Source: Blastocladiella emersonii ATCC 22665 (taxonomy: Eukaryota > Fungi > Blastocladiomycota). From it: a stretch of 64,000 bases of DNA. Below are positions 1-64,000 of this stretch, one piece after another; position 1 is the first letter of the stretch; every line of letters starts with the position of its first letter. Both the position numbers and the translations under genes were made by a program. The notes under the pieces are model-generated. The model had not been told where the DNA came from, did no database searches, and saw only the letters and a program-made list of their open reading frames with translations. The DNA lies in contig JANHCV010000001.1 in assembly GCA_025594325.1 (NCBI GenBank), positions 3,410,001 through 3,474,000 on the forward strand, given 5' to 3'.

Positions 1-3000
1 AGGAGCTCAAAACTCTCGCCAAGTACATTCACTCGCCCGACCGCCGGATCCGCGCAAAGTACGCGATCGTCGCTTGGATATCCGAGCGTCGCCAGCTGAC
101 ATGTCGCGCTACTGCCTTCTAGGGCCCTCGAGCTCGCAACCAACTTTGCCTTCAACGAGTCGTACATGACGCATCTGATGGAGCTCGTTACTGGCGACTC
201 TGGCTCGCCCGCCGAGCGCCGCATGGCCATCTCCATCATCGAGGCACTCGCCCGTCAGGGTACGCTCTTGTGCTACACGGAGCAACCTCGCGAGGCTAAC
301 CCCTGCCCTGCGACGCGCTTGTAGAGTCCAACCGGCAACGCCTCATGAGCGCCGACGTCATGGAGGCCCTATGCGGCGTCTTCGTATCCGCGCGATCCTC
401 GTTTCTCCGCGAGACGGCCGCGCGGACGCTTTTTCATCTCGTGCGCGACGAGAGTACGTTGATTCGTAGCTCACGCGCCCTGTACGCGGTCTCACCACTT
501 TGCTGCACGCGTAGACGAGCGCCGCATGCTCCTCGCCGCCTACGGGACGCTGCCGACCATCCTGCAGATCCTGTCCAACCAGACCGAGCACTCGCACCAG
601 CTCGTCTCGCCCTGCATCCACCTGCTCCACCAAATGTCGCAGTGTTGTACGCGTCGCTGCACCGTCGATCGCGCCGAACGCGTCTCACGTTTGCCTCGCC
701 CGCACTCTGTGTAGCTCCATTGCGCGATACCCTCGTCGAGAACGATACCCATCTCGTAACCTGCCAGTTCTGGCGCGCCAACTCGGTCTACCGCCGCTTC
801 GAGACCCTCGCCTCGTACATCTTGCAGAACATTCTCGACCTCTCCACCGACGCCCAGGCCAAGCAGATCCTCCTCGAGGTCACCCCCTTCGGCATCCCCT
901 CGCTCGCGTGCGCGCTCCTGCGCGGCAGCGTCGGCCATGAGCGCGCGCTCAAGCTCATCTACCACATGGCCAAGCACCGTACGTTTATTGCCTTTCGGGA
1001 TGCCGGCTCCGCACTGACCCGCTTCTCCTCCGTAGACGTCTTTGTGGACGAGCTAGTCAAGCGCTCGTACATTGCCAACACCATCGTCGGCCTCATCCCC
1101 AAGGACAGCTACGTCAACGCGCACATGGCGCTCGTTTGCCTTCACGTTCTCAGCGAGGCTTCTGGTACGGTTTTCATCTCGATTCGCGAGCAATCCTGGA
1201 TCCATCTCACACGTTCGGTACTCCGTGTAGAGGAGGTCGCCCGCGAGCTCGTCGACACCGACATCATCAAGTCGCTGCAGACGTGCATCGGTTATGGCAG
1301 CCTGACGCTCAAGGTCTCGGGCATCAAGGTGCTCCGCCAGCTGCTAATCCACGGCCTCCCCGTCGCGCAGGTCGAGGCGAGCACCATCATGCCACACGTG
1401 TACAAGCTCGTCGTCACCGAGGAGCCCGCCGCCAAGTTGCTGTGGACGCTCGTCGAGCTCGACGAGGAGCGCCGCGCGATCCAGTTCGCCGCCATGGCCA
1501 AGACGGGCAAGGCGCCCGCGACCGGCCTCATGAGCGACGACAAGGTGCTCGACGCGTCCATCAAGATGATCAACGCCACCGAGTCGGCCATCGCGGGCAT
1601 CGGTTTCGACATCATCAAGTGCGCGCTCGTCCGCCACCCGGCCAGCGTCAAGCTGCTCGTCGAGCGCGGTCTCTTCGACTCGCTGCGCAAGTGCATCCTG
1701 CAGAACCCGAGCTTCGAAACGGTCCGCCTGGCCGCCACCGCGGTGCGCGCGCTGCTCAAGCTCGACCTCGTCACCCTCGAGACGGTCCACACGTCAATTG
1801 CGCAGGTGCTGCTGCACAACCTCCAGATCCGCATCCCCGAGGCCCGCGACCTGCTGCAGAAGCTACACGCCCAGCAGGCCGACGGCGGCGCCAACGCGGT
1901 CCAGCTGCTCTCGTTCGTCGAGTCGCACAAGAAACTGCGCGCGCTCCTGTTCACGCTCGAGGTGTGCATCGAGCACCCCGACCTCTACGCGCTCCTCGCC
2001 GCGCGCCACTCGTTCGAGCTCGAGATGATCGCCAAGCACGCGCTCTGGTTCGTCAGCACCCTGCACCTCGACCCGAATCACAAGATGTACGCGCCGCGCG
2101 CGACGCCCAAACTGGTCGAGCGCATCGCTAAGCTGCTCAAGGCCAAGACGGCGCCCGCGGACCCGCCGGCGAGCGGCACCCCGCCGTGCTCGGAGCCGCA
2201 GCTGCTCGACGCGTGGTTCGGGCTCGTTGGCAGCATGGCGCGGCTCGTCGCGGCCATGTTCAAGCACGGTATGTCGACTTCGCCTTGCAGTGTTCCGGCG
2301 TACCGACTCACGTTGCCTACTCATAGACGCCCTGCGCAAAGTGCTGCTCAAGCAGGAGATGATCGGCCGTCTCGCCCTCGCGTACCACTGCGCCTCGTCC
2401 AAGTTCCTGCTGCAGATCATGGTCATGCTCGCGCTGCGCATCGACCCCGCCGAGCTGTGGCGGGACCACGCCGACGCGCTGCAGCTCTTCCTCCACGACC
2501 GCCACCGCGCCGGCCGCGATAGTTCCGCAGAACCGATCATGGACGCGCTCGTTCTCCACCTCGCAGCATCCTCGGCGGACTCGCCATCTCGGCCGCTCCT
2601 TGTCGAACCCGCTCGGTCCCTCGCCTGGGTCCCAACGCGCCAGTCGGCGAGCACCACGGCCATGGCGAGTCCCGACGCCGTCATGGTCATTGACTGGAAG
2701 CAGCAGTCGCTCGTCGCGTCGCACGGCGCCACGGCGAGCGGCAAGTGGGCGTGCGCGTTCTCGGTCGGCATGGTGCACTCGGTCACGGTCGGCGTCGCGA
2801 CGCGCGACTTTGACCCGGTTCCCGAGCTCGCGCACGTGTGCGGGTACGACGGCGAGAGTTTTGGGGTCGATGCGACGTGCGGGCTCAAGTTCCACGATCA
2901 GGTACGCTTTTTGGTCCTCCCGCTTCGCTATGGACGGGATTGTCGCTAACTTTGGGACTGTCTGTAGTCAAGCTCGGTCTTCACGGCCGACTGGAAGCCG

Positions 3001-3858
3001 AAGGAGCGCGTGCTGTGCCTGCTCGACCTCGACGAGGGCACGCTCGCGTTCCGCACACCCGACGGCGACACCGCGACGGCCTTTACGGACCTCGACTGCA
3101 CCAAGACGTGGTTCCCGGCCGTCTCGACCAACAACAACCTCATCATCGCCGACTTTGACCCCGTGAACCTCCCCGCGGGGTTCAAGTCGTTTGCTGCTGG
3201 TGTGCGCGAGGGCCACCTACAGCCGCTTGACGTCGACGCCCCAACCGCGTCGCCGCTCCCGACCCCGCTCGCCGTCGCGCCATCCGCGCACCCCGCGCCG
3301 TTCGGTGGGGACCTGTACTACGAGGTCGCGGCCGTCGTGGCAGATAACGAGTCGCCCGCGCGCCTCGGGTGGCGGATCTCGGACACGTCGTACCTCCTGT
3401 GGCAGCACGCGGGCGAGTACGAGGCCCTGCACCTCGCGTCGTCGTGCAACGCCACCGTGTCGACGGCCGAGCTCGCCAAGCTCGTCGACGCGTCCATGCC
3501 CGCCGAGCTCCCTACCACCCTCGACGGCGTTTCCGCTTCGGTACTGTGGGCGCGCCACGCGCCGCGCGCAGCAGCACCGCGCGCGGTCCGGCTTGGGCTC
3601 GGGTACTCGCGCGCCGCGGACACGGTTTCGCTGTACTCGTACGACACTGCCACCGCCACGATCGAGGTCGCGTCGTGCGCCAGCGTCGGACTCGCCGAGT
3701 CGCTCCGCGCGCCGGCGCCCGTCGTCGCCGAGTTCGCGTCGCCGTCGCTCATCCTTGACGCGGACCGGTTCGCGCTCGCCAAGGTCAGCCCCGCGACGCT
3801 CGCTAGCGCGTACCAGCTGGTGCCCGACGGGTACGAGCACGGCAAGGCCGACGAGTGA
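1..3858 (+). CDS. Multi-exon ARM/HEAT-like repeat protein with C-terminal SPRY (B30.2) domain; 5' end lies outside the window
   Basis: Helical Leu/Ala-rich exons joined by GTACG...TAG introns (e.g. ~60-122, ~2902-2967). SPRY-like segments GKWACAFSVGMVHSVTVGVAT..CGYDGESFG and ERVLCLLDLDEGTLAF..WFPAVS. Stop TGA at 3856-3858. Confidence 0.7.
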
Positions 3859-3917
3859 TGACCGATTTTTGATGCATGATTTTGCGGGATGGCCAATGTA
3901 TTCCTATCACTTCTAGT

Positions 3918-6248
3918 CTAGCTCATGTACGATGAAGTGAACTGCGCCGTCGCTGGGTCAGGATCGCTGTTGAAGCGGCCGAGCATTGAGGCGGGAAGGC
4001 CGAGAAAATCGAGCCCCTCGAAGCTTGCTAGCCCGTGGCCATGGACAACGACAGGCTCAGCACGAGCGGTGGCCACAGCGTGAAGCCGCCCGATCCCTGT
4101 CCGAACGATCTCGAGGTCCGCGGCCACCGTCCAAAAGTCGCGCCGCTTGCGCGCCAGCGCCGACTCGAGCCATCTCACGACCTCGCTCACGTCCGGGTAC
4201 GCGGCCAGCGCGCCCCCGCCCTCACAATCACCCGCCGCACGCGTCGCCGGGCGGCACGCACACACGGGCGTCCAGCGTCCAACGTGTCCCGCATCAATAA
4301 GCGCGCCGGCCATCTCAGCCGCAACGCGCAACAAGCTCGACGTTGGTTGCGACGTGTAATCGGGCGCGACAGCGAGGACCGTGTGGATCATGCACCACCG
4401 CTCGCGCGGGCACGGCTCGATGTACATGGCCGCGTTGATGAAGATCAGGTTCGCGAACAGCCACCACTCGGCGGCCTCGGGCGACAGCGTGGCGAGGACG
4501 TGCGCGGCGCGGGACGCGTCGGGACCGGGCATCGCGTAGTCGCCGGCCGCCGACGCGCGCCATGCGTGCGCGGCGCGGTGCAGGGACGCGAGCGACTCGG
4601 CGGACGTGGGGGGACCGAGTGCCGTGACGGTAGCCACGGCGTGGTGCCGCGCGCGCCACTCAGTGCGGATCCACAGCTCGACGCGCGACATGAGCATGAC
4701 GTCGCCGAGCAGGGTCGCGTAGAGCTTGGTCCCGGCGAGCAACAAACCGGGCGGGTCAGCGAACCGCGGCTGCGGCGGAAGCACGTCAACGGCCTCGAGC
4801 GAGAGCAGCGGCGTCGCGCACACGGGCCCGGCCGAGTTTACACACGCGCCGATGCGGTCGAGAAGGTACGCGGACCAAAACAGCCGCGAGAAGGTCTCGG
4901 AGACCGCGCTCGCTGGATCGTGGTTGTTGGCGAGCCCCGTCAGGGGCTGCGCGGCCATCTCCACGTACATGCGGCCGGTCGCCATGTCGTTGATGAGGTA
5001 GCTCACGACGGCGAGCATCGTCAGCGTCGCGGACTCGTGGATCCCGGGCATGGCCATGGTCCCGATCTGCGGCATGACGAGCGCGTGAGCCGAAGCCGCC
5101 AGACGATCGGTCGGGAGAGCGTCGGACGACCGCGACGCGAGCAGGTGAAGCGAGCCAAGCGCGAGGACAGCATGGACGAGGTGTCGTGGGATACGGCCGA
5201 CGGCGAGATCGGCGCGGAACTCGGCCTCGGTGAAGACGGGAATGAGCGCGTAGAACCCGGAGAAGAAGGCGCACAGGTGCGCCTCGATCTGGTCCGTGGC
5301 CAGCGTCGCGAGGTCGATGACAGGTTGCTGCAGCGTCGTCGGCGACGCGGACCGTGGCCGCGTGTTCAGTCCGAGGTCTTGGCCAGGGAAGGCGTACGGC
5401 CGTCCAGTCGTTGAAGGAGGGTCGAAGCCGAGAGAAGCGGGCGCCGACTGCCGGCGGACCGAAGACTGTTGGTTGAAGCGGCCGAAGTGAAGAAGACCGG
5501 TCTCCTCGAGTACGTGAGGCGATGAGCGAGGCGGCGATGGAGGAGGGGGCAGCGATGCGGCCGGCGGCGAGACGATCTCGATGGGATAGCACACAAGCGT
5601 TCCAGCACGAGGTAGTAGTTGGTGTGTCGTAGTCGACAAGGCGGTCGGCGGTCGGCGGTCGGCGGGTATGCAAGATCAACTGGCGTTGAGGTAGCGCCGA
5701 GCTGAAAGTCAGAACCAAGCACAGGTTGCTGGATCGCCAGTAGGGGAGCCGACGAGTCAGTGTGAAGGACATGGTCAGGTTGATGTGCTGGACGAGTTTG
5801 AGGCGGAGGCAGAATCGGAGGTAGCCGATGTGTCGCCGCGGGCAGCACCGCGGGATTCCATCTTAAGTACGCGGCCGTGTAGGTCAGCAGGCGCTTTTTA
5901 GGGCCCCTCTTCTTCTCGGCGACGTAGAAGCACTCCTCTCCAAGTGATGCACAACTAGACAGTCCGCGTTGGCCGCGTTGGTTAGTATGAGTACGGGATC
6001 GCGGGTCCCATCACGCGTTCCATCAAGCACCGCGAACACGGTTGCTGGCCGTCGCACCGCTTCCTGCGCCGCTGGCAGCCCTGGCACGACTTTGACAGGC
6101 GGCCATGGACGGCATCTAGAGCCGGCGCTGACGGAAGATGGGTAGCTAGCTGTAGCGTCGCTGGTTGCGGAAGGTGGCGCGTCCCTGCTGGCCGCTGCGC
6201 GTGAGCTGGCAGAGCGGGAGCGATAGGGACGAGCGGAATTCGGTTCAT
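3918..6248 (-). CDS. Zn(II)2Cys6 fungal transcription factor with middle homology region
   Basis: Removing a 76-bp intron (6030-5955) gives CQGCQRRRKRCDGQQPCSRCASLGEECFYVAEKKRGPKK. The ORF 3918..5639 has fungal_trans-like motifs (FFSGFYALIPVF; RLFWSAYLLDR). The junction between the two frames (~5680-5366) is unresolved. Confidence 0.8.
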
Positions 6249-6712
6249 GAGGATGCACACCGTCCACGGCCACGGTCTGGTGGCGGGGCACACGCCGGCT
6301 TTGTATCCGCGACCCGCACGCCCCAATGGCCACGGTGACCCGCCCCATCGACCACGGGCTCCGTCGCCCTCCGACCCGTCGTCAAGCGGAACAACACCCT
6401 GGCCATCGAGGCGGGAAGACTGGGATTGGACGGCCTGCGAACCCGAAACGTGTACTCTCGCGCGCTGGTCAAGCTACACTTTGCGCGAGGATCACGGCCG
6501 CGTGGCATCGGGCGGCCGGCACACGTTTCACGCACATGTGCGCGTCCGACGGGCAGTTGAATCGGCTGATCAAGGGTACGACGTTGACGAGCACCAGGGG
6601 AATCGGGCGAACACTTTGGACCGCTCGCGTCAGGTCGGCTGTACAGCGCTGTCACTTTTACACACGCGTATATGAAAGCTCGGAAGCTTCGGCCCGCGAA
6701 AGCGCGAGCGTA

Positions 6713-6932
6713 CAGTCGTTTCCACTCAGAAATGAACAGGCTGGCTGAGTGGCTGCGTTTCGGTCCCCGGATGCGCCTCGGTTGAGCTTTTTTTCGCTCG
6801 CTCGCGCGCTCGAAACGGTCCCCGGTTGCGCTTTTTCGCTGCCCTCTCGCGGCCTCGGCCCGCGGAGCCCCCCGCAACGCATCACGTGCGCTCACACCAC
6901 GCAACCGACGCGTCTCGGGACGCGCTCTTGCA
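6713..6932 (+). repeat. Left 220-bp terminal inverted repeat of the outer element
   Basis: Reverse complement of 9813-10032; the match ends after ...CTCTTGCA at 6932. Confidence 0.95.
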
Positions 6933-6951
6933 ACGGACACGCACGCGTGAG

Positions 6952-8891
6952 GGCGATTCCTATTCTGCCCCCCAGCCGGTTATCCTGCCCCCCGCGGCTA
7001 TTCTGCCCCCTCGGCTATTCTGCCCCCAAGCCACGGTCACATGATATCGCGACGCGTCGATTTCCCGCGGCCGGCCGCCGTTATCGCGGCCCCGTCGACT
7101 TGTACTGACTCCGCAAAAAATCACACATAAAAAAGAGTTCATGCAACGTGATGAAAAATGCTGAATGAAAAGCTCACGCGAAGCGATGTCGCTGCCAAAT
7201 GAAAAACAGAAGCGTATTTATTCAACGGGTCGACAGGCTCAACATTTCTTGCTCTTATCCAACTCTAGTGCCTCTTTTTGAGCAGCTCCTGGAGCGCGCG
7301 CGCGCCGGACGTCATGGGCGCGTTCGCGATTGCCGCGGGCGTGGTCGTGGTGGTCGCCGTGGCGGTCGCGGCGGTCGAGCGCGCGGCAGTCGTTGACGAC
7401 AAGGTCGCGAGCTCCACAGTCGTGACCGCGGTTCTCAAATCAGTTGCGTTTGTTGACTCGACTGTACCGCGCCGTGCGCGCTTGCGCGCGGGGCCCGAGT
7501 TCGCCTTGGCGGAGCTCTTCCGCTTCGCTACACGCCAGATGGTGAGATCCGAACGTCCTTCAAACGCGGCGACCAATCGTACCTTGCGTTGCAAAGTCTT
7601 TTGGGCAACTTGCGGGACGAGGAGGAGATTTCGGCGGCCGGCCGCGGTTGCTCCCGTACTTTCTGGGCGGGTTGCGGACGTCAGGAAGGCTGTCCGCTCG
7701 TCCTTGCACCGGCTGCCGCGCCGCGGGAGCCTTGCCCTTCCCTGCAGCTGGGCCAGGCTCCTCGTCGTCGTCCGGCGGGAGCTCGCCGTCGTACTCGTCC
7801 TTGTCAAGCACAAGGACGTCTGCGTCGGCCGCGTCGAGATCCTCCTCGACAGCTCTGGGCGTAGTCGGCCGCATGTGCTCGCGGATCAGCTGCCCGAAAT
7901 CCGGACCTACAGGCTCGGGCGGCAGCACTTCGCCGCCGTTGCTGTTCTTGCCCAGACTGCCGTGTTCGCTAGGAAAAATGAAGTCGCGGTCGACCAGGCT
8001 CTTGCCCTTGGCCATGAGGTAGGCGTCATCAATCATGCTGAGCGTGAACCACACGTCCCCGGCGTGATACATCACGGCGAACGCGTGATCGCATGGATGT
8101 GTCACGCCGACGCGACACGAGCAGAGAATCGCGCCGTCGTTGAAGACAATGAGGTAGTACAGCTCGCGCGACGACCGCCGAAGGCCCACCCGCCATACCG
8201 ATCGGGCGCACTCGTTGTTGGCGAGCTCGCGGAACTGGTCGTACGGCATTTCCGCGAGATCGCGCTCCTGCAGCCGCACTGGAGTGCAGTTGTGCACGTT
8301 TTGCAGACTACTTAAGAGCGCGTTAGCGACGTTTGGAGTGCAGTTTTGCGCGATTGCCCTGGCAATGGCGCGTAGGTCCGCATTGAGGTCGCTGAACGAG
8401 CGACCCAAATTATTGCGGTACACGGCCTCCATCTTGTTGGCCTGATCCGCTTCGCGAACGAGCTCGCGGCCGACCGCACTGTCGACCCCCATCAAGCGAG
8501 TGTTGGTGTCGAGGCCGAACCGCTTGAGGAGGCCGTTCATGCCCTCGACATGCTGGTCTCCTTGATCGGCCGCGCTCAGTGTTTGTCCGATCTGCTTTGA
8601 CGCGACGCGTGGTGAGCGACGCGTCAAGACGGTCGCGCCGACGGCACTAGGAATCCGCGTAATAATTTTTTTTTGGTTGGAAATTTCACGCGGGAAGCGG
8701 TCACCTTTTTTTTTCGGTGCGTGCAGCGTGCCACATTTTTTCGAGGGAGTTGGTTGTGGTGCGCGGAGTTGAGCTGGGTCATTTCACGCGTTTTTTTATC
8801 ATGTGACCGCGTCTGGACGGCAGAATAACCTGGGGGGCAGAATAGCCGAGGGGGGCAGAATAACCGACTGGGGGGCAGAATAACCGCCTCC
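6952..8891 (-). mobile_element. Internally deleted Mutator-like (MULE) element nested in the outer transposon
   Basis: Direct repeat CGCGTGAG at 6944-6951 and 8892-8899 (8-bp TSD). GG...CC termini. Imperfect 95-bp TIRs (6952-7046, 8797-8891), each with four TATTCTGCCCCC(C)-type units followed by CGGTCACATGATA. Encloses a SWIM-finger ORF. Confidence 0.8.
7265..8736 (-). pseudogene. C-terminal part of a MULE-type transposase (Glu motif + SWIM finger + RGRP + basic tail), spliced
   Basis: QHVEGMNGLLKR resembles the MULE TQRxESxNxxLK motif. CSCRVGVTHPCDH is a SWIM CxC..CxH finger. A 55-bp GTACG..GTAG intron (7582-7528) joins ORF 7560..8627 in frame to ORF 7265..7813. The N-terminal Asp-Asp region is absent. 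The ATG at 8736 via a 58-bp intron is tentative. Confidence 0.65.
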
Positions 8892-9032
8892 CGCGTGAGC
8901 AGGTGCGCGACGCGCTAACGCGAGACCGGGGGTGCCTGTCGTCGAGTGGATGCTGGCGCAACGGGAGTGTAGATCTCAATGAATGTATAAGTCATGCACT
9001 TGCACGTTTGACGCGAGCGCGTATCCCACGAC

Positions 9033-9560
9033 GTGCCATGGTCGCAGTCGTGGTGGCCTTGCGTCTCGAACGCGTGGTGCACACCGCGCGCGGATTCTGT
9101 CAGGCGCGCCACTGTTGCAGACGCGGTGCCCTTGCGTCTCAAGCGCGTAGAATGTCCATCGTCGCAGCAGCAGTGGCAGCACGGCGGCCAGCAGTTCCCC
9201 AACATGCCGTTGCAGCGGGACAACGGCCAGCTGTACGGCGGCGCCTCGCGCTTGCAGCAGCAGTATCACCACGGCGGTCAGTAATTAGGCGGCACGCAAC
9301 ACGGCAGGCGGCGGTCAGTCGTTTGGCGGCACGGAACACGGCAGGCTGCAGTTCAACGGCCAGCAATGCATGAGCGCGTTGACGCGGCGGCAAAGCGATC
9401 AGTACTACGGCTGCCAGTGGCACGGCAGTGGGCCACTCGTAAAGCAACCGTAGCAGCAGCACCAGCAGTACGGTGGTCTTCTCGGGCGGCGGCAGCAATA
9501 GCACGGTGCTCATGAGCAGCAGTTTGACAGTTTCGTCGTCACAGCAACGCCGCGACGACG
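9033..9560 (+). pseudogene. Decayed Gln/Gly/Tyr/His-rich low-complexity coding remnant inside the outer transposon
   Basis: QQQWQHGGQQF, QQQYHHGGQ*, QYYGCQWHG and QQHQQYGG repeats, broken by frameshifts and TAG/TAA stops. Confidence 0.4.
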
Positions 9561-9812
9561 ACAAGGCCGCGCCGCCCGACCAGGGCACGCAGGACCTCGC
9601 CACGCACCCCTCCACAACTCCTGCCTTCTCCCCCTTACCTCTCTTACCTCCCTTGATTTCGCTCCTCGTGTTCCCGCTGTTCCGCTCTTTTGCCATACAA
9701 CTGTTTCCTCCCAGTGAATGCGGAAAGCGGCGAGTTTGTGATCGTCATATCCATGTGCATTCTGTCCAAGTCTTCCGTGATCGCTGTTTCGCTGGCAATG
9801 ATCCCTCACAGC

Positions 9813-10032
9813 TGCAAGAGCGCGTCCCGAGACGCGTCGGTTGCGTGGTGTGAGCGCACGTGATGCGTTGCGGGGGGCTCCGCGGGCCGAGGCCGCGAGA
9901 GGGCAGCGAAAAAGCGCAACCGGGGACCGTTTCGAGCGCGCGAGCGAGCGAAAAAAAGCTCAACCGAGGCGCATCCGGGGACCGAAACGCAGCCACTCAG
10001 CCAGCCTGTTCATTTCTGAGTGGAAACGACTG
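9813..10032 (-). repeat. Right 220-bp terminal inverted repeat of the outer element
   Basis: Reverse complement of 6713-6932, followed by TA. Confidence 0.95.
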
Positions 10033-10253
10033 TAGCAACGATCTGATGCATCCATCTCATCGGGGCGGAGGAACCCGTTCATGAGTCGGCTAGTGAGCGG
10101 GGGAGGACGTGCCGCTTTCGCGGCGGTGTGGCGCAGCGCGTGGCGACGTCACTGATCGTCGCGCTGATCTCAACCCACGGTCCCCCCGACGAAACTGTGC
10201 GGACCAAAACCAGTGCTATTCTCCTCGACTACGCGGAACCTTGCGCCAGACCA

Positions 10254-11814
10254 CTACGCGTCCCGCTTCTCTTCGCTACCCGCGGCGCCGTCCTTGGGCA
10301 CAAACGGCGCGGAGAGCTGTTGCTTGGGCGGCAGGTTCTTCGCAATGGCGGCCGCGAGCTCGCCGGCGGCCTTGGCCGAGCCGGTCTTGATCAGGTACGT
10401 GGTGAGCTTGCCGGCCTGGACCGTCGGGAACCGCACGTACTTGTCGATGACCTGGCCTGGCATGCCCGGGACGAGCGGCGCGTTGAGGAGGACCGCGTGG
10501 ACGCCGTCGGAGCGCATGACTAGATTGTGCGAGACGACGGGTGATGAGTTTTGCGCGAAAAACGGGATTAGCGACCGCAGAATGTACCGAGTCGCGCCTT
10601 GCGCACGCCGCGCTGGTCAGCGTTGACGGCAACGTTGACCTTAATGGTGCCGACGCCGCGCTCGCGGTGCTTGTCGCCCTCGACCTCGAACAGCTTGGCG
10701 CGCACAAAGTGTTCGGTCGACTCGTCCTCCTCGCCCGTCGGCACGACCTGCGGCGGGCGCGATGGAGACCGCGGCGCGGTACCGAGGGCGGGAGACTTGG
10801 CGGCGGCGGCGGCGGCGGCCTCCTCGTCCTCGTCATTCTCGCCGTCGTCGTCACCATCATCGTCGTCGCTCTTCACGTCGACAGTGGACTTGGCCGAGGA
10901 AGCACCAAAGATGGACGAGGAGGGCTGGCTGGCGAAGATGGAGGTACCGCCGCTCTGCGCCGCGAAGATGCTGGTCCCCGTTGCCGCGGCCGCAGCGGCG
11001 AACCCGCCGAATCCGGTCGCGCCCGACTTGGAGGCGAGGCTGCCGAAGCCGAGCGCGGGCGTCGAGGACGTGCTCGTCGAAGTGGTCGCGGCAAACGAGG
11101 CGAAGCCGACGACGGGGCTCGAGGTCTTGGACGGCTCGCCCGACGCGGTCGCGGGGGCAGCAGCGAACGCGCCGAAACCCGACGCCGTGCCAGCGGACGC
11201 GAACGAGCCGAAGCCGCCGAAGCCGCTCGTCGCCTTGGCGGCGGCTGCGAAACCGATCTGGAGGGGGAAATCGAGGAGTCAGCGATCACACAAGTGACAC
11301 CGTGCTGACGACGCAAGCGTACCACGGCAGGCGCGGGAACCTCCTTGACGGCCCCGCTGGCGGGCGACCCGGTCTCCTTGGGCGTGCGGTCGGCCGACTT
11401 GGCGGGGCTGCGGGACCGGGACCGCGTCTGCTCCTGCTCGGGCTGCGAGCGCGACGACGCGGTGCGCGGGCGGTCGCGATCGCGCGCCGTGGGACTCGAC
11501 GAGAGGGTCTTGATCGGCGAAGAAGAAGACGGCGCGGCGGCCTTGGTTGGCGACGCGGGCTTCGTGGGGGACGCCGGCTTCGAGGGCGACGCGGACGTGG
11601 ACGTAGACGCGACCTTGGTCGGAGTAAGCGGCTTGGCCGGCGACGACGAGTCCTTGGCGCTCGCCGTCGCGCGGCGCTTAGCGGCGGGTGCCTCCTCGCG
11701 CGCGGGCGGCGACGCGGCGCGCTTGCGCGAGGCGTCCTCGTCGCTGGCGGAGCTCGCGGGCTTGGCGGGCGACGACGAGCGCGACGCCGGGCGGGGGGTC
11801 GGGGAGCCGGCCAT
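10254..11814 (-). CDS. Ran-binding domain protein with FG repeats (RanBP3/Yrb2-like)
   Basis: Basic Ser/Pro-rich N-terminus, FGxF/SIFG repeats, and a RanBD (TGEEDESTEHFVRAKLF..RERGVGTIKVN | VMRSDGVHAVLLN). Two introns. Confidence 0.8.
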
Positions 11815-12056
11815 GGGGGTCGATGCGTGAAGTTACGTGGGCGCCGTGCTGGCGGAGATCGTCAAGGAGAGGGAGGGTGGGAGCGAGCAAGGAGGCGGAT
11901 CAGCAACTCCAACTCGCGCTCGCGACGGGCAGCGCAACGAGAACGCTCGGATTCGCGCCGCACGTGTGCTATTCACAGTATCTGCCCCTCAACCACGGCT
12001 GCCAGTTACACAAAATGCTACAGTATATCGCAGGATCCGCCCGGTCCGCCGCGCTC

Positions 12057-15000
12057 TCATGCAGCGGCGCCGCCATCACTCTTTGGCGGGACGAGGCGGT
12101 ACACGGCGCTGAGGTCGCCGTCGCCGCCGGCGCGCCAGATGTACGTCTTGACCGTGGCGAGCGTGAGCATCGGGTTGACGGGCTGCCCCGCGATGACGAG
12201 CTGGAGGTACTCCTCGACGGGCGTGCCGTGGGGCACCTTGATCCCCGTGTTGTCGAGAATGTACGACAGGATGCGGCGCACGCGCACCATGCGGTTGGCG
12301 AGCAGCCGCGAGTTGCCGCTCTCGAGGCTCGGCAGGTTCGACCCGGGCGCCGGCGCCAGGATGAACCCGATCTTGACCGGGTCCTTGCCCGGCGCCACGT
12401 CGCGCAGCAGCACGTCCAGGAGCCACTCGGGCGCCTCGGCCTGCACCGCCGCCGCGTCCAAGGCCGTCGACCCGACCGTCCCCGCCCACCGCGACACGCT
12501 GCTACACGCGTCCGCCTCGTCCTCGGTGATCGCCAGCACCGTGCTGTTCGGGATCGGCACCGGCGCGGGCTGGCCCGGAGGACCGGCCGCGGTAGGTGCT
12601 GCTGCTGAAGCGGCGGCGGTTGACTTGGCGGCAGCGGCTGCCCCGCTCGAGGATCCCGTCGCCGTGCTGGTGGTGCCGGTGACGCTCGATGAGCCGAGCG
12701 TCGGAAGCTTGCCCTGGACGAGCGGGATCGACGACGGCTTGGGTGGTGTTGAGGCCGCTCCCGCCGCCGCTGCGGCCGCGCTGGACGCAGCTGCTGCCGC
12801 GGGCACGTCCTCGAGACTCGCCTTGGACAGCCGCTTGAGCGAGATGCGGCGCAGCCGGCTGACGAGCGACTGCGACCGGGACCGGGACCGCGACCGCGTC
12901 CCCTGCTCGCTCCCCGCGGTCGACGCGAGATCCGTCGTCGAGCCCGGCGTGCTGGGCAGCGACGTCGCTGACGAGTTGGCCGACGGGGTACCGGGCGTCA
13001 CCGGCCGCGTTTCGGACCGGCCGCGCGACGTGCTGGACTCGCCGTCGTCGCGGGCGCCGAGCGCGCTGGTCGAGCTGCGGTCGTCGTCCTCGTCGTCGGC
13101 CGCCGCGCTCGGCGGCTGGTTGTAGTCGCCGACGGGGCCCGCGGTCGCCGACGGCGTTGGCGGGGGCTCGATGATCGGGACTCGCGGCACGGGCGGAACC
13201 GGGGGCACGGCGGCGCCGTGGCCGAGCGTGAGCGACGACGAGGAGGGCGCCGCGGCAATCGAGGCCGAGTCGGGCGAGATCTCGGGCGGGCGGTTGCACA
13301 CGTGGTTGACGAGGTGGCGGAACAGCGATACGAGGACCCACCGGCCGACGTTGGTGCGCTGGTCGGCCTGGAACTCGAGCCCGTCGACGCCGGCCTCGTC
13401 GAGGTACATCTCGGCGTCAAAGCACCGCATCTCGTTGAGCTGCACCGACAGCGTGCCGATCTTGGTGTCGACGGCGCACCAGTTGACGCCGTACTCGGGC
13501 GTGTTGATCTCGGCCCGCACCGCGTCAAAGTCGGTCCGCCCGTAGCTCCGGATCCGGATGCAACGGACAATGTCCCACAGCTCCACGTTGCCCGCCGTGT
13601 CCAGCGTCAGCACGTGCCGCTTGTTGGACAGCAGCGAGTGCTTGATGAGCCCGTGCTCGCCGCGCATCTCGATCGCTGGCGACGTGCGCAGCACGCGGAT
13701 CCCGTTCTCCGAGTCGTCGCACGACTCGGTCGTGTTGCCGTTGGTGGCGGTACCGCCGCCGGCAATGGACGGGAACTCCTCGTGGTGCTGCTGCTGTCCC
13801 GCAGCCGCCGATGGGGCAGCTGGAGCGACGTCGGGCACGAGCGGTGCCATGGGCTGCTGCCGGAGCGGCGAGAGCGGCATGACGACGACGCTGGTGCACT
13901 CGGGGTCCACGTCGTCCTCGTCGCCCGTGGAGAGGATCGGGTGCACCTTGGACCACTCGTCGTCGGTCACGTCGCGCCACCCGCGGATCGCCGACGCCGA
14001 GGTGCCGGCAAACACGAGGCCGCGGTGGTGCGCGACGTGGTGGATGCCAGCTCCGTGGGGCTCACGGAACAGCGGGACCGAGCGGCCGACGGGTTCGCCG
14101 TCGGCGGTGGCGCACGCGTAGTCGACGCGCGTGTGGAACACGGTGCCGTCGCGGCCGCCCGAGTAGAAGGTGGACGTGTCGCCGGCGAGCGCCCACACGC
14201 TGTCCGAGTGGTGCGTGAAGGTGGCGACGCAGCGGTTCGTGAGCAGGCTCCACAGCTTGACGGTGGCGTCGCTCGACGCCGAGAGCACTGAGCGGCCGTC
14301 CTCGGACAGCAGCAGCGCGCGGACGTGGTCCGTGTGGCCGACGAGCTGGCCGATCTTGCGCTGCGAGCGCGGGTCCCACAGCCGGATCAGCTTGTCGGGC
14401 GAGCCCGACACGACGAGCGAGCCCGACGCGTGCGTGCTCAGGGTATAGATGGACTGCTTGGGCGTCGAGTCGGGGAGCGATACTACACTCATGCAAGATG
14501 GCTCGTTAGCGACTTCCTGAGGGGGCATCCAGCGATGGAACCGTACGCCATGAGACGAGACCGCGCGTCTCGCGCCCGAGGTCCCAGATACCGATCCGGC
14601 GGTCGAGGCCGCCACTCGCCATCCACTGGTTGCCGGACGCGTACGAGAGACACTTGACGTAGTCGTTGTGGTGGCCGAGAATGTGGCCGGTGGCCGTCAG
14701 CGGCAGCTCCGACGCGTCGGCATCGGTGCGCACGCGCCACAGGCGAACAGACCGGTCGTTGGACGCGGAGATGACTACATGGGCGAGAGAACGTCGTTAG
14801 ATCGCTCCAGCATCGGCGAGACCGTCCGTGCAGGCCGTACCGCATGGGATCCCGGACGGCAAGGTCGGCGCAGCCACGTCGTTGACCCAGTCCATGTGCC
14901 CGCGCAGCACGAGCGACGGCCGGAGCGTAGCGGGCGCGGCAGGCTTGGCCTCAGCGCCCGGCTGGCCAGCGGTCGAGGCCGGAGCAGCCGGCGCAGCGTC

Positions 15001-15261
15001 GGGCGCGGACGAGAAGGATCCGAGGTCCCACCCGAGCACGGCGCCGTCACGGCTGGCCGAGAGCAGCGTAGCGGGCTCTGATGATCCCGATGACGGTCCC
15101 ACGGCCCACGGCGCAACGGCGAACGCGTTGATGCCGAGCCGATGCGCGGGCGTGTCGTCGGGCCCGGTCGCCAGCGGCAGCGAGTAGGCGATCCGCCTCG
15201 TGGTCTTGGTCGGCGGTCCGCGACCGGGCGAGCCGTCCGAGGCGGTTGATGCATTGGCCAT
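12057..15261 (-). CDS. WDR48: WD40 + DUF3337 deubiquitinase cofactor (WDR48/UAF1/Bun107-like)
   Basis: HRLGINAF, GHMDWVND, HNDYVKCL, GHTDHVRALL, HSDSVWAL repeats. Middle segment YGVNWCAVDTKIGTLSVQL. Ubiquitin-like C-terminus RLLANRMVRVRRI..MLTLATVKTYIWR. Confidence 0.9.
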
Positions 15262-15595
15262 GGCGGCGAGGGTTCGTGCGAGTGATCGGCGGCGAACGAG
15301 GCGTTGATTCGTAGCAGGTTCTGGTGGTGGAAGAGCGCGGGCGCGCAACGGAGCGGGCCGCGAACAGACTTTAGTTGGCGTCGCAGGGTGCCACAGCTGA
15401 CGAGGCAACCCAGCGGTTTGGGGAGGAGAAGAAGCCAGCGAGGCGAGGCGGCCGCGGTGGCGCTGCGCGACGGCGTGGGTCCTGCCCACGTGGCTTGCGC
15501 CGCGACCGGCGATGGCCATGCGGGCGCCGTCCCGAAGTTCCCGAGCGGCGCGCTCTCTCTCTCCCTCGGCTCGCGACCCTCACCACGGCAAACAA

Positions 15596-16501
15596 ATGAA
15601 CCCCTCAGAGAAGCTGGCCTTTGCGCGGGACTACCGCTACCTGTCGGTGAAGGTGCCGCGGGAGCACGTAGCGCTGGTGGTGCTGGACCGCGCGGGCAAG
15701 CTCAACACCATGGACGACGGCTTCTTCCGCGAGTTCCACGACTGCTTCACGCAGCTTGGGGACGACCCCGAGGTCCGCGCCGTGGTGCTGGCGTCGGCGA
15801 GCGACACGGTGTTCACGGCGGGGCTCGACCTCAAGGCGGTCATGGCGGGCATGGTGCCCTCTCCCAGTAACAGTAACGATCCGGCGGAAGAGGGACCGGA
15901 CGTGGCGCGCACGGGCCTGTACCTCATGTCGCTGATTGACCGGTGGCAGCGCGCCTTCACGGCCATGGAGACGTGCCGGGTCCCCGTGATTGCGGCGGTG
16001 CACGGCGCGTGCGTGGGCGGTGGGATCGACCTGATCACGGCGGCCGACATTCGCGTGTGCTCTCCCGCAACGACATTCAGCGTCAAGGAGGTGGACCTGT
16101 CCATGGCGGCGGACCTCGGCACGCTGCAGCGGCTGCCCAAGATTGTCGGCAACCAGTCGCTGGTGCGCGAGTGGTGCTACACGGGGCGCACGGTGACGGC
16201 GGCCGAGGCGCTGGCGGCGGGGCTGGTGAGCCACGTCGTTCCCGTGTCCAAGGATGGCGGGGTATCGCCGCGCGAGGCGGTACTCGGGCACGCGCTCAAG
16301 CTGGCGGCGACGATTGCGCGCAAGAGCCCCGTGGCGACGGTCGGGATCAAGCGCACGCTCGTGTACGCGCGCGACCACACGGTGGACGACGGGCTGCAGC
16401 AGGTGGCCATGTGGAACTCGAGCCAGATCCAGGCGCGCGACCTCATGGCGTCGGCGGCGGCGATTCTGGGCAAGACGACGCCCAAGTTTCCCAAGCTGTG
16501 A
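15596..16501 (+). CDS. ECH1: Delta3,5-Delta2,4-dienoyl-CoA isomerase (crotonase family), PTS1-like C-terminal PKL; possible N-terminal extension from ATG 15512
   Basis: FTAGLDL, PVIAAVHGACVGGGIDLITAADIR, KEVDLSMAADLGTLQRLPKIVGNQS; ends FPKL*. Intronless. Confidence 0.9.
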   Translation: MNPSEKLAFARDYRYLSVKVPREHVALVVLDRAGKLNTMDDGFFREFHDCFTQLGDDPEVRAVVLASASDTVFTAGLDLKAVMAGMVPSPSNSNDPAEEGPDVARTGLYLMSLIDRWQRAFTAMETCRVPVIAAVHGACVGGGIDLITAADIRVCSPATTFSVKEVDLSMAADLGTLQRLPKIVGNQSLVREWCYTGRTVTAAEALAAGLVSHVVPVSKDGGVSPREAVLGHALKLAATIARKSPVATVGIKRTLVYARDHTVDDGLQQVAMWNSSQIQARDLMASAAAILGKTTPKFPKL

Positions 16502-16762
16502 AATGTTTGAGGGGTGGCGGCGCGTGCTGTGCGCGCCGTGGTTCTCTCATTCTATACATTCATGTGTCGATATGCTTCCTCACTCGATGCGCGCGCGTGT
16601 GTGCGACGACGGCGACGGCCTCTATGCGCGTACGAGCGCTGCTATTCGGCTAGAACCCTCACGACGAGAGGATTGTTTGGAGAACACGCCGCGTGAGATG
16701 CGCCGCGACCTCGTAACGATTCTATACACCCTGATCTATCCTCTTGCATTCGGACGCCGCGA

Positions 16763-17266
16763 CTACGAGACGGTCCACTACGAGCAGGCGAGTAATAGTC
16801 AGGCTAGGCGCTCCCGAGTGGTAACAGCGAGGCAATCGTACGTTGAGAGCGTTGCCGTTGGCGCGGTTGGCCTTGGCGACCTCTTGCTCGCGCAGCTCGC
16901 GGTCGCTCAGCTGCCGCGTGCGCTCGAGCTGCGACGCGAGGGCACCGCCGCCGTTCTGGATGCCGCGCTGGGTGTTCTACGGGAACGACTCGAGTGTGAG
17001 TCGGCAACGAGGGTCGTTGCGAGCGAAGCAGGAGGGCGGACCCCAGCGAGCCTCCGCTCGGCCGCCTCGGCGCGTATCCGGCGAGCCTCTTCGTCAGACG
17101 CCGCAGCAGCGCTAGAGGGCGAGGTTGTGTTCACGGCCGCCTGCGGCTCTGGCCGCCGAGTGGGCTGCATCTCCATCGGCCGCGGCGCCGCGGACCCCGA
17201 ACCGCTCCCGAGTCGCTGGCCGCCGCCGCCGCCGCCCTTGGTCGGTTTACCAAAGCAGTTTCCCAT
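16763..17266 (-). CDS. SVIP: SVIP-like small VCP/p97-interacting protein, left-arm copy (3 exons, ~124 aa)
   Basis: Mirror of 26464-26967: MGNCFG acylation motif, RAEAAERR, QRGI, C-terminal LNWTVS*. Confidence 0.8.
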
Positions 17267-17606
17267 TGCGATAAGTTGCTGCTAGCGTTTACGATGCATG
17301 GAATTGTTGAGGGGGAGCAGAGTCGGCGTCCATCGGCTGAAACAGCAGCGTGGGCCCACCGGCCGACCGACCTGGCTGCCGACCCGGCGACCACCGACCT
17401 CCGCCACCCTCGGACGCGGCGCGCCACACGCGGACGCGACGCGGATTCGATGATCCAACCACACAAATACGACGTAACGCTCGGCACGAAAGAGATTGAG
17501 AGTAGGATATACATGTATGGAGACTAGGACAACGAGACAAAAGAACAAACGAGGGTCGAAAGGAGCGCACCGACCGCGCTCCGCACCAGCAACCCGCAAA
17601 AACAGC

Positions 17607-18692
17607 CTACTGGGACGGCTTGCCGGAGCCCTCGGCGAGCGAGATCAGCTCGAGCTCCTTGCGCACGTACTCGCCGCAGTCGACGGCCGGGTACGCGGCG
17701 TTGCGCTCGGGCTCGTCAAACGGACCGGTCGGCTTGAGGACCACGTCGGACGCAATGTGGTAGAAGAGCGTCGACGACACGCGCCACAGCGAGCGGCCGG
17801 CGGCCTTGGCGCGCTCGGCGGCCTCGATCGTCTTCTCGTTGACAATCACCTCGTGGTACCCGGCGAGGACGGCGCCGCCCGTGAGCCACTCGAGCTCCTT
17901 GCCCGCCTGGACGAGCAGGCAGCCGTCGGGGACGGCCACAGACATCTTGATGCCGCTGTTGCGGGCCCAGACGTGGAGCCCGGGGTACCGGGACTTGCCG
18001 TGGATGGTCAGGAAGTTGAGATCGTAGTGGAAACCAGCGAAGACGGTGTTGAGCTGGTTGAAGCGGCAGAGATCCGAACCCGTCGGGGCCAGGAGGTGCG
18101 GGCCGAACTTGGCCTTGTTGACAAAGTCCTTGGCGTCGGCGTAGCCGAGGCCGACGGCGGCCACCTCGGCGACCATCTCGACGGCGTCGTGCAGCTGCTG
18201 GCCGTACGTGTCCATGACCGAGAGCCACTTGTCGGCAAACTTGGCGGGCACGACGGGCGCCGTGTTGAGCTGCGGGTACTTGGACTCGGTCGGGACGGGG
18301 CCAATGCGGTGGAAGAAGCGCCACTTGGGGTCGGCGCCGGTCCACTGCACGGGCTTATCCTCGGCGGGCAGGTCCTCGAGGATCTTCTGGCACTTGGGGT
18401 CGCGGAAGCAGCACGGCTCCTCGACAAACTCGGGCGTGGCGCCAATCTGGTAGTTGAGCTCGGGGCGCACGTCGGCCATCTTGGCGTCGAGCGGCTGCTC
18501 AAAGTACTGCTCCATCATGTCGAGGAACTCGCCGTTGGCGCCCTCGGGCACGCGCGGGTCGCGCACGAGCAGCGCGCCGTACGACTTGAGCGCGTCGGCG
18601 GCCTTGGCGGCCTCGGCCTTGGCGGCGGCCGACGTCGGGTCGGCCATGTAGACGGCGAGGTCGACGACGGGGAGGGCGAGCGGGACCACCAT
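17607..18692 (-). CDS. 2-oxoglutarate/Fe(II) dioxygenase (IPNS/DIOX-like), left-arm copy
   Basis: LPVVDL start; HxD (GFHYDLNFLT), distal His (AGYHEV) and RxS (RVSS). Intronless. Confidence 0.9.
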   Translation of the reverse strand: MVVPLALPVVDLAVYMADPTSAAAKAEAAKAADALKSYGALLVRDPRVPEGANGEFLDMMEQYFEQPLDAKMADVRPELNYQIGATPEFVEEPCCFRDPKCQKILEDLPAEDKPVQWTGADPKWRFFHRIGPVPTESKYPQLNTAPVVPAKFADKWLSVMDTYGQQLHDAVEMVAEVAAVGLGYADAKDFVNKAKFGPHLLAPTGSDLCRFNQLNTVFAGFHYDLNFLTIHGKSRYPGLHVWARNSGIKMSVAVPDGCLLVQAGKELEWLTGGAVLAGYHEVIVNEKTIEAAERAKAAGRSLWRVSSTLFYHIASDVVLKPTGPFDEPERNAAYPAVDCGEYVRKELELISLAEGSGKPSQ

Positions 18693-20029
18693 GGTGTGTG
18701 TGTTGATGCGTTGCAGGTGGAGAGTATGTTGCGTTGCGTGGGCAGCAGCAAGAGAGCGAGGGCGTGTGCGGGGGTCCGCCCGCCTTTTGTAGGCTCGGGC
18801 GGCGGCGGCGGCGGGTCGGACAGGGACGCTTGCGCGCACAAGCACACTTCATGCGCTCGCCACGGCTGCCGCAGTGCGTGCACGAACACATTGGCTGGGA
18901 TTGGGCGAATGACGTGGGATGACTGCCCGCGCAACAACGGAGGAGGTCGGGCGATCCGAAGCGAGGCGAAACCGGGCCGGGCCCCACGCGGCCGGCGGCG
19001 CGTGCTGATTGGTCGCACTCGGCGCTAAGGCTCGAGCGTTAGCCTTGTTGTTCCCGTTTAGCGCGCAGCCCACCCGAACGCTCGCTCGCTCAAGCGCCAC
19101 GCACGCGCTCTTGTCGTTCTGCCGCTCGTCTGTCCGTCCGTGCTGCTAGATGCGTGAGATCGGACACGCGCTCGCGTACGTGTGCGCGACCAGGTCCGCT
19201 GAGCTTCCGCTTCCGGCGCGTCGTACCTCGCGCCGTCTGCTCGCTGACGACTGCTCTCTGATTCTTTGACGCAACGCACGAGTGCTGATGCTGGCTCGCG
19301 TATCATGGGCGCGAGGGTGAGGGTGCGTGGCTCGCTGTCCGTCTAGCATCACTAGTCCGATCAGATCGCTCTTCTTCACTGTAGTGTCGGACACGCTCGC
19401 GCGGTTGGACGTCGAGCGCTCCCGCAACTAGCTTTGTTCGAATACCTTGGTTGTTGAGGAGACGGAGGGAAGCGAGGGTCAAGAGGGAGTTGAGGTGCAA
19501 AGCTCGCGCCGCATGCAACTCCCGCTACGGCAATCCATCGGACTCTCCGTGCATCGATATGCAGGATCTTCTTAAACCTTGGGATCAGCGACGTTTTGTG
19601 CGACTCGGCCATGGGCCCCCCCGAGAAGCGCGCTCTTGGCTCGCGAGACGTCACGTCACGTGGTGGCGCAACGCGTCCATCAACGCGGCCATCAATGCGC
19701 TGAGCGAGGCGGCCATCCTGACTATCGCAGTGTGAAGTCTGGTCGTAACACCTAGAGTAAGCGCGCGCTGACTGGCAGTTCATGCAAGCTTTGCCATCGT
19801 GTACTGGTGGCTTGATCGCTCGCACGACGTTCTTCCAGCCTGCGGTCCGTTGACAGGGAAAGACGTGTCGCCACTACAGCGCCAAAATGAGAAATGGTTC
19901 ATGTATATACCTCTCTTCTATCGATGATATGGCAGCAGCTACGTGGACAAAACGAGAGTCGGATCGGTGAGCGCAGCACAAAGGGCAGGCGCAGGGCAAC
20001 CAAGCCTGACACGCAGGGCCGCACTTGGG

Positions 20030-20614
20030 ACACTTGCTGGTCCCGTGGACATTGGAGTAGCAGCTTGTACACACTGGGGCCCTGTGCTACATACAGGTGA
20101 GCTGTTTCACGCCCAACTTCTCGATCTCAAGCATCCGTAGACGGTGGCGCTCGTTCTCCTCCCGCGAACATGCAAGGACTTGCTTGATCCGAGCCTGTAA
20201 GGCCAATGCCTTGTGGATTGCGAGTGTCAGGGACCACTCAAGGTCTGCGTTCGAGGACCGGGTCTGAGGCGACACGAACGACACGGCGAGCAGGGATGGA
20301 AGCAAGCCCTCGAGTGCATCGATGAGTTTTGTTAGGTTCTCCTGCGAGTTTGAGGGGAGGAAACTGCCAGGCCCCTTGGCGCCGCCGCACTGAGCGTGAT
20401 TACCTACCTCGCAGGCAAATTTCGACAAGTGGCGGAGGTCGCTCATCTTGACAAAGGTTACGTCCGCACGCGATAGCCCCGCCTTCTGCAGGACAATGTT
20501 GTGCACGACACGAGGCGGGCGTGCGAGACCGTGGTCGTGGCCAGCCGAGGCATTTGACAGAGGAAGTGGCGAAGACATGCGCCTTGTTGCCGGAGTAGTG
20601 CTACACTCGCACAT
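20030..20614 (-). pseudogene. gag-like remnant with CCHC zinc knuckle, left-arm copy
   Basis: Mirror of 23116-23700. Confidence 0.55.
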
Positions 20615-20724
20615 CTCGTGAGTAGTGCTTGGGCGTAGACGCGAGGGCGTTCCTCAAGCGCTGCGGTGACTCGCAGCGCAGTGCACACCGGCTGGTAAGT
20701 GACGGACGCACACTTTTGCAGAAT

Positions 20725-21510
20725 GTAAATGCACCAGTCGTTAGCGCTGGCGACGATCCCGCTCTGTATGAGGGTTGCAGCGAGCTGGATCTACTACTCG
20801 TGGTCGGCCTAGCGCAGACTGTACAGCAACCTCTTGAGCTAGAACATGGCCCTCCTTGACGTCCATGCCCACGGACACGCGCGTAATTACACGCATTTCA
20901 AGCGCGCGTGGACGTACGAGCTCGTCCCGTCGAGAGAGTGGACGGGCAGGCTCTTCGCGGCGGCGCTGGCGAACAACGTGCGCGCGGAACCGTGGGCGAC
21001 GGCGGCCGCGAATGTGGCATTCAAGTCGCGGACCACGATCTGTTTGTTACGGTGCGCGGCGAGACGCGCCTTGAAGCGGGTCATCTCGCCCTCACTGTTG
21101 CACTTGAGCGTGAACACAAACATGGCCCTGATGACAAGGGCTTCGCGGACGAAACACGCGGCCGTGGACCCATACAGCCGGAACGCATTGGGGAGGTTGA
21201 CGGCGGTAGCGATCGACGCACGGGTCTTGACGGCCACGTCCTCCACCAGCCGCTCGATGCGCCCGGTTGTGTAGTGGTTGCCTAGTGGAGAGAAGTGCAA
21301 CTGAATGCCCTTGACGGCGGCCCACTCGGTGAACGTGTTGTCCTTGAACACGTCGCCGTTGCAGCTGGTCTGATTCACGGGGACATTACATTTATTATTC
21401 ATGTGCGACTACAGGTAGCACCTTCCCTCGATGAGAACCTTTTACCATTTGCAGTAACCCAACGCCTGAAAGTCGCGCTCAGCCACTCACACGATCTACA
21501 ATCACAGTCA
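20725..21510 (-). mobile_element. Degenerate Ty1/copia integrase-RT fragment, left-arm copy
   Basis: Mirror of 22220-23005. Confidence 0.85.
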
Positions 21511-21752
21511 CCTTGGATTGCTGTCGTGCCTCCGCCCTGCACTCACACAATTCCTTTTGCACCGCTTCCCGAGCCCCTTCGTGCATGTGAATGGCCGCTG
21601 CCATCGGCTATCGGTCTGCCACCATCGCCGCATGCCGCCAGACTCACTCAAAGTCCAAGGTCTCGCCCTTCCACTCGCTCCTCCCCTCCGAAATGACCGT
21701 TCCTGCTGCTTGCAGCTCGTCTTTTTGTCTCTCGTCCCCTTGAAACTACCGC

Positions 21753-21977
21753 GGTCAGGAAGAAGCGTGGCCTTCTGTTGCAGCGCGGTGCTGCAGCGGA
21801 CGAAACGAGGTAGTCGCACGCTGTCGTACATGCCGGGAGCAAGACTGGGCCAAAGCGGGGGCGTCTCGTGGCTACAAGAGCTCGTACACATAGCTGTACC
21901 AGCGGGCGGGCGCTCGAGGAGGCTCATGGTGGGCGTGTACAATCTAGCGAGAAAAAATATGTCAACGAGGGAGCGGG
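21753..21977. other. 225-bp unique spacer at the centre of the palindrome
   Basis: Not self-complementary; arms end ...TTGAAACTACCGC and resume GCGGTAGTTTCAA... Confidence 0.95.
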
Positions 21978-22219
21978 GCGGTAGTTTCAAGGGGACGAGA
22001 GACAAAAAGACGAGCTGCAAGCAGCAGGAACGGTCATTTCGGAGGGGAGGAGCGAGTGGAAGGGCGAGACCTTGGACTTTGAGTGAGTCTGGCGGCATGC
22101 GGCGATGGTGGCAGACCGATAGCCGATGGCAGCGGCCATTCACATGCACGAAGGGGCTCGGGAAGCGGTGCAAAAGGAATTGTGTGAGTGCAGGGCGGAG
22201 GCACGACAGCAATCCAAGG

Positions 22220-23005
22220 TGACTGTGATTGTAGATCGTGTGAGTGGCTGAGCGCGACTTTCAGGCGTTGGGTTACTGCAAATGGTAAAAGGTTCTCATC
22301 GAGGGAAGGTGCTACCTGTAGTCGCACATGAATAATAAATGTAATGTCCCCGTGAATCAGACCAGCTGCAACGGCGACGTGTTCAAGGACAACACGTTCA
22401 CCGAGTGGGCCGCCGTCAAGGGCATTCAGTTGCACTTCTCTCCACTAGGCAACCACTACACAACCGGGCGCATCGAGCGGCTGGTGGAGGACGTGGCCGT
22501 CAAGACCCGTGCGTCGATCGCTACCGCCGTCAACCTCCCCAATGCGTTCCGGCTGTATGGGTCCACGGCCGCGTGTTTCGTCCGCGAAGCCCTTGTCATC
22601 AGGGCCATGTTTGTGTTCACGCTCAAGTGCAACAGTGAGGGCGAGATGACCCGCTTCAAGGCGCGTCTCGCCGCGCACCGTAACAAACAGATCGTGGTCC
22701 GCGACTTGAATGCCACATTCGCGGCCGCCGTCGCCCACGGTTCCGCGCGCACGTTGTTCGCCAGCGCCGCCGCGAAGAGCCTGCCCGTCCACTCTCTCGA
22801 CGGGACGAGCTCGTACGTCCACGCGCGCTTGAAATGCGTGTAATTACGCGCGTGTCCGTGGGCATGGACGTCAAGGAGGGCCATGTTCTAGCTCAAGAGG
22901 TTGCTGTACAGTCTGCGCTAGGCCGACCACGAGTAGTAGATCCAGCTCGCTGCAACCCTCATACAGAGCGGGATCGTCGCCAGCGCTAACGACTGGTGCA
23001 TTTAC
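22220..23005 (+). mobile_element. Degenerate Ty1/copia pol fragment (integrase core fused to RT N-terminus), right-arm copy
   Basis: Integrase motifs: VIVDRVSG; SCNGDVF..KGIQLHFSP..TGRIERL. RVT_2 motifs: MFVFTLKCNSEGEMTRFKARL..ATFA..HSLD; LKRLLYSLR*ADHE**; ANDWCIY. Confidence 0.85.
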
Positions 23006-23115
23006 ATTCTGCAAAAGTGTGCGTCCGTCACTTACCAGCCGGTGTGCACTGCGCTGCGAGTCACCGCAGCGCTTGAGGAACGCCCTCGCGTCTACGCCCA
23101 AGCACTACTCACGAG

Positions 23116-23700
23116 ATGTGCGAGTGTAGCACTACTCCGGCAACAAGGCGCATGTCTTCGCCACTTCCTCTGTCAAATGCCTCGGCTGGCCACGACCACG
23201 GTCTCGCACGCCCGCCTCGTGTCGTGCACAACATTGTCCTGCAGAAGGCGGGGCTATCGCGTGCGGACGTAACCTTTGTCAAGATGAGCGACCTCCGCCA
23301 CTTGTCGAAATTTGCCTGCGAGGTAGGTAATCACGCTCAGTGCGGCGGCGCCAAGGGGCCTGGCAGTTTCCTCCCCTCAAACTCGCAGGAGAACCTAACA
23401 AAACTCATCGATGCACTCGAGGGCTTGCTTCCATCCCTGCTCGCCGTGTCGTTCGTGTCGCCTCAGACCCGGTCCTCGAACGCAGACCTTGAGTGGTCCC
23501 TGACACTCGCAATCCACAAGGCATTGGCCTTACAGGCTCGGATCAAGCAAGTCCTTGCATGTTCGCGGGAGGAGAACGAGCGCCACCGTCTACGGATGCT
23601 TGAGATCGAGAAGTTGGGCGTGAAACAGCTCACCTGTATGTAGCACAGGGCCCCAGTGTGTACAAGCTGCTACTCCAATGTCCACGGGACCAGCAAGTGT
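23116..23700 (+). pseudogene. gag-like remnant with CCHC zinc knuckle, right-arm copy
   Basis: ORF 23116..23643 ends in TAG and continues in the same frame into CTSCYSNVHGTSKC (CX2CX4HX4C, 23659-23700). Confidence 0.55.
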
Positions 23701-25037
23701 CCCAAGTGCGGCCCTGCGTGTCAGGCTTGGTTGCCCTGCGCCTGCCCTTTGTGCTGCGCTCACCGATCCGACTCTCGTTTTGTCCACGTAGCTGCTGCCA
23801 TATCATCGATAGAAGAGAGGTATATACATGAACCATTTCTCATTTTGGCGCTGTAGTGGCGACACGTCTTTCCCTGTCAACGGACCGCAGGCTGGAAGAA
23901 CGTCGTGCGAGCGATCAAGCCACCAGTACACGATGGCAAAGCTTGCATGAACTGCCAGTCAGCGCGCGCTTACTCTAGGTGTTACGACCAGACTTCACAC
24001 TGCGATAGTCAGGATGGCCGCCTCGCTCAGCGCATTGATGGCCGCGTTGATGGACGCGTTGCGCCACCACGTGACGTGACGTCTCGCGAGCCAAGAGCGC
24101 GCTTCTCGGGGGGGCCCATGGCCGAGTCGCACAAAACGTCGCTGATCCCAAGGTTTAAGAAGATCCTGCATATCGATGCACGGAGAGTCCGATGGATTGC
24201 CGTAGCGGGAGTTGCATGCGGCGCGAGCTTTGCACCTCAACTCCCTCTTGACCCTCGCTTCCCTCCGTCTCCTCAACAACCAAGGTATTCGAACAAAGCT
24301 AGTTGCGGGAGCGCTCGACGTCCAACCGCGCGAGCGTGTCCGACACTACAGTGAAGAAGAGCGATCTGATCGGACTAGTGATGCTAGACGGACAGCGAGC
24401 CACGCACCCTCACCCTCGCGCCCATGATACGCGAGCCAGCATCAGCACTCGTGCGTTGCGTCAAAGAATCAGAGAGCAGTCGTCAGCGAGCAGACGGCGC
24501 GAGGTACGACGCGCCGGAAGCGGAAGCTCAGCGGACCTGGTCGCGCACACGTACGCGAGCGCGTGTCCGATCTCACGCATCTAGCAGCACGGACGGACAG
24601 ACGAGCGGCAGAACGACAAGAGCGCGTGCGTGGCGCTTGAGCGAGCGAGCGTTCGGGTGGGCTGCGCGCTAAACGGGAACAACAAGGCTAACGCTCGAGC
24701 CTTAGCGCCGAGTGCGACCAATCAGCACGCGCCGCCGGCCGCGTGGGGCCCGGCCCGGTTTCGCCTCGCTTCGGATCGCCCGACCTCCTCCGTTGTTGCG
24801 CGGGCAGTCATCCCACGTCATTCGCCCAATCCCAGCCAATGTGTTCGTGCACGCACTGCGGCAGCCGTGGCGAGCGCATGAAGTGTGCTTGTGCGCGCAA
24901 GCGTCCCTGTCCGACCCGCCGCCGCCGCCGCCCGAGCCTACAAAAGGCGGGCGGACCCCCGCACACGCCCTCGCTCTCTTGCTGCTGCCCACGCAACGCA
25001 ACATACTCTCCACCTGCAACGCATCAACACACACACC

Positions 25038-26123
25038 ATGGTGGTCCCGCTCGCCCTCCCCGTCGTCGACCTCGCCGTCTACATGGCCGACCCGACGTCG
25101 GCCGCCGCCAAGGCCGAGGCCGCCAAGGCCGCCGACGCGCTCAAGTCGTACGGCGCGCTGCTCGTGCGCGACCCGCGCGTGCCCGAGGGCGCCAACGGCG
25201 AGTTCCTCGACATGATGGAGCAGTACTTTGAGCAGCCGCTCGACGCCAAGATGGCCGACGTGCGCCCCGAGCTCAACTACCAGATTGGCGCCACGCCCGA
25301 GTTTGTCGAGGAGCCGTGCTGCTTCCGCGACCCCAAGTGCCAGAAGATCCTCGAGGACCTGCCCGCCGAGGATAAGCCCGTGCAGTGGACCGGCGCCGAC
25401 CCCAAGTGGCGCTTCTTCCACCGCATTGGCCCCGTCCCGACCGAGTCCAAGTACCCGCAGCTCAACACGGCGCCCGTCGTGCCCGCCAAGTTTGCCGACA
25501 AGTGGCTCTCGGTCATGGACACGTACGGCCAGCAGCTGCACGACGCCGTCGAGATGGTCGCCGAGGTGGCCGCCGTCGGCCTCGGCTACGCCGACGCCAA
25601 GGACTTTGTCAACAAGGCCAAGTTCGGCCCGCACCTCCTGGCCCCGACGGGTTCGGATCTCTGCCGCTTCAACCAGCTCAACACCGTCTTCGCTGGTTTC
25701 CACTACGATCTCAACTTCCTGACCATCCACGGCAAGTCCCGGTACCCCGGGCTCCACGTCTGGGCCCGCAACAGCGGCATCAAGATGTCTGTGGCCGTCC
25801 CCGACGGCTGCCTGCTCGTCCAGGCGGGCAAGGAGCTCGAGTGGCTCACGGGCGGCGCCGTCCTCGCCGGGTACCACGAGGTGATTGTCAACGAGAAGAC
25901 GATCGAGGCCGCCGAGCGCGCCAAGGCCGCCGGCCGCTCGCTGTGGCGCGTGTCGTCGACGCTCTTCTACCACATTGCGTCCGACGTGGTCCTCAAGCCG
26001 ACCGGTCCGTTTGACGAGCCCGAGCGCAACGCCGCGTACCCGGCCGTCGACTGCGGCGAGTACGTGCGCAAGGAGCTCGAGCTGATCTCGCTCGCCGAGG
26101 GCTCCGGCAAGCCGTCCCAGTAG
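25038..26123 (+). CDS. 2-oxoglutarate/Fe(II) dioxygenase, right-arm copy
   Basis: Translation identical to 17607-18692. Confidence 0.9.
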   Translation: MVVPLALPVVDLAVYMADPTSAAAKAEAAKAADALKSYGALLVRDPRVPEGANGEFLDMMEQYFEQPLDAKMADVRPELNYQIGATPEFVEEPCCFRDPKCQKILEDLPAEDKPVQWTGADPKWRFFHRIGPVPTESKYPQLNTAPVVPAKFADKWLSVMDTYGQQLHDAVEMVAEVAAVGLGYADAKDFVNKAKFGPHLLAPTGSDLCRFNQLNTVFAGFHYDLNFLTIHGKSRYPGLHVWARNSGIKMSVAVPDGCLLVQAGKELEWLTGGAVLAGYHEVIVNEKTIEAAERAKAAGRSLWRVSSTLFYHIASDVVLKPTGPFDEPERNAAYPAVDCGEYVRKELELISLAEGSGKPSQ

Positions 26124-26463
26124 GCTGTTTTTGCGGGTTGCTGGTGCGGAGCGCGGTCGGTGCGCTCCTTTCGACCCTCGTTTGTTCTTTTGTCTCGTTG
26201 TCCTAGTCTCCATACATGTATATCCTACTCTCAATCTCTTTCGTGCCGAGCGTTACGTCGTATTTGTGTGGTTGGATCATCGAATCCGCGTCGCGTCCGC
26301 GTGTGGCGCGCCGCGTCCGAGGGTGGCGGAGGTCGGTGGTCGCCGGGTCGGCAGCCAGGTCGGTCGGCCGGTGGGCCCACGCTGCTGTTTCAGCCGATGG
26401 ACGCCGACTCTGCTCCCCCTCAACAATTCCATGCATCGTAAACGCTAGCAGCAACTTATCGCA

Positions 26464-26967
26464 ATGGGAAACTGCTTTGGTAAACCGACCAAGGGCGGCG
26501 GCGGCGGCGGCCAGCGACTCGGGAGCGGTTCGGGGTCCGCGGCGCCGCGGCCGATGGAGATGCAGCCCACTCGGCGGCCAGAGCCGCAGGCGGCCGTGAA
26601 CACAACCTCGCCCTCTAGCGCTGCTGCGGCGTCTGACGAAGAGGCTCGCCGGATACGCGCCGAGGCGGCCGAGCGGAGGCTCGCTGGGGTCCGCCCTCCT
26701 GCTTCGCTCGCAACGACCCTCGTTGCCGACTCACACTCGAGTCGTTCCCGTAGAACACCCAGCGCGGCATCCAGAACGGCGGCGGTGCCCTCGCGTCGCA
26801 GCTCGAGCGCACGCGGCAGCTGAGCGACCGCGAGCTGCGCGAGCAAGAGGTCGCCAAGGCCAACCGCGCCAACGGCAACGCTCTCAACGTACGATTGCCT
26901 CGCTGTTACCACTCGGGAGCGCCTAGCCTGACTATTACTCGCCTGCTCGTAGTGGACCGTCTCGTAG
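26464..26967 (+). CDS. SVIP: SVIP-like protein, right-arm copy; exons 26464-26688, 26754-26888, 26953-26967
   Basis: MGNCFGKP..EEARRIRAEAAERRLAG | NTQRGIQ..NALN | WTVS*. Matches the recalled animal SVIP pattern MGxC..AEAAERR..RGI..LRWTVS. Confidence 0.8.
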
Positions 26968-27228
26968 TCGCGGCGTCCGAATGCAAGAGGATAGATCAGG
27001 GTGTATAGAATCGTTACGAGGTCGCGGCGCATCTCACGCGGCGTGTTCTCCAAACAATCCTCTCGTCGTGAGGGTTCTAGCCGAATAGCAGCGCTCGTAC
27101 GCGCATAGAGGCCGTCGCCGTCGTCGCACACACGCGCGCGCATCGAGTGAGGAAGCATATCGACACATGAATGTATAGAATGAGAGAACCACGGCGCGCA
27201 CAGCACGCGCCGCCACCCCTCAAACATT

Positions 27229-28134
27229 TCACAGCTTGGGAAACTTGGGCGTCGTCTTGCCCAGAATCGCCGCCGCCGACGCCATGAGGTCGCGCGCCTG
27301 GATCTGGCTCGAGTTCCACATGGCCACCTGCTGCAGCCCGTCGTCCACCGTGTGGTCGCGCGCGTACACGAGCGTGCGCTTGATCCCGACCGTCGCCACG
27401 GGGCTCTTGCGCGCAATCGTCGCCGCCAGCTTGAGCGCGTGCCCGAGTACCGCCTCGCGCGGCGATACCCCGCCATCCTTGGACACGGGAACGACGTGGC
27501 TCACCAGCCCCGCCGCCAGCGCCTCGGCCGCCGTCACCGTGCGCCCCGTGTAGCACCACTCGCGCACCAGCGACTGGTTGCCGACAATCTTGGGCAGCCG
27601 CTGCAGCGTGCCGAGGTCCGCCGCCATGGACAGGTCCACCTCCTTGACGCTGAATGTCGTTGCGGGAGAGCACACGCGAATGTCGGCCGCCGTGATCAGG
27701 TCGATCCCACCGCCCACGCACGCGCCGTGCACCGCCGCAATCACGGGGACCCGGCACGTCTCCATGGCCGTGAAGGCGCGCTGCCACCGGTCAATCAGCG
27801 ACATGAGGTACAGGCCCGTGCGCGCCACGTCCGGTCCCTCTTCCGCCGGATCGTTACTGTTACTGGGAGAGGGCACCATGCCCGCCATGACCGCCTTGAG
27901 GTCGAGCCCCGCCGTGAACACCGTGTCGCTCGCCGACGCCAGCACCACGGCGCGGACCTCGGGGTCGTCCCCAAGCTGCGTGAAGCAGTCGTGGAACTCG
28001 CGGAAGAAGCCGTCGTCCATGGTGTTGAGCTTGCCCGCGCGGTCCAGCACCACCAGCGCTACGTGCTCCCGCGGCACCTTCACCGACAGGTAGCGGTAGT
28101 CCCGCGCAAAGGCCAGCTTCTCTGAGGGGTTCAT
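27229..28134 (-). CDS. ECH1: Dienoyl-CoA isomerase, right-arm copy (no upstream in-frame ATG)
   Basis: Identical to 15596-16501 from MNPSEK onward; the upstream 'start' at 28185 is TTG. Confidence 0.9.
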   Translation of the reverse strand: MNPSEKLAFARDYRYLSVKVPREHVALVVLDRAGKLNTMDDGFFREFHDCFTQLGDDPEVRAVVLASASDTVFTAGLDLKAVMAGMVPSPSNSNDPAEEGPDVARTGLYLMSLIDRWQRAFTAMETCRVPVIAAVHGACVGGGIDLITAADIRVCSPATTFSVKEVDLSMAADLGTLQRLPKIVGNQSLVREWCYTGRTVTAAEALAAGLVSHVVPVSKDGGVSPREAVLGHALKLAATIARKSPVATVGIKRTLVYARDHTVDDGLQQVAMWNSSQIQARDLMASAAAILGKTTPKFPKL

Positions 28135-28367
28135 TTGTTTGCCGTGGTGAGGGTCGTGAGAGAGCGAGGACCGCCAGGCGGACAAGCGACGCGTTTTCTA
28201 AGGTCGGCGTCGGCGTCCTTCACGTCGGCTGCTTCGGCTCCCGGCTTCCGGGTCGCTCCGAGTCGAAGTCCTGCAGGTCGACGTCATCGCAGCATGCTGA
28301 TCCCGAAGTAGCCCAGCTTAGGTTGCAATCAAAAAGTGTTGTATTGAGCGCGAGGACCGCGAGCCCG

Positions 28368-31300
28368 TCAACGGCCGCCCTGGAACTGCCGGAACGCTGC
28401 GTACTGGTCGCCGCCGCCTACACGTCCCGCCCACAATGATCAGCTCGCGTCGTCCAATCCTCGCGCATCGACCCGTACCCATGCCCATCCCGCGGAAGTC
28501 GCCAGCCGAGTAGCTGGACGTCATGCTCTGGCCGCCCTGCTGCTGCTGCTGTTGCTGCTGCTGCATCATCATCATCTGCTGCTGGGCGTGCGCCTGGGCC
28601 TGCTGCTGCATCATGGCCATCATCGCCGGGTTCATCATGGCCGGGTTCATGCCCGCGGCCTGCGCCTGCTGCATCCCCATCATGCCCGTCGCCGCGGCGG
28701 CCATGGGCATCATGGCCGAGCCCTGCGACACGGACCGCACCATGCCGGGTGTCATGCCGCTCATGGCCGACAGCGCCGGGCTGCCCGCCGACGACGCGGA
28801 GCTGTTGAGCGGGCGGCCGAACGGGTTGTCGGGCGCTACGAGAGGGAAAAGTCACGTCAGTTTCTTCACCCCACTACGACGGAAAGTGCGAAGCGAGAGC
28901 ACGTACTCGCATTCTGCCAGTTCGCCGACCGCCCCGTCGAGCTGGCTGTGACCGGCGCCATGCCCATGCCCATGGGCCGCTGCTGCTGCTGCTGCTGGGC
29001 GGCGCCGGGCGTGGTCCCGGCCATCATAGCGTTCGCGAGCATCATCATCTGCTGCTGCTGCTGCGCTTGCTGCTGCTGCTGGGCCTGCTGCTGCTGGGCC
29101 TGCTGCTGCTGGGCCATGAGCATCTGGTGCTGCTGGAGCTGCTGCTGGTGCTGGAGCGTCGACAGCGACACGTTGGTCGGGACGAACCCGGGCGCCTGCG
29201 CGGGGTTGGTCGGGATGAGCGGCGCGGGGAGCGCGCGCTGCGGCTGCTGGGGCACGGCCGCGGCACTCGCCGTCGCCGCGGCCGCGAGCATCGTCACGGC
29301 GGGCATCGGCGGCGGCGTGTTGATCTTGGGCATGGGCGGCGGCGTCGGGACCGCGCGCGCGGGCGTCGGCGCCGGTAGGGGGATCGCGGGCGTCAGCGAC
29401 ACGGACGGCTGCACTGGCGACATGGGCGAGGACCGGCGGCGCGCGTTGGCGCTGGCGGCGCCCGCCGCGAGCGTGGACGCCGTGGCCGACCCGCCGCTGC
29501 TGCGCCGCGTGCTGCCGGACCGCGTCGCCGGGTGCGGGCGGCCCGAGCCTGCGGGCGTCGGGACGAGCGGCGTGCCCGACGTCATGTTGGCGCGCGCGAG
29601 CTCCTCCTGCTGCAGGCGGCGCGCGAGCTCCTCGTCGGCGCGCAGCTGGTCGGCGGGCGCGGCCGAGACCGACGACGCGGTCGAGCGCATGGATCCGCTG
29701 AGCCCGGGGCCGGTGCCGCCCGAGATCTTGACGCGCTCGGAAAAGTACTGCTCGATGCGCTGGAGGTTCTGCGCCTCGAGCTCCTGCTCGCGCGATGCCG
29801 CCTGCTTGTACGACCCGGCGTGCTTGAGGATGCGCAGGATATCGCCCTCGCGGACGTCGAGGCCCTTGAGGATCTCGCGGTTGAGGTCGGGCAGCGTGCT
29901 CCCGTCGAGCTTCTCGCGGACGAACCGGGCCGCGACGACGCGGGCCTCGGCGGGCTCGACGCCGCACGCCGTGACGAATCGGAACCAGTCGAACCCATTG
30001 TACGTGGTGGCGCCCGCCGCCGACAGGTGCGCGGGGAGGGCGAGCCCCTTGAGCTTGTACGCGGCGATCTGGTCGTCGCGCGACAGCGCGGCCAGCGGCA
30101 CGTCAATCTTGTGCCCGTTGGTCTTGTGCAGCTGCACCTTGTCGCCGTTGAGGTCGACGAACGCCGCCTCGGTCTTGTGCACGCCCGACGCGTCGAGCCA
30201 CACGCGCACCTTGCTCGGGTCGGGCCGGTCCGCCGGCGCGCTCGCGGCGCTCGCGCCCGTGCCGTGCACCGTGACGGGGGTGCCCGGGCGCGGCGACGCG
30301 GGGCGGTCAGCACCCGTCCCGTTGACGGCGACGGCGCGCGAGGCGATGGTCGTCGGGCGCTCGGGCAAGGCGGGGCGGGCCGGGAGCGCGGGCGGCGGGC
30401 GAGCGGCGGCCGACGCGGCGCGCGCGCGCTGCTGCTCCTCCTCGCGCTTCCGGCGCTCCTCGTCCTGCTTGCGGCGCTCCTCCTCCTCGATCTTGCGCGC
30501 GGCCTCGCGGCGCGCCCGCGCTGCCTCCTCCTCGCGCCTCAGCTGGCGCTGGTACGAGTCGGCGGCGGCTTCCTCCTCGGCGCGGCGGCGCGCAGCCGCC
30601 TCTTCCTCGGCGCGGCGACGGGCGGCGGCGGCCGCTTCCTCCTCGGCACGCCGGCGCGAGGCTTCTGCCGCAGCAGCCCCCTCTTCGGCGCGGCGGCGCG
30701 CCTCGGCCTCGGCCTGCTGGATGGCGGCCATGGAGGGGGGCGGGGGTAGCGCGGGCCCGCTCGGCGCGGCAGCGGGCGCCGTGTGGGCGGCGGCGGGTGA
30801 GACGCCGACGGCGGCCTTGATGTCGAGGTAGTTGCGCGGGACCATGCCCTCCTTGCCCGAGCGGTCCTTTTTCGACGAGACGATGCGGACGAGGGCCCAG
30901 TCCGGGTCCGACTCGTCGTCGAGGACCTGGCAGTGCTCGCCCTCGCGGATGTCGAGGTCGTCGGGCTCCTGCGGGTCGTAGTCGTACAGCGCCGTGGCGA
31001 TCTTGAGCGGGGCCGCGAGCGCCGCGGGCGACGGCGCGATCGGTGGTGGCACCGCAGCCGGGGCGGGCGCGGGCGCGGGAGGGGCGGGGGTAGCGGGGGC
31101 GGGGGCAGGCGCGGCAGCAGCACCTGCGCCGTCGCGATCGACGTAGGTGGCGGGGACCAGGCCGTAGTAGTCGCCCTGGTCGGTCGGCATGCGCGCGACG
31201 AGCCAGTCGGCGTCGAGCTCCTGCAGAATGTCGAGCGGCGACGTCTCGTAGATGGTCAGCTCGTCGTCGGCCGCCGCCTCGTAGTCGTACGCCGCGACCG

Positions 31301-31583
31301 CCTGGTACAGCGTGGGCGCCTACACATCGCAAAGATCGTGGTCAACACACGCGCGCGTCGGGATGGCGCGGTACACGGCGAAGAGTACCTCGTCGACATA
31401 GTTCTCGGGCACGTTGCCCTCGAGGTCCTCGGCGTCGCCGCCGGCCTTGAGCACGCAGCGCAGCCACCCGGGCTCGTCCTCGCCCACGACGAACAGCAGC
31501 TGGCCCTCGGCCACGGCGAGCTCGTCGTCCTGCTGCGGCTCGTAGTCGTACACGGCCTGCACGATGCGGAGGACGGGCGCCAT
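28368..31583 (-). CDS. SLA1: Endocytic adaptor Sla1
   Basis: Three SH3 domains, SHD1 (VRVWLDASGVHKTEAAFV..LHKTNGHKIDVP), SHD2 (GFDWFRF..EGDILR), LIPT and NPF motifs, Gln/Met-rich tail; three introns inferred. Confidence 0.92.
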
Positions 31584-31963
31584 GATCCGTGCGGTGTGTG
31601 TGGTTCTGTCGGTGGGTCTTCTTGTCTGGGGGAGAAGCGCTCGCAGCGCGCGCTTAGAGTATCGTAGTGGGTATTCGTGTGTGTTATGCAATGCAGCAAG
31701 AGCGGGGAGGGAGCGAGAGAAGGTTCCTCGATGGAGGGCGGGCAGGAAGGAGGCGCGGCGCCGTTCTCGTCAACGTGGGCCGCCCGTGTGTGGCGCGTCG
31801 CCTTCCGTGGCCGCGCCGCTGCGGCCCGCGTGGTCAACAAAATTCGTGCTGCTTCGACGGTGGCCACGGCCCAAAATACCGCTTCCCCCTCCCACAATAG
31901 ACGCACGAGACACTTAAAGATGATGATAGATATGATAGGATGACAATGCGGAGCGAAAGGCGC

Positions 31964-34279
31964 TTAGCCCGAGTACTGGAAGTCCCAAGTGCTGAGCCAT
32001 TTGCGCCGCTTGAGCTCGGGGATCGAGAGCCCGACCGTGCCGTACGTGAGCGGCGCGAACCAGATGAAGGTGGCGGCCGCACCGACGATGATCGCGAGCG
32101 ACAGCGCCCACCCGATCGCGTACTGACCCGAGGCGGTGCGCATGCGCGGCAGGAACGTGATGGCGACAAAGTCGAACATGCCGGCCGCGACCATGAACGC
32201 GAGGATGGCCGCGGGCAGGTAGTGGTGCAGGAACAGGGACCGGCCCATGAGGTAGAAGGGCAGGTAGTGGAGCGCCCACGCCACGAACAGGAACCCGGTC
32301 GAGTAGTGCAGCTGACGCGACCCGGCCTTGTCGCCCATCTCGATGCTGCGGCGCGCCGCGAGCCGCTCGAGCAGCCACACGGAACCGAAGATGCCGAGGC
32401 ATGCGAGCGCGAACCACCACGCCGGCGCGTTGGGCAGCAGGTAGATCTGCTTGTCGCCGTTGTTCTGCCAGAATGAGATGCCGCGCGTCACCACGGGCCA
32501 GAAGTGCGGCGGCGACTGGTACGGGTGCGGCTTGGTCAGGCCCGCGTTGTGCGCGATCATGGCGTTCTGCAGCTCGGCAAACTTCTTGAGGAACCCGGGC
32601 CGCTTGATCCCGCTCGACCCGGCCTTCTGCGGGATCGCCTGCCCGGGCTTGGCCGGGTACTCGACGTCCTCGGCCAGCCACAGCGTGTTGCGCTCGTTCT
32701 TCTTCTTGCTGCCGTTCACCTCGTTCTGCTTGTACGCCCACTCCGGGAGCGGCTTCTTGTGCGACATCATGGCCACGCCCGTCTTGACGTGCACGAGGCG
32801 GAACTGCACCAGCGTCTCGAGCGTCTCGCCCGTCTCGCCCTCCTTGACCGCGGCCGCGTCGTCGATCTCGATCCGGAACAGCGTCTCGTCGAGCCGCTTG
32901 ATCTTGTCCTCGCCCGCCATGGTCGTGAACTCCTGGTTGGTCGGCATCGTCGGCGACGCCACGTCGTGCGTGAGCAGGTGCGTGCCCGTCAGGATGTGCT
33001 CGAGGACGACGACCGACCCGTGGCGCACGGGCTCGTGCGGCGTGGCCGGGTCGAGGACCGACTCCCACTGCGCCAGGTCCGCCGGCTTGACGCGCCAGAT
33101 GTTGTTGGCGTCCTTGTGCGGGTACCCCGTGATCTGCTGGCCGGCCGACGAGATGCGGCCGTCCTCATACTCGAGCGGGTACCGGTCGAGGTGCGAGTGC
33201 AGGTACGCGTTGGTGTCGACGTGGCGGAACGTCACGTTGGCCCCGTACACGAGCGCCGACGTGTTGGCGTTCATCTTGTTGCCCTCGAGCGTCGCCTGGA
33301 AGTTGATGGACATGAACTTGTCGCCGGGGCCCGTCTTGGTCAGCACCGCAAAGTGGATGTAGAACCACACGAGGTACAGCGCCGTCGGCACCGCGATCAG
33401 CGCGAACGCGCGCGCCGCAAAGTGCTTGGCGAACGTCACGATCGACGGCGTCTTCTTGATGTCGAGCAGGTACCACAGCTCGACGAGCACGCCGATGCCG
33501 ATCGTGGCCACGGTGAACAGGCCGACCATCTTGACGCCCATGACGAGGCCGAGGCTGACGCCCGTGGCGAGCAGCCACGACCACCACGCGCACGAGAAGG
33601 CGGCCATGCGGACCTTGGAGAACTTGACCCACGAGTAGAGCGCCATCATCATGAACAGCATGAGCATGCTGTCGAGCAGGATCAGGCGCGACTGCGCGAC
33701 GAGCGAGTTGTCGAGCACAATGAGCATGGCGGCGAGGAAGCACGCCTGCGGCGAGAAGCGCAGCTCGTGCATGATGCCGTACGCGAGCGGGACCACGGCG
33801 GCCCCGCAGAACGCCGGCCACACGCGCAGCATCGTGTGCGGCACCTTGTTGACAATGTAGTCGTCGCCGATGTTGGTGAAGTCAAAGCTGCCGTCGTACC
33901 CGATCAGGTACCCCCACCCGGCGATCAGCAGCCGGCCGAGCGGCGGGTGCACGTCAAAGTAGAAAGTGCGGCGAAGGTAGTAGGACGCGAACTTGCCAAA
34001 GTGCACCTCGTCGAACACGACCTGCGACGGGAAGTTGAGCGAGAAGAAGCGCGACGCAAACGACAGCACCGTCGCCGTCATCATGAGCGCGAAGCTGACC
34101 GTCGACGAGTCGGTCGCGTCGGACGGCGACGACGCCGCCTTGGCGTCCTTGTCGTCGCTGGCGTCGGCGGGGACGAGGTCCGACGACGACGCGTCCTTGC
34201 CGAGCAGCGGCTTGTCCTCCTCGGACGCGGCGCGGCTCTTGCGCTGGCGCAGCGGCTGGGATCCAGCAGCAGACTTCAT
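31964..34279 (-). CDS. PMT4: Dolichyl-phosphate-mannose-protein O-mannosyltransferase, PMT4 subfamily
   Basis: VVFDEVHFGKFASYYLRRTFYFDVHPPLG; MIR domains (YLHSH, LLTHDVASP); HPYQS; LFLHHYLPA. Confidence 0.93.
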   Translation of the reverse strand: MKSAAGSQPLRQRKSRAASEEDKPLLGKDASSSDLVPADASDDKDAKAASSPSDATDSSTVSFALMMTATVLSFASRFFSLNFPSQVVFDEVHFGKFASYYLRRTFYFDVHPPLGRLLIAGWGYLIGYDGSFDFTNIGDDYIVNKVPHTMLRVWPAFCGAAVVPLAYGIMHELRFSPQACFLAAMLIVLDNSLVAQSRLILLDSMLMLFMMMALYSWVKFSKVRMAAFSCAWWSWLLATGVSLGLVMGVKMVGLFTVATIGIGVLVELWYLLDIKKTPSIVTFAKHFAARAFALIAVPTALYLVWFYIHFAVLTKTGPGDKFMSINFQATLEGNKMNANTSALVYGANVTFRHVDTNAYLHSHLDRYPLEYEDGRISSAGQQITGYPHKDANNIWRVKPADLAQWESVLDPATPHEPVRHGSVVVLEHILTGTHLLTHDVASPTMPTNQEFTTMAGEDKIKRLDETLFRIEIDDAAAVKEGETGETLETLVQFRLVHVKTGVAMMSHKKPLPEWAYKQNEVNGSKKKNERNTLWLAEDVEYPAKPGQAIPQKAGSSGIKRPGFLKKFAELQNAMIAHNAGLTKPHPYQSPPHFWPVVTRGISFWQNNGDKQIYLLPNAPAWWFALACLGIFGSVWLLERLAARRSIEMGDKAGSRQLHYSTGFLFVAWALHYLPFYLMGRSLFLHHYLPAAILAFMVAAGMFDFVAITFLPRMRTASGQYAIGWALSLAIIVGAAATFIWFAPLTYGTVGLSIPELKRRKWLSTWDFQYSG

Positions 34280-34585
34280 GGTGGTGTGGTTGCTCGTCTA
34301 GACGGCGTGCGTGCGTGAGACTCGCGGGTGTCGTGGAGCGTCGTCGATCGCATGAGTACATACAGCTCGCAGGAGCCCCGATACGTGGCGTAGCACTACA
34401 CGGGTCGTGGGAGAGGCGAAGCTTGAGAGCGGCGGGGGAGAGAGGGCGGGCGGAGCGCGGGCGGCGAGCGGCGACGCCCACACGCGCAAGCGGTGGCGGC
34501 GTGGCGCCGCAGCGTTCATGCTCATCGCCGCGGGCGCACGTGGGCTATCCATTCCATCTGGGATGTGTTCAGCATGAGTGTGATA

Positions 34586-35872
34586 TTACAGCTTGAGGTC
34601 AAAATACTCCACGAACGCGTCGACGATCGCAGCAAGCTCCTGCACGTAGATGCGCGCGGCCTCGGACGGGATCGACTCGTCGGGGACCGCGAACATGGCG
34701 CGCAGCGACCGCGCGAGCTCGGCCATGGCCGCGTACGCCTCCTTGTCGTTGGCCTCGCCGAGCCCGAAGACGACGGGCTGCAGGTCGAGTGCGGATACGT
34801 CCACGGCGCCGGCGCGGTTGAGGCGGACCTTGAGCTTGGCGAGGTCGGCCGTGGTCGCGTGCAGGACGCGCAGCGAGAGGAGCACGTTGGCCGCGTCGCG
34901 GCAGTCGCGCGTGAGCGAGTGCGTGAGGGCGAGGTTCGCGACGGGTCCGTTGATGAGCAGCGCGCGCTTCATGGACACGAGCAGCTTGGCGCCCGTCGGC
35001 TCGGGCAGCGTCACCTCGATGGCCTCGAGCGGGTTGTCGCGCTCGCAGAACCCGTAGTACAGCAGCTCGTCGGCGTTGCTCAGGTCGTTGTACTTCATGA
35101 TCAGCGGCGCGCCCGCCGCGACCGCGCGCGCCGCGTAGAACTCGACGCCGTTGCGCGCCCACCGGTACCGCACGTTCACGTTGGCGGGCAGCGACGAGTG
35201 GTTGAGCAGGTCGCCGAACGGGACCAGCACCGTGGTCGCGCGGTCCGTCGGGATCGGCTTGAAGGCGCGCGACTCGACCATGGCGTACGCCCACCGGAAA
35301 CGCGCGCGAAGCGCGGCGAGGTCGGCTGGTGTCGCGGCTAAGGGAAGCAGGCGCGCGAGGGCCTCGCCCAGCGACTCGCCGTGGGCCGCCGGGTTGGTGA
35401 AGGCGCTGTCGAGCGCGTCGCTGACGCTGCGAGCCGCCGCAAAGGCGGGTAGCGAAGCGAGCGGGCCGAGGATCTCAAAGTCGGCAAAGATGAGCGACTC
35501 GGACGTCTTGGGCAGCGCGCGCACGTAGGGCGCCCATGATGATAAAGGATCGTCGGTCGAGGCCGACTCGGCGAGCGCGCACTCGTAGAGCAGCGTGACA
35601 GTGAGGGCGAGCGAGTCGTTTTCCATCATGTCCGGGAACAACCGCGCGAGCTCGGCCTTGATCTCAGCGGGTAGACGCCCCGAGCATGACAGCAGCAGCG
35701 GGCGCGGGACGTGGAACAGCGTCTCGCCCTCGGCCACGGCGCACTTGGCGGCGAGGCCGAGCCCGGCGTCATCGGTGGCCGTGAGCTCGACGCGACCGAG
35801 ATCACGGGTCCCAGTACGCGCCAGGAACCACTCCTGCAGCGCAGCCGCGGTCTCGGGGACGGTGGCGGTCAT
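34586..35872 (-). CDS. SET-domain lysine methyltransferase (Rubisco LSMT/SETD3-like)
   Basis: GLGLAA, WAPYVRALP, FRWAYAMVESRAF, LVPFGDLLNH, YNDLSNADELLYYGF. Confidence 0.88.
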   Translation of the reverse strand: MTATVPETAAALQEWFLARTGTRDLGRVELTATDDAGLGLAAKCAVAEGETLFHVPRPLLLSCSGRLPAEIKAELARLFPDMMENDSLALTVTLLYECALAESASTDDPLSSWAPYVRALPKTSESLIFADFEILGPLASLPAFAAARSVSDALDSAFTNPAAHGESLGEALARLLPLAATPADLAALRARFRWAYAMVESRAFKPIPTDRATTVLVPFGDLLNHSSLPANVNVRYRWARNGVEFYAARAVAAGAPLIMKYNDLSNADELLYYGFCERDNPLEAIEVTLPEPTGAKLLVSMKRALLINGPVANLALTHSLTRDCRDAANVLLSLRVLHATTADLAKLKVRLNRAGAVDVSALDLQPVVFGLGEANDKEAYAAMAELARSLRAMFAVPDESIPSEAARIYVQELAAIVDAFVEYFDLKL

Positions 35873-36182
35873 GGCGGCGGCGATCGCGCTGCTGCGACCG
35901 CCGGAAGAACGTCAGTGGTCCGCCAGATGCATCAGCTCTCGCAGTCGTTCATGGCAGGCATACATTGCGATGTGGTCGAGTGGGCACGGAGGAGAGAGCC
36001 GAAGTCGGCGGCGGCGGCGGTCACGCTCGGCTCGTGTGATGTTGGTTTTGGTCGCCTCGCGGCTCTTTGCATCGGCCTCGCCCTAGGCCTCCGCCACCGA
36101 CCACGACCCGCTGCCGCGCACGACCACGGATCTGGACCGCGCCGCGAGTTGCCGCAACTCCGTTCTTTTGACCATCTCTGCC

Positions 36183-36785
36183 ATGTACCGCTCGGCCCTC
36201 CGCCGTCTCGCCACGTCGTCGCGCCCCGCCGCCCTGCGCCGCGGCGGCGACCACGGTCACGGCCACTCGGCCGCGCCCATCAACCCCGCCGAGTACACGT
36301 CATCCGACTACACGTCGCCCTTCTGGCGCAACGTGTTCCTCGGCTCCGTCGGCGCCTTTGTCCTGTGGAACGCCAACGAGTACTACGTGGCGACCAAGGA
36401 CCCCGTACGGCGCTTGGACTGCGTGCCCCCAAAAGCGAGGACCCGCTGACCGGGCTTCTTGGGAGCGTTTAGGAGGCCATCCACCCCATCACGGCTTACA
36501 TTTCGTACCACATGACCGAGGAGAAGGAGTGGAAGAAGATCAACTACACGGCCATCAAGGAGATTGAGGCCGGCGCCGCCGACACGCTCATGCTGCAGGA
36601 GCTGCCCGCCGGCCGCAAGGTGGCCCGCGTCGTCGCGCCCATGTGCGTTGCCCTCGCTGCTGCTGCCCGATGACATGCGCGACTGACCCCGTTCACGCGC
36701 GTGTAGGCTGCTCGAGCGCGGCTCGCCGTTCGGCATCTCGGCCGGCACCCAGGCCGACATCTCGGACGTCGTCCTGAAGCGCTAG
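36183..36785 (+). CDS. Mitochondrial complex I accessory subunit, fungal 17.8-kDa-like
   Basis: Presequence-like MYRSALRRLATSSR, His-rich linker, one TM segment, spliced ..IEAGAAD..PMLLERGSPFGISAG; two introns. Confidence 0.65.
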
Positions 36786-37077
36786 ATGCGCCGTTCGTCG
36801 CCGACGCGCTGTCATGTCCTTCTACCCTACCCGACCAACACGCTACCCCCCTCTCCCTGTTCTGTCTTCTTGCGTACACTGTGTCTCTTAACTCCCTGTC
36901 GACCGATCGCACGCGCGCCCCGCGGCGGCCGGCCTCTCGGGGACTCGATCGACACCAACATCAACGTGGAACCCGCTCATCGATACACCGACTCGCTCTC
37001 GAAACGCGTGGCAGTTGGAAGCGGTTTACATTACAGACTACGCCCGGTAACGAGCCAGCCAGCCAGGGCAGAGCGAA

Positions 37078-38041
37078 TTAGAAAGTGCTCCAGTTCCAGT
37101 CGGACGGGACCGACCCGAGCGTCCCAATCCCGTCCTTTCCCGGGTCCGCGGCCGCACCCGGTCCACCGGGTGTCCGTGTACCCGCAGCGATCGCGACGGC
37201 GGCCGTCGGCGCGGCCCCGACCGAAGCCGCGCGCGCGGCGAACTGGGCCGCGAGCTCGGCCTCCTTCGCGGCGCGCTCGCGCTCCAGCATCAGCTTGTGC
37301 TCGCGCAGACGCTCGACCTCGCGGCGCAGGGCAAGCGGGTCGGCGCGGTCGCGGTCAGCCGCGCGCGCACACGACTTGCACACGCGCACCAGGTGGCCGT
37401 GGTCCGAGAACTGCAGCGACTCGTCGACGCGCGCCTGCGTCGGCGTGCACGCGTTGCAGAAGATGTCGCCGCACCTACGCGAGCGTTGCGGTTAGCGCGA
37501 CGGTCAGACGTGAGGGGACGAGCGCGCGCGAAACGCACTTGCGACAGTGGTGTCGGCGCTCCAGCAGCGTGAACGTGACGCCGCAGTCGACGCAGTGGGC
37601 CACGTCGCTGTCGGGGCGCCAGTGTGTCCGTGGTGGCGGCGGGGTCGCAGCGCCGACACCGTGCGCCGTCGGCGCGTTCGGGTTGACGTCGCCGCTGCCG
37701 TTCGCGCCGCCCGCGCCAGCCGCGCCCTGCCGCAGCAGGAACGTCTGCGAGATGCTGCGCATCAGGCGGCGTGCGATGGGACCCGTGCCGTCGGCGGCAG
37801 CGGCCACGGGCGTCGTGGTGCCCGATGCATCGTCATTTGACGGCGGCAGCGTGCCCAGCATCGACGGCAGCTTGAGCGTGCCGAGGTCGCCCGGGCCGGG
37901 ACCGTTCATGTCGGGCGAGTCGGTAGTCGTAGTCGCCGCGGACGGCGCCAGAGTCGGCGAGGCAGTCGGCGAGTTGGGGTCGCGCGGAGCGAGCGTCGGG
38001 TTGGCCGGCCGCTTCTTCCGCAGCAAGCTGTAGACATCCAT
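37078..38041 (-). CDS. PIB2: FYVE-domain protein with Pib2-type C-terminal tail
   Basis: WRPD..CVDC..F..RRHHCRKC | GDIFC..RVCKSC; ends LGSVPSDWNWSTF*. Start could lie further upstream. Confidence 0.75.
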
Positions 38042-38310
38042 GGATGGGGAGAGCGGGTACGGGCATCAGTGGGGGGGGGGGGGGCGGGATGAGCGGAGCA
38101 CTCGCTGATGTGGCGCGGCCGCGAAGCACGAACGAAAGAGCGAGGCGCTCGGATCCGCGCCACGCGACGGCACCTGACGCCGAAAACGACGAGCCGCGCG
38201 AGCTGCTGCCGCGCTCGCTGAGCACTCGAGGGACCGCCACGACGACGGCAGATGCGACCGACACGGAATCGACTTGTCGCAACGTAACTCTACCCTGTAA
38301 ACCTATCATC

Positions 38311-39666
38311 ATGGCGGATAACAACGGCCAGAAGCCCAAGGTCCGCCCATCGCACGTCGGCTGCTGGGTGTTCGCAGGCTGACCGATGGACCGACGATCG
38401 ATTGAACAGCGCGTCTTTGCGCCAAGTGTGCCTCAGCGCCGCGCTCCGCAGAAGGAGAAGGAGAAGAAGGAGAAGGAGGCCAAGTACGGCTGGGTTAGCT
38501 CGGCGGCTCGCATGGCAGATCGAATCCTGACCCTCGCCCGTCGACGTGTAGCTCGCTCCTGGCCGCTGAAGTCAAGGTATGCGCTGCTGCAACCACGCTA
38601 AGCTGTGTTTGCGCTCGCTCATTCTCTCTAACGATGTAGACCGAGGGTGGATCCAGTCGTGGCCGCGGAAGGGGAGCGGCTCGGGGTGCTCGCGGTGCTC
38701 GCGGCGCGGCGTCTGGCCGTGGACGCGGTATGCTCGACCGACACTGCCATCCAACAACGTGACGTCGCTAAACTCGACTCTCCATCGTCGCTGTGTAGGC
38801 CGCGGCGCTGCGCTGGCGCCTAACGCCACCCAGGTCGCCTCGGGTCCCTTCTCCATGGGCCCCTCGCTCCCGACCTCGCGCGCCGGCTTTGGCGGCTCCA
38901 TGGGTCAGTCGATCATGTTGAGCATGCCCACCACCATGAAAACCGAGGACAGCGTGCAGGAGTACCAGGACATGAAGACGACGTTGGGCGACGACGACCG
39001 CGTGCCGCACATGCTTTCGCTCACGGGCGACACCGTCGACTCGACCGGCGTCAAGCTCGAGGCCATGGAGGTGGATCCGCCACGCTTGGGTGCGTCACTG
39101 CTTGCTCGGTCTACGCCGTGTTCGCTCCCTCTAACCCGCTCACGCCCGCCCGCGTAGACGACGCCGTGTTCCGCGACATTGATCGGCTGCACCTGGTCCA
39201 GATGCCGCCCGTGATCCCGGAGCTCGACGAGTGCTCGCTGCCCGTGCTCATCAAGTCGACCGGCAACCCGACCGTCATGGTCCCGCCAGACAGCAAGGAG
39301 GCCACCGAGCCCCAGCCCAAGAACGAGGGCACCGTCCGCACCCCCGTTCAAGAGGGCCAGGTCGGCCGCCTCGTCGTGCGCCAGTCGGGCCGCGTCCAGC
39401 TCGAGATTGGCGAGCACCTCTTTGACGTACGCGCGCTCTTTTTGCCGGTCGTATCGCTGCGAGAATCGCGCTCACACCGTAACGCTGCGCGCATGTAGGT
39501 CGACCTCGCCCCGCCATTCTCGTTCCACCAGCAGGTGGTCGCCATCGACCCGAACATGAACCAGGCGTTTGCCCTCGGCAACATCGGGTCGCAGCTCATC
39601 TGCTCGCCCAACCTCGACACCCTGCTCGCCGAGCGCGAGGCCGAGATCATGGAGATGGGCAAGTGA
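38311..39666 (+). CDS. RPC53: RNA polymerase III subunit RPC4/RPC53
   Basis: N-terminal KPK|RVFAPSVPQRR; C-terminal EGQVGRLVVRQSGRVQLEIG..FD | V..QQVVAID..LGNI..ICSPNLD; several introns. Confidence 0.85.
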
Positions 39667-39745
39667 GCCTCGACGGCTTCACCTCGCGACTCACCCCCTC
39701 GCTCGCACATAAAATAACTTGGTAGCTTTCATTGTAACCTGTCCG

Positions 39746-40430
39746 TCAGAACCGATTTCGAATGAGGAACACGAGCATCGACACGCCGTACAGCGCCTGC
39801 CCGCCGGCCAGCGCCAGCGCGATGGCGTGGATCCACACGTCGATGGAGAGCCTATCCCGTGCGCTTCACGTCAGCATTTAGCAGTCGGACGGAAGGTGAG
39901 CGCGAAGCGTACACGTAGACCTGCCACGCGAGAAAGAAAATGGACAAGAACGGCGTCATGCACAACAGCGCGAGGAACAGCGCCAGCGACGACGCGGACT
40001 CGGTCAGGTTTCCCTTGGCACCTGGAAGTGCGATGACCGTGCGTGAGGGGCGAGGTTTGCGATGTGGAGACTGTACGCGTACCGAAGAAGAAGCGCATCG
40101 TTTCGAGCGGATACACGAGCACCGCGAGCGCCATCTCCAGGCCGAACAGATATGGTGGGTATGGCAGCACGAGGCCTTCGAAGATCGGTCAGCTCGGCAA
40201 CATCCATGGAGCAGGGACAAGGAGACAGTGTACCTTTGTAGATCAAGGAGAGAATGGTCTCGAGGACCACGAGCGGGAGGTAGGTCTCGTTGAGCGAGAT
40301 CAGGATCTGCAGCGGGAGCGACGACGCAGTCTACGGCGGGCCGACCATGGTTGAGACCGGATCCGTGCAAGCTCCACAAGTGTTTCTAGTACCTCGACAG
40401 CGCCGGGCCGCGTTGAGGACTTCGTCCGTC
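39746..40430 (-). CDS. TMEM216: TMEM216/TMEM80-family ciliary transition-zone membrane protein (start codon unresolved)
   Basis: Spliced SSLPLQILISLN..LIYKG..LPYP..LETMRFFFG..KGNLTE..WQVYVLSID; four hydrophobic segments. Confidence 0.75.
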
Positions 40431-40682
40431 CATTCTGCGGTCGCGCGCTTTCTGGAGGCTGAGGGAGCGGAGCGCCGTGTCAGATACGACAAAAGGGTGC
40501 ATCAGTGAAGTTCATTTACATTCGCGTTCATGGAGTCGTTGCTAGCGCGAGAGAGGGAGGGTGGGAAGCGGGCGGAGAGCGGAGAAGGCGCGATCGGCGG
40601 GACGCGTTGCGCCACACTCACTCGCCGCCTTCACCGGACAGCTGACCGGCCCCGGTGCGGACAGGCCAGCCCCGCCGCCTTC

Positions 40683-42496
40683 ATGACCCCGCGCCCCAGC
40701 CGGGTATGTAACGCCTCCTCCACTTTATGCATCATCACGAGCGCCCGCGCCGCTGCCTCCCTCAAAGCGGACATGGCCCCGCCGCTGACCGCCGGCGCTC
40801 CCGCTCTCCACCCGCTTCAGGTTACATGGAACGCTGTCTTTGAAGATCCCATTCAGCTGGCCTGGATCATGTTCTCCACCATCTTCACCGCCGCCGCGAC
40901 CGTCGCGGCCAGCCTCTTCTTCTTCACCAGCAGGTCGAGCGGGACCGCTGCTGGAGGCGACGGTGCGAGCGCCTTTGCGTCGCCCGCGCAGAAGGAGGCG
41001 TTCTCGCGGTTCCGCACCAACTACCTCGCCGTCTACCTGCTCGTCAACGGGAGCGACTGGCTATGCGGGCCGTACCTGTACAGCGTCTACAAGGAGCACG
41101 GGCTCGACCTCGCGTGGATCTCGACGCTCAGCGTCATTGGGTTCATGTCGAGCGCCGTTCTCGTACGTTTGCGCAGGGATTCTCTCCCGCTCCCGCTCCC
41201 TCTCCTGACACTCCACTGTAGGGTTCCTTCGCGGGCAGTCTGAGCGACAAGTGGGGCCGGCGCAAGCTGTGCCTGCTGTACCCGCTCACATTCGCCGCGA
41301 GCTGCCTGTGCATCCAGGTCCCCTCGCTCCCCATTCTCATCCTCGGCCGCGTGTTTGGCGGCATCAGCACGTCGCTGCTGTTCTCCGTGTTCGAGACGTG
41401 GATGACCAGCGAGTTCTTTGCCCGTGGCTTCCCCGCCGCCGCGCTCGGCCCGCTCTTCTCCACGGCCGTCACGCTTAACAGCGTCGTGGCTATCGTCGCC
41501 GGGCTCGCCGCCAACTCGGCCGCCGACGCCCTGGGCACCTCGCGGATCCCGTTCCTCCTCGCCATCGTGCCCGCGGTCGTTGGGTTCGCGATCGTCGCGG
41601 CGACGTGGAGCGAGAACTACGGCGCGGCCGGCGCGGTTTCATCGCCCGCGGCCGGTGTAGCGGCTGAGAAGCCGACTGGTGTGCTCGCGGCCATCAAGAA
41701 CGGTACGCTCGCAATCCGCGCTGACGCGCTCGGATCTCACTGACCCGCACGAAACCTCGCAGATATCTCGATCCTGTACGTCGGCATCATCCAGGCGTGC
41801 TTCGAGGGCGCCATGTACGGTTTCGTGTGTCTCTTTGGCCCGGCGCTCGACCAGTTTGCTTGTACGTGTTCCCGCGATGGCCGTGACCAACACGGAACGC
41901 TCACCTCTGTCGCGCCCGTAGCCGCCATGAAGCTCGAGCTGCCCTTTGGCCTCATCTTTGCCACGTTCATGGTCTTTGTCATGATCGGGTCGACATTGTG
42001 TGGCTCGCTCCAGTCTAGCCGCGAGTCAGTCATGATCCCGTCCATGGCGCTCGCGGCCGCGGCCCTGTTCGCCTCGTCCACGGCCACGGTACGCGTCCCT
42101 CGTCTCTCCACCTTCCTGCGCGCTCCACTCACGCGTTCCCCTATCCCATAGTCCCTGGCCCCAACCTTCCTCGCCTTCTGCTTCTTCGAGATGTCGGTCG
42201 GGCTGTACTTCCCGCTGCTCTTCTCGCTGCGGTCCAAGGTGATCCCCGACGCGATCCGCGGCACCGTCCTCAACGTGTTCCGCATCCCGCTCAACATCCT
42301 GGTCGTCCTCATCCTGACACGCGTCGGCGTCGACCCCGTCGCCCACGTCCTGCGCCTGTGCGGTACGCTGTGCGCCGTGGCCGCCGCCAGCGCCGCGCTC
42401 CTGTACCGCCACGCGCGCGCCGCGCCAATCGGGTACGCGGCGGTCCCGACGGCCGAGGACAAGGCCGAGAGCGAAGGAGAGGAGGACGACGAGTAA
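40683..42496 (+). CDS. MFSD5: MFS transporter, MFSD5/MOT2 molybdate-anion transporter family
   Basis: FRTNYLAVYLL..SDWLCGPYLY, LSDKWGRRKLC, GRVFGGISTSLLFSVFETW, FEGAMY, FEMSVGLYFP, VFRIPLN. Confidence 0.88.
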
Positions 42497-42556
42497 ACTG
42501 CATTCCATTCCGAACAAATACATTTCCTGTACATAACACAGCACCATCGCCAGGCT

Positions 42557-42802
42557 TCAGTCGTCCCAACCAACGTGGTTGGCCGTCGCGCACCCGGGCG
42601 CGCCCTGGTCCTCGGCGCCGCAGCAGTCCCAGAACTTGGCGGCCCAGTTCTTCTCGAGCAGCTGCTTGTACATGGCGTCGTTGAGCTCGAACGCATAGTG
42701 GTCGGGCGGGTGCGGCCGGCACACGAACGCGTCGCGGTGGAACCGGCACCCCGACGGCGACGAGCGGTCGAACTCGTTGTTGCAGCGGCGGCAGAGGGTC
42801 AT
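42557..42802 (-). CDS. 81-aa Cys/His-rich putative zinc-binding microprotein
   Basis: MTLCRRCNNEF..CRFHRD..FWDCCG..PGC..NH; host-like codon usage; divergent from USP39. Confidence 0.65.
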   Translation of the reverse strand: MTLCRRCNNEFDRSSPSGCRFHRDAFVCRPHPPDHYAFELNDAMYKQLLEKNWAAKFWDCCGAEDQGAPGCATANHVGWDD

Positions 42803-42906
42803 GGTTGTGTTGGTCGGTTGGTGGTGGTGACGGTGATGGAGAGCGAGAGAGGGGAGAGAGAGGTCGACGCGACGAAGGCGGGCGCGAACTTCTCCCTCAC
42901 CTGACG

Positions 42907-44716
42907 ATGCAACCGATGAAGAAGATCCGCCTTGACGACGGCGCACATGGAGCTGCCGCTGCGACTTCCGGCAACGGGTCCGGGAGCCCCGCGCGGGAAG
43001 GATCCCGGCGCGACGCGCACGAATCGCGCGAGCCGGGCTCGGCCGACATTGGCGACGACGAGGAGGACGACGGCGCGCTCGGCCTGCGTCGGAAACTCGC
43101 CAAGCGGACAGGCGACGCCAGCTCGTCCGTAGTCGCGCGCGACAACGACCTGTACCTCGACACGATCGACCGCGCGGCGCTCGACTTCGACTTTGAGAAG
43201 GTGTGCAGCGTGAGCCTGACCAACGTCAACGTGTACGCGTGCCTGGTGTGCGGCAAGTACTTCCAGGGCCGCGGCAAGTCGTCGCACGCGTACACGCACT
43301 CGGTGCACGACGACCACCACGTCTTCGTCAACATGCACACGCTGCGCTTCTACATCCTGCCTGACGGGTACGAGGTGCAGAACGCGACGCTCGCTGACGT
43401 CAAGTACGCCATCCACCCGACGTATTCGCGGGAGCAGGTCGCCGCGCTCGACGCAAACGCCGGGACGAGCCTCGACCTCGCCTTCAAGCAGTACATGCCC
43501 GGGTTCGTCGGGCTCAACAACATCAAGGCCAACGACTACGTCAACGTCGTGCTCCAGGCGCTCGCGCGCGTGCGCCCGCTGCGCGACTTCTTCCTGCTGC
43601 ACCCGGACCTCGCCGGGCAGTCGGAGCTCGTGCAGCGGTTCGGGCTCCTGATGCGCAAGCTGTGGAGCACGCGCGCGTTCAAGGGCCAGGTCAGCCCGCA
43701 CGAGTTCCTCCAGGAGGTCAACACGGCGAGCGGGCGCCAGTTCAAGATCACCGAGCAGGGCGACCCGATGCCGCTGCTGTCGTGGCTGCTCAACGCGCTG
43801 CACGCCAACCTGAGCGCCAAGCGCAGCCCGGTCCGCACCTCGCTCGTCTTCGACACGCTGCGCGGGAGCGTCGCCGTCCGCACCCAGACCGTGGTGGCCA
43901 CGACCGAGGACGAGCGCCAGCAGAACGAGCTCAAGCGCCAGCTCGGCGTCTCCGAGGCGTCCCAGTTCGACGACGCACGCGACGTCAAGGACCAGGAGAT
44001 GCCGTACCTCATGCTCGGCCTCGAGCTGCCCCCGCCCCCGCTGTTCCAGGACGAGCAGGAGCGCAACATCATCCCGCAGGTCAGCCTCGCCGAGCTCCTC
44101 GACAAGTACAATGGCCAGACCGTTCGGGTACGTCGGCATCGGCACTTGAAGATGCGGGCGCTGCTAACGCGTCTGTTCGTTTGCTCCGCGTAGCAATACG
44201 GCGACACGGTCAAGATGTACCGCATCAAGACGCTGCCGCAGTACCTGATCCTGAACATCAAGCGGTTCGTTAAGAACAACTGGACCGTCGAGAAGAACCC
44301 GACCATTGTCAACTTTTCGCCGCGCTGCCTCAACATGGCGCCGTGTACGGTCCTCGCGCCCCTCTCTCAACCCCAACGGGACCTCCACTCACTCATACCT
44401 CCCGTCGCGCGCCCGTGTGTAGACGTTGGCCGACCCGAGGGCGAGACGCGGTACACGATGGTGGCCAACATTGTGCACGAGGGCAAGGCTGAGTCGGGGC
44501 AGGGCGCGTACAAGGTGCACGTCCGGCACCGCGCGCTCGGGCAGTGGTACGCGATCCAGGACCTGCTCGTCGAGGAGGTGATGCCGCATATGGTGGCGCT
44601 CGGCGAGACGTATCTCCAGGTACGGATGGTATGAGAGGTGGTCGGCGAGCGGAAGCTAACGTGAATGCGCGCGTGTGTAGATCTGGGAGCGCGTGGACGT
44701 GGCCGGTACCGAGTAG
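42907..44716 (+). CDS. USP39: U4/U6.U5 tri-snRNP protein Sad1/USP39
   Basis: YLDTIDRAALDFDFEKVCSVSLTNVNVYACLVCGKYFQGRG, PGFVGLNNIKANDY, KNPTIVNF, IQDLLVEE; three introns. Confidence 0.95.
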
Positions 44717-44843
44717 CTGACGGAGATTCGAAATACACGGATCGCTGCGGACGCGGGTGATTATAACTACGGTGTCATGTAATGTGTGTGGGGTAGAAAA
44801 TCGCAAACAGGTGGAGGTTGGAGTCGGCAGGTCGCGGAACCAA

Positions 44844-45736
44844 TTAGGCCTGCTGCTCGCGGCTAGCCTTGGCCGTACTACACATCGCGAGGCAAGGGTC
44901 AGTCGACGAACCAACCGAGTGTAGCCCGAGAAACGTACGCAGCGCGGATCTGGGCGTGCTCCGAGTTCTTGACGAGGGTGAGGTCCTCCTGGAGCCACGC
45001 GGGGTAGTTGATGGGGAACCGCGCGGCAAGGTCGCGGTCGCGCTGGAAGGTGCCGGCGGCAAGGTACTTGACGTCGGCGGCCATGGCCTTGGTGCGCTCC
45101 TCGCGCAGCTTGTTGGCCTCGGCCTCCTCGCGCATGCGCACCGTGTACAGCTCGCGAGTGACCTGGTCGTACGCCTGGTCGATGGTCAGGCCCTGCGTCG
45201 CGACGAGGTAGAGCTGGTGCTGGATGACGCTACGCGATGGGTCGAGGGAGCGGTGAGATCATGGCGAGTCGGCAGCGGGGAGCGACGACGTACTCCTCGC
45301 CCGAAACCGACGCGCGCTGGGTGAGCGGGGTAGCGTAGTCGGCAGACACGGCGTCGCCCTCGACGAGGGTCTGGGCGCGGACGAGCTCGAACGGGTGGTC
45401 CCGGAAGAAGCGCTGGCGCAGGCGGTCCTCGGGGTACACGATGGCCTGCGGGCGCAGCTTGGCGGCGGACCGGGTGTGCTTGGCGGCGTTGGACTTGGAC
45501 ACGGGCCGCTTGGAGAAGAGGGTGCGGATCTGCTGCTCGTAGTGGGTGCGCTGGGCCGAGTTGAGCGAGGCCTCGAACGGCTGGGTGCCCTGGGTGCTGG
45601 TGCGGCACACGGCGCGCGGCAGCGGGGCCGTTGGCGGCACCATGCGCATGGCGTTGTGCCACGCCGGCAGCTTCTCGATCAGCCCGCGCTGGAACTGGCG
45701 CGACACGTTCTGGAACACGGGGATCGCCTTTGGCAT
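44844..45736 (-). CDS. RSM25: Mitochondrial small-subunit ribosomal protein mS23 (fungal Rsm25)
   Basis: PAWHNAM..VPP, PQAIVYPEDRLRQRFFRDHPFEL, SGE | SVIQHQLYL..AYDQV..ELY..R. Confidence 0.85.
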
Positions 45737-46093
45737 CGTAGAGGTCTACGAATCGTAGCGTGGGTGCGGCGGGTGTGCGCAACGTCGCGGGCGAGTCAGG
45801 CGAGGGTCCTCGATGGGTATCGGGCGAGCTGGCCGGCCGTGAAGAGTCCCACTCGCGACAGGGAGGGTCCTCTCGGAGCGTTTCCAAGGCCGAGATCACC
45901 TCCCGAGCCGGCCAGCGAGTACATGGAGCGTGCATTGCATAGAGTACTGACCGTGCGATGGGGTTCTCGCCGTCGTCAGCGGTCCTAGGAGTGGCCGGGA
46001 TTCCTGCCCTCAAGCAGCGCAGCGTGTGGCTGCGAGATCGGCGCTCCCGCAGCGCGAGGTCAAAACCAGCAAACGGCGGTCGGATGACATCAA

Positions 46094-49000
46094 ATGACCT
46101 CCAAGCCGCTGGATGAAACCTATATTCGCCGCGAGCTCATCGGCCGCGGCTCGTTCGGCCAGGTAAGTCCCCGCACTGCACCCACCGCGTCGCTGCCCGT
46201 CGAATGATATCCATCGCGGCCGGGGTTCCGTGCATCGTGGGCGTGCGCTCACGACGCGTCCCCACGCCCATCGCCGCGCGCGACGCGTTTCACCTAGGTC
46301 TTCAAGGGGTACGCGTCGTATCGCGCGTTTTGGGGGTCGTGGGTTGCGTACTAACGCATCGGCGTCGTGGAAATCGCGTAGCCTGAACGTCGTGACGGGC
46401 GAGACGGTCGCAATCAAGGTGCTCGACCTCGATTCCAAGGGCGAGGAGATTGACGACATCCAGCGCGAGATCTTCCTGCTGCAGCGATGCGACTCCGAGT
46501 ACATTACGCGGTACCACGGGTCGTACCTGCAGGGCACCAAGCTCTGCGTAGTCATGGACTTTGCCAAGGGCGGGAGCATCCGCGATATCGTACGCTTGTT
46601 GGCGCGGGCGACGCGTTTTCTGCCGCGGGGTTGCTCACGCTCGGCGTCCGTGACGTGTAGCTCCAGTCCGGTACCATCCAGGAAAAGTACATTAACGTCA
46701 TCGCGCGCGAGGTCGTCAACGCGCTGAGCTACCTGCACAAGACCGGCATCATCCACCGCGACATCAAGGGTACGCCGGCCTCCGCGCTTTCCCATGCGAG
46801 CCGCCCGCTCACTCTCGCGCTCGTACCCGTGTAGCGGCCAACATCCTGCTCACCGAGGAGGGCAAGGTCAAGCTGTGCGACTTTGGCGTGGCGGGCCAGT
46901 TCTCCATGAACACGCTCAAGCGCCACTCGTTCGTCGGCACGCCGTACTGGATGGCGCCCGAGGTCATGCGCCGCACCCAGTACGATTACAAGGCCGACGT
47001 CTGGTCGCTCGGCATCACCATCTACGAGATCGCCACGGGCGGCCCGCCGCACCTCGGCCGCGACCCCATGAAGGCCCTGCTCATGTCCGGCATGGAGAAC
47101 ATTCGCCTCGAGGGCGACTTTTCCGCCAACATGAAGGAGTTTGTCTCGGCGTGCCTGCAGGAGGACCCGGCCCAGGTACGGCTCGCGTATTCAGAGGGGT
47201 TGGGCCGTCGTCGCTGACTGCGGCATCGTGTAGCGCGCGACCATCGACGACCTCGCCAAGTCCAAGTGGTTCAAGACCACGCCCAAGGGCACCGCCCTGC
47301 TCCAGGACCTCGTCCTGCGCCGCGAGGAGTGGCAGCGCCAGCAGGCCGACAAGATGAGGTACGCCGTCCGCTTGCACTCATTTCCGCACCAGCAATTAAC
47401 CAGTCATACCCTCGTAGCCTCAAGAGCGCCAAGAGCGAGGACGACATTGACGGCGACAAGCTGGCCGACGACTGGGTCTTTGACACGGTCCGCTCGACGC
47501 GTTCGTCGCTCGCCATCCCCACCGCCTCGGCCGCCCCGCTCAACCACGCCGCCACCGTCATGTCGCGCAAGAGCCACCGCCGCAACCAGTCGTCCGTCTT
47601 CATCCCGCCGCCGCACATTGATACCAGCTCGGCATCGAGCTCGGGCACGGGCACTGTCGTCGGGCCGGGTACGGTGGCCGGTACGGGGACCGTCGTTGCG
47701 GCGGCGGCGGCGACAGCGGCTTCGGCCACGGTCATCAAGAAACAGCCGTCGGTCGGCACGCTCGCCCCGCCGCACATCCCGCGCAGTTACTCGGACACGA
47801 GCGCCCTGTACAACCCGCTGCTGCACATCTTCGACCCGCCCTCGGCGCAGGCGCAGCGCGGCGGGAGCGTCGGGAGCAGCGTGGGCGCTGGCGGCACCGC
47901 GGCGTCCGCGAACGGGTCCTTGACCGTCGAGCCCGACTACAGCTACGGCAAGTCGCCCATCTCGCCCAACCTGACCACGTCGCCGTCGCTCCCCTTCATC
48001 ATCGACACGTCGATTCTGTCGCCCAACCACTCGCCGCCGAGCACGCCGCACCACGGACACGGCCACGGCGTCGCACACGGGCACTCGCACCACATCTCCC
48101 TGTCGGTGCCGAGCTCAACCATGTCGACGGCGTCGAGCCCGACGACGCCGCGCAGCCGCAACTCGTCGCTGACCAGCCGGCTCAAGATGTTCTCCAAGTC
48201 GCGCGCCATGGACTCGCGCCTGTACAAGCCCATCTCGACCATCTCGGCCGCGCTGCGCCGCGACAGCCGCGACGGCGGCCAGCCGTGGCCGACTATGGGC
48301 ACGTCGCCGACGGCGTCGTCCTCGGGCCGCAGCGGCGGCAGCGGACGCGGTGGCTCGACCGAGGACTTCCCGCCGCTCCGCCCGCGCGCGTCCACGGCGC
48401 CCGAGATCCGCGACCCGCGCGGGACACCCGGGATCCGCCGGCTCTCGTTCCTGCTCAACTTCACGACGGGCAGCAACGAGCGCGACAGAGACCGCGACCG
48501 CGACCGCGACCGCAAGGGCAGCTTCGGCAGCTCGCTCGGGCCCAACAGCGCGGGCAGCGGCGAGTTCCCGAAGAACGCGTCGCGCCGCATGTCGACGTCG
48601 GCCGCGCTCTCGTCGCTGTCCATGAGCGTCCCGACCACGCCGACATCGGGGCCCGGCGAGGACGGCGGCGGCGGGTCCGGGTCGTCGGGCTCGCCGTCGC
48701 TGTTTGCGCGGGTCCGGTCGGGGTCCGTGACCACGTTCTTCAAGCGGTCCGAGTCGGGCACGGGTGGCGGCGGGGGCAGCGGCGGGAGTGGGAGCGGCAC
48801 CGAGCGCCGCGGGAGCCTCACGCTGTCGACGGAACGGTTCCCGTCAATGCCGCCGTCCGAGGGCTCGCCGTCGAGCCGCACGCGCGGCGCGTCGACATCG
48901 GGCCTGCTCCTCAGCGGCGGCAGCGGCGCGAGCTCGACGGTACTGGGCCCCGCGCTCATCGAGGCCACGTCCGCGACAGCTGCTGCCACGACCGGCTCGC

Positions 49001-49458
49001 GCGCAGACCTCACGCGGCCCGTTGCGGCAACGGACGCGGACTCGTTCGACCAGGTCGTCAACCTGCAGGCGCAGGGTGGGATGAGCCCCGCGGTGCTGCG
49101 GTCGCTGTCGCTCGCGAGCGTGTTTGAGAGTGTGGATCCGCGGACGCTCGAGGGGTACGACGGCGACGACGGGTCGGGCGTTGCTGGTGTTGGCGGGGCC
49201 GCCGGCGGTTTGGGACCCGCGGGGCTCGTGGTGGGCCCGCGCACGCCGCTCCTCAACGTGCCCGTCGAGTCGCTGGGCGCGCTCGTGTGCCCGGCGATCG
49301 TCAGCGACCCCGAGTCGTGGCCGTCGACGGGCGCGACGCCCGAGCAGCTGGCCGAGGTCGAGGCGCAGATCGCGGGCATGGCGGCCGAGTGTCTCGCTTG
49401 GCTCGACTGCACCGAGCAGAGTATCAAGAAGCTCGCGGCGCAGGGGCAGCCGTCGTGA
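46094..49458 (+). CDS. STE20/GCK-family Ser/Thr kinase (Kic1/Nak1-like) with long disordered tail
   Basis: IGRGSFGQ, VAIKVLDL, HRDIK | AANIL, KLCDFG, KRHSFVGTPYWMAPEV, YDYKADVWSLGIT; multi-exon N-terminus. Confidence 0.9.
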
Positions 49459-49503
49459 AGGATAGATGGGTTTTATCGATTGAATGCTGGCAGTTCAAGA
49501 CTA

Positions 49504-50501
49504 CTACAAAAACGCATGATCAAACTTCTTAGCCTCGACCTGGCCTGACGCAGCGAACCCGGTGCCCTCAGTCGCGAGCGCGACGATATCGCGCGGCCGG
49601 CACTTGGTGTCGCACAGCGTGCACTGCTTGGACGCCTTGACGAACGAGGTGACGCACTTGTCGCACAGGACGTGGCCGCAGGCGCGGAGCGCGTGGACCT
49701 TGGCCGACGGCGCGAGCGACTTGGCGCACGACGGACACGTCGGCTTCTTGGTGGTCGCGTCGCGCTGGAACTTGACGGCGAACAGCTTCTTGGCCGACAG
49801 CGCGTGCGGCGCGCTCGACAGGCACTGCACCTGCGCGCGCTTCTCGGCGGCCGCGGCGGCAGCGGACGCGGCGGCTGTGTCCGCGTCGGCGGCTGCGCTC
49901 GGCGTCAATGAAGGCTACTCGCGAGGAGAGAAGTGTCAGCGACCTGGCGCGGTCCAAGAGGTTTGGAGAGTCGTACAATCCAAAATGACGGGAGCGCCGC
50001 CTTCTTAGCCGCGTCAGCTTCCCGCGCGCGGCCCGTGAGCGAGATGGACGCCTCGGCCTGCGCGACCTTAGCGCGAGCCGCGTCGATTTCGCGCTCGCGC
50101 TCGCGGAGCTCGGCCTTGGCCCGGGCATCTTCGAGGGCGTCGTTGGTCCGCGCAATCTCGCGCTTCTGGGCGAGGATGCTCTCGAAGATGCACTCCTTGC
50201 ACGCCACGTGGCCTTCTGGGCTATCCGAGTCGGGTTAGCGAGTGACGAGGGAAGTGATGAGGGAGGACGCACCAGGACATGGGGTCGACGGCCGTGGTCA
50301 GGCACAGGAAGCAGGCGTCAAAGGGCCGCTTAGAGTCGCCGCCGAGGCGTTGCTATAGCGGATTGCGCGTCAGATCTGCCATCGCGCATTGGCATGGTCG
50401 AGGACAGGGACACGGACCGTCTTGGTGCCGTAAGTCAGGCGATCGCGCTCAGCGTAGGTGAATACGGCGGACGCCGTGTTGTTCTTGGAGTGGCGCGGCA
50501 T
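49504..50501 (-). CDS. NOSIP: Nitric oxide synthase-interacting protein (split RING E3)
   Basis: MPRHSKNNTASAVFTYAE, FDACFLCL..GHVACKECIFESILAQK, LPSFWI, CPSC..CGHVLC..C..C, EGTGFA. Confidence 0.92.
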
Positions 50502-50710
50502 GGTTCAGGGTGACAGATGCAGCAAGTAGGATCCGACAATGTGCGCCGTTACACGAGATACATGTGGTTCGGGTCGAGGGGGAGAGAGAGTGAGCCGCGG
50601 CCGCGAGCATCCTGTTGCGCCGACCGCCACGCTGGCGCCGGTCAAAGTCGACGCGTTCGGGCGCCGCCCTCCTCTCTCCCCTCGCACACCCCAAGATCCC
50701 ATCACCAACC

Positions 50711-51353
50711 ATGAAGCTCGCCTCGTTCCTCGCCCTGCTGCTGACGCTCGTCGCCGCGCTCGCCGTCGCCGGCACCGCCGCTGCTGATGCCAAGGAGCGC
50801 GTGGCGCCCAAGGAGCTGCAGATCGGTGTCAAGCACCGTCCCGAGGTGTGCACGCAGCGCTCGCGCAAGGGCGACCGCCTCTCGATGCACTACCGCGGCA
50901 CGCTCTTTGCCGACGGCTCCGAGTTTGACGCCAGCTACAACCGCAACCAGCCGTTCGACTTTGTCTTGGGTGCCGGCCAGGTCATCAAGGGTACGTCGCT
51001 TCAGTTGAGGGTTGCTCGGGCGCGTACACTGCACTAACACTACGGAGTAGGCTGGGACCAGGGCCTCCTCGGCATGTGCGTCGGCGAGAAGCGCAAGCTC
51101 GTCATCCCGCCCCGTACGTCGTCCTGCTCGCACCTCTCTACGCGCGAGCTGACGCTCGGCCCCTTTTGTAGACCTCGGCTACGGCGCTGGCGGCTCGCCC
51201 CCGGTCATCCCGGTACGTCCTCGAGTGCTAGACCCTACCCATACTCGGATCAGACCGCTGACCCGCCGTACTCTGTAGCCCGCGGCCACGCTCGTCTTCG
51301 AGGTCGAGCTGCTCAAGATCCTCAACTCGGGCTCGTCGCACCCCGAGTTCTAA
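50711..51353 (+). CDS. FPR2: ER-luminal FKBP-type peptidyl-prolyl isomerase (FKBP2/Fpr2)
   Basis: Signal peptide, [22 protein letters not shown] | [20 protein letters not shown]; ends HPEF*. Confidence 0.92.
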
Positions 51354-51576
51354 GCGACCCAACGGTTTTGTCTGCCTGTGAGCTGTACAAGCGAGAAATG
51401 GAAGCGATTTTTGCTTGACCTGCCTGTCTGTGCCTCGCTCGAGAAGCAGCGGGTGACGCGTCGCACTGCCACACCCTGCCAGCGAATCCGCCGCCGCTCC
51501 CTCCCCCCTCCTCTCGTGAACCCCCTCATTCGGCCATCCGTGTCGACCCACCACCCCCCGCAACGTATTCATTCCC

Positions 51577-52364
51577 ATGGCAAAGATCGCGACGAAGCGG
51601 CTGCAGCGCGAGCTGGCCGAGATCATGAAGAACCCGCCCGCCGGCATTCGCATGGTCGACAGCGACTCGCTCATGAAGTACGCGGAGTGCGACCACGCTT
51701 CCGACGCAATCCGCCCCGTCTGACCTCTGCGTGTGCGCGCCAGGTGGGTCGTCGAGGTCCAGGGCGCCGCCGGGTCCATTTATGAGGGCGAGACGTTCAA
51801 GCTGCAGGTGCGCGCACTCGCACTCGCACAGTGTGTCCGCCGAGACCGTCGCTCACCACGACGTTGTCGGGACATCGCTCTCTAGTTCAAGTTCCCCGCC
51901 GACTACCCGATTGAATCGCCAGAGGTCATCTTCCTCGCCCCAAACATCCCCGTGCACCCGCATGTACGCCGTCGCGCTCTTGTTATTTACTGCGGTTCCG
52001 CGGTCTCACTCACCTCGCACTCGTCGTAGGTCTACTCGAATGGCCACATCGTACGCCCGCTTACTGCGAGACACCGGTCGCTCGACATCTCACCCGTCTG
52101 CTCCTCGCGTAGTGTCTCTCGATCCTGTACGACGGCTGGACGCCCGCGCTCACCACCTCGTCCGTGTGCCTGTCGCTGCAGTCGATGCTGTCCAGGTACG
52201 CTTCCTCCCCCCACCGCACGTTGCCTTGGTCTGACCCGCAAACGCTCGATCCTAGCTGCGGGAAGAAGGAGCTGCCGCCAGACGACGCGCGGTACGTCGG
52301 CCGCGTCGGCATCCACGCTTCGCCCAAGGACTCGAGATGGCTGTTCCACGACGACTCGGTCTAA
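51577..52364 (+). CDS. UBE2W: Ubiquitin-conjugating enzyme E2 W
   Basis: KRLQREL, YPIESPEV, PVHPH | VYSNGHI | CLSILYDGWTP, SLQSMLS, RWLFHDDSV*; several short introns. Confidence 0.9.
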
Positions 52365-52500
52365 GGGGCGCACTGCTCGGCCGCGTCATGTCGCGCGTAA
52401 TGTATATCTCTCCATGTCGACCTCACTCCACACTCTCGTCACCGAGTACATGAACACGCTCTTCACCATGATGCAAAACGTGTTCGAGATTGAGACCGGA

Positions 52501-53629
52501 TCAGGTCGACGACGGCCGTGGCGGCGCCGATTTCTTCCCGTTCGCGCCCGCCGCCGCCGCCGATGGCGGTTTCGGCAGCTTGCTGCTGTTTCCTGCAGCA
52601 CTCCGATTCGACGCTGCCCGCGTCACCGGCCCGCTACTCCCACTCGACGCTGACGCCGCACTGCCTGCCGGGAGCACCGACGGCACCGCCGCCGCTGCCG
52701 CGGCGATCGGGCCCGTGTACGGCGTGTACTTGAGCGGCCGCCGCAGCGACGCCTGCAGGTCGAACTTGAGCCGCGCCTTGGCTGTCCCCGGCGGCGCGTC
52801 GTCGCCGGCGGTGGACGCTGCTGGCGCGGTGCTCGCCCGCGACCGTTTCGAGGCCTTGGACCCCGCCGCCGGTGCACCCGCGGCCTTGCGCTTCTGACCC
52901 GGCGCGAGCGACACGGCCGCGGCGCCAGCGGTCGTCGTTGGCGACGCCGGTTCCGATGCCGACTGCGACCGCGTGACAGGTCGGCGGCCTGCTGCGCTCG
53001 CTACAGACGCGCGCCCGCGCTTTGCGCCCGACGGCGTGTCCGCTGGGACCAGCTTCGGCCGGCGCGACCCGTCGCCCGCGGGGTCCGCCGACGGCGTCTC
53101 GTTGGGCAGGTCCGACGGGACGACGACCACGACGCGCCCCGGGTCCGTTTGTGTCGATGCGGTTGCCATGGACGGCGTGCCGGAGAGCGCAGGTGGAGGT
53201 GGCGGGGTGGCGGACCGGTGCGGCGTGTCGTCCCAGTTGAACACGGTCGTGTCCGTGTGCCGCGTCGCGGGGACAAGCGCCGCGGCGCGGATGCGCGGCG
53301 TCACGGCGTCGTCTGGCAGCGGGGGCACGGTGAAGGTCAGGTCCGGCGTCGCGGGGCCGGCGCCGGCGGTGCGCGAGGCTTTCGGGGTGAGTTCCTCGTC
53401 GTCGGCGGGTGCTGCAGCGGCGGTTGCGGGCGAGGTCGGTAGCGCGGTTGCCGTGGTCTGTGGATGGAGGGTGGGAGGTCAGTTGGGGAGTCTCGTCGTC
53501 GTCGCACAGCCAGTGGAGACGGACCATCGCCGAGTCATCTCCGCTCGCGACCGAGGCTGTCACGGCCTCCGAAGCCGCATTCTGGGCCGCCTCTGTATTC
53601 ATTGCAGTAACTGAGTCTTTGTGGTTCAT
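52501..53629 (-). CDS. Disordered basic protein with a NuSAP-like FDLxASLxRPLxY motif
   Basis: An intron at ~53520-53460 joins the two frames; KFDLQASLRRPLKYTPYTGP lies near the C-terminus. Confidence 0.6.
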
Positions 53630-53937
53630 GGGATTTGGAGAGCGCCGAGGGGGAAGGGAGAGCTGGGAAAGGGCCGGACGCAGGTCAGCGCGCAAGCGGC
53701 GTGACCGCGATCACGAAGCCCATCAGGCCTGGCCGACCTCCGCGACTCACGAGAAACGACAGAGAGACAAGGACGAGAGTATAATACAGGGATTGCCGAC
53801 AGGGCGATACGCGCTAGCGTGGACGCCAGAGTGAGCAAAGGAAGCGAGCGTGCAGGGTCAAAAGAACATTGGGATCAAGTCGCGGACAGGGATGAGGGCA
53901 AAGGGGGGAGGAAATGTACAAGTCGAGGGAAGAGGAA

Positions 53938-56717
53938 TCAGTCGGAGGCCGAGGAAGCCGACGACGAGGTGCTCGCAACGGGGCACGCGGGCCCGGACGG
54001 CTTGAGCTTGAGGACGCACAGGAGCGGGAGGTGGTCGCTCGGGACGTGCGGCGAGGGGAGCGAGGCGAGCGAGTCGAGGTACCCTTGCGGCTCGGGCGCG
54101 CCGAGCGACTCGACGAGCTTGATCTGCGGCGCCGTGAACAGCACGTGGTCGATGGTCCCCGAGAAGTGCGGCCGCCGGTGCGTGTACGGCAGCGCCGCGC
54201 CCGGGTACGCCGACCGCAGCGCGAGCGAGTGCTCGAACCGCTGCCCGCCCGTGAACCGCCCAAACTGCGCCCCGTCAAAGTGCGCCGTCGACACCCCGCC
54301 CGTCAGCAGCAGCTCGAGCACCGGCGACGTCGGCAGCGAGTTGAGGTCGCCGCAGATCACCGTCGGCGTCCCGTGCGTCGCCGCCATCTGGTGCTTGGTC
54401 CGCCGCGTCCCGAGCACGCCACGGCCGGCCGGCGGCGAGTGAGGCGGGGACGAGGACGAGGAGGAGGAAGTCGTGCGACTGCGCGGCGTCGAGTGCATGT
54501 TGGGCGACGAGCCCGGCGACGGCGTCGTGGGCGAGCGCAGCGGGTGTTTGTGCGTGCCGTTGCGGCCGACGGGGATGAAGGTCGGCGACGGTGGCGTCGG
54601 CGGGAGCACCGGGTCCGCGATGGGCGCGAGCGGCGCCCATGGGATCGGGAGCGGCTCCGAGCGCTGCTGCTGCTGCTGCTGCATTGGAATGCCGCTATCG
54701 GGGACGGGCGAAGCGGGCGGCGACGAGAGCGGGCGCGGCGACGAGTTGCGGCGCTTGCCCGGCGGCATGAGGATCGGGATCGGCCGGCTGCGCGAGATGC
54801 TGATGGGCGACGGCGCCGGCACGGGCGTGGGCAGCGCGACCGGCGACACGGCGCCTGCGGCAGCCGCGGCCCAGGGCGCCATGACGGGCGTCGTCGGCAT
54901 GGGCGCGGGCGCAGGCGAGGCGGGGAACACGGGCGAGGCGGGCGCCGAAGCGGGTCCACGCGCGCCGGCGTAGCCGCCCGCGATGTGGAACGGGTCGGTC
55001 TTGACGAGGTGCTCGAGCAGGATGGCCGTCTGCAGCAGCTTGGACGCGGCAAACTCGGGCTGCCACAGGAGGTGCGTGTTGACGATGCGGAGCGGCGCAC
55101 CGGTGCGGCGGTCCTGCAGGAGCACGACCTGGGCGAGGTTGCTGAAGGGCGTCTGGCCGACGACCACGTCCGTGGTGCGGGCCGAGTGCCACGACGCGGG
55201 CGCGTCGAGCGAGGGCCCGGCGAGCTCGACGTGGCGGTAGTGCAGCGTCGACGTGGCGAGCTGCGCGAACCGCGAGTGGCGGAAGAAGGTGGCACAGCCG
55301 TCGTACGCCGACTTGGCCGCGTACACGCCCGCGTACCCGGCGGCGCGCAGGATCGGGAGGAAGAAGTCGGCGTAGTCGTCGGGGTCCACCTCCTGCAGGC
55401 AGATTACGTCGTGCTCGTAGTACAGGATCTCGTTCATGAGGGCGATGCGGCGCGACGCGTAGTCGCCGGGCCACGCGGGCGCGGCGGGCGCGGCCGAGGC
55501 GGACGCGAGCGGCGACGAGGCGGCGAGCCGTTCAAAGGCGGGCGCGAGAATGTTCCACGACATGACGGAGAAGGTGTGGTCGTCAAAGCTGGTGCGGTCA
55601 TGGCGTAGCCACCTCCGCTTGAGGACGCGCACGAGGCCGGGGCACGGCATCGGGTCCTTGAGCAGCGCTACACGGGGAGCGCGATGGGTGGAGCGTGAGC
55701 GTTTGCTGCATCGGGAGTGGCAGCGGAGCGGAGCAGCGTACGCAGGGCGGGGTACACGAGCGAGAAGAGCAGCGTGAGGAGGGCGGGCTGCACGACGACG
55801 GGCGACGCGGGCCGCATGGCGTCGATAAGCATGGCCTCGTGCATGACCACGTCGCCGTCGACGTCCGAGGCGGCAGACCTCGACGCGTTCGAGGCTCGGC
55901 GGCCGCGAGCGCGGCTCCCGCTCCGGGCGGGCGTGGGATCCACGTCCATGGGCGAGTGCGACGGCCGTCGGCGGCCGCCGCCGTTGGACACGTTGGTGGT
56001 GGCGACGACGAGGGCCTCGGTCGGGATGGCGTTGCCGAGCTTGGTCGCGCGGTTGCGTCGGCGGCGGCGCGAGGACGCGGTGGCGGCCTTGGTGGCGGCG
56101 GCCGAGACGGCGGGGAGCGGGCTCGACGACAGGGTGCTGGCGAGGAGCGGTTTGGTGACGCGCTTGATGCGCTGCGGGCTGCCGTGCGGGCTGTTGCTGG
56201 CCGAGCCGGCACGCGAGGCGGTCGGCGTGCCTGGGCGCGATGAGGCGGTGGCAGTGGCGGCGGTCGTAGGAGGCGGCGTGGGGAACGTGAGCGAGCACGA
56301 AAAGGGGCTCGGGAAGGCGGCGGGGGCCACGACGGCGTTGGGCGATGGGTTGTTGAAGAAGGCAAACGGCGACGCGGGCAATGGCGACGAGGCAGCAGCT
56401 GAGGGCGGCAGGAGCGGCGTTGGGGCGAGCAGCGGGGAGGCCGTGGTGGTGGCGCGCTTGGTGGAGGACGCGACACGTTCGCGGCGCGCCGCGCCCGTGA
56501 TAGTGGCGGTGGCGGCGTCGGCAGCCGGCAGCGAGTGCAGGACCGACGCGGGTCGGGTGGCTTGGCCACGCGCGGGCGAGAGCGCCGCCGCGTTGGCCAT
56601 GCGCGTCGCGGCAGCACCGTCGGCCGTGGCCGAGCGCGAGCGCGGGACGCCGCCGAGCAGCGTGCTCCCGATGAGCGCCGGGTGCGTCGGCGCGGGTGGG
56701 ACGGCAATGGAGGCCAT
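53938..56717 (-). CDS. CCR4/nocturnin/Angel-family EEP deadenylase-like nuclease without LRRs
   Basis: MSWNILA, ICLQEVD, DGCATFF, VNTHLLWQPEF, ICGDLNS, FSGTIDHVLF, PSDHLPL; disordered N-terminal exon. Confidence 0.88.
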
Positions 56718-57946
56718 GGTCGAGGCAGTCGGGCGGGTGACGCAGAGTCAGGTGCGGCGCAGAGTCGCAATCGAGTCAAAAACGAGGGCAGCGGGCAGGA
56801 TCGCTCTTGATCGGGGCCGCGCCGTGTACGGGAGACGCGGGGATGGATGGGCGATGGGTGGGTGGCAGCTGGGAGAGAGGTGGGAGAGGGGAGGGCGGGG
56901 AGCTCGCGAGCAGATGGCAGGGCCGGCAATCGAGGCGACGGCGGCGACGGTGGCGAGGGTCTCAGGCGCTGGTCGTGGCCGTGGCCGTGATCGAGGTCGT
57001 GGTGGCGGTGAGACCGAGCGAGAGGGGAAGTGCGCCGTGTCTCGAGCGGCGGGCGAGGAGGTGACGGTCTCAGCGACGCGGCAGAGGCTCGGGGGTAGCG
57101 GATACGGGAGGGAAGGTAGGCGGATGCGTCCGAGACAGAGTCGAGTCGGAAGTGACGTCGGTGCGGCGTCGTCTAGGTCGGCGGCGGCGCGCACACGCTA
57201 GCGGATGCACGATGGAGGGAGGCGATGTGGCCGGTGCTGTGGGGGGCGCGGGAGAGGAGAGTGGATTTGAACGCATCCCGCGGGCGGGGGCAGGCGGGCT
57301 CGGAGCGGCGGGCGACCCCGGGCGTGTGTGGCACCGCCGCGTGCCGCGCCCGCGCGTTCCCACGCTGCCCTGCACGCAATCTTCCCTCCCCACCCACCAA
57401 CCCTGCGACACGTTGCGAGCCGCGCCGCGCCCGCCTCCTCGCGCGCTCCGCCTTGGGCACGCGTCGCGTTGCACGGAGTCGCGCCGGCCGCGCTCGCTCC
57501 CGGTGTGGGCGTTGTGAGCGAGGGCAGCGCGACGCGTTCCTTCGAGTCAGCGGGCGATCTCGGAAGAAGGTTTTGCGCCACGCTCGCCACACCGGCGAGT
57601 TGATGGCGAGTCAAGACCACGTGCGCGTGCGTCGGCGTGCAGCACCCGGATGGCACCGATTGCGGTGGCAGCCCGTTTCAGGATAGCGCCGATAGCGGGG
57701 AAAAAGTCGAGCCCCTCGGCGGCGTAGCGACCGGGTCACGCGGCGGCGGCCCGTTCCACCTGATCCTCCGGCGAGGACGCAAAGGGCGGGCGCGGGCGAG
57801 CGTGCGCGGGCGGGAGGCAGGCGGGCCGCCCCGCACCCCGGCGCCGCCCGCCGCTGCACACAAGCTGCTTGGTCGCCGCTCCCTTGTTTTTCTCCCTCTT
57901 CCCGGCCCTATTGACCGACCCGGACCACCCTTAACTCGTCGTCGTC

Positions 57947-58929
57947 ATGCCTCACTCGTTCGGTTACCGCGCGCGCACCCGCCACCTGTTCTCCAAGAAC
58001 TTCCGCCAGCATGGCCCCGAGCACCTCTCGACCTACATGAAGGTCTACCGTGCCGGTGACATCGTTGACATCAAGGCCAACGCTGCCATCCACAAGGGCA
58101 TGCCCCACAAGTTCTACCACGGGTACGGTCCCCTCGCCCGCCCGCCCCGGTGGCTGACGCGGCGGCGCTCGGTTGCTGCTGGCTCGCTCGCTTGCTGGTC
58201 ACGGCCGACTCGATGAATGGATGCATGCTGCTCGACGTTTCTCGCCCTCGACCGCCTTCGCCACCACGGCCGATCAGCCCTCGCTTCCTCCTCTCGTCGG
58301 CCCCGAACCGTGGTCGAGCAGGATCCGCCGCCGCACCTCAACACGGATGCCTGCTCCCACGCCGCCGAATATTTCAGCGACCGCGGTCCCGCCGATCCGC
58401 GGCTGGCCATGACCACGGTCACCGTAACCAGCAGCAGCGTGCATCCACCGAGTCCCGCCCGCCAGCCACCCTCGCCCGCCCACCCCACTCGAGTGAGCGG
58501 AATTCGCTAACGCTCGACCCCCGTCCTCGCCACGCTCCAGTCGCACCGGTGTCGTCTACAACGTCACCAAGTCCGCTGTCGGCGTCATCGTCAACAAGCG
58601 CGTCGGCAACCGCTTTGTCGAGAAGCGCGTCAACATCCGCATTGAGCACATCAAGCACTCCAAGTGCCGCGAGGACTTCCTCAAGCGCGTCAAGGAGAAC
58701 GCCGCCAAGAAGAAGGCCGCCAAGGAGGCCGGCGGTACGCTTCGCTCTCCCTCATCCTGCTCTCGCTCCGAGGACCGATCACTCACTCTCCTCTCCCCTT
58801 GCTTGCCCATCCACAGAGAAGGTCATCCTCAAGCGTCTCCCCGCCCAGCCCCGCGCCAAGACCCTCGTCAAGACCGCCAAGACCTCGATCGAGACCCTCT
58901 CCCCCATCGCCTACGAGGCCCTCGTGTAA
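57947..58929 (+). CDS. RPL21: 60S ribosomal protein L21 (eL21); exons 57947-58122, 58541-58734, 58817-58929
   Basis: [25 protein letters not shown] | [19 protein letters not shown]. Confidence 0.97.
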
Positions 58930-59443
58930 GACTCCCTGCCCCCACTCGCCATGGTGTCTCTTGCTCGGTCCGGCGTGCGCTCAATACATTCCGAATGAGC
59001 TTACAAAACATTTTGTCTCCCTCGTCTCCGTCCACCTGAACTGGCTGGCACTCTGAGAAGTGCTCGCCCGGAAACCCGGCGTCCCTCGGCCTTAGATCCA
59101 CTTTCTGAAAGACGTCGTGCAGCCCTCCCCTTCAGAGATGCCGATCGCTCTCGAGTGACGAAAAGGAGCGTGAGACGGCAGCGATGCGAGATGTTTCAGG
59201 TTGGCCGAGAAAAACGCTGTCAGGTCCATCAAGCGGATCCAGCCGTCACATGATGCGTCGCCTAGCAACGGGGGCGTGCTGTGTCACGTTACCGTTGCCA
59301 CGCAACTCGCCCGGCCGAGCGAGTGCGCCGGCCGCCCGCCGCCCGCCGGCCCGCTCCGCCGCCTGTCAAAGCTGCGAGTGCCACGCTCCGTTACTGCCCC
59401 TCCTCTTTCCGCACATCACGGTCGTGGACGCAGCACATCCAAC

Positions 59444-60955
59444 ATGACCCTCCGCAACTGTGAGTACTACGTAGTCGCTTGTCGCCACGCACCCTCACAG
59501 ACCTGGCGCGCGCCCGTGGCACCGAACGCCTGCCGCCCATCATCGGCACGCTCGGCCATCACCTCCGTCTCGTTCGGCGTGCGATACCCCTCGCACCCGC
59601 ACCCGACCTCGATCGCCGGACCCACACCACCTGCCTCTGAGCCACCCCTGTGCGCTCGGTGGTGTGCGGTCGGATCGCATGGTCTGCGGCCGATCGAGAC
59701 GAATGGGATGGGCCGGCCACGGGGCCTCCGCGCACCAGTCCATCCATCCCTGATTCACCTTGACCCCTTGTCAACTTGCCGCCACTCCCCACTCGCACCA
59801 TCCGCGTCCCGGTCGTCGATCGAGGTGATACTCGGACGGCCGCGCACCGGAGGTGACGGAACAGCGGTGCAGATGACAGCCGAGGGTCTCGAGCGTTGGT
59901 GGGAGGAGCTTGATTTGCGCTGGGCTCTGGACCTCGACGAGTGCATTGGATCTCTTTCGGTGCTCCTGTGGGTCGGCCATCCTCGGTCCTCATGATCCTC
60001 TGCCTCCTGTCGTCGCCCATCCCTCGCACACACGGTCTTCACCTGCACCGGTCCGGGTCTCCGCGGCCCACCGGTGCCAGTCACACATCTCGCTGGTCGT
60101 TCCTGTCCTCGCTATCGAGCGGTCCCCTTCGCATGCACGCTCGCGCTCTCGCACCTTCTCGGTACCTCCGCCTGCTGCCCGCCTCGGGGCCATCGTCCTG
60201 TGACTGGGTGTTGCGCCACCCTCCTGCCCATCTTCGTCTCGACCCCCTCGGTACTCGGTCGGCATGCCTCGGCTCGCCGGCTTGTCTCTTCTCCCGCCTC
60301 CGTCGCCGCGCGTCGTGTGGGGGCGAGCGTGCAAGTTGCTGGTTGTCGCACTTGCCCGCTTGCCCTCGTCGCAAGGAACTCTTTGACTTACTCTGCTCGG
60401 TGCAACCCCTCAGACTCGAAGACCTACAAGGTCCCCCGCCGCCCCTTCGAGGCCGAGCGCATGGACCAGGAGCTCAAGCTCATCGGCCAGTACGGTCTCC
60501 GCAACAAGAAGGAGATCTGGCGCATTGGCCTCATCCTGTCCAAGATCCGTCGTGCCGCCCGTGACCTGCTCACGCTCGACGAGAAGAACTCGCGCCGTCT
60601 CTTCGAGGGTAACGCTCTCATCCGCCGCCTGATCCGCATCGGTGTGCTCGACGAGTCCAAGGCCAAGCTCGATTACGTGCTGGGCCTCAAGATCGAGGAC
60701 TTCCTCGAGCGTCGCCTCCAGACCCAGGTGTTCAAGACCGGCCTCGCCAAGTCGATCCACCACGCCCGCGTCCTCATCCGCCAGCGCCACATCCGCGTCG
60801 GCAAGCAGATTGTGAACATCCCCTCGTTCGTCGTCCGCCTCGACTCGCAGAAGCACATCGACTTCGCCCTCAACTCGCCCTACGGTGGTGGCCGCGCTGG
60901 CCGCGTCAAGCGCAAGCGCCTCGCTAACGCCAGCGAGGAGGAGGCCGACGAGTAA
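59444..60955 (+). CDS. RPS9: 40S ribosomal protein S9 (uS4); exons 59444-59459, 60414-60955
   Basis: [55 protein letters not shown]. Confidence 0.97.
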
Positions 60956-61250
60956 GCTCGCCCCTCTCTCCCCCGCTAGTGCGCCTCGGTGTGTGTGTCC
61001 TCGTTTCCCTCGCGGAGTGTCTGAATACATGCCCTGTCGCTGTCAATCAATTATTTGTCTCTCGTTTGTCTTGTTCCTGAGCTTGCCCCTTCTCGTCGCA
61101 GTTCGAGCGAGAACGTGTCGATGACTTAAAAGGCTTGTTGGCCGTCGGGGGACCGGCGTCGGTGCTCACGGCCATGGCCATGGCCATCGTGAAAACAAAG
61201 ACGCACCGTCGCATATAACGTTTTATATACACTTGCCCCACGGCCTCGCT

Positions 61251-63042
61251 TCACACCCCACCCTCAAAGTTGGCCATGGGATCGTCGCGGCGCGCGCGCA
61301 TCATGCGGTGCGCCTCGAGCTCCTCCTCGGTCACGTCGCGGTGCTCCCACTCGCGGCCGCTCGGCCCGCCCGCCGCGTCGGAGCCCGCGAGCTTGGCGCG
61401 TTTGCGCTCGCGCTCGAGCGCCTCGGCGAGCTTCTCCTTGGACAGCTCGATTTCGCCCTCGCCGAGGTGCTTGCGCTTGGACGTGAGCACCGGCTTCCCG
61501 TCCACGGCCGCGGCCGCAGCGCCCTTGCCCTTCTTCTTGGCCGCCTTCTTCTCGGCCGCGAGCCGCTCGAGGTGCTCCTCCATGAGCGTCTTCTGCGGCG
61601 CGCCGTCGCCCTCGGTGGCGCCGCCGATCGTGACGGCGAAGTGCGATGCGGCGGCGTTGGCCTCGCGACCCGCGGCGCCCGTGCAGTACGAGTTGTAGAC
61701 GGTGTTGTGGCAGCACGCGAACCCCCAGAGGCCGTTGGTCCAGTAGGACCCCCAGACGGCCGTGTGGTTGTTGTGGAACTGGTCCTCGGGGTACTTGGAG
61801 CGGGCGACGGCCTTCTCGACGCCCTTGATGACGCGGCCGGTGCGCGAGTACTCGACGTAGTCCTCGGTCTGCTGCAGCAGCTCGGGCGGCGGTTTCGACA
61901 GGTGCTCGGCGCCGCCGTACCGGTCGAGGATCGACGACCGCTGGCGGTCCTTGACCTCGTCGCGCTTCTTGAGGTACTCGCGGTACAGGAACTCGGCCTG
62001 CGACGGGTTCGCCTGCGCGTGCACGTCGTTGCCGCGCTCGGCGGCGCGGTGCGTGAACATGACCGTCTTGGTCATGGCGGCCGAGTTGCCCGTGAACCGG
62101 AACGCCGCGTCGCCCGCGTAGTCGACCTCGTCCGGGTTCTTGTCCTTGTACGGGTTGTCGCGCATCGACCGCGTCTTGGGGTCGTAGTGCGCCGACTCGA
62201 GGTCGAGGTTGCGCAGGTACTTGGGGATGTCCTCGCGGATCCGCAGGTTGCGCACCGTCTGCCGCGACTTCATGTCGAGCTTCTGCCCCGCCATGTCGGC
62301 GCCCTCGGCGTACTTGTCCTCGTCGGCCTCCTCGTCGCTCGACGTGTCGACGTCGGCCAGCGTCTCGACGGGCCTCCCGCTGGCGGCCTCGGCGGCCGCG
62401 CGCGCCTTGAGCTCCTCGTCCATCTTGAGCGCCTTGGCCTTCTTGCGCTGCTCCTCGACGAGCTCCCACTCGCGCATCAGCCGGACGTGCTCGGCCGCGT
62501 CGTACCCGTTCCACCGGTCGCGCTTGGCCTCGAACCCGAGGTCCACCTGCTGCACCACCTCGTCGGCCTGGATCGCCGCCTGCGTCCATTTCGCGCCCTT
62601 CTTGCGCGGCCGCTCCATGCACTCCTTGGTCTTGTGCGACATGGCCCCGCAGTTCTCGCACGCGCCCTTGCGGAACTTGGTCGCGGCGGGACCCGCCCGC
62701 GCGCCGCGCGCGTACCACTTGTCGAGGTCGTCCTTCTTCGGGTCGTCGGTCGCCGAGTACGGCTTGCCGTCGGACCGCTGGTGCTTGAGTGACGGTGCGC
62801 CCGTGTCAATGTACCCTGGACGATGACGATGGCCGACGTCGTTGTCAGTCGATGTGGCCAACATCAGGTGCAGAAGAACCAGGGAAGGCCGTACATGGCG
62901 CCTGCACAATGTACTGCGGGATGTGCGGGTTGATCTCGTTCCCCTCCTCGTCGACCTCGGGCGGCGCCGTCCCGGCCTTGCGCGCCGCGTCCAGGTCCTG
63001 CTTCTTCTGGTACTCCTCCTTGGACAGCTTGCCCGATTGCAT
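61251..63042 (-). CDS. SLU7: Pre-mRNA second-step splicing factor Slu7
   Basis: GNEINPHIPQYI..AP, SLKHQR, FRKGACENCGAMSHKTKECMERPR, KRDRWNGYD, RNLRIREDIPKYL, WGFACCH. Confidence 0.95.
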
Positions 63043-63184
63043 GATGTTACGTGGTGCGCGCGGGCTGGGTGCGCGGCGGTGATGGAGGTCGGAAGAGGTG
63101 CGGCTCGAGGAGGATGTTCATCGCGGCACTGCGTCGGCCGCGGCCCTCTCTCCCCTCCGCGAAGCATGCAACGGAACCCCACCC

Positions 63185-64000
63185 ATGAATGCAAATGAAC
63201 TGAATCGAGCCGCCGAGAGCGCCGTCGCGGCCGACCTGGCCCGGCTCGACCCGGACCCGAGGGTGGCCCTGCGGATCGCAAACGAGGTCGGCCACGGTCC
63301 CCGTGCCCTTCGTCGGGCTGCAGATGCTGACCCTGGCCCACGTAGCTCTGGAAGGTGATCAATGAGGCTATGCAACGGTCTGCCGTCCATTTCGGTGCGC
63401 TTTAGACGACTCTGGCCGCGCGGACGCGACCCTGACGACCACGCCGTAGAGGGACAGGGACTCGAGGCCGCGTTCGAGCTCGTCAAGCAGACGACGCTAC
63501 TGCGCAAGCGGCTTCTCGAGGCGTACAAGGGTAGGTACGTTGGCCCCGCGCCGAGTCGCGACGTCGTTCGCTGACGCGGGGACTCGGCGGTAGCGCACAT
63601 CCTCGCACAGTTTGAGCAGGTCTACAAGGCCAGCATTCTCCGCCTTCTGTCGCGAACGGTACGACACTGTCTCCGTGCAGCTGCGCTGACCGCAGTCTCA
63701 CTCGCTCGCGGAACGAACAGAATGGGCTCAAGCACGCCATCAACGGCCTGCACGCGCGGCGCACCACGATCCTCGCGTGGTACTCGGCCCTCGGCGCGCC
63801 GGACCGCGACGTGCGCGAGATCCGCGACGTCATTGACGTGCAGCACCTCGACCTGCTATCGCCCGAGATCCGAGCCCGCGCGTGCGCCGCGCTGTACGAG
63901 CTCGACGGGTCCTTCAGCTTCCCGCTCGACGAGGCCGCGCGGGAGGAGGTCCTCACATCTTTGAACCTGCCCATCGCGTCGCTGCTCGCGACTCCCGCGG
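63185..64000 (+). CDS. Multi-exon protein of unknown function, runs off the window
   Basis: ATG at 63185; successive GT...AG short introns link helical exons (..AFELVKQTTLLRKRLLEAYK..). Family not recognised. Confidence 0.55.

What the first reader, a model, noticed from the sequence alone, without database searches (positions are those of the whole stretch)
15574..28156. 12.6-kb gene-containing quasi-palindrome with apparently identical 6,179-bp arms
Mirrored ORFs sum to 43730 with identical translations, so there are no net indels even across decayed TE sequence that should drift freely. Unique, intact genes continue on both sides (WDR48 and SLA1), which argues against a simple fold-back read artefact. 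The structure is either very recent or actively homogenised by arm-to-arm gene conversion, as in Y-chromosome palindromes. It doubles ECH1, SVIP and a 2OG oxygenase. A 225-bp spacer between multi-kb arms is normally unstable, so persistence would need an explanation. A misjoin of two haplotypes remains possible.
Basis: partly seen in the sequence, partly recalled or inferred. Interest (0 to 1): 0.9.

Follow-up and report, generated by a model that had tools for sequence, protein, structure and literature searches.

The report
Real 12.6-kb palindromic gene duplication
A 6.2-kb stretch carrying three genes of the water mould-like fungus Blastocladiella emersonii really is present twice, head-to-head around a 225-bp centre; it is a true, probably young, fold-back duplication of a known kind, not an assembly error.

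Summary
The arms 15574-21752 and 21978-28156 are exact reverse complements (6,179 bp, 0 mismatches) around a unique 225-bp spacer.

The window is B. emersonii ATCC 22665, JANHCV010000001.1, bases 3,400,001-3,464,000.

The structure is not an artefact. In the k=31 contigs of two different runs of the source strain:
- the arm is one collapsed contig of exactly 6,179 nt, at word depth 280.8 and 61.9;
- the centre is one contig of exactly 285 nt (30 + 225 + 30) with inverted arm ends on both sides, at depth 139.9 and 31.3.

So arm to spacer is 2.0 to 1, and the spacer sits at single-copy depth.

Synteny suggests that the left copy is parental. WDR48 and ECH1 are divergent neighbours in Allomyces, and ECH1 and SLA1 are convergent in B. 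britannica. The right copy was then inserted 211 bp past the SLA1 stop codon.

The best reading is one recent fold-back or template-switch inverted duplication. Arm-to-arm gene conversion is not excluded.

Persistence needs no special explanation. Yeast FS2 (6-kb arms, 280-bp spacer) is stable in wild type.

Earlier notes of this scan report about 13 other large inverted duplications or palindromes, many with identical or near-identical arms, elsewhere in this genome. I did not verify them, and the genome paper does not mention them.

One caveat remains: the first 45 bp or so of the right flank are only partly found in the runs' contigs.

The parts
15574..21752 (+). Left arm (6,179 bp), probably the parental copy
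   Evidence: Exact reverse complement of 21978-28156. In runs X1 and X2 it collapses into one 6,179-nt contig at twice single-copy depth. Its outer neighbour WDR48 is also the divergent neighbour of ECH1 in Allomyces.
21753..21977 (.). Unique 225-bp spacer, the presumed fold-back loop
   Evidence: Not palindromic and has no other copy in the window. A 285-nt contig covering 21723-22007 matches with 0 mismatches at depth 139.9 (X1) and 31.3 (X2), which is single-copy depth. No Pfam hit for ORFs crossing it.
21978..28156 (-). Right arm (6,179 bp), probably the derived copy
   Evidence: It ends 211 bp downstream of the SLA1 stop codon.
15596..16501 (+). ECH1-like dienoyl-CoA isomerase, 301 aa. 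The mirror copy is at 27229-28134 (-).
   Evidence: PF00378, E=9.5e-41. Both copies are annotated in the record. Best named relatives are Catenaria 62%, B. britannica 57% and Allomyces 55%.
16763..17266 (-). Predicted 124-aa gene of unknown family. The mirror copy is at 26464-26967 (+).
   Evidence: Gene call in the record. No Pfam hit.
17607..18692 (-). 2OG-Fe(II)/DIOX_N oxygenase, 361 aa. The mirror copy is at 25038-26123 (+).
   Evidence: PF14226, E=1.9e-6; PF03171, E=3e-4. Gene calls.
20887..21402 (-). Ty1/copia reverse-transcriptase fragment in the lower-GC inner 3 kb of the arm. The mirror copy is at 22328-22843 (+).
   Evidence: PF07727 RVT_2, E=1.2e-8, also annotated in the record. Neighbouring ORF pieces have no Pfam hit. 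GC is 58-60% there, against about 66% for the window overall.
12057..15261 (-). Left flank gene: WDR48/UAF1-like, 1,024 aa
   Evidence: DUF3337 + WD40. Gene call. 46% identical over 893 aa to the Allomyces neighbour of ECH1.
28368..31583 (-). Right flank gene: SLA1, 1,004 aa
   Evidence: SH3, SHD1 and SAM_4 domains. Gene call. Orthologues lie next to ECH1 in Catenaria and B. britannica.
28157..28201 (.). First 45 bp of the right flank, whose exact sequence is not fully confirmed
   Evidence: Only 4 of 6 sampled 31-mers of 28112-28201 are held by each of the four runs. For 13000-22000 the share in X1 was 1.00.

Best explanation
This is a genuine chromosomal palindromic segmental duplication, flank-arm-spacer-arm'-flank, fixed in the sequenced B. 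emersonii strain. Most likely it arose recently in one event. A break or collapsed fork lay about 210 bp downstream of SLA1, just beyond a copia relic. That left a 3' end which folded back about 225 nt, or switched to the complementary template. Synthesis then copied 6.18 kb back towards WDR48, stopping 22 bp upstream of the ECH1 start codon. The new end was rejoined to the SLA1 side. The result is a second, inverted copy of ECH1, a 124-aa gene, a 2OG oxygenase and the copia relic. The right-hand ECH1 keeps only 22 bp of its native upstream DNA. The structure has no dedicated function. It persists because a 225-bp loop is long enough to make hairpin or cruciform formation rare. Shown: the structure, the copy number and the gene content. 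Inferred: which arm is parental, the fold-back mechanism and the young age.
For: Structure: exact 6,179-bp arms and a unique spacer. Read-level support: X1 and X2 each give one contig of exactly 6,179 nt (depth 280.8 and 61.9) and one of exactly 285 nt = 30 + 225 + 30 (depth 139.9 and 31.3). These are the unitig lengths a k=31 graph must give if the graph forks at both arm ends and the spacer has inverted arm ends on both sides. The ratios are 2.01 and 1.98. Other long X1 contigs sit at 124-151, so the spacer is single copy and the palindrome is in all genomes of the sample. X1 and X2 differ in year, depth and contig sizes. Their depths fit the HiFi (186x) and GAIIx 65-nt (64x) libraries of the genome paper, which came from separate DNA preparations. 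Source record. Polarity: WDR48 and ECH1 are divergent neighbours in Allomyces, and ECH1 and SLA1 are convergent in B. britannica. Both match the left copy. Mechanism by analogy: fold-back inverted duplications carry a single-copy spacer that corresponds to the loop (PMC3907307). Stability: yeast FS2, with 6-kb arms and a 280-bp spacer, is stable in wild type (PMC7999016). Zero differences over 2 x 6,179 bp, decayed TE sequence included, fits a young age.
Against: Catenaria has SLA1 and ECH1 in tandem orientation, as in the right copy, so the polarity rests on two relatives against one. All three are distant (55-62% ECH1 identity). Junction microhomology, the signature of fold-back priming, cannot be read without the unrearranged allele; by strict count both outer and inner joints are blunt. 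Human fold-back duplications come with terminal deletions or translocations, whereas this one is interstitial with both flanks intact, so it needs a second join. Two of 6 sampled words at the right outer junction are missing from all runs. Identity alone cannot separate youth from gene conversion.
Confidence: 0.7

Rival explanations
1. An old palindrome kept identical by arm-to-arm gene conversion, as in the human Y-chromosome palindromes. Differential loss of one arm in other lineages would then explain why ECH1 faces SLA1 in opposite orientations in different Blastocladiomycota.
For: 0 differences in 6,179 bp, including non-coding and decayed TE sequence. Each outer junction context recurs in a relative: WDR48-ECH1 in Allomyces and tandem SLA1-ECH1 in Catenaria. 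Earlier unchecked notes of this scan describe identical arms embedded in older diverged inverted duplications elsewhere in the genome.
Against: Catenaria, Allomyces and B. britannica each show one ECH1 at the locus and no palindrome. An in-place inverted copy automatically puts ECH1' next to whatever gene follows the spacer, so the likeness to Catenaria needs only an ordinary inversion there. There is no diverged homology beyond the arm edges.
Confidence: 0.15
2. The same real palindrome, but the right arm (next to SLA1) is the parental copy and the left arm is the new one, inserted between the WDR48 promoter and the spacer.
For: Catenaria has SLA1(+) followed by ECH1(+) in tandem, with SET also linked, as on the right side of the window.
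Against: The divergent WDR48-ECH1 pair is shared with Allomyces, and the convergent ECH1/SLA1 orientation with B. britannica. In Catenaria two other genes separate SLA1 and ECH1, and its nearby 2OG gene is not homologous to the one in the arm.
Confidence: 0.25
3. Assembly artefact: a chimeric fold-back long read, an error of the LJA assembler's graph, or a misjoin of two haplotypes.
For: The assembly came from a low-input HiFi library with purge_dups and manual refinement. Many similar palindromes are noted in the same assembly. The right-junction words are only 4 of 6 present.
Against: Both spacer junctions and the forks at exactly 15574 and 21752 are present in the contigs of two different runs, with arm:spacer depth 2.0:1 and the spacer at single-copy depth. 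The depths fit two separate libraries of the genome paper, HiFi and Illumina GAIIx, made from separate DNA preparations. A fold-back chimera would give 1x arms and a contig palindromic to its end. A haplotype misjoin cannot yield a spacer bounded by inverted arm ends on both sides.
Confidence: 0.03
4. A mobile or programmed element: a foldback or long-TIR transposon, or an invertible switch whose 225-bp spacer flips.
For: Long identical inverted arms could support homologous flip-flop of the spacer. There is TE-derived DNA at the inner ends of the arms.
Against: There is no target-site duplication at 15573/15574 against 28156/28157. The arms hold host genes in conserved synteny. There are no other copies in the window. 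The spacer has no recombinase gene and no recognisable ORF or motif.
Confidence: 0.03

Closest known systems
Fold-back (snap-back) inverted duplications with a single-copy 'disomic' spacer (Hermetz et al. 2014, PMC3907307; yeast and CHO models cited there)
   Same: Two copies in inverted orientation in cis. A short normal-copy spacer at the centre corresponds to the fold-back loop. The boundaries are sharp and non-recurrent, and no long pre-existing repeats are needed.
   Different: Here the duplication is interstitial, with both flanks intact. There is no terminal deletion, translocation or ring, so a second join back to the distal side is required. The arms are 6 kb rather than up to megabases. 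Microhomology could not be scored because the unrearranged allele is not available.
Yeast fragile site FS2: two 6-kb inverted Ty1 elements separated by about 280 bp (as described in PMC7999016)
   Same: Almost the same geometry: 6-kb arms and a spacer of 200-300 bp. FS2 is stable in wild-type cells, which explains how such a structure can persist.
   Different: The FS2 arms are two independent transposon insertions, not a duplication of host genes. FS2 becomes fragile when DNA polymerase alpha is limiting; whether this locus does so is unknown.
Primate sex-chromosome palindromes maintained by arm-to-arm gene conversion
   Same: Gene-bearing arms with essentially no divergence around a unique spacer.
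   Different: Those are tens of kb to Mb long, conserved across species and hold amplified testis genes. Here the relatives examined have a single copy, and no evidence of age was found.
[quoted passage not shown]
   Same: A replication-fork template switch at short inverted repeats creates inverted copies with short unique joints.
   Different: ODIRA yields inverted triplications. Here the depth and the sequence show exactly two copies.

Membership tests
Fold-back inverted duplication with single-copy spacer | Two adjacent copies in inverted orientation separated by a short unique spacer | tested here: met
   6,179-bp exact arms and a 225-bp unique spacer.
Fold-back inverted duplication with single-copy spacer | Arms at twice the copy number of spacer and flanks in the reads | tested here: met
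   280.8 against 139.9 (X1) and 61.9 against 31.3 (X2). Other long X1 contigs are at 124-151.
Fold-back inverted duplication with single-copy spacer | Short inverted microhomology between the spacer end and the end of the duplicated segment in the unrearranged allele | not testable with these tools
   No unrearranged allele exists in the four runs, which all come from one strain. In the derived sequence any microhomology is absorbed into the innermost arm bases (CCGC/GCGG).
Fold-back inverted duplication with single-copy spacer | One copy sits in the ancestral context and the other is new | tested here: inconclusive
   The left context matches Allomyces and B. britannica; the right context matches Catenaria.
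Fold-back inverted duplication with single-copy spacer | Accompanying terminal deletion, translocation or ring (the human cases) | tested here: not met
   Both flanks continue with intact, syntenic genes inside a 5.14-Mb contig. This lowers membership of the human class, not the fold-back mechanism itself.
Gene-conversion-maintained (Y-type) palindrome | Near-zero arm divergence | tested here: met
   0 mismatches in 6,179 bp.
Gene-conversion-maintained (Y-type) palindrome | The palindrome is old: orthologous palindrome or second copy in related species | tested here: not met
   A single ECH1 hit per locus in Catenaria, Allomyces, B. britannica, Sorochytrium, Coelomomyces and Paraphysoderma. 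All of them are distant relatives.
Assembly artefact (chimeric fold-back read or haplotype misjoin) | Arms at single-copy depth, or central junctions absent from an independent library | tested here: not met
   2:1 depth and a 285-nt central contig in both X1 and X2.
Foldback / long-TIR transposon | Target-site duplication, TE-only arms, further copies | tested here: not met
   There is no direct repeat at the outer edges. The arms hold host genes. There is no other copy in the window.
ODIRA inverted triplication | Three copies with the middle one inverted | tested here: not met
   Two copies in the sequence and in the depth.
Flip-flop invertible segment | Both spacer orientations present in the population | not testable with these tools
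   This needs reads longer than 6.4 kb.

The most novel reading that the evidence does not exclude
The B. emersonii ATCC 22665 genome may hold a whole population of multi-kb perfect palindromes. This scan notes about 13 other large inverted duplications or palindromes in it, with arms of 1.5-15 kb and intervening sequence of 1.6 to about 49 kb. A lineage- or strain-specific tendency to fold-back replication could produce them, or frequent arm-to-arm conversion could maintain them. Such palindromes could act as intermediates of gene-block inversion (duplicate in inverted order, then lose one arm). That would explain the flips of ECH1 relative to SLA1 among Blastocladiomycota.
Probability: 0.2. 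Interest if true: 0.7.

Novelty: new member of a known kind. Interest (0 to 1): 0.42.

Why it matters
For this locus the result is mainly quality control. The duplicated ECH1, 124-aa and 2OG genes in the public B. emersonii annotation are real paralogues and not assembly noise. The right ECH1 copy has lost its native promoter. Transcription through the locus would make a 6-kb hairpin RNA. The wider interest is the lead that this 34-Mb genome may carry many perfect gene-bearing palindromes, which the genome paper does not mention. If a whole-assembly self-alignment confirms them, the species would offer a natural series of fold-back duplications of different sizes. They could be used to study how such structures form, persist, homogenise and resolve in an early-diverging fungus that has been propagated clonally since the early 1950s.

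Tried and rejected
1. Direct k-mer test of the right outer junction. The 60-nt core held too few sampled words (an error). The 90-nt stretch gave 4 of 6 words in every run. This is ambiguous and I could not resolve it, because the single read-laying run had gone to the centre.

2. Homology beyond the arm edges, which would indicate an older and larger duplication. None was found.

3. Conservation of the block ECH1...2OG with Catenaria. Rejected: the Catenaria 2OG gene (PF13640) gives no tblastn hit to the window's 2OG.

4. Extra relatives to settle polarity. The Sorochytrium, Coelomomyces and Paraphysoderma loci have neither WDR48 nor SLA1 near ECH1. The A. macrogynus protein was not on record.

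5. Annotation of the inner 3 kb and the spacer. Only one RVT_2 fragment was found; about 15 other ORF pieces gave no Pfam hit.

6. The SVIP label: no Pfam hit.

7. Verifying a second palindrome of the same genome. The nearest noted one lies 52 kb beyond the window. Walking there in 10-kb steps would have needed more look-ups than remained, so I did not try.

8. The centromere and invertible-switch readings from earlier notes. Nothing in the sequence supports them.
Full report
**1. The observation**

The repeat finder reports one inverted pair, 15570-21752 against 21978-28160, with 225 nt between the arms. A base-by-base test of the rule i + j = 43730 gives 100% complementarity in every 250-bp bin from the spacer out to the edges, and about 25-30% beyond them.

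The exact arms are 15574-21752 and 21978-28156: 6,179 bp with no mismatch and no indel. One mismatch follows (15573/28157), then three matching bases, then noise.

The spacer 21753-21977 is not self-complementary (24%) and has no other copy of 14 nt or more in the window. A gapped blastn of 4.6 kb of each flank shows no further homology.

**2. Source and content**

The ECH1 protein is encoded twice on NCBI record JANHCV010000001.1 (5,142,960 bp), at 3,415,596 and 3,448,134. The window is therefore bases 3,400,001-3,464,000 of that record.

JANHCV is the accession of the Blastocladiella emersonii ATCC 22665 assembly. That assembly was made from PacBio HiFi reads (mean 10.5 kb, 6.37 Gb) with the LJA assembler, purge_dups, and Pilon polishing with 65-nt GAIIx reads. 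It has 21 contigs totalling 34.27 Mb (PMC9730499). The paper never uses the words 'inverted' or 'palindrom'.

| Feature | Window coordinates | Evidence |
|---|---|---|
| ECH1-like isomerase, 301 aa | 15596-16501 (+) | PF00378, |
| 124-aa gene, no family | 16763-17266 (-) | |
| 2OG/DIOX_N oxygenase, 361 aa | 17607-18692 (-) | |
| Ty1/copia RVT_2 fragment | 20887-21402 (-) | |
| WDR48-like, 1,024 aa (left flank) | 12057-15261 (-) | |
| SLA1, 1,004 aa (right flank) | 28368-31583 (-) | |
| PMT (right flank) | 31964-34279 (-) | |
| SET-domain gene (right flank) | 34586-35872 (-) | |

The copia fragment lies in a lower-GC inner 3 kb of the arm. The left edge of the palindrome lies 22 bp upstream of the ECH1 start codon, inside the short divergent WDR48-ECH1 intergenic region. 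The right edge lies 211 bp beyond the SLA1 stop codon.

**3. Real or artefact**

Four public runs hold the region. All come from one sample and are kept as Logan k=31 contigs.

A de Bruijn graph of a true palindrome must give two things. One is a collapsed arm unitig of exactly 6,179 nt, which breaks where the graph forks at both ends. The other is a central unitig of 30 + 225 + 30 = 285 nt. That is what both deep runs show.

| Run | Arm contig | Depth | Central contig (21723-22007, 0 mismatches) | Depth | Ratio |
|---|---|---|---|---|---|
| X1 | 6,179 nt | 280.8 | 285 nt | 139.9 | 2.01 |
| X2 | 6,179 nt | 61.9 | 285 nt | 31.3 | 1.98 |

Other long X1 contigs that touch the stretch have depths of 124-151, so the spacer is at single-copy depth and the arms at twice that. 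X3 has low depth; one of its contigs runs from the arm across the left spacer junction to 21961.

This leads to four conclusions:
- There is one spacer per genome.
- The spacer is bounded on both sides by inverted arm ends.
- There are two arms per genome.
- The outer arm end forks into two different flanks exactly at 15574.

A fold-back chimeric read would give 1x arms. A haplotype misjoin cannot give a spacer with arm ends on both sides.

X1 (2022) and X2 (2021) differ in depth and contig sizes. Their depths fit the 186x HiFi library and the 64x 65-nt GAIIx library of the paper (64 x 35/65 is about 34 in 31-mers). Those libraries came from separate DNA preparations. That match is my inference, because run names are coded.

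**4. A caveat**

The share of sampled words over 13000-22000, which includes the left outer junction, was 1.00 in X1. A 90-nt stretch across the right outer junction gave only 4 of 6 words in all four runs. The 60-nt core held fewer than two sampled words.

So at least one word in or next to 28157-28201 is missing from every run's contigs. Possible causes:
- a small consensus or polishing error next to the (GA)n run at 28158-28164;
- an allele that the contig builder popped;
- a slightly different joint.

The fork at 15574 and the 2x depth still require a second outer flank.

**5. Which arm is parental**

The closest sequenced relatives are distant, with ECH1 identity of 55-62%.

| Relative | Arrangement | Matches |
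|---|---|---|
| Allomyces arbusculus | WDR48 orthologue (46% over 893 aa) is the divergent upstream neighbour of ECH1 | left junction |
| Blastocladiella britannica | ECH1(+) and SLA1(-) convergent and adjacent | orientation of the left copy relative to SLA1 |
| Catenaria anguillulae | SET(-), SLA1(+), two genes, ECH1(+), in tandem | right copy |

The Catenaria 2OG gene near ECH1 is not homologous to the one in the arm. Sorochytrium, Coelomomyces and Paraphysoderma are uninformative. Every relative has a single ECH1 at the locus.

The simplest history is an ancestral order WDR48(-), ECH1(+), 124-aa gene(-), 2OG(-), copia relic, spacer, SLA1(-). The right arm was then added between the spacer and SLA1. 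An inverted copy made in place automatically puts ECH1' next to SLA1, so the likeness to Catenaria needs only an ordinary inversion there. I put the left-parental reading at about two to one.

**6. Mechanism (inferred)**

The anatomy is two inverted copies in cis, a short single-copy loop and sharp non-repeat edges. This is the anatomy of fold-back or template-switch inverted duplications (PMC3907307). In that class a resected 3' end, or a nascent strand, pairs a few bases with its own or the sister complementary strand. It then copies backwards, and the loop remains as the spacer.

Here a second join back to the SLA1 side is needed, because both flanks are intact.

The innermost arm bases (CCGC / GCGG) could be the priming microhomology. 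This cannot be shown without the unrearranged allele. The outer joint is blunt by strict count. There is no target-site duplication and no recombinase, so I reject the transposon and programmed-switch readings.

**7. Age and persistence**

No difference in 2 x 6,179 bp, decayed TE sequence included, means either a young event or homogenisation. As my own estimate, with 1e-10 to 1e-9 substitutions per site per nuclear division, the 95% upper bound is roughly 2e5 to 2e6 divisions. The strain was isolated over 70 years ago, so an origin in culture is not excluded.

If X2 is the older GAIIx preparation, the palindrome was already fixed then and has been stable since.

Persistence is not surprising. 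Yeast FS2 consists of two 6-kb inverted Ty elements with a 280-bp spacer, and it is described as completely stable in wild type (PMC7999016).

**8. Wider context (unchecked leads)**

Earlier first-reader notes of this scan list about 13 other large inverted duplications or palindromes in the same genome, many with identical or near-identical arms. Arms run from 1.5 to 15 kb, and the sequence between them from 1.6 to about 49 kb. Some are described as identical cores inside older diverged inverted duplications.

I could not reach any of them with the remaining look-ups. This one proved exact and real, so the others deserve a whole-assembly check. That check is where any larger interest lies.

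**9. Verdict**

The locus is a real, fixed, interstitial palindromic duplication of three genes. It is a new member of a known kind of rearrangement. It is of modest interest by itself, and of more interest if the genome-wide pattern holds.

Noticed in passing
window 6711-6932 and 9813-10034: A second perfect inverted repeat: 222-nt arms, 100% identical, 2,880 nt apart. It looks like the terminal inverted repeats of a DNA transposon. Earlier notes call it a Mutator-like element nested in another element.
   Followed up: no
window 15512-15595: Only the left ECH1 copy has an in-frame upstream ATG (15512). It would add 28 Arg/Ser-rich residues, which look like a presequence. The right copy diverges 22 bp upstream of the shared ATG. 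The annotation gives 301 aa for both copies. The protein ends in PKL.
   Followed up: partly
window 28112-28201: Only 4 of 6 sampled 31-mers across the right outer junction are held by each of the four runs, against 1.00 for the left side in X1. This may be a small consensus error beside the GA run at 28158-28164, or allelic variation.
   Followed up: partly
window 17217-17237 and 18588-18629 / 18792-18819: Short GC-rich motifs inside the arm are shared with many other contigs of the genome. X1 summed depth peaks at 635 and 750 there, with many loose ends. They look like dispersed low-complexity repeats such as GCC runs.
   Followed up: no
run X4, loose ends at window 17145, 21338, 21547: Contigs of run X4 end in loxP-like linker sequence (ATAACTTCGTATA...). 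X4 is therefore probably a Cre-lox mate-pair library at very low depth. Its single C>T at 16966 and the 1-nt insertion at 20419 each sit in a single contig of depth 3-4 and are probably errors.
   Followed up: no
L001 (Catenaria), L002 (Allomyces), L003 (B. britannica) against window 12-36 kb: ECH1 stays linked to SLA1 in Catenaria, B. britannica and B. emersonii, but in different relative orientations. It is linked to WDR48 in Allomyces and B. emersonii, and SET-SLA1 linkage is shared with Catenaria. The small ECH1 block has flipped repeatedly in this phylum.
   Followed up: partly
window 29000-31000: GC reaches 74-77% over the SLA1 coding region, and long ORFs are open in several frames on both strands. 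ORF lists alone are misleading in this genome.
   Followed up: no
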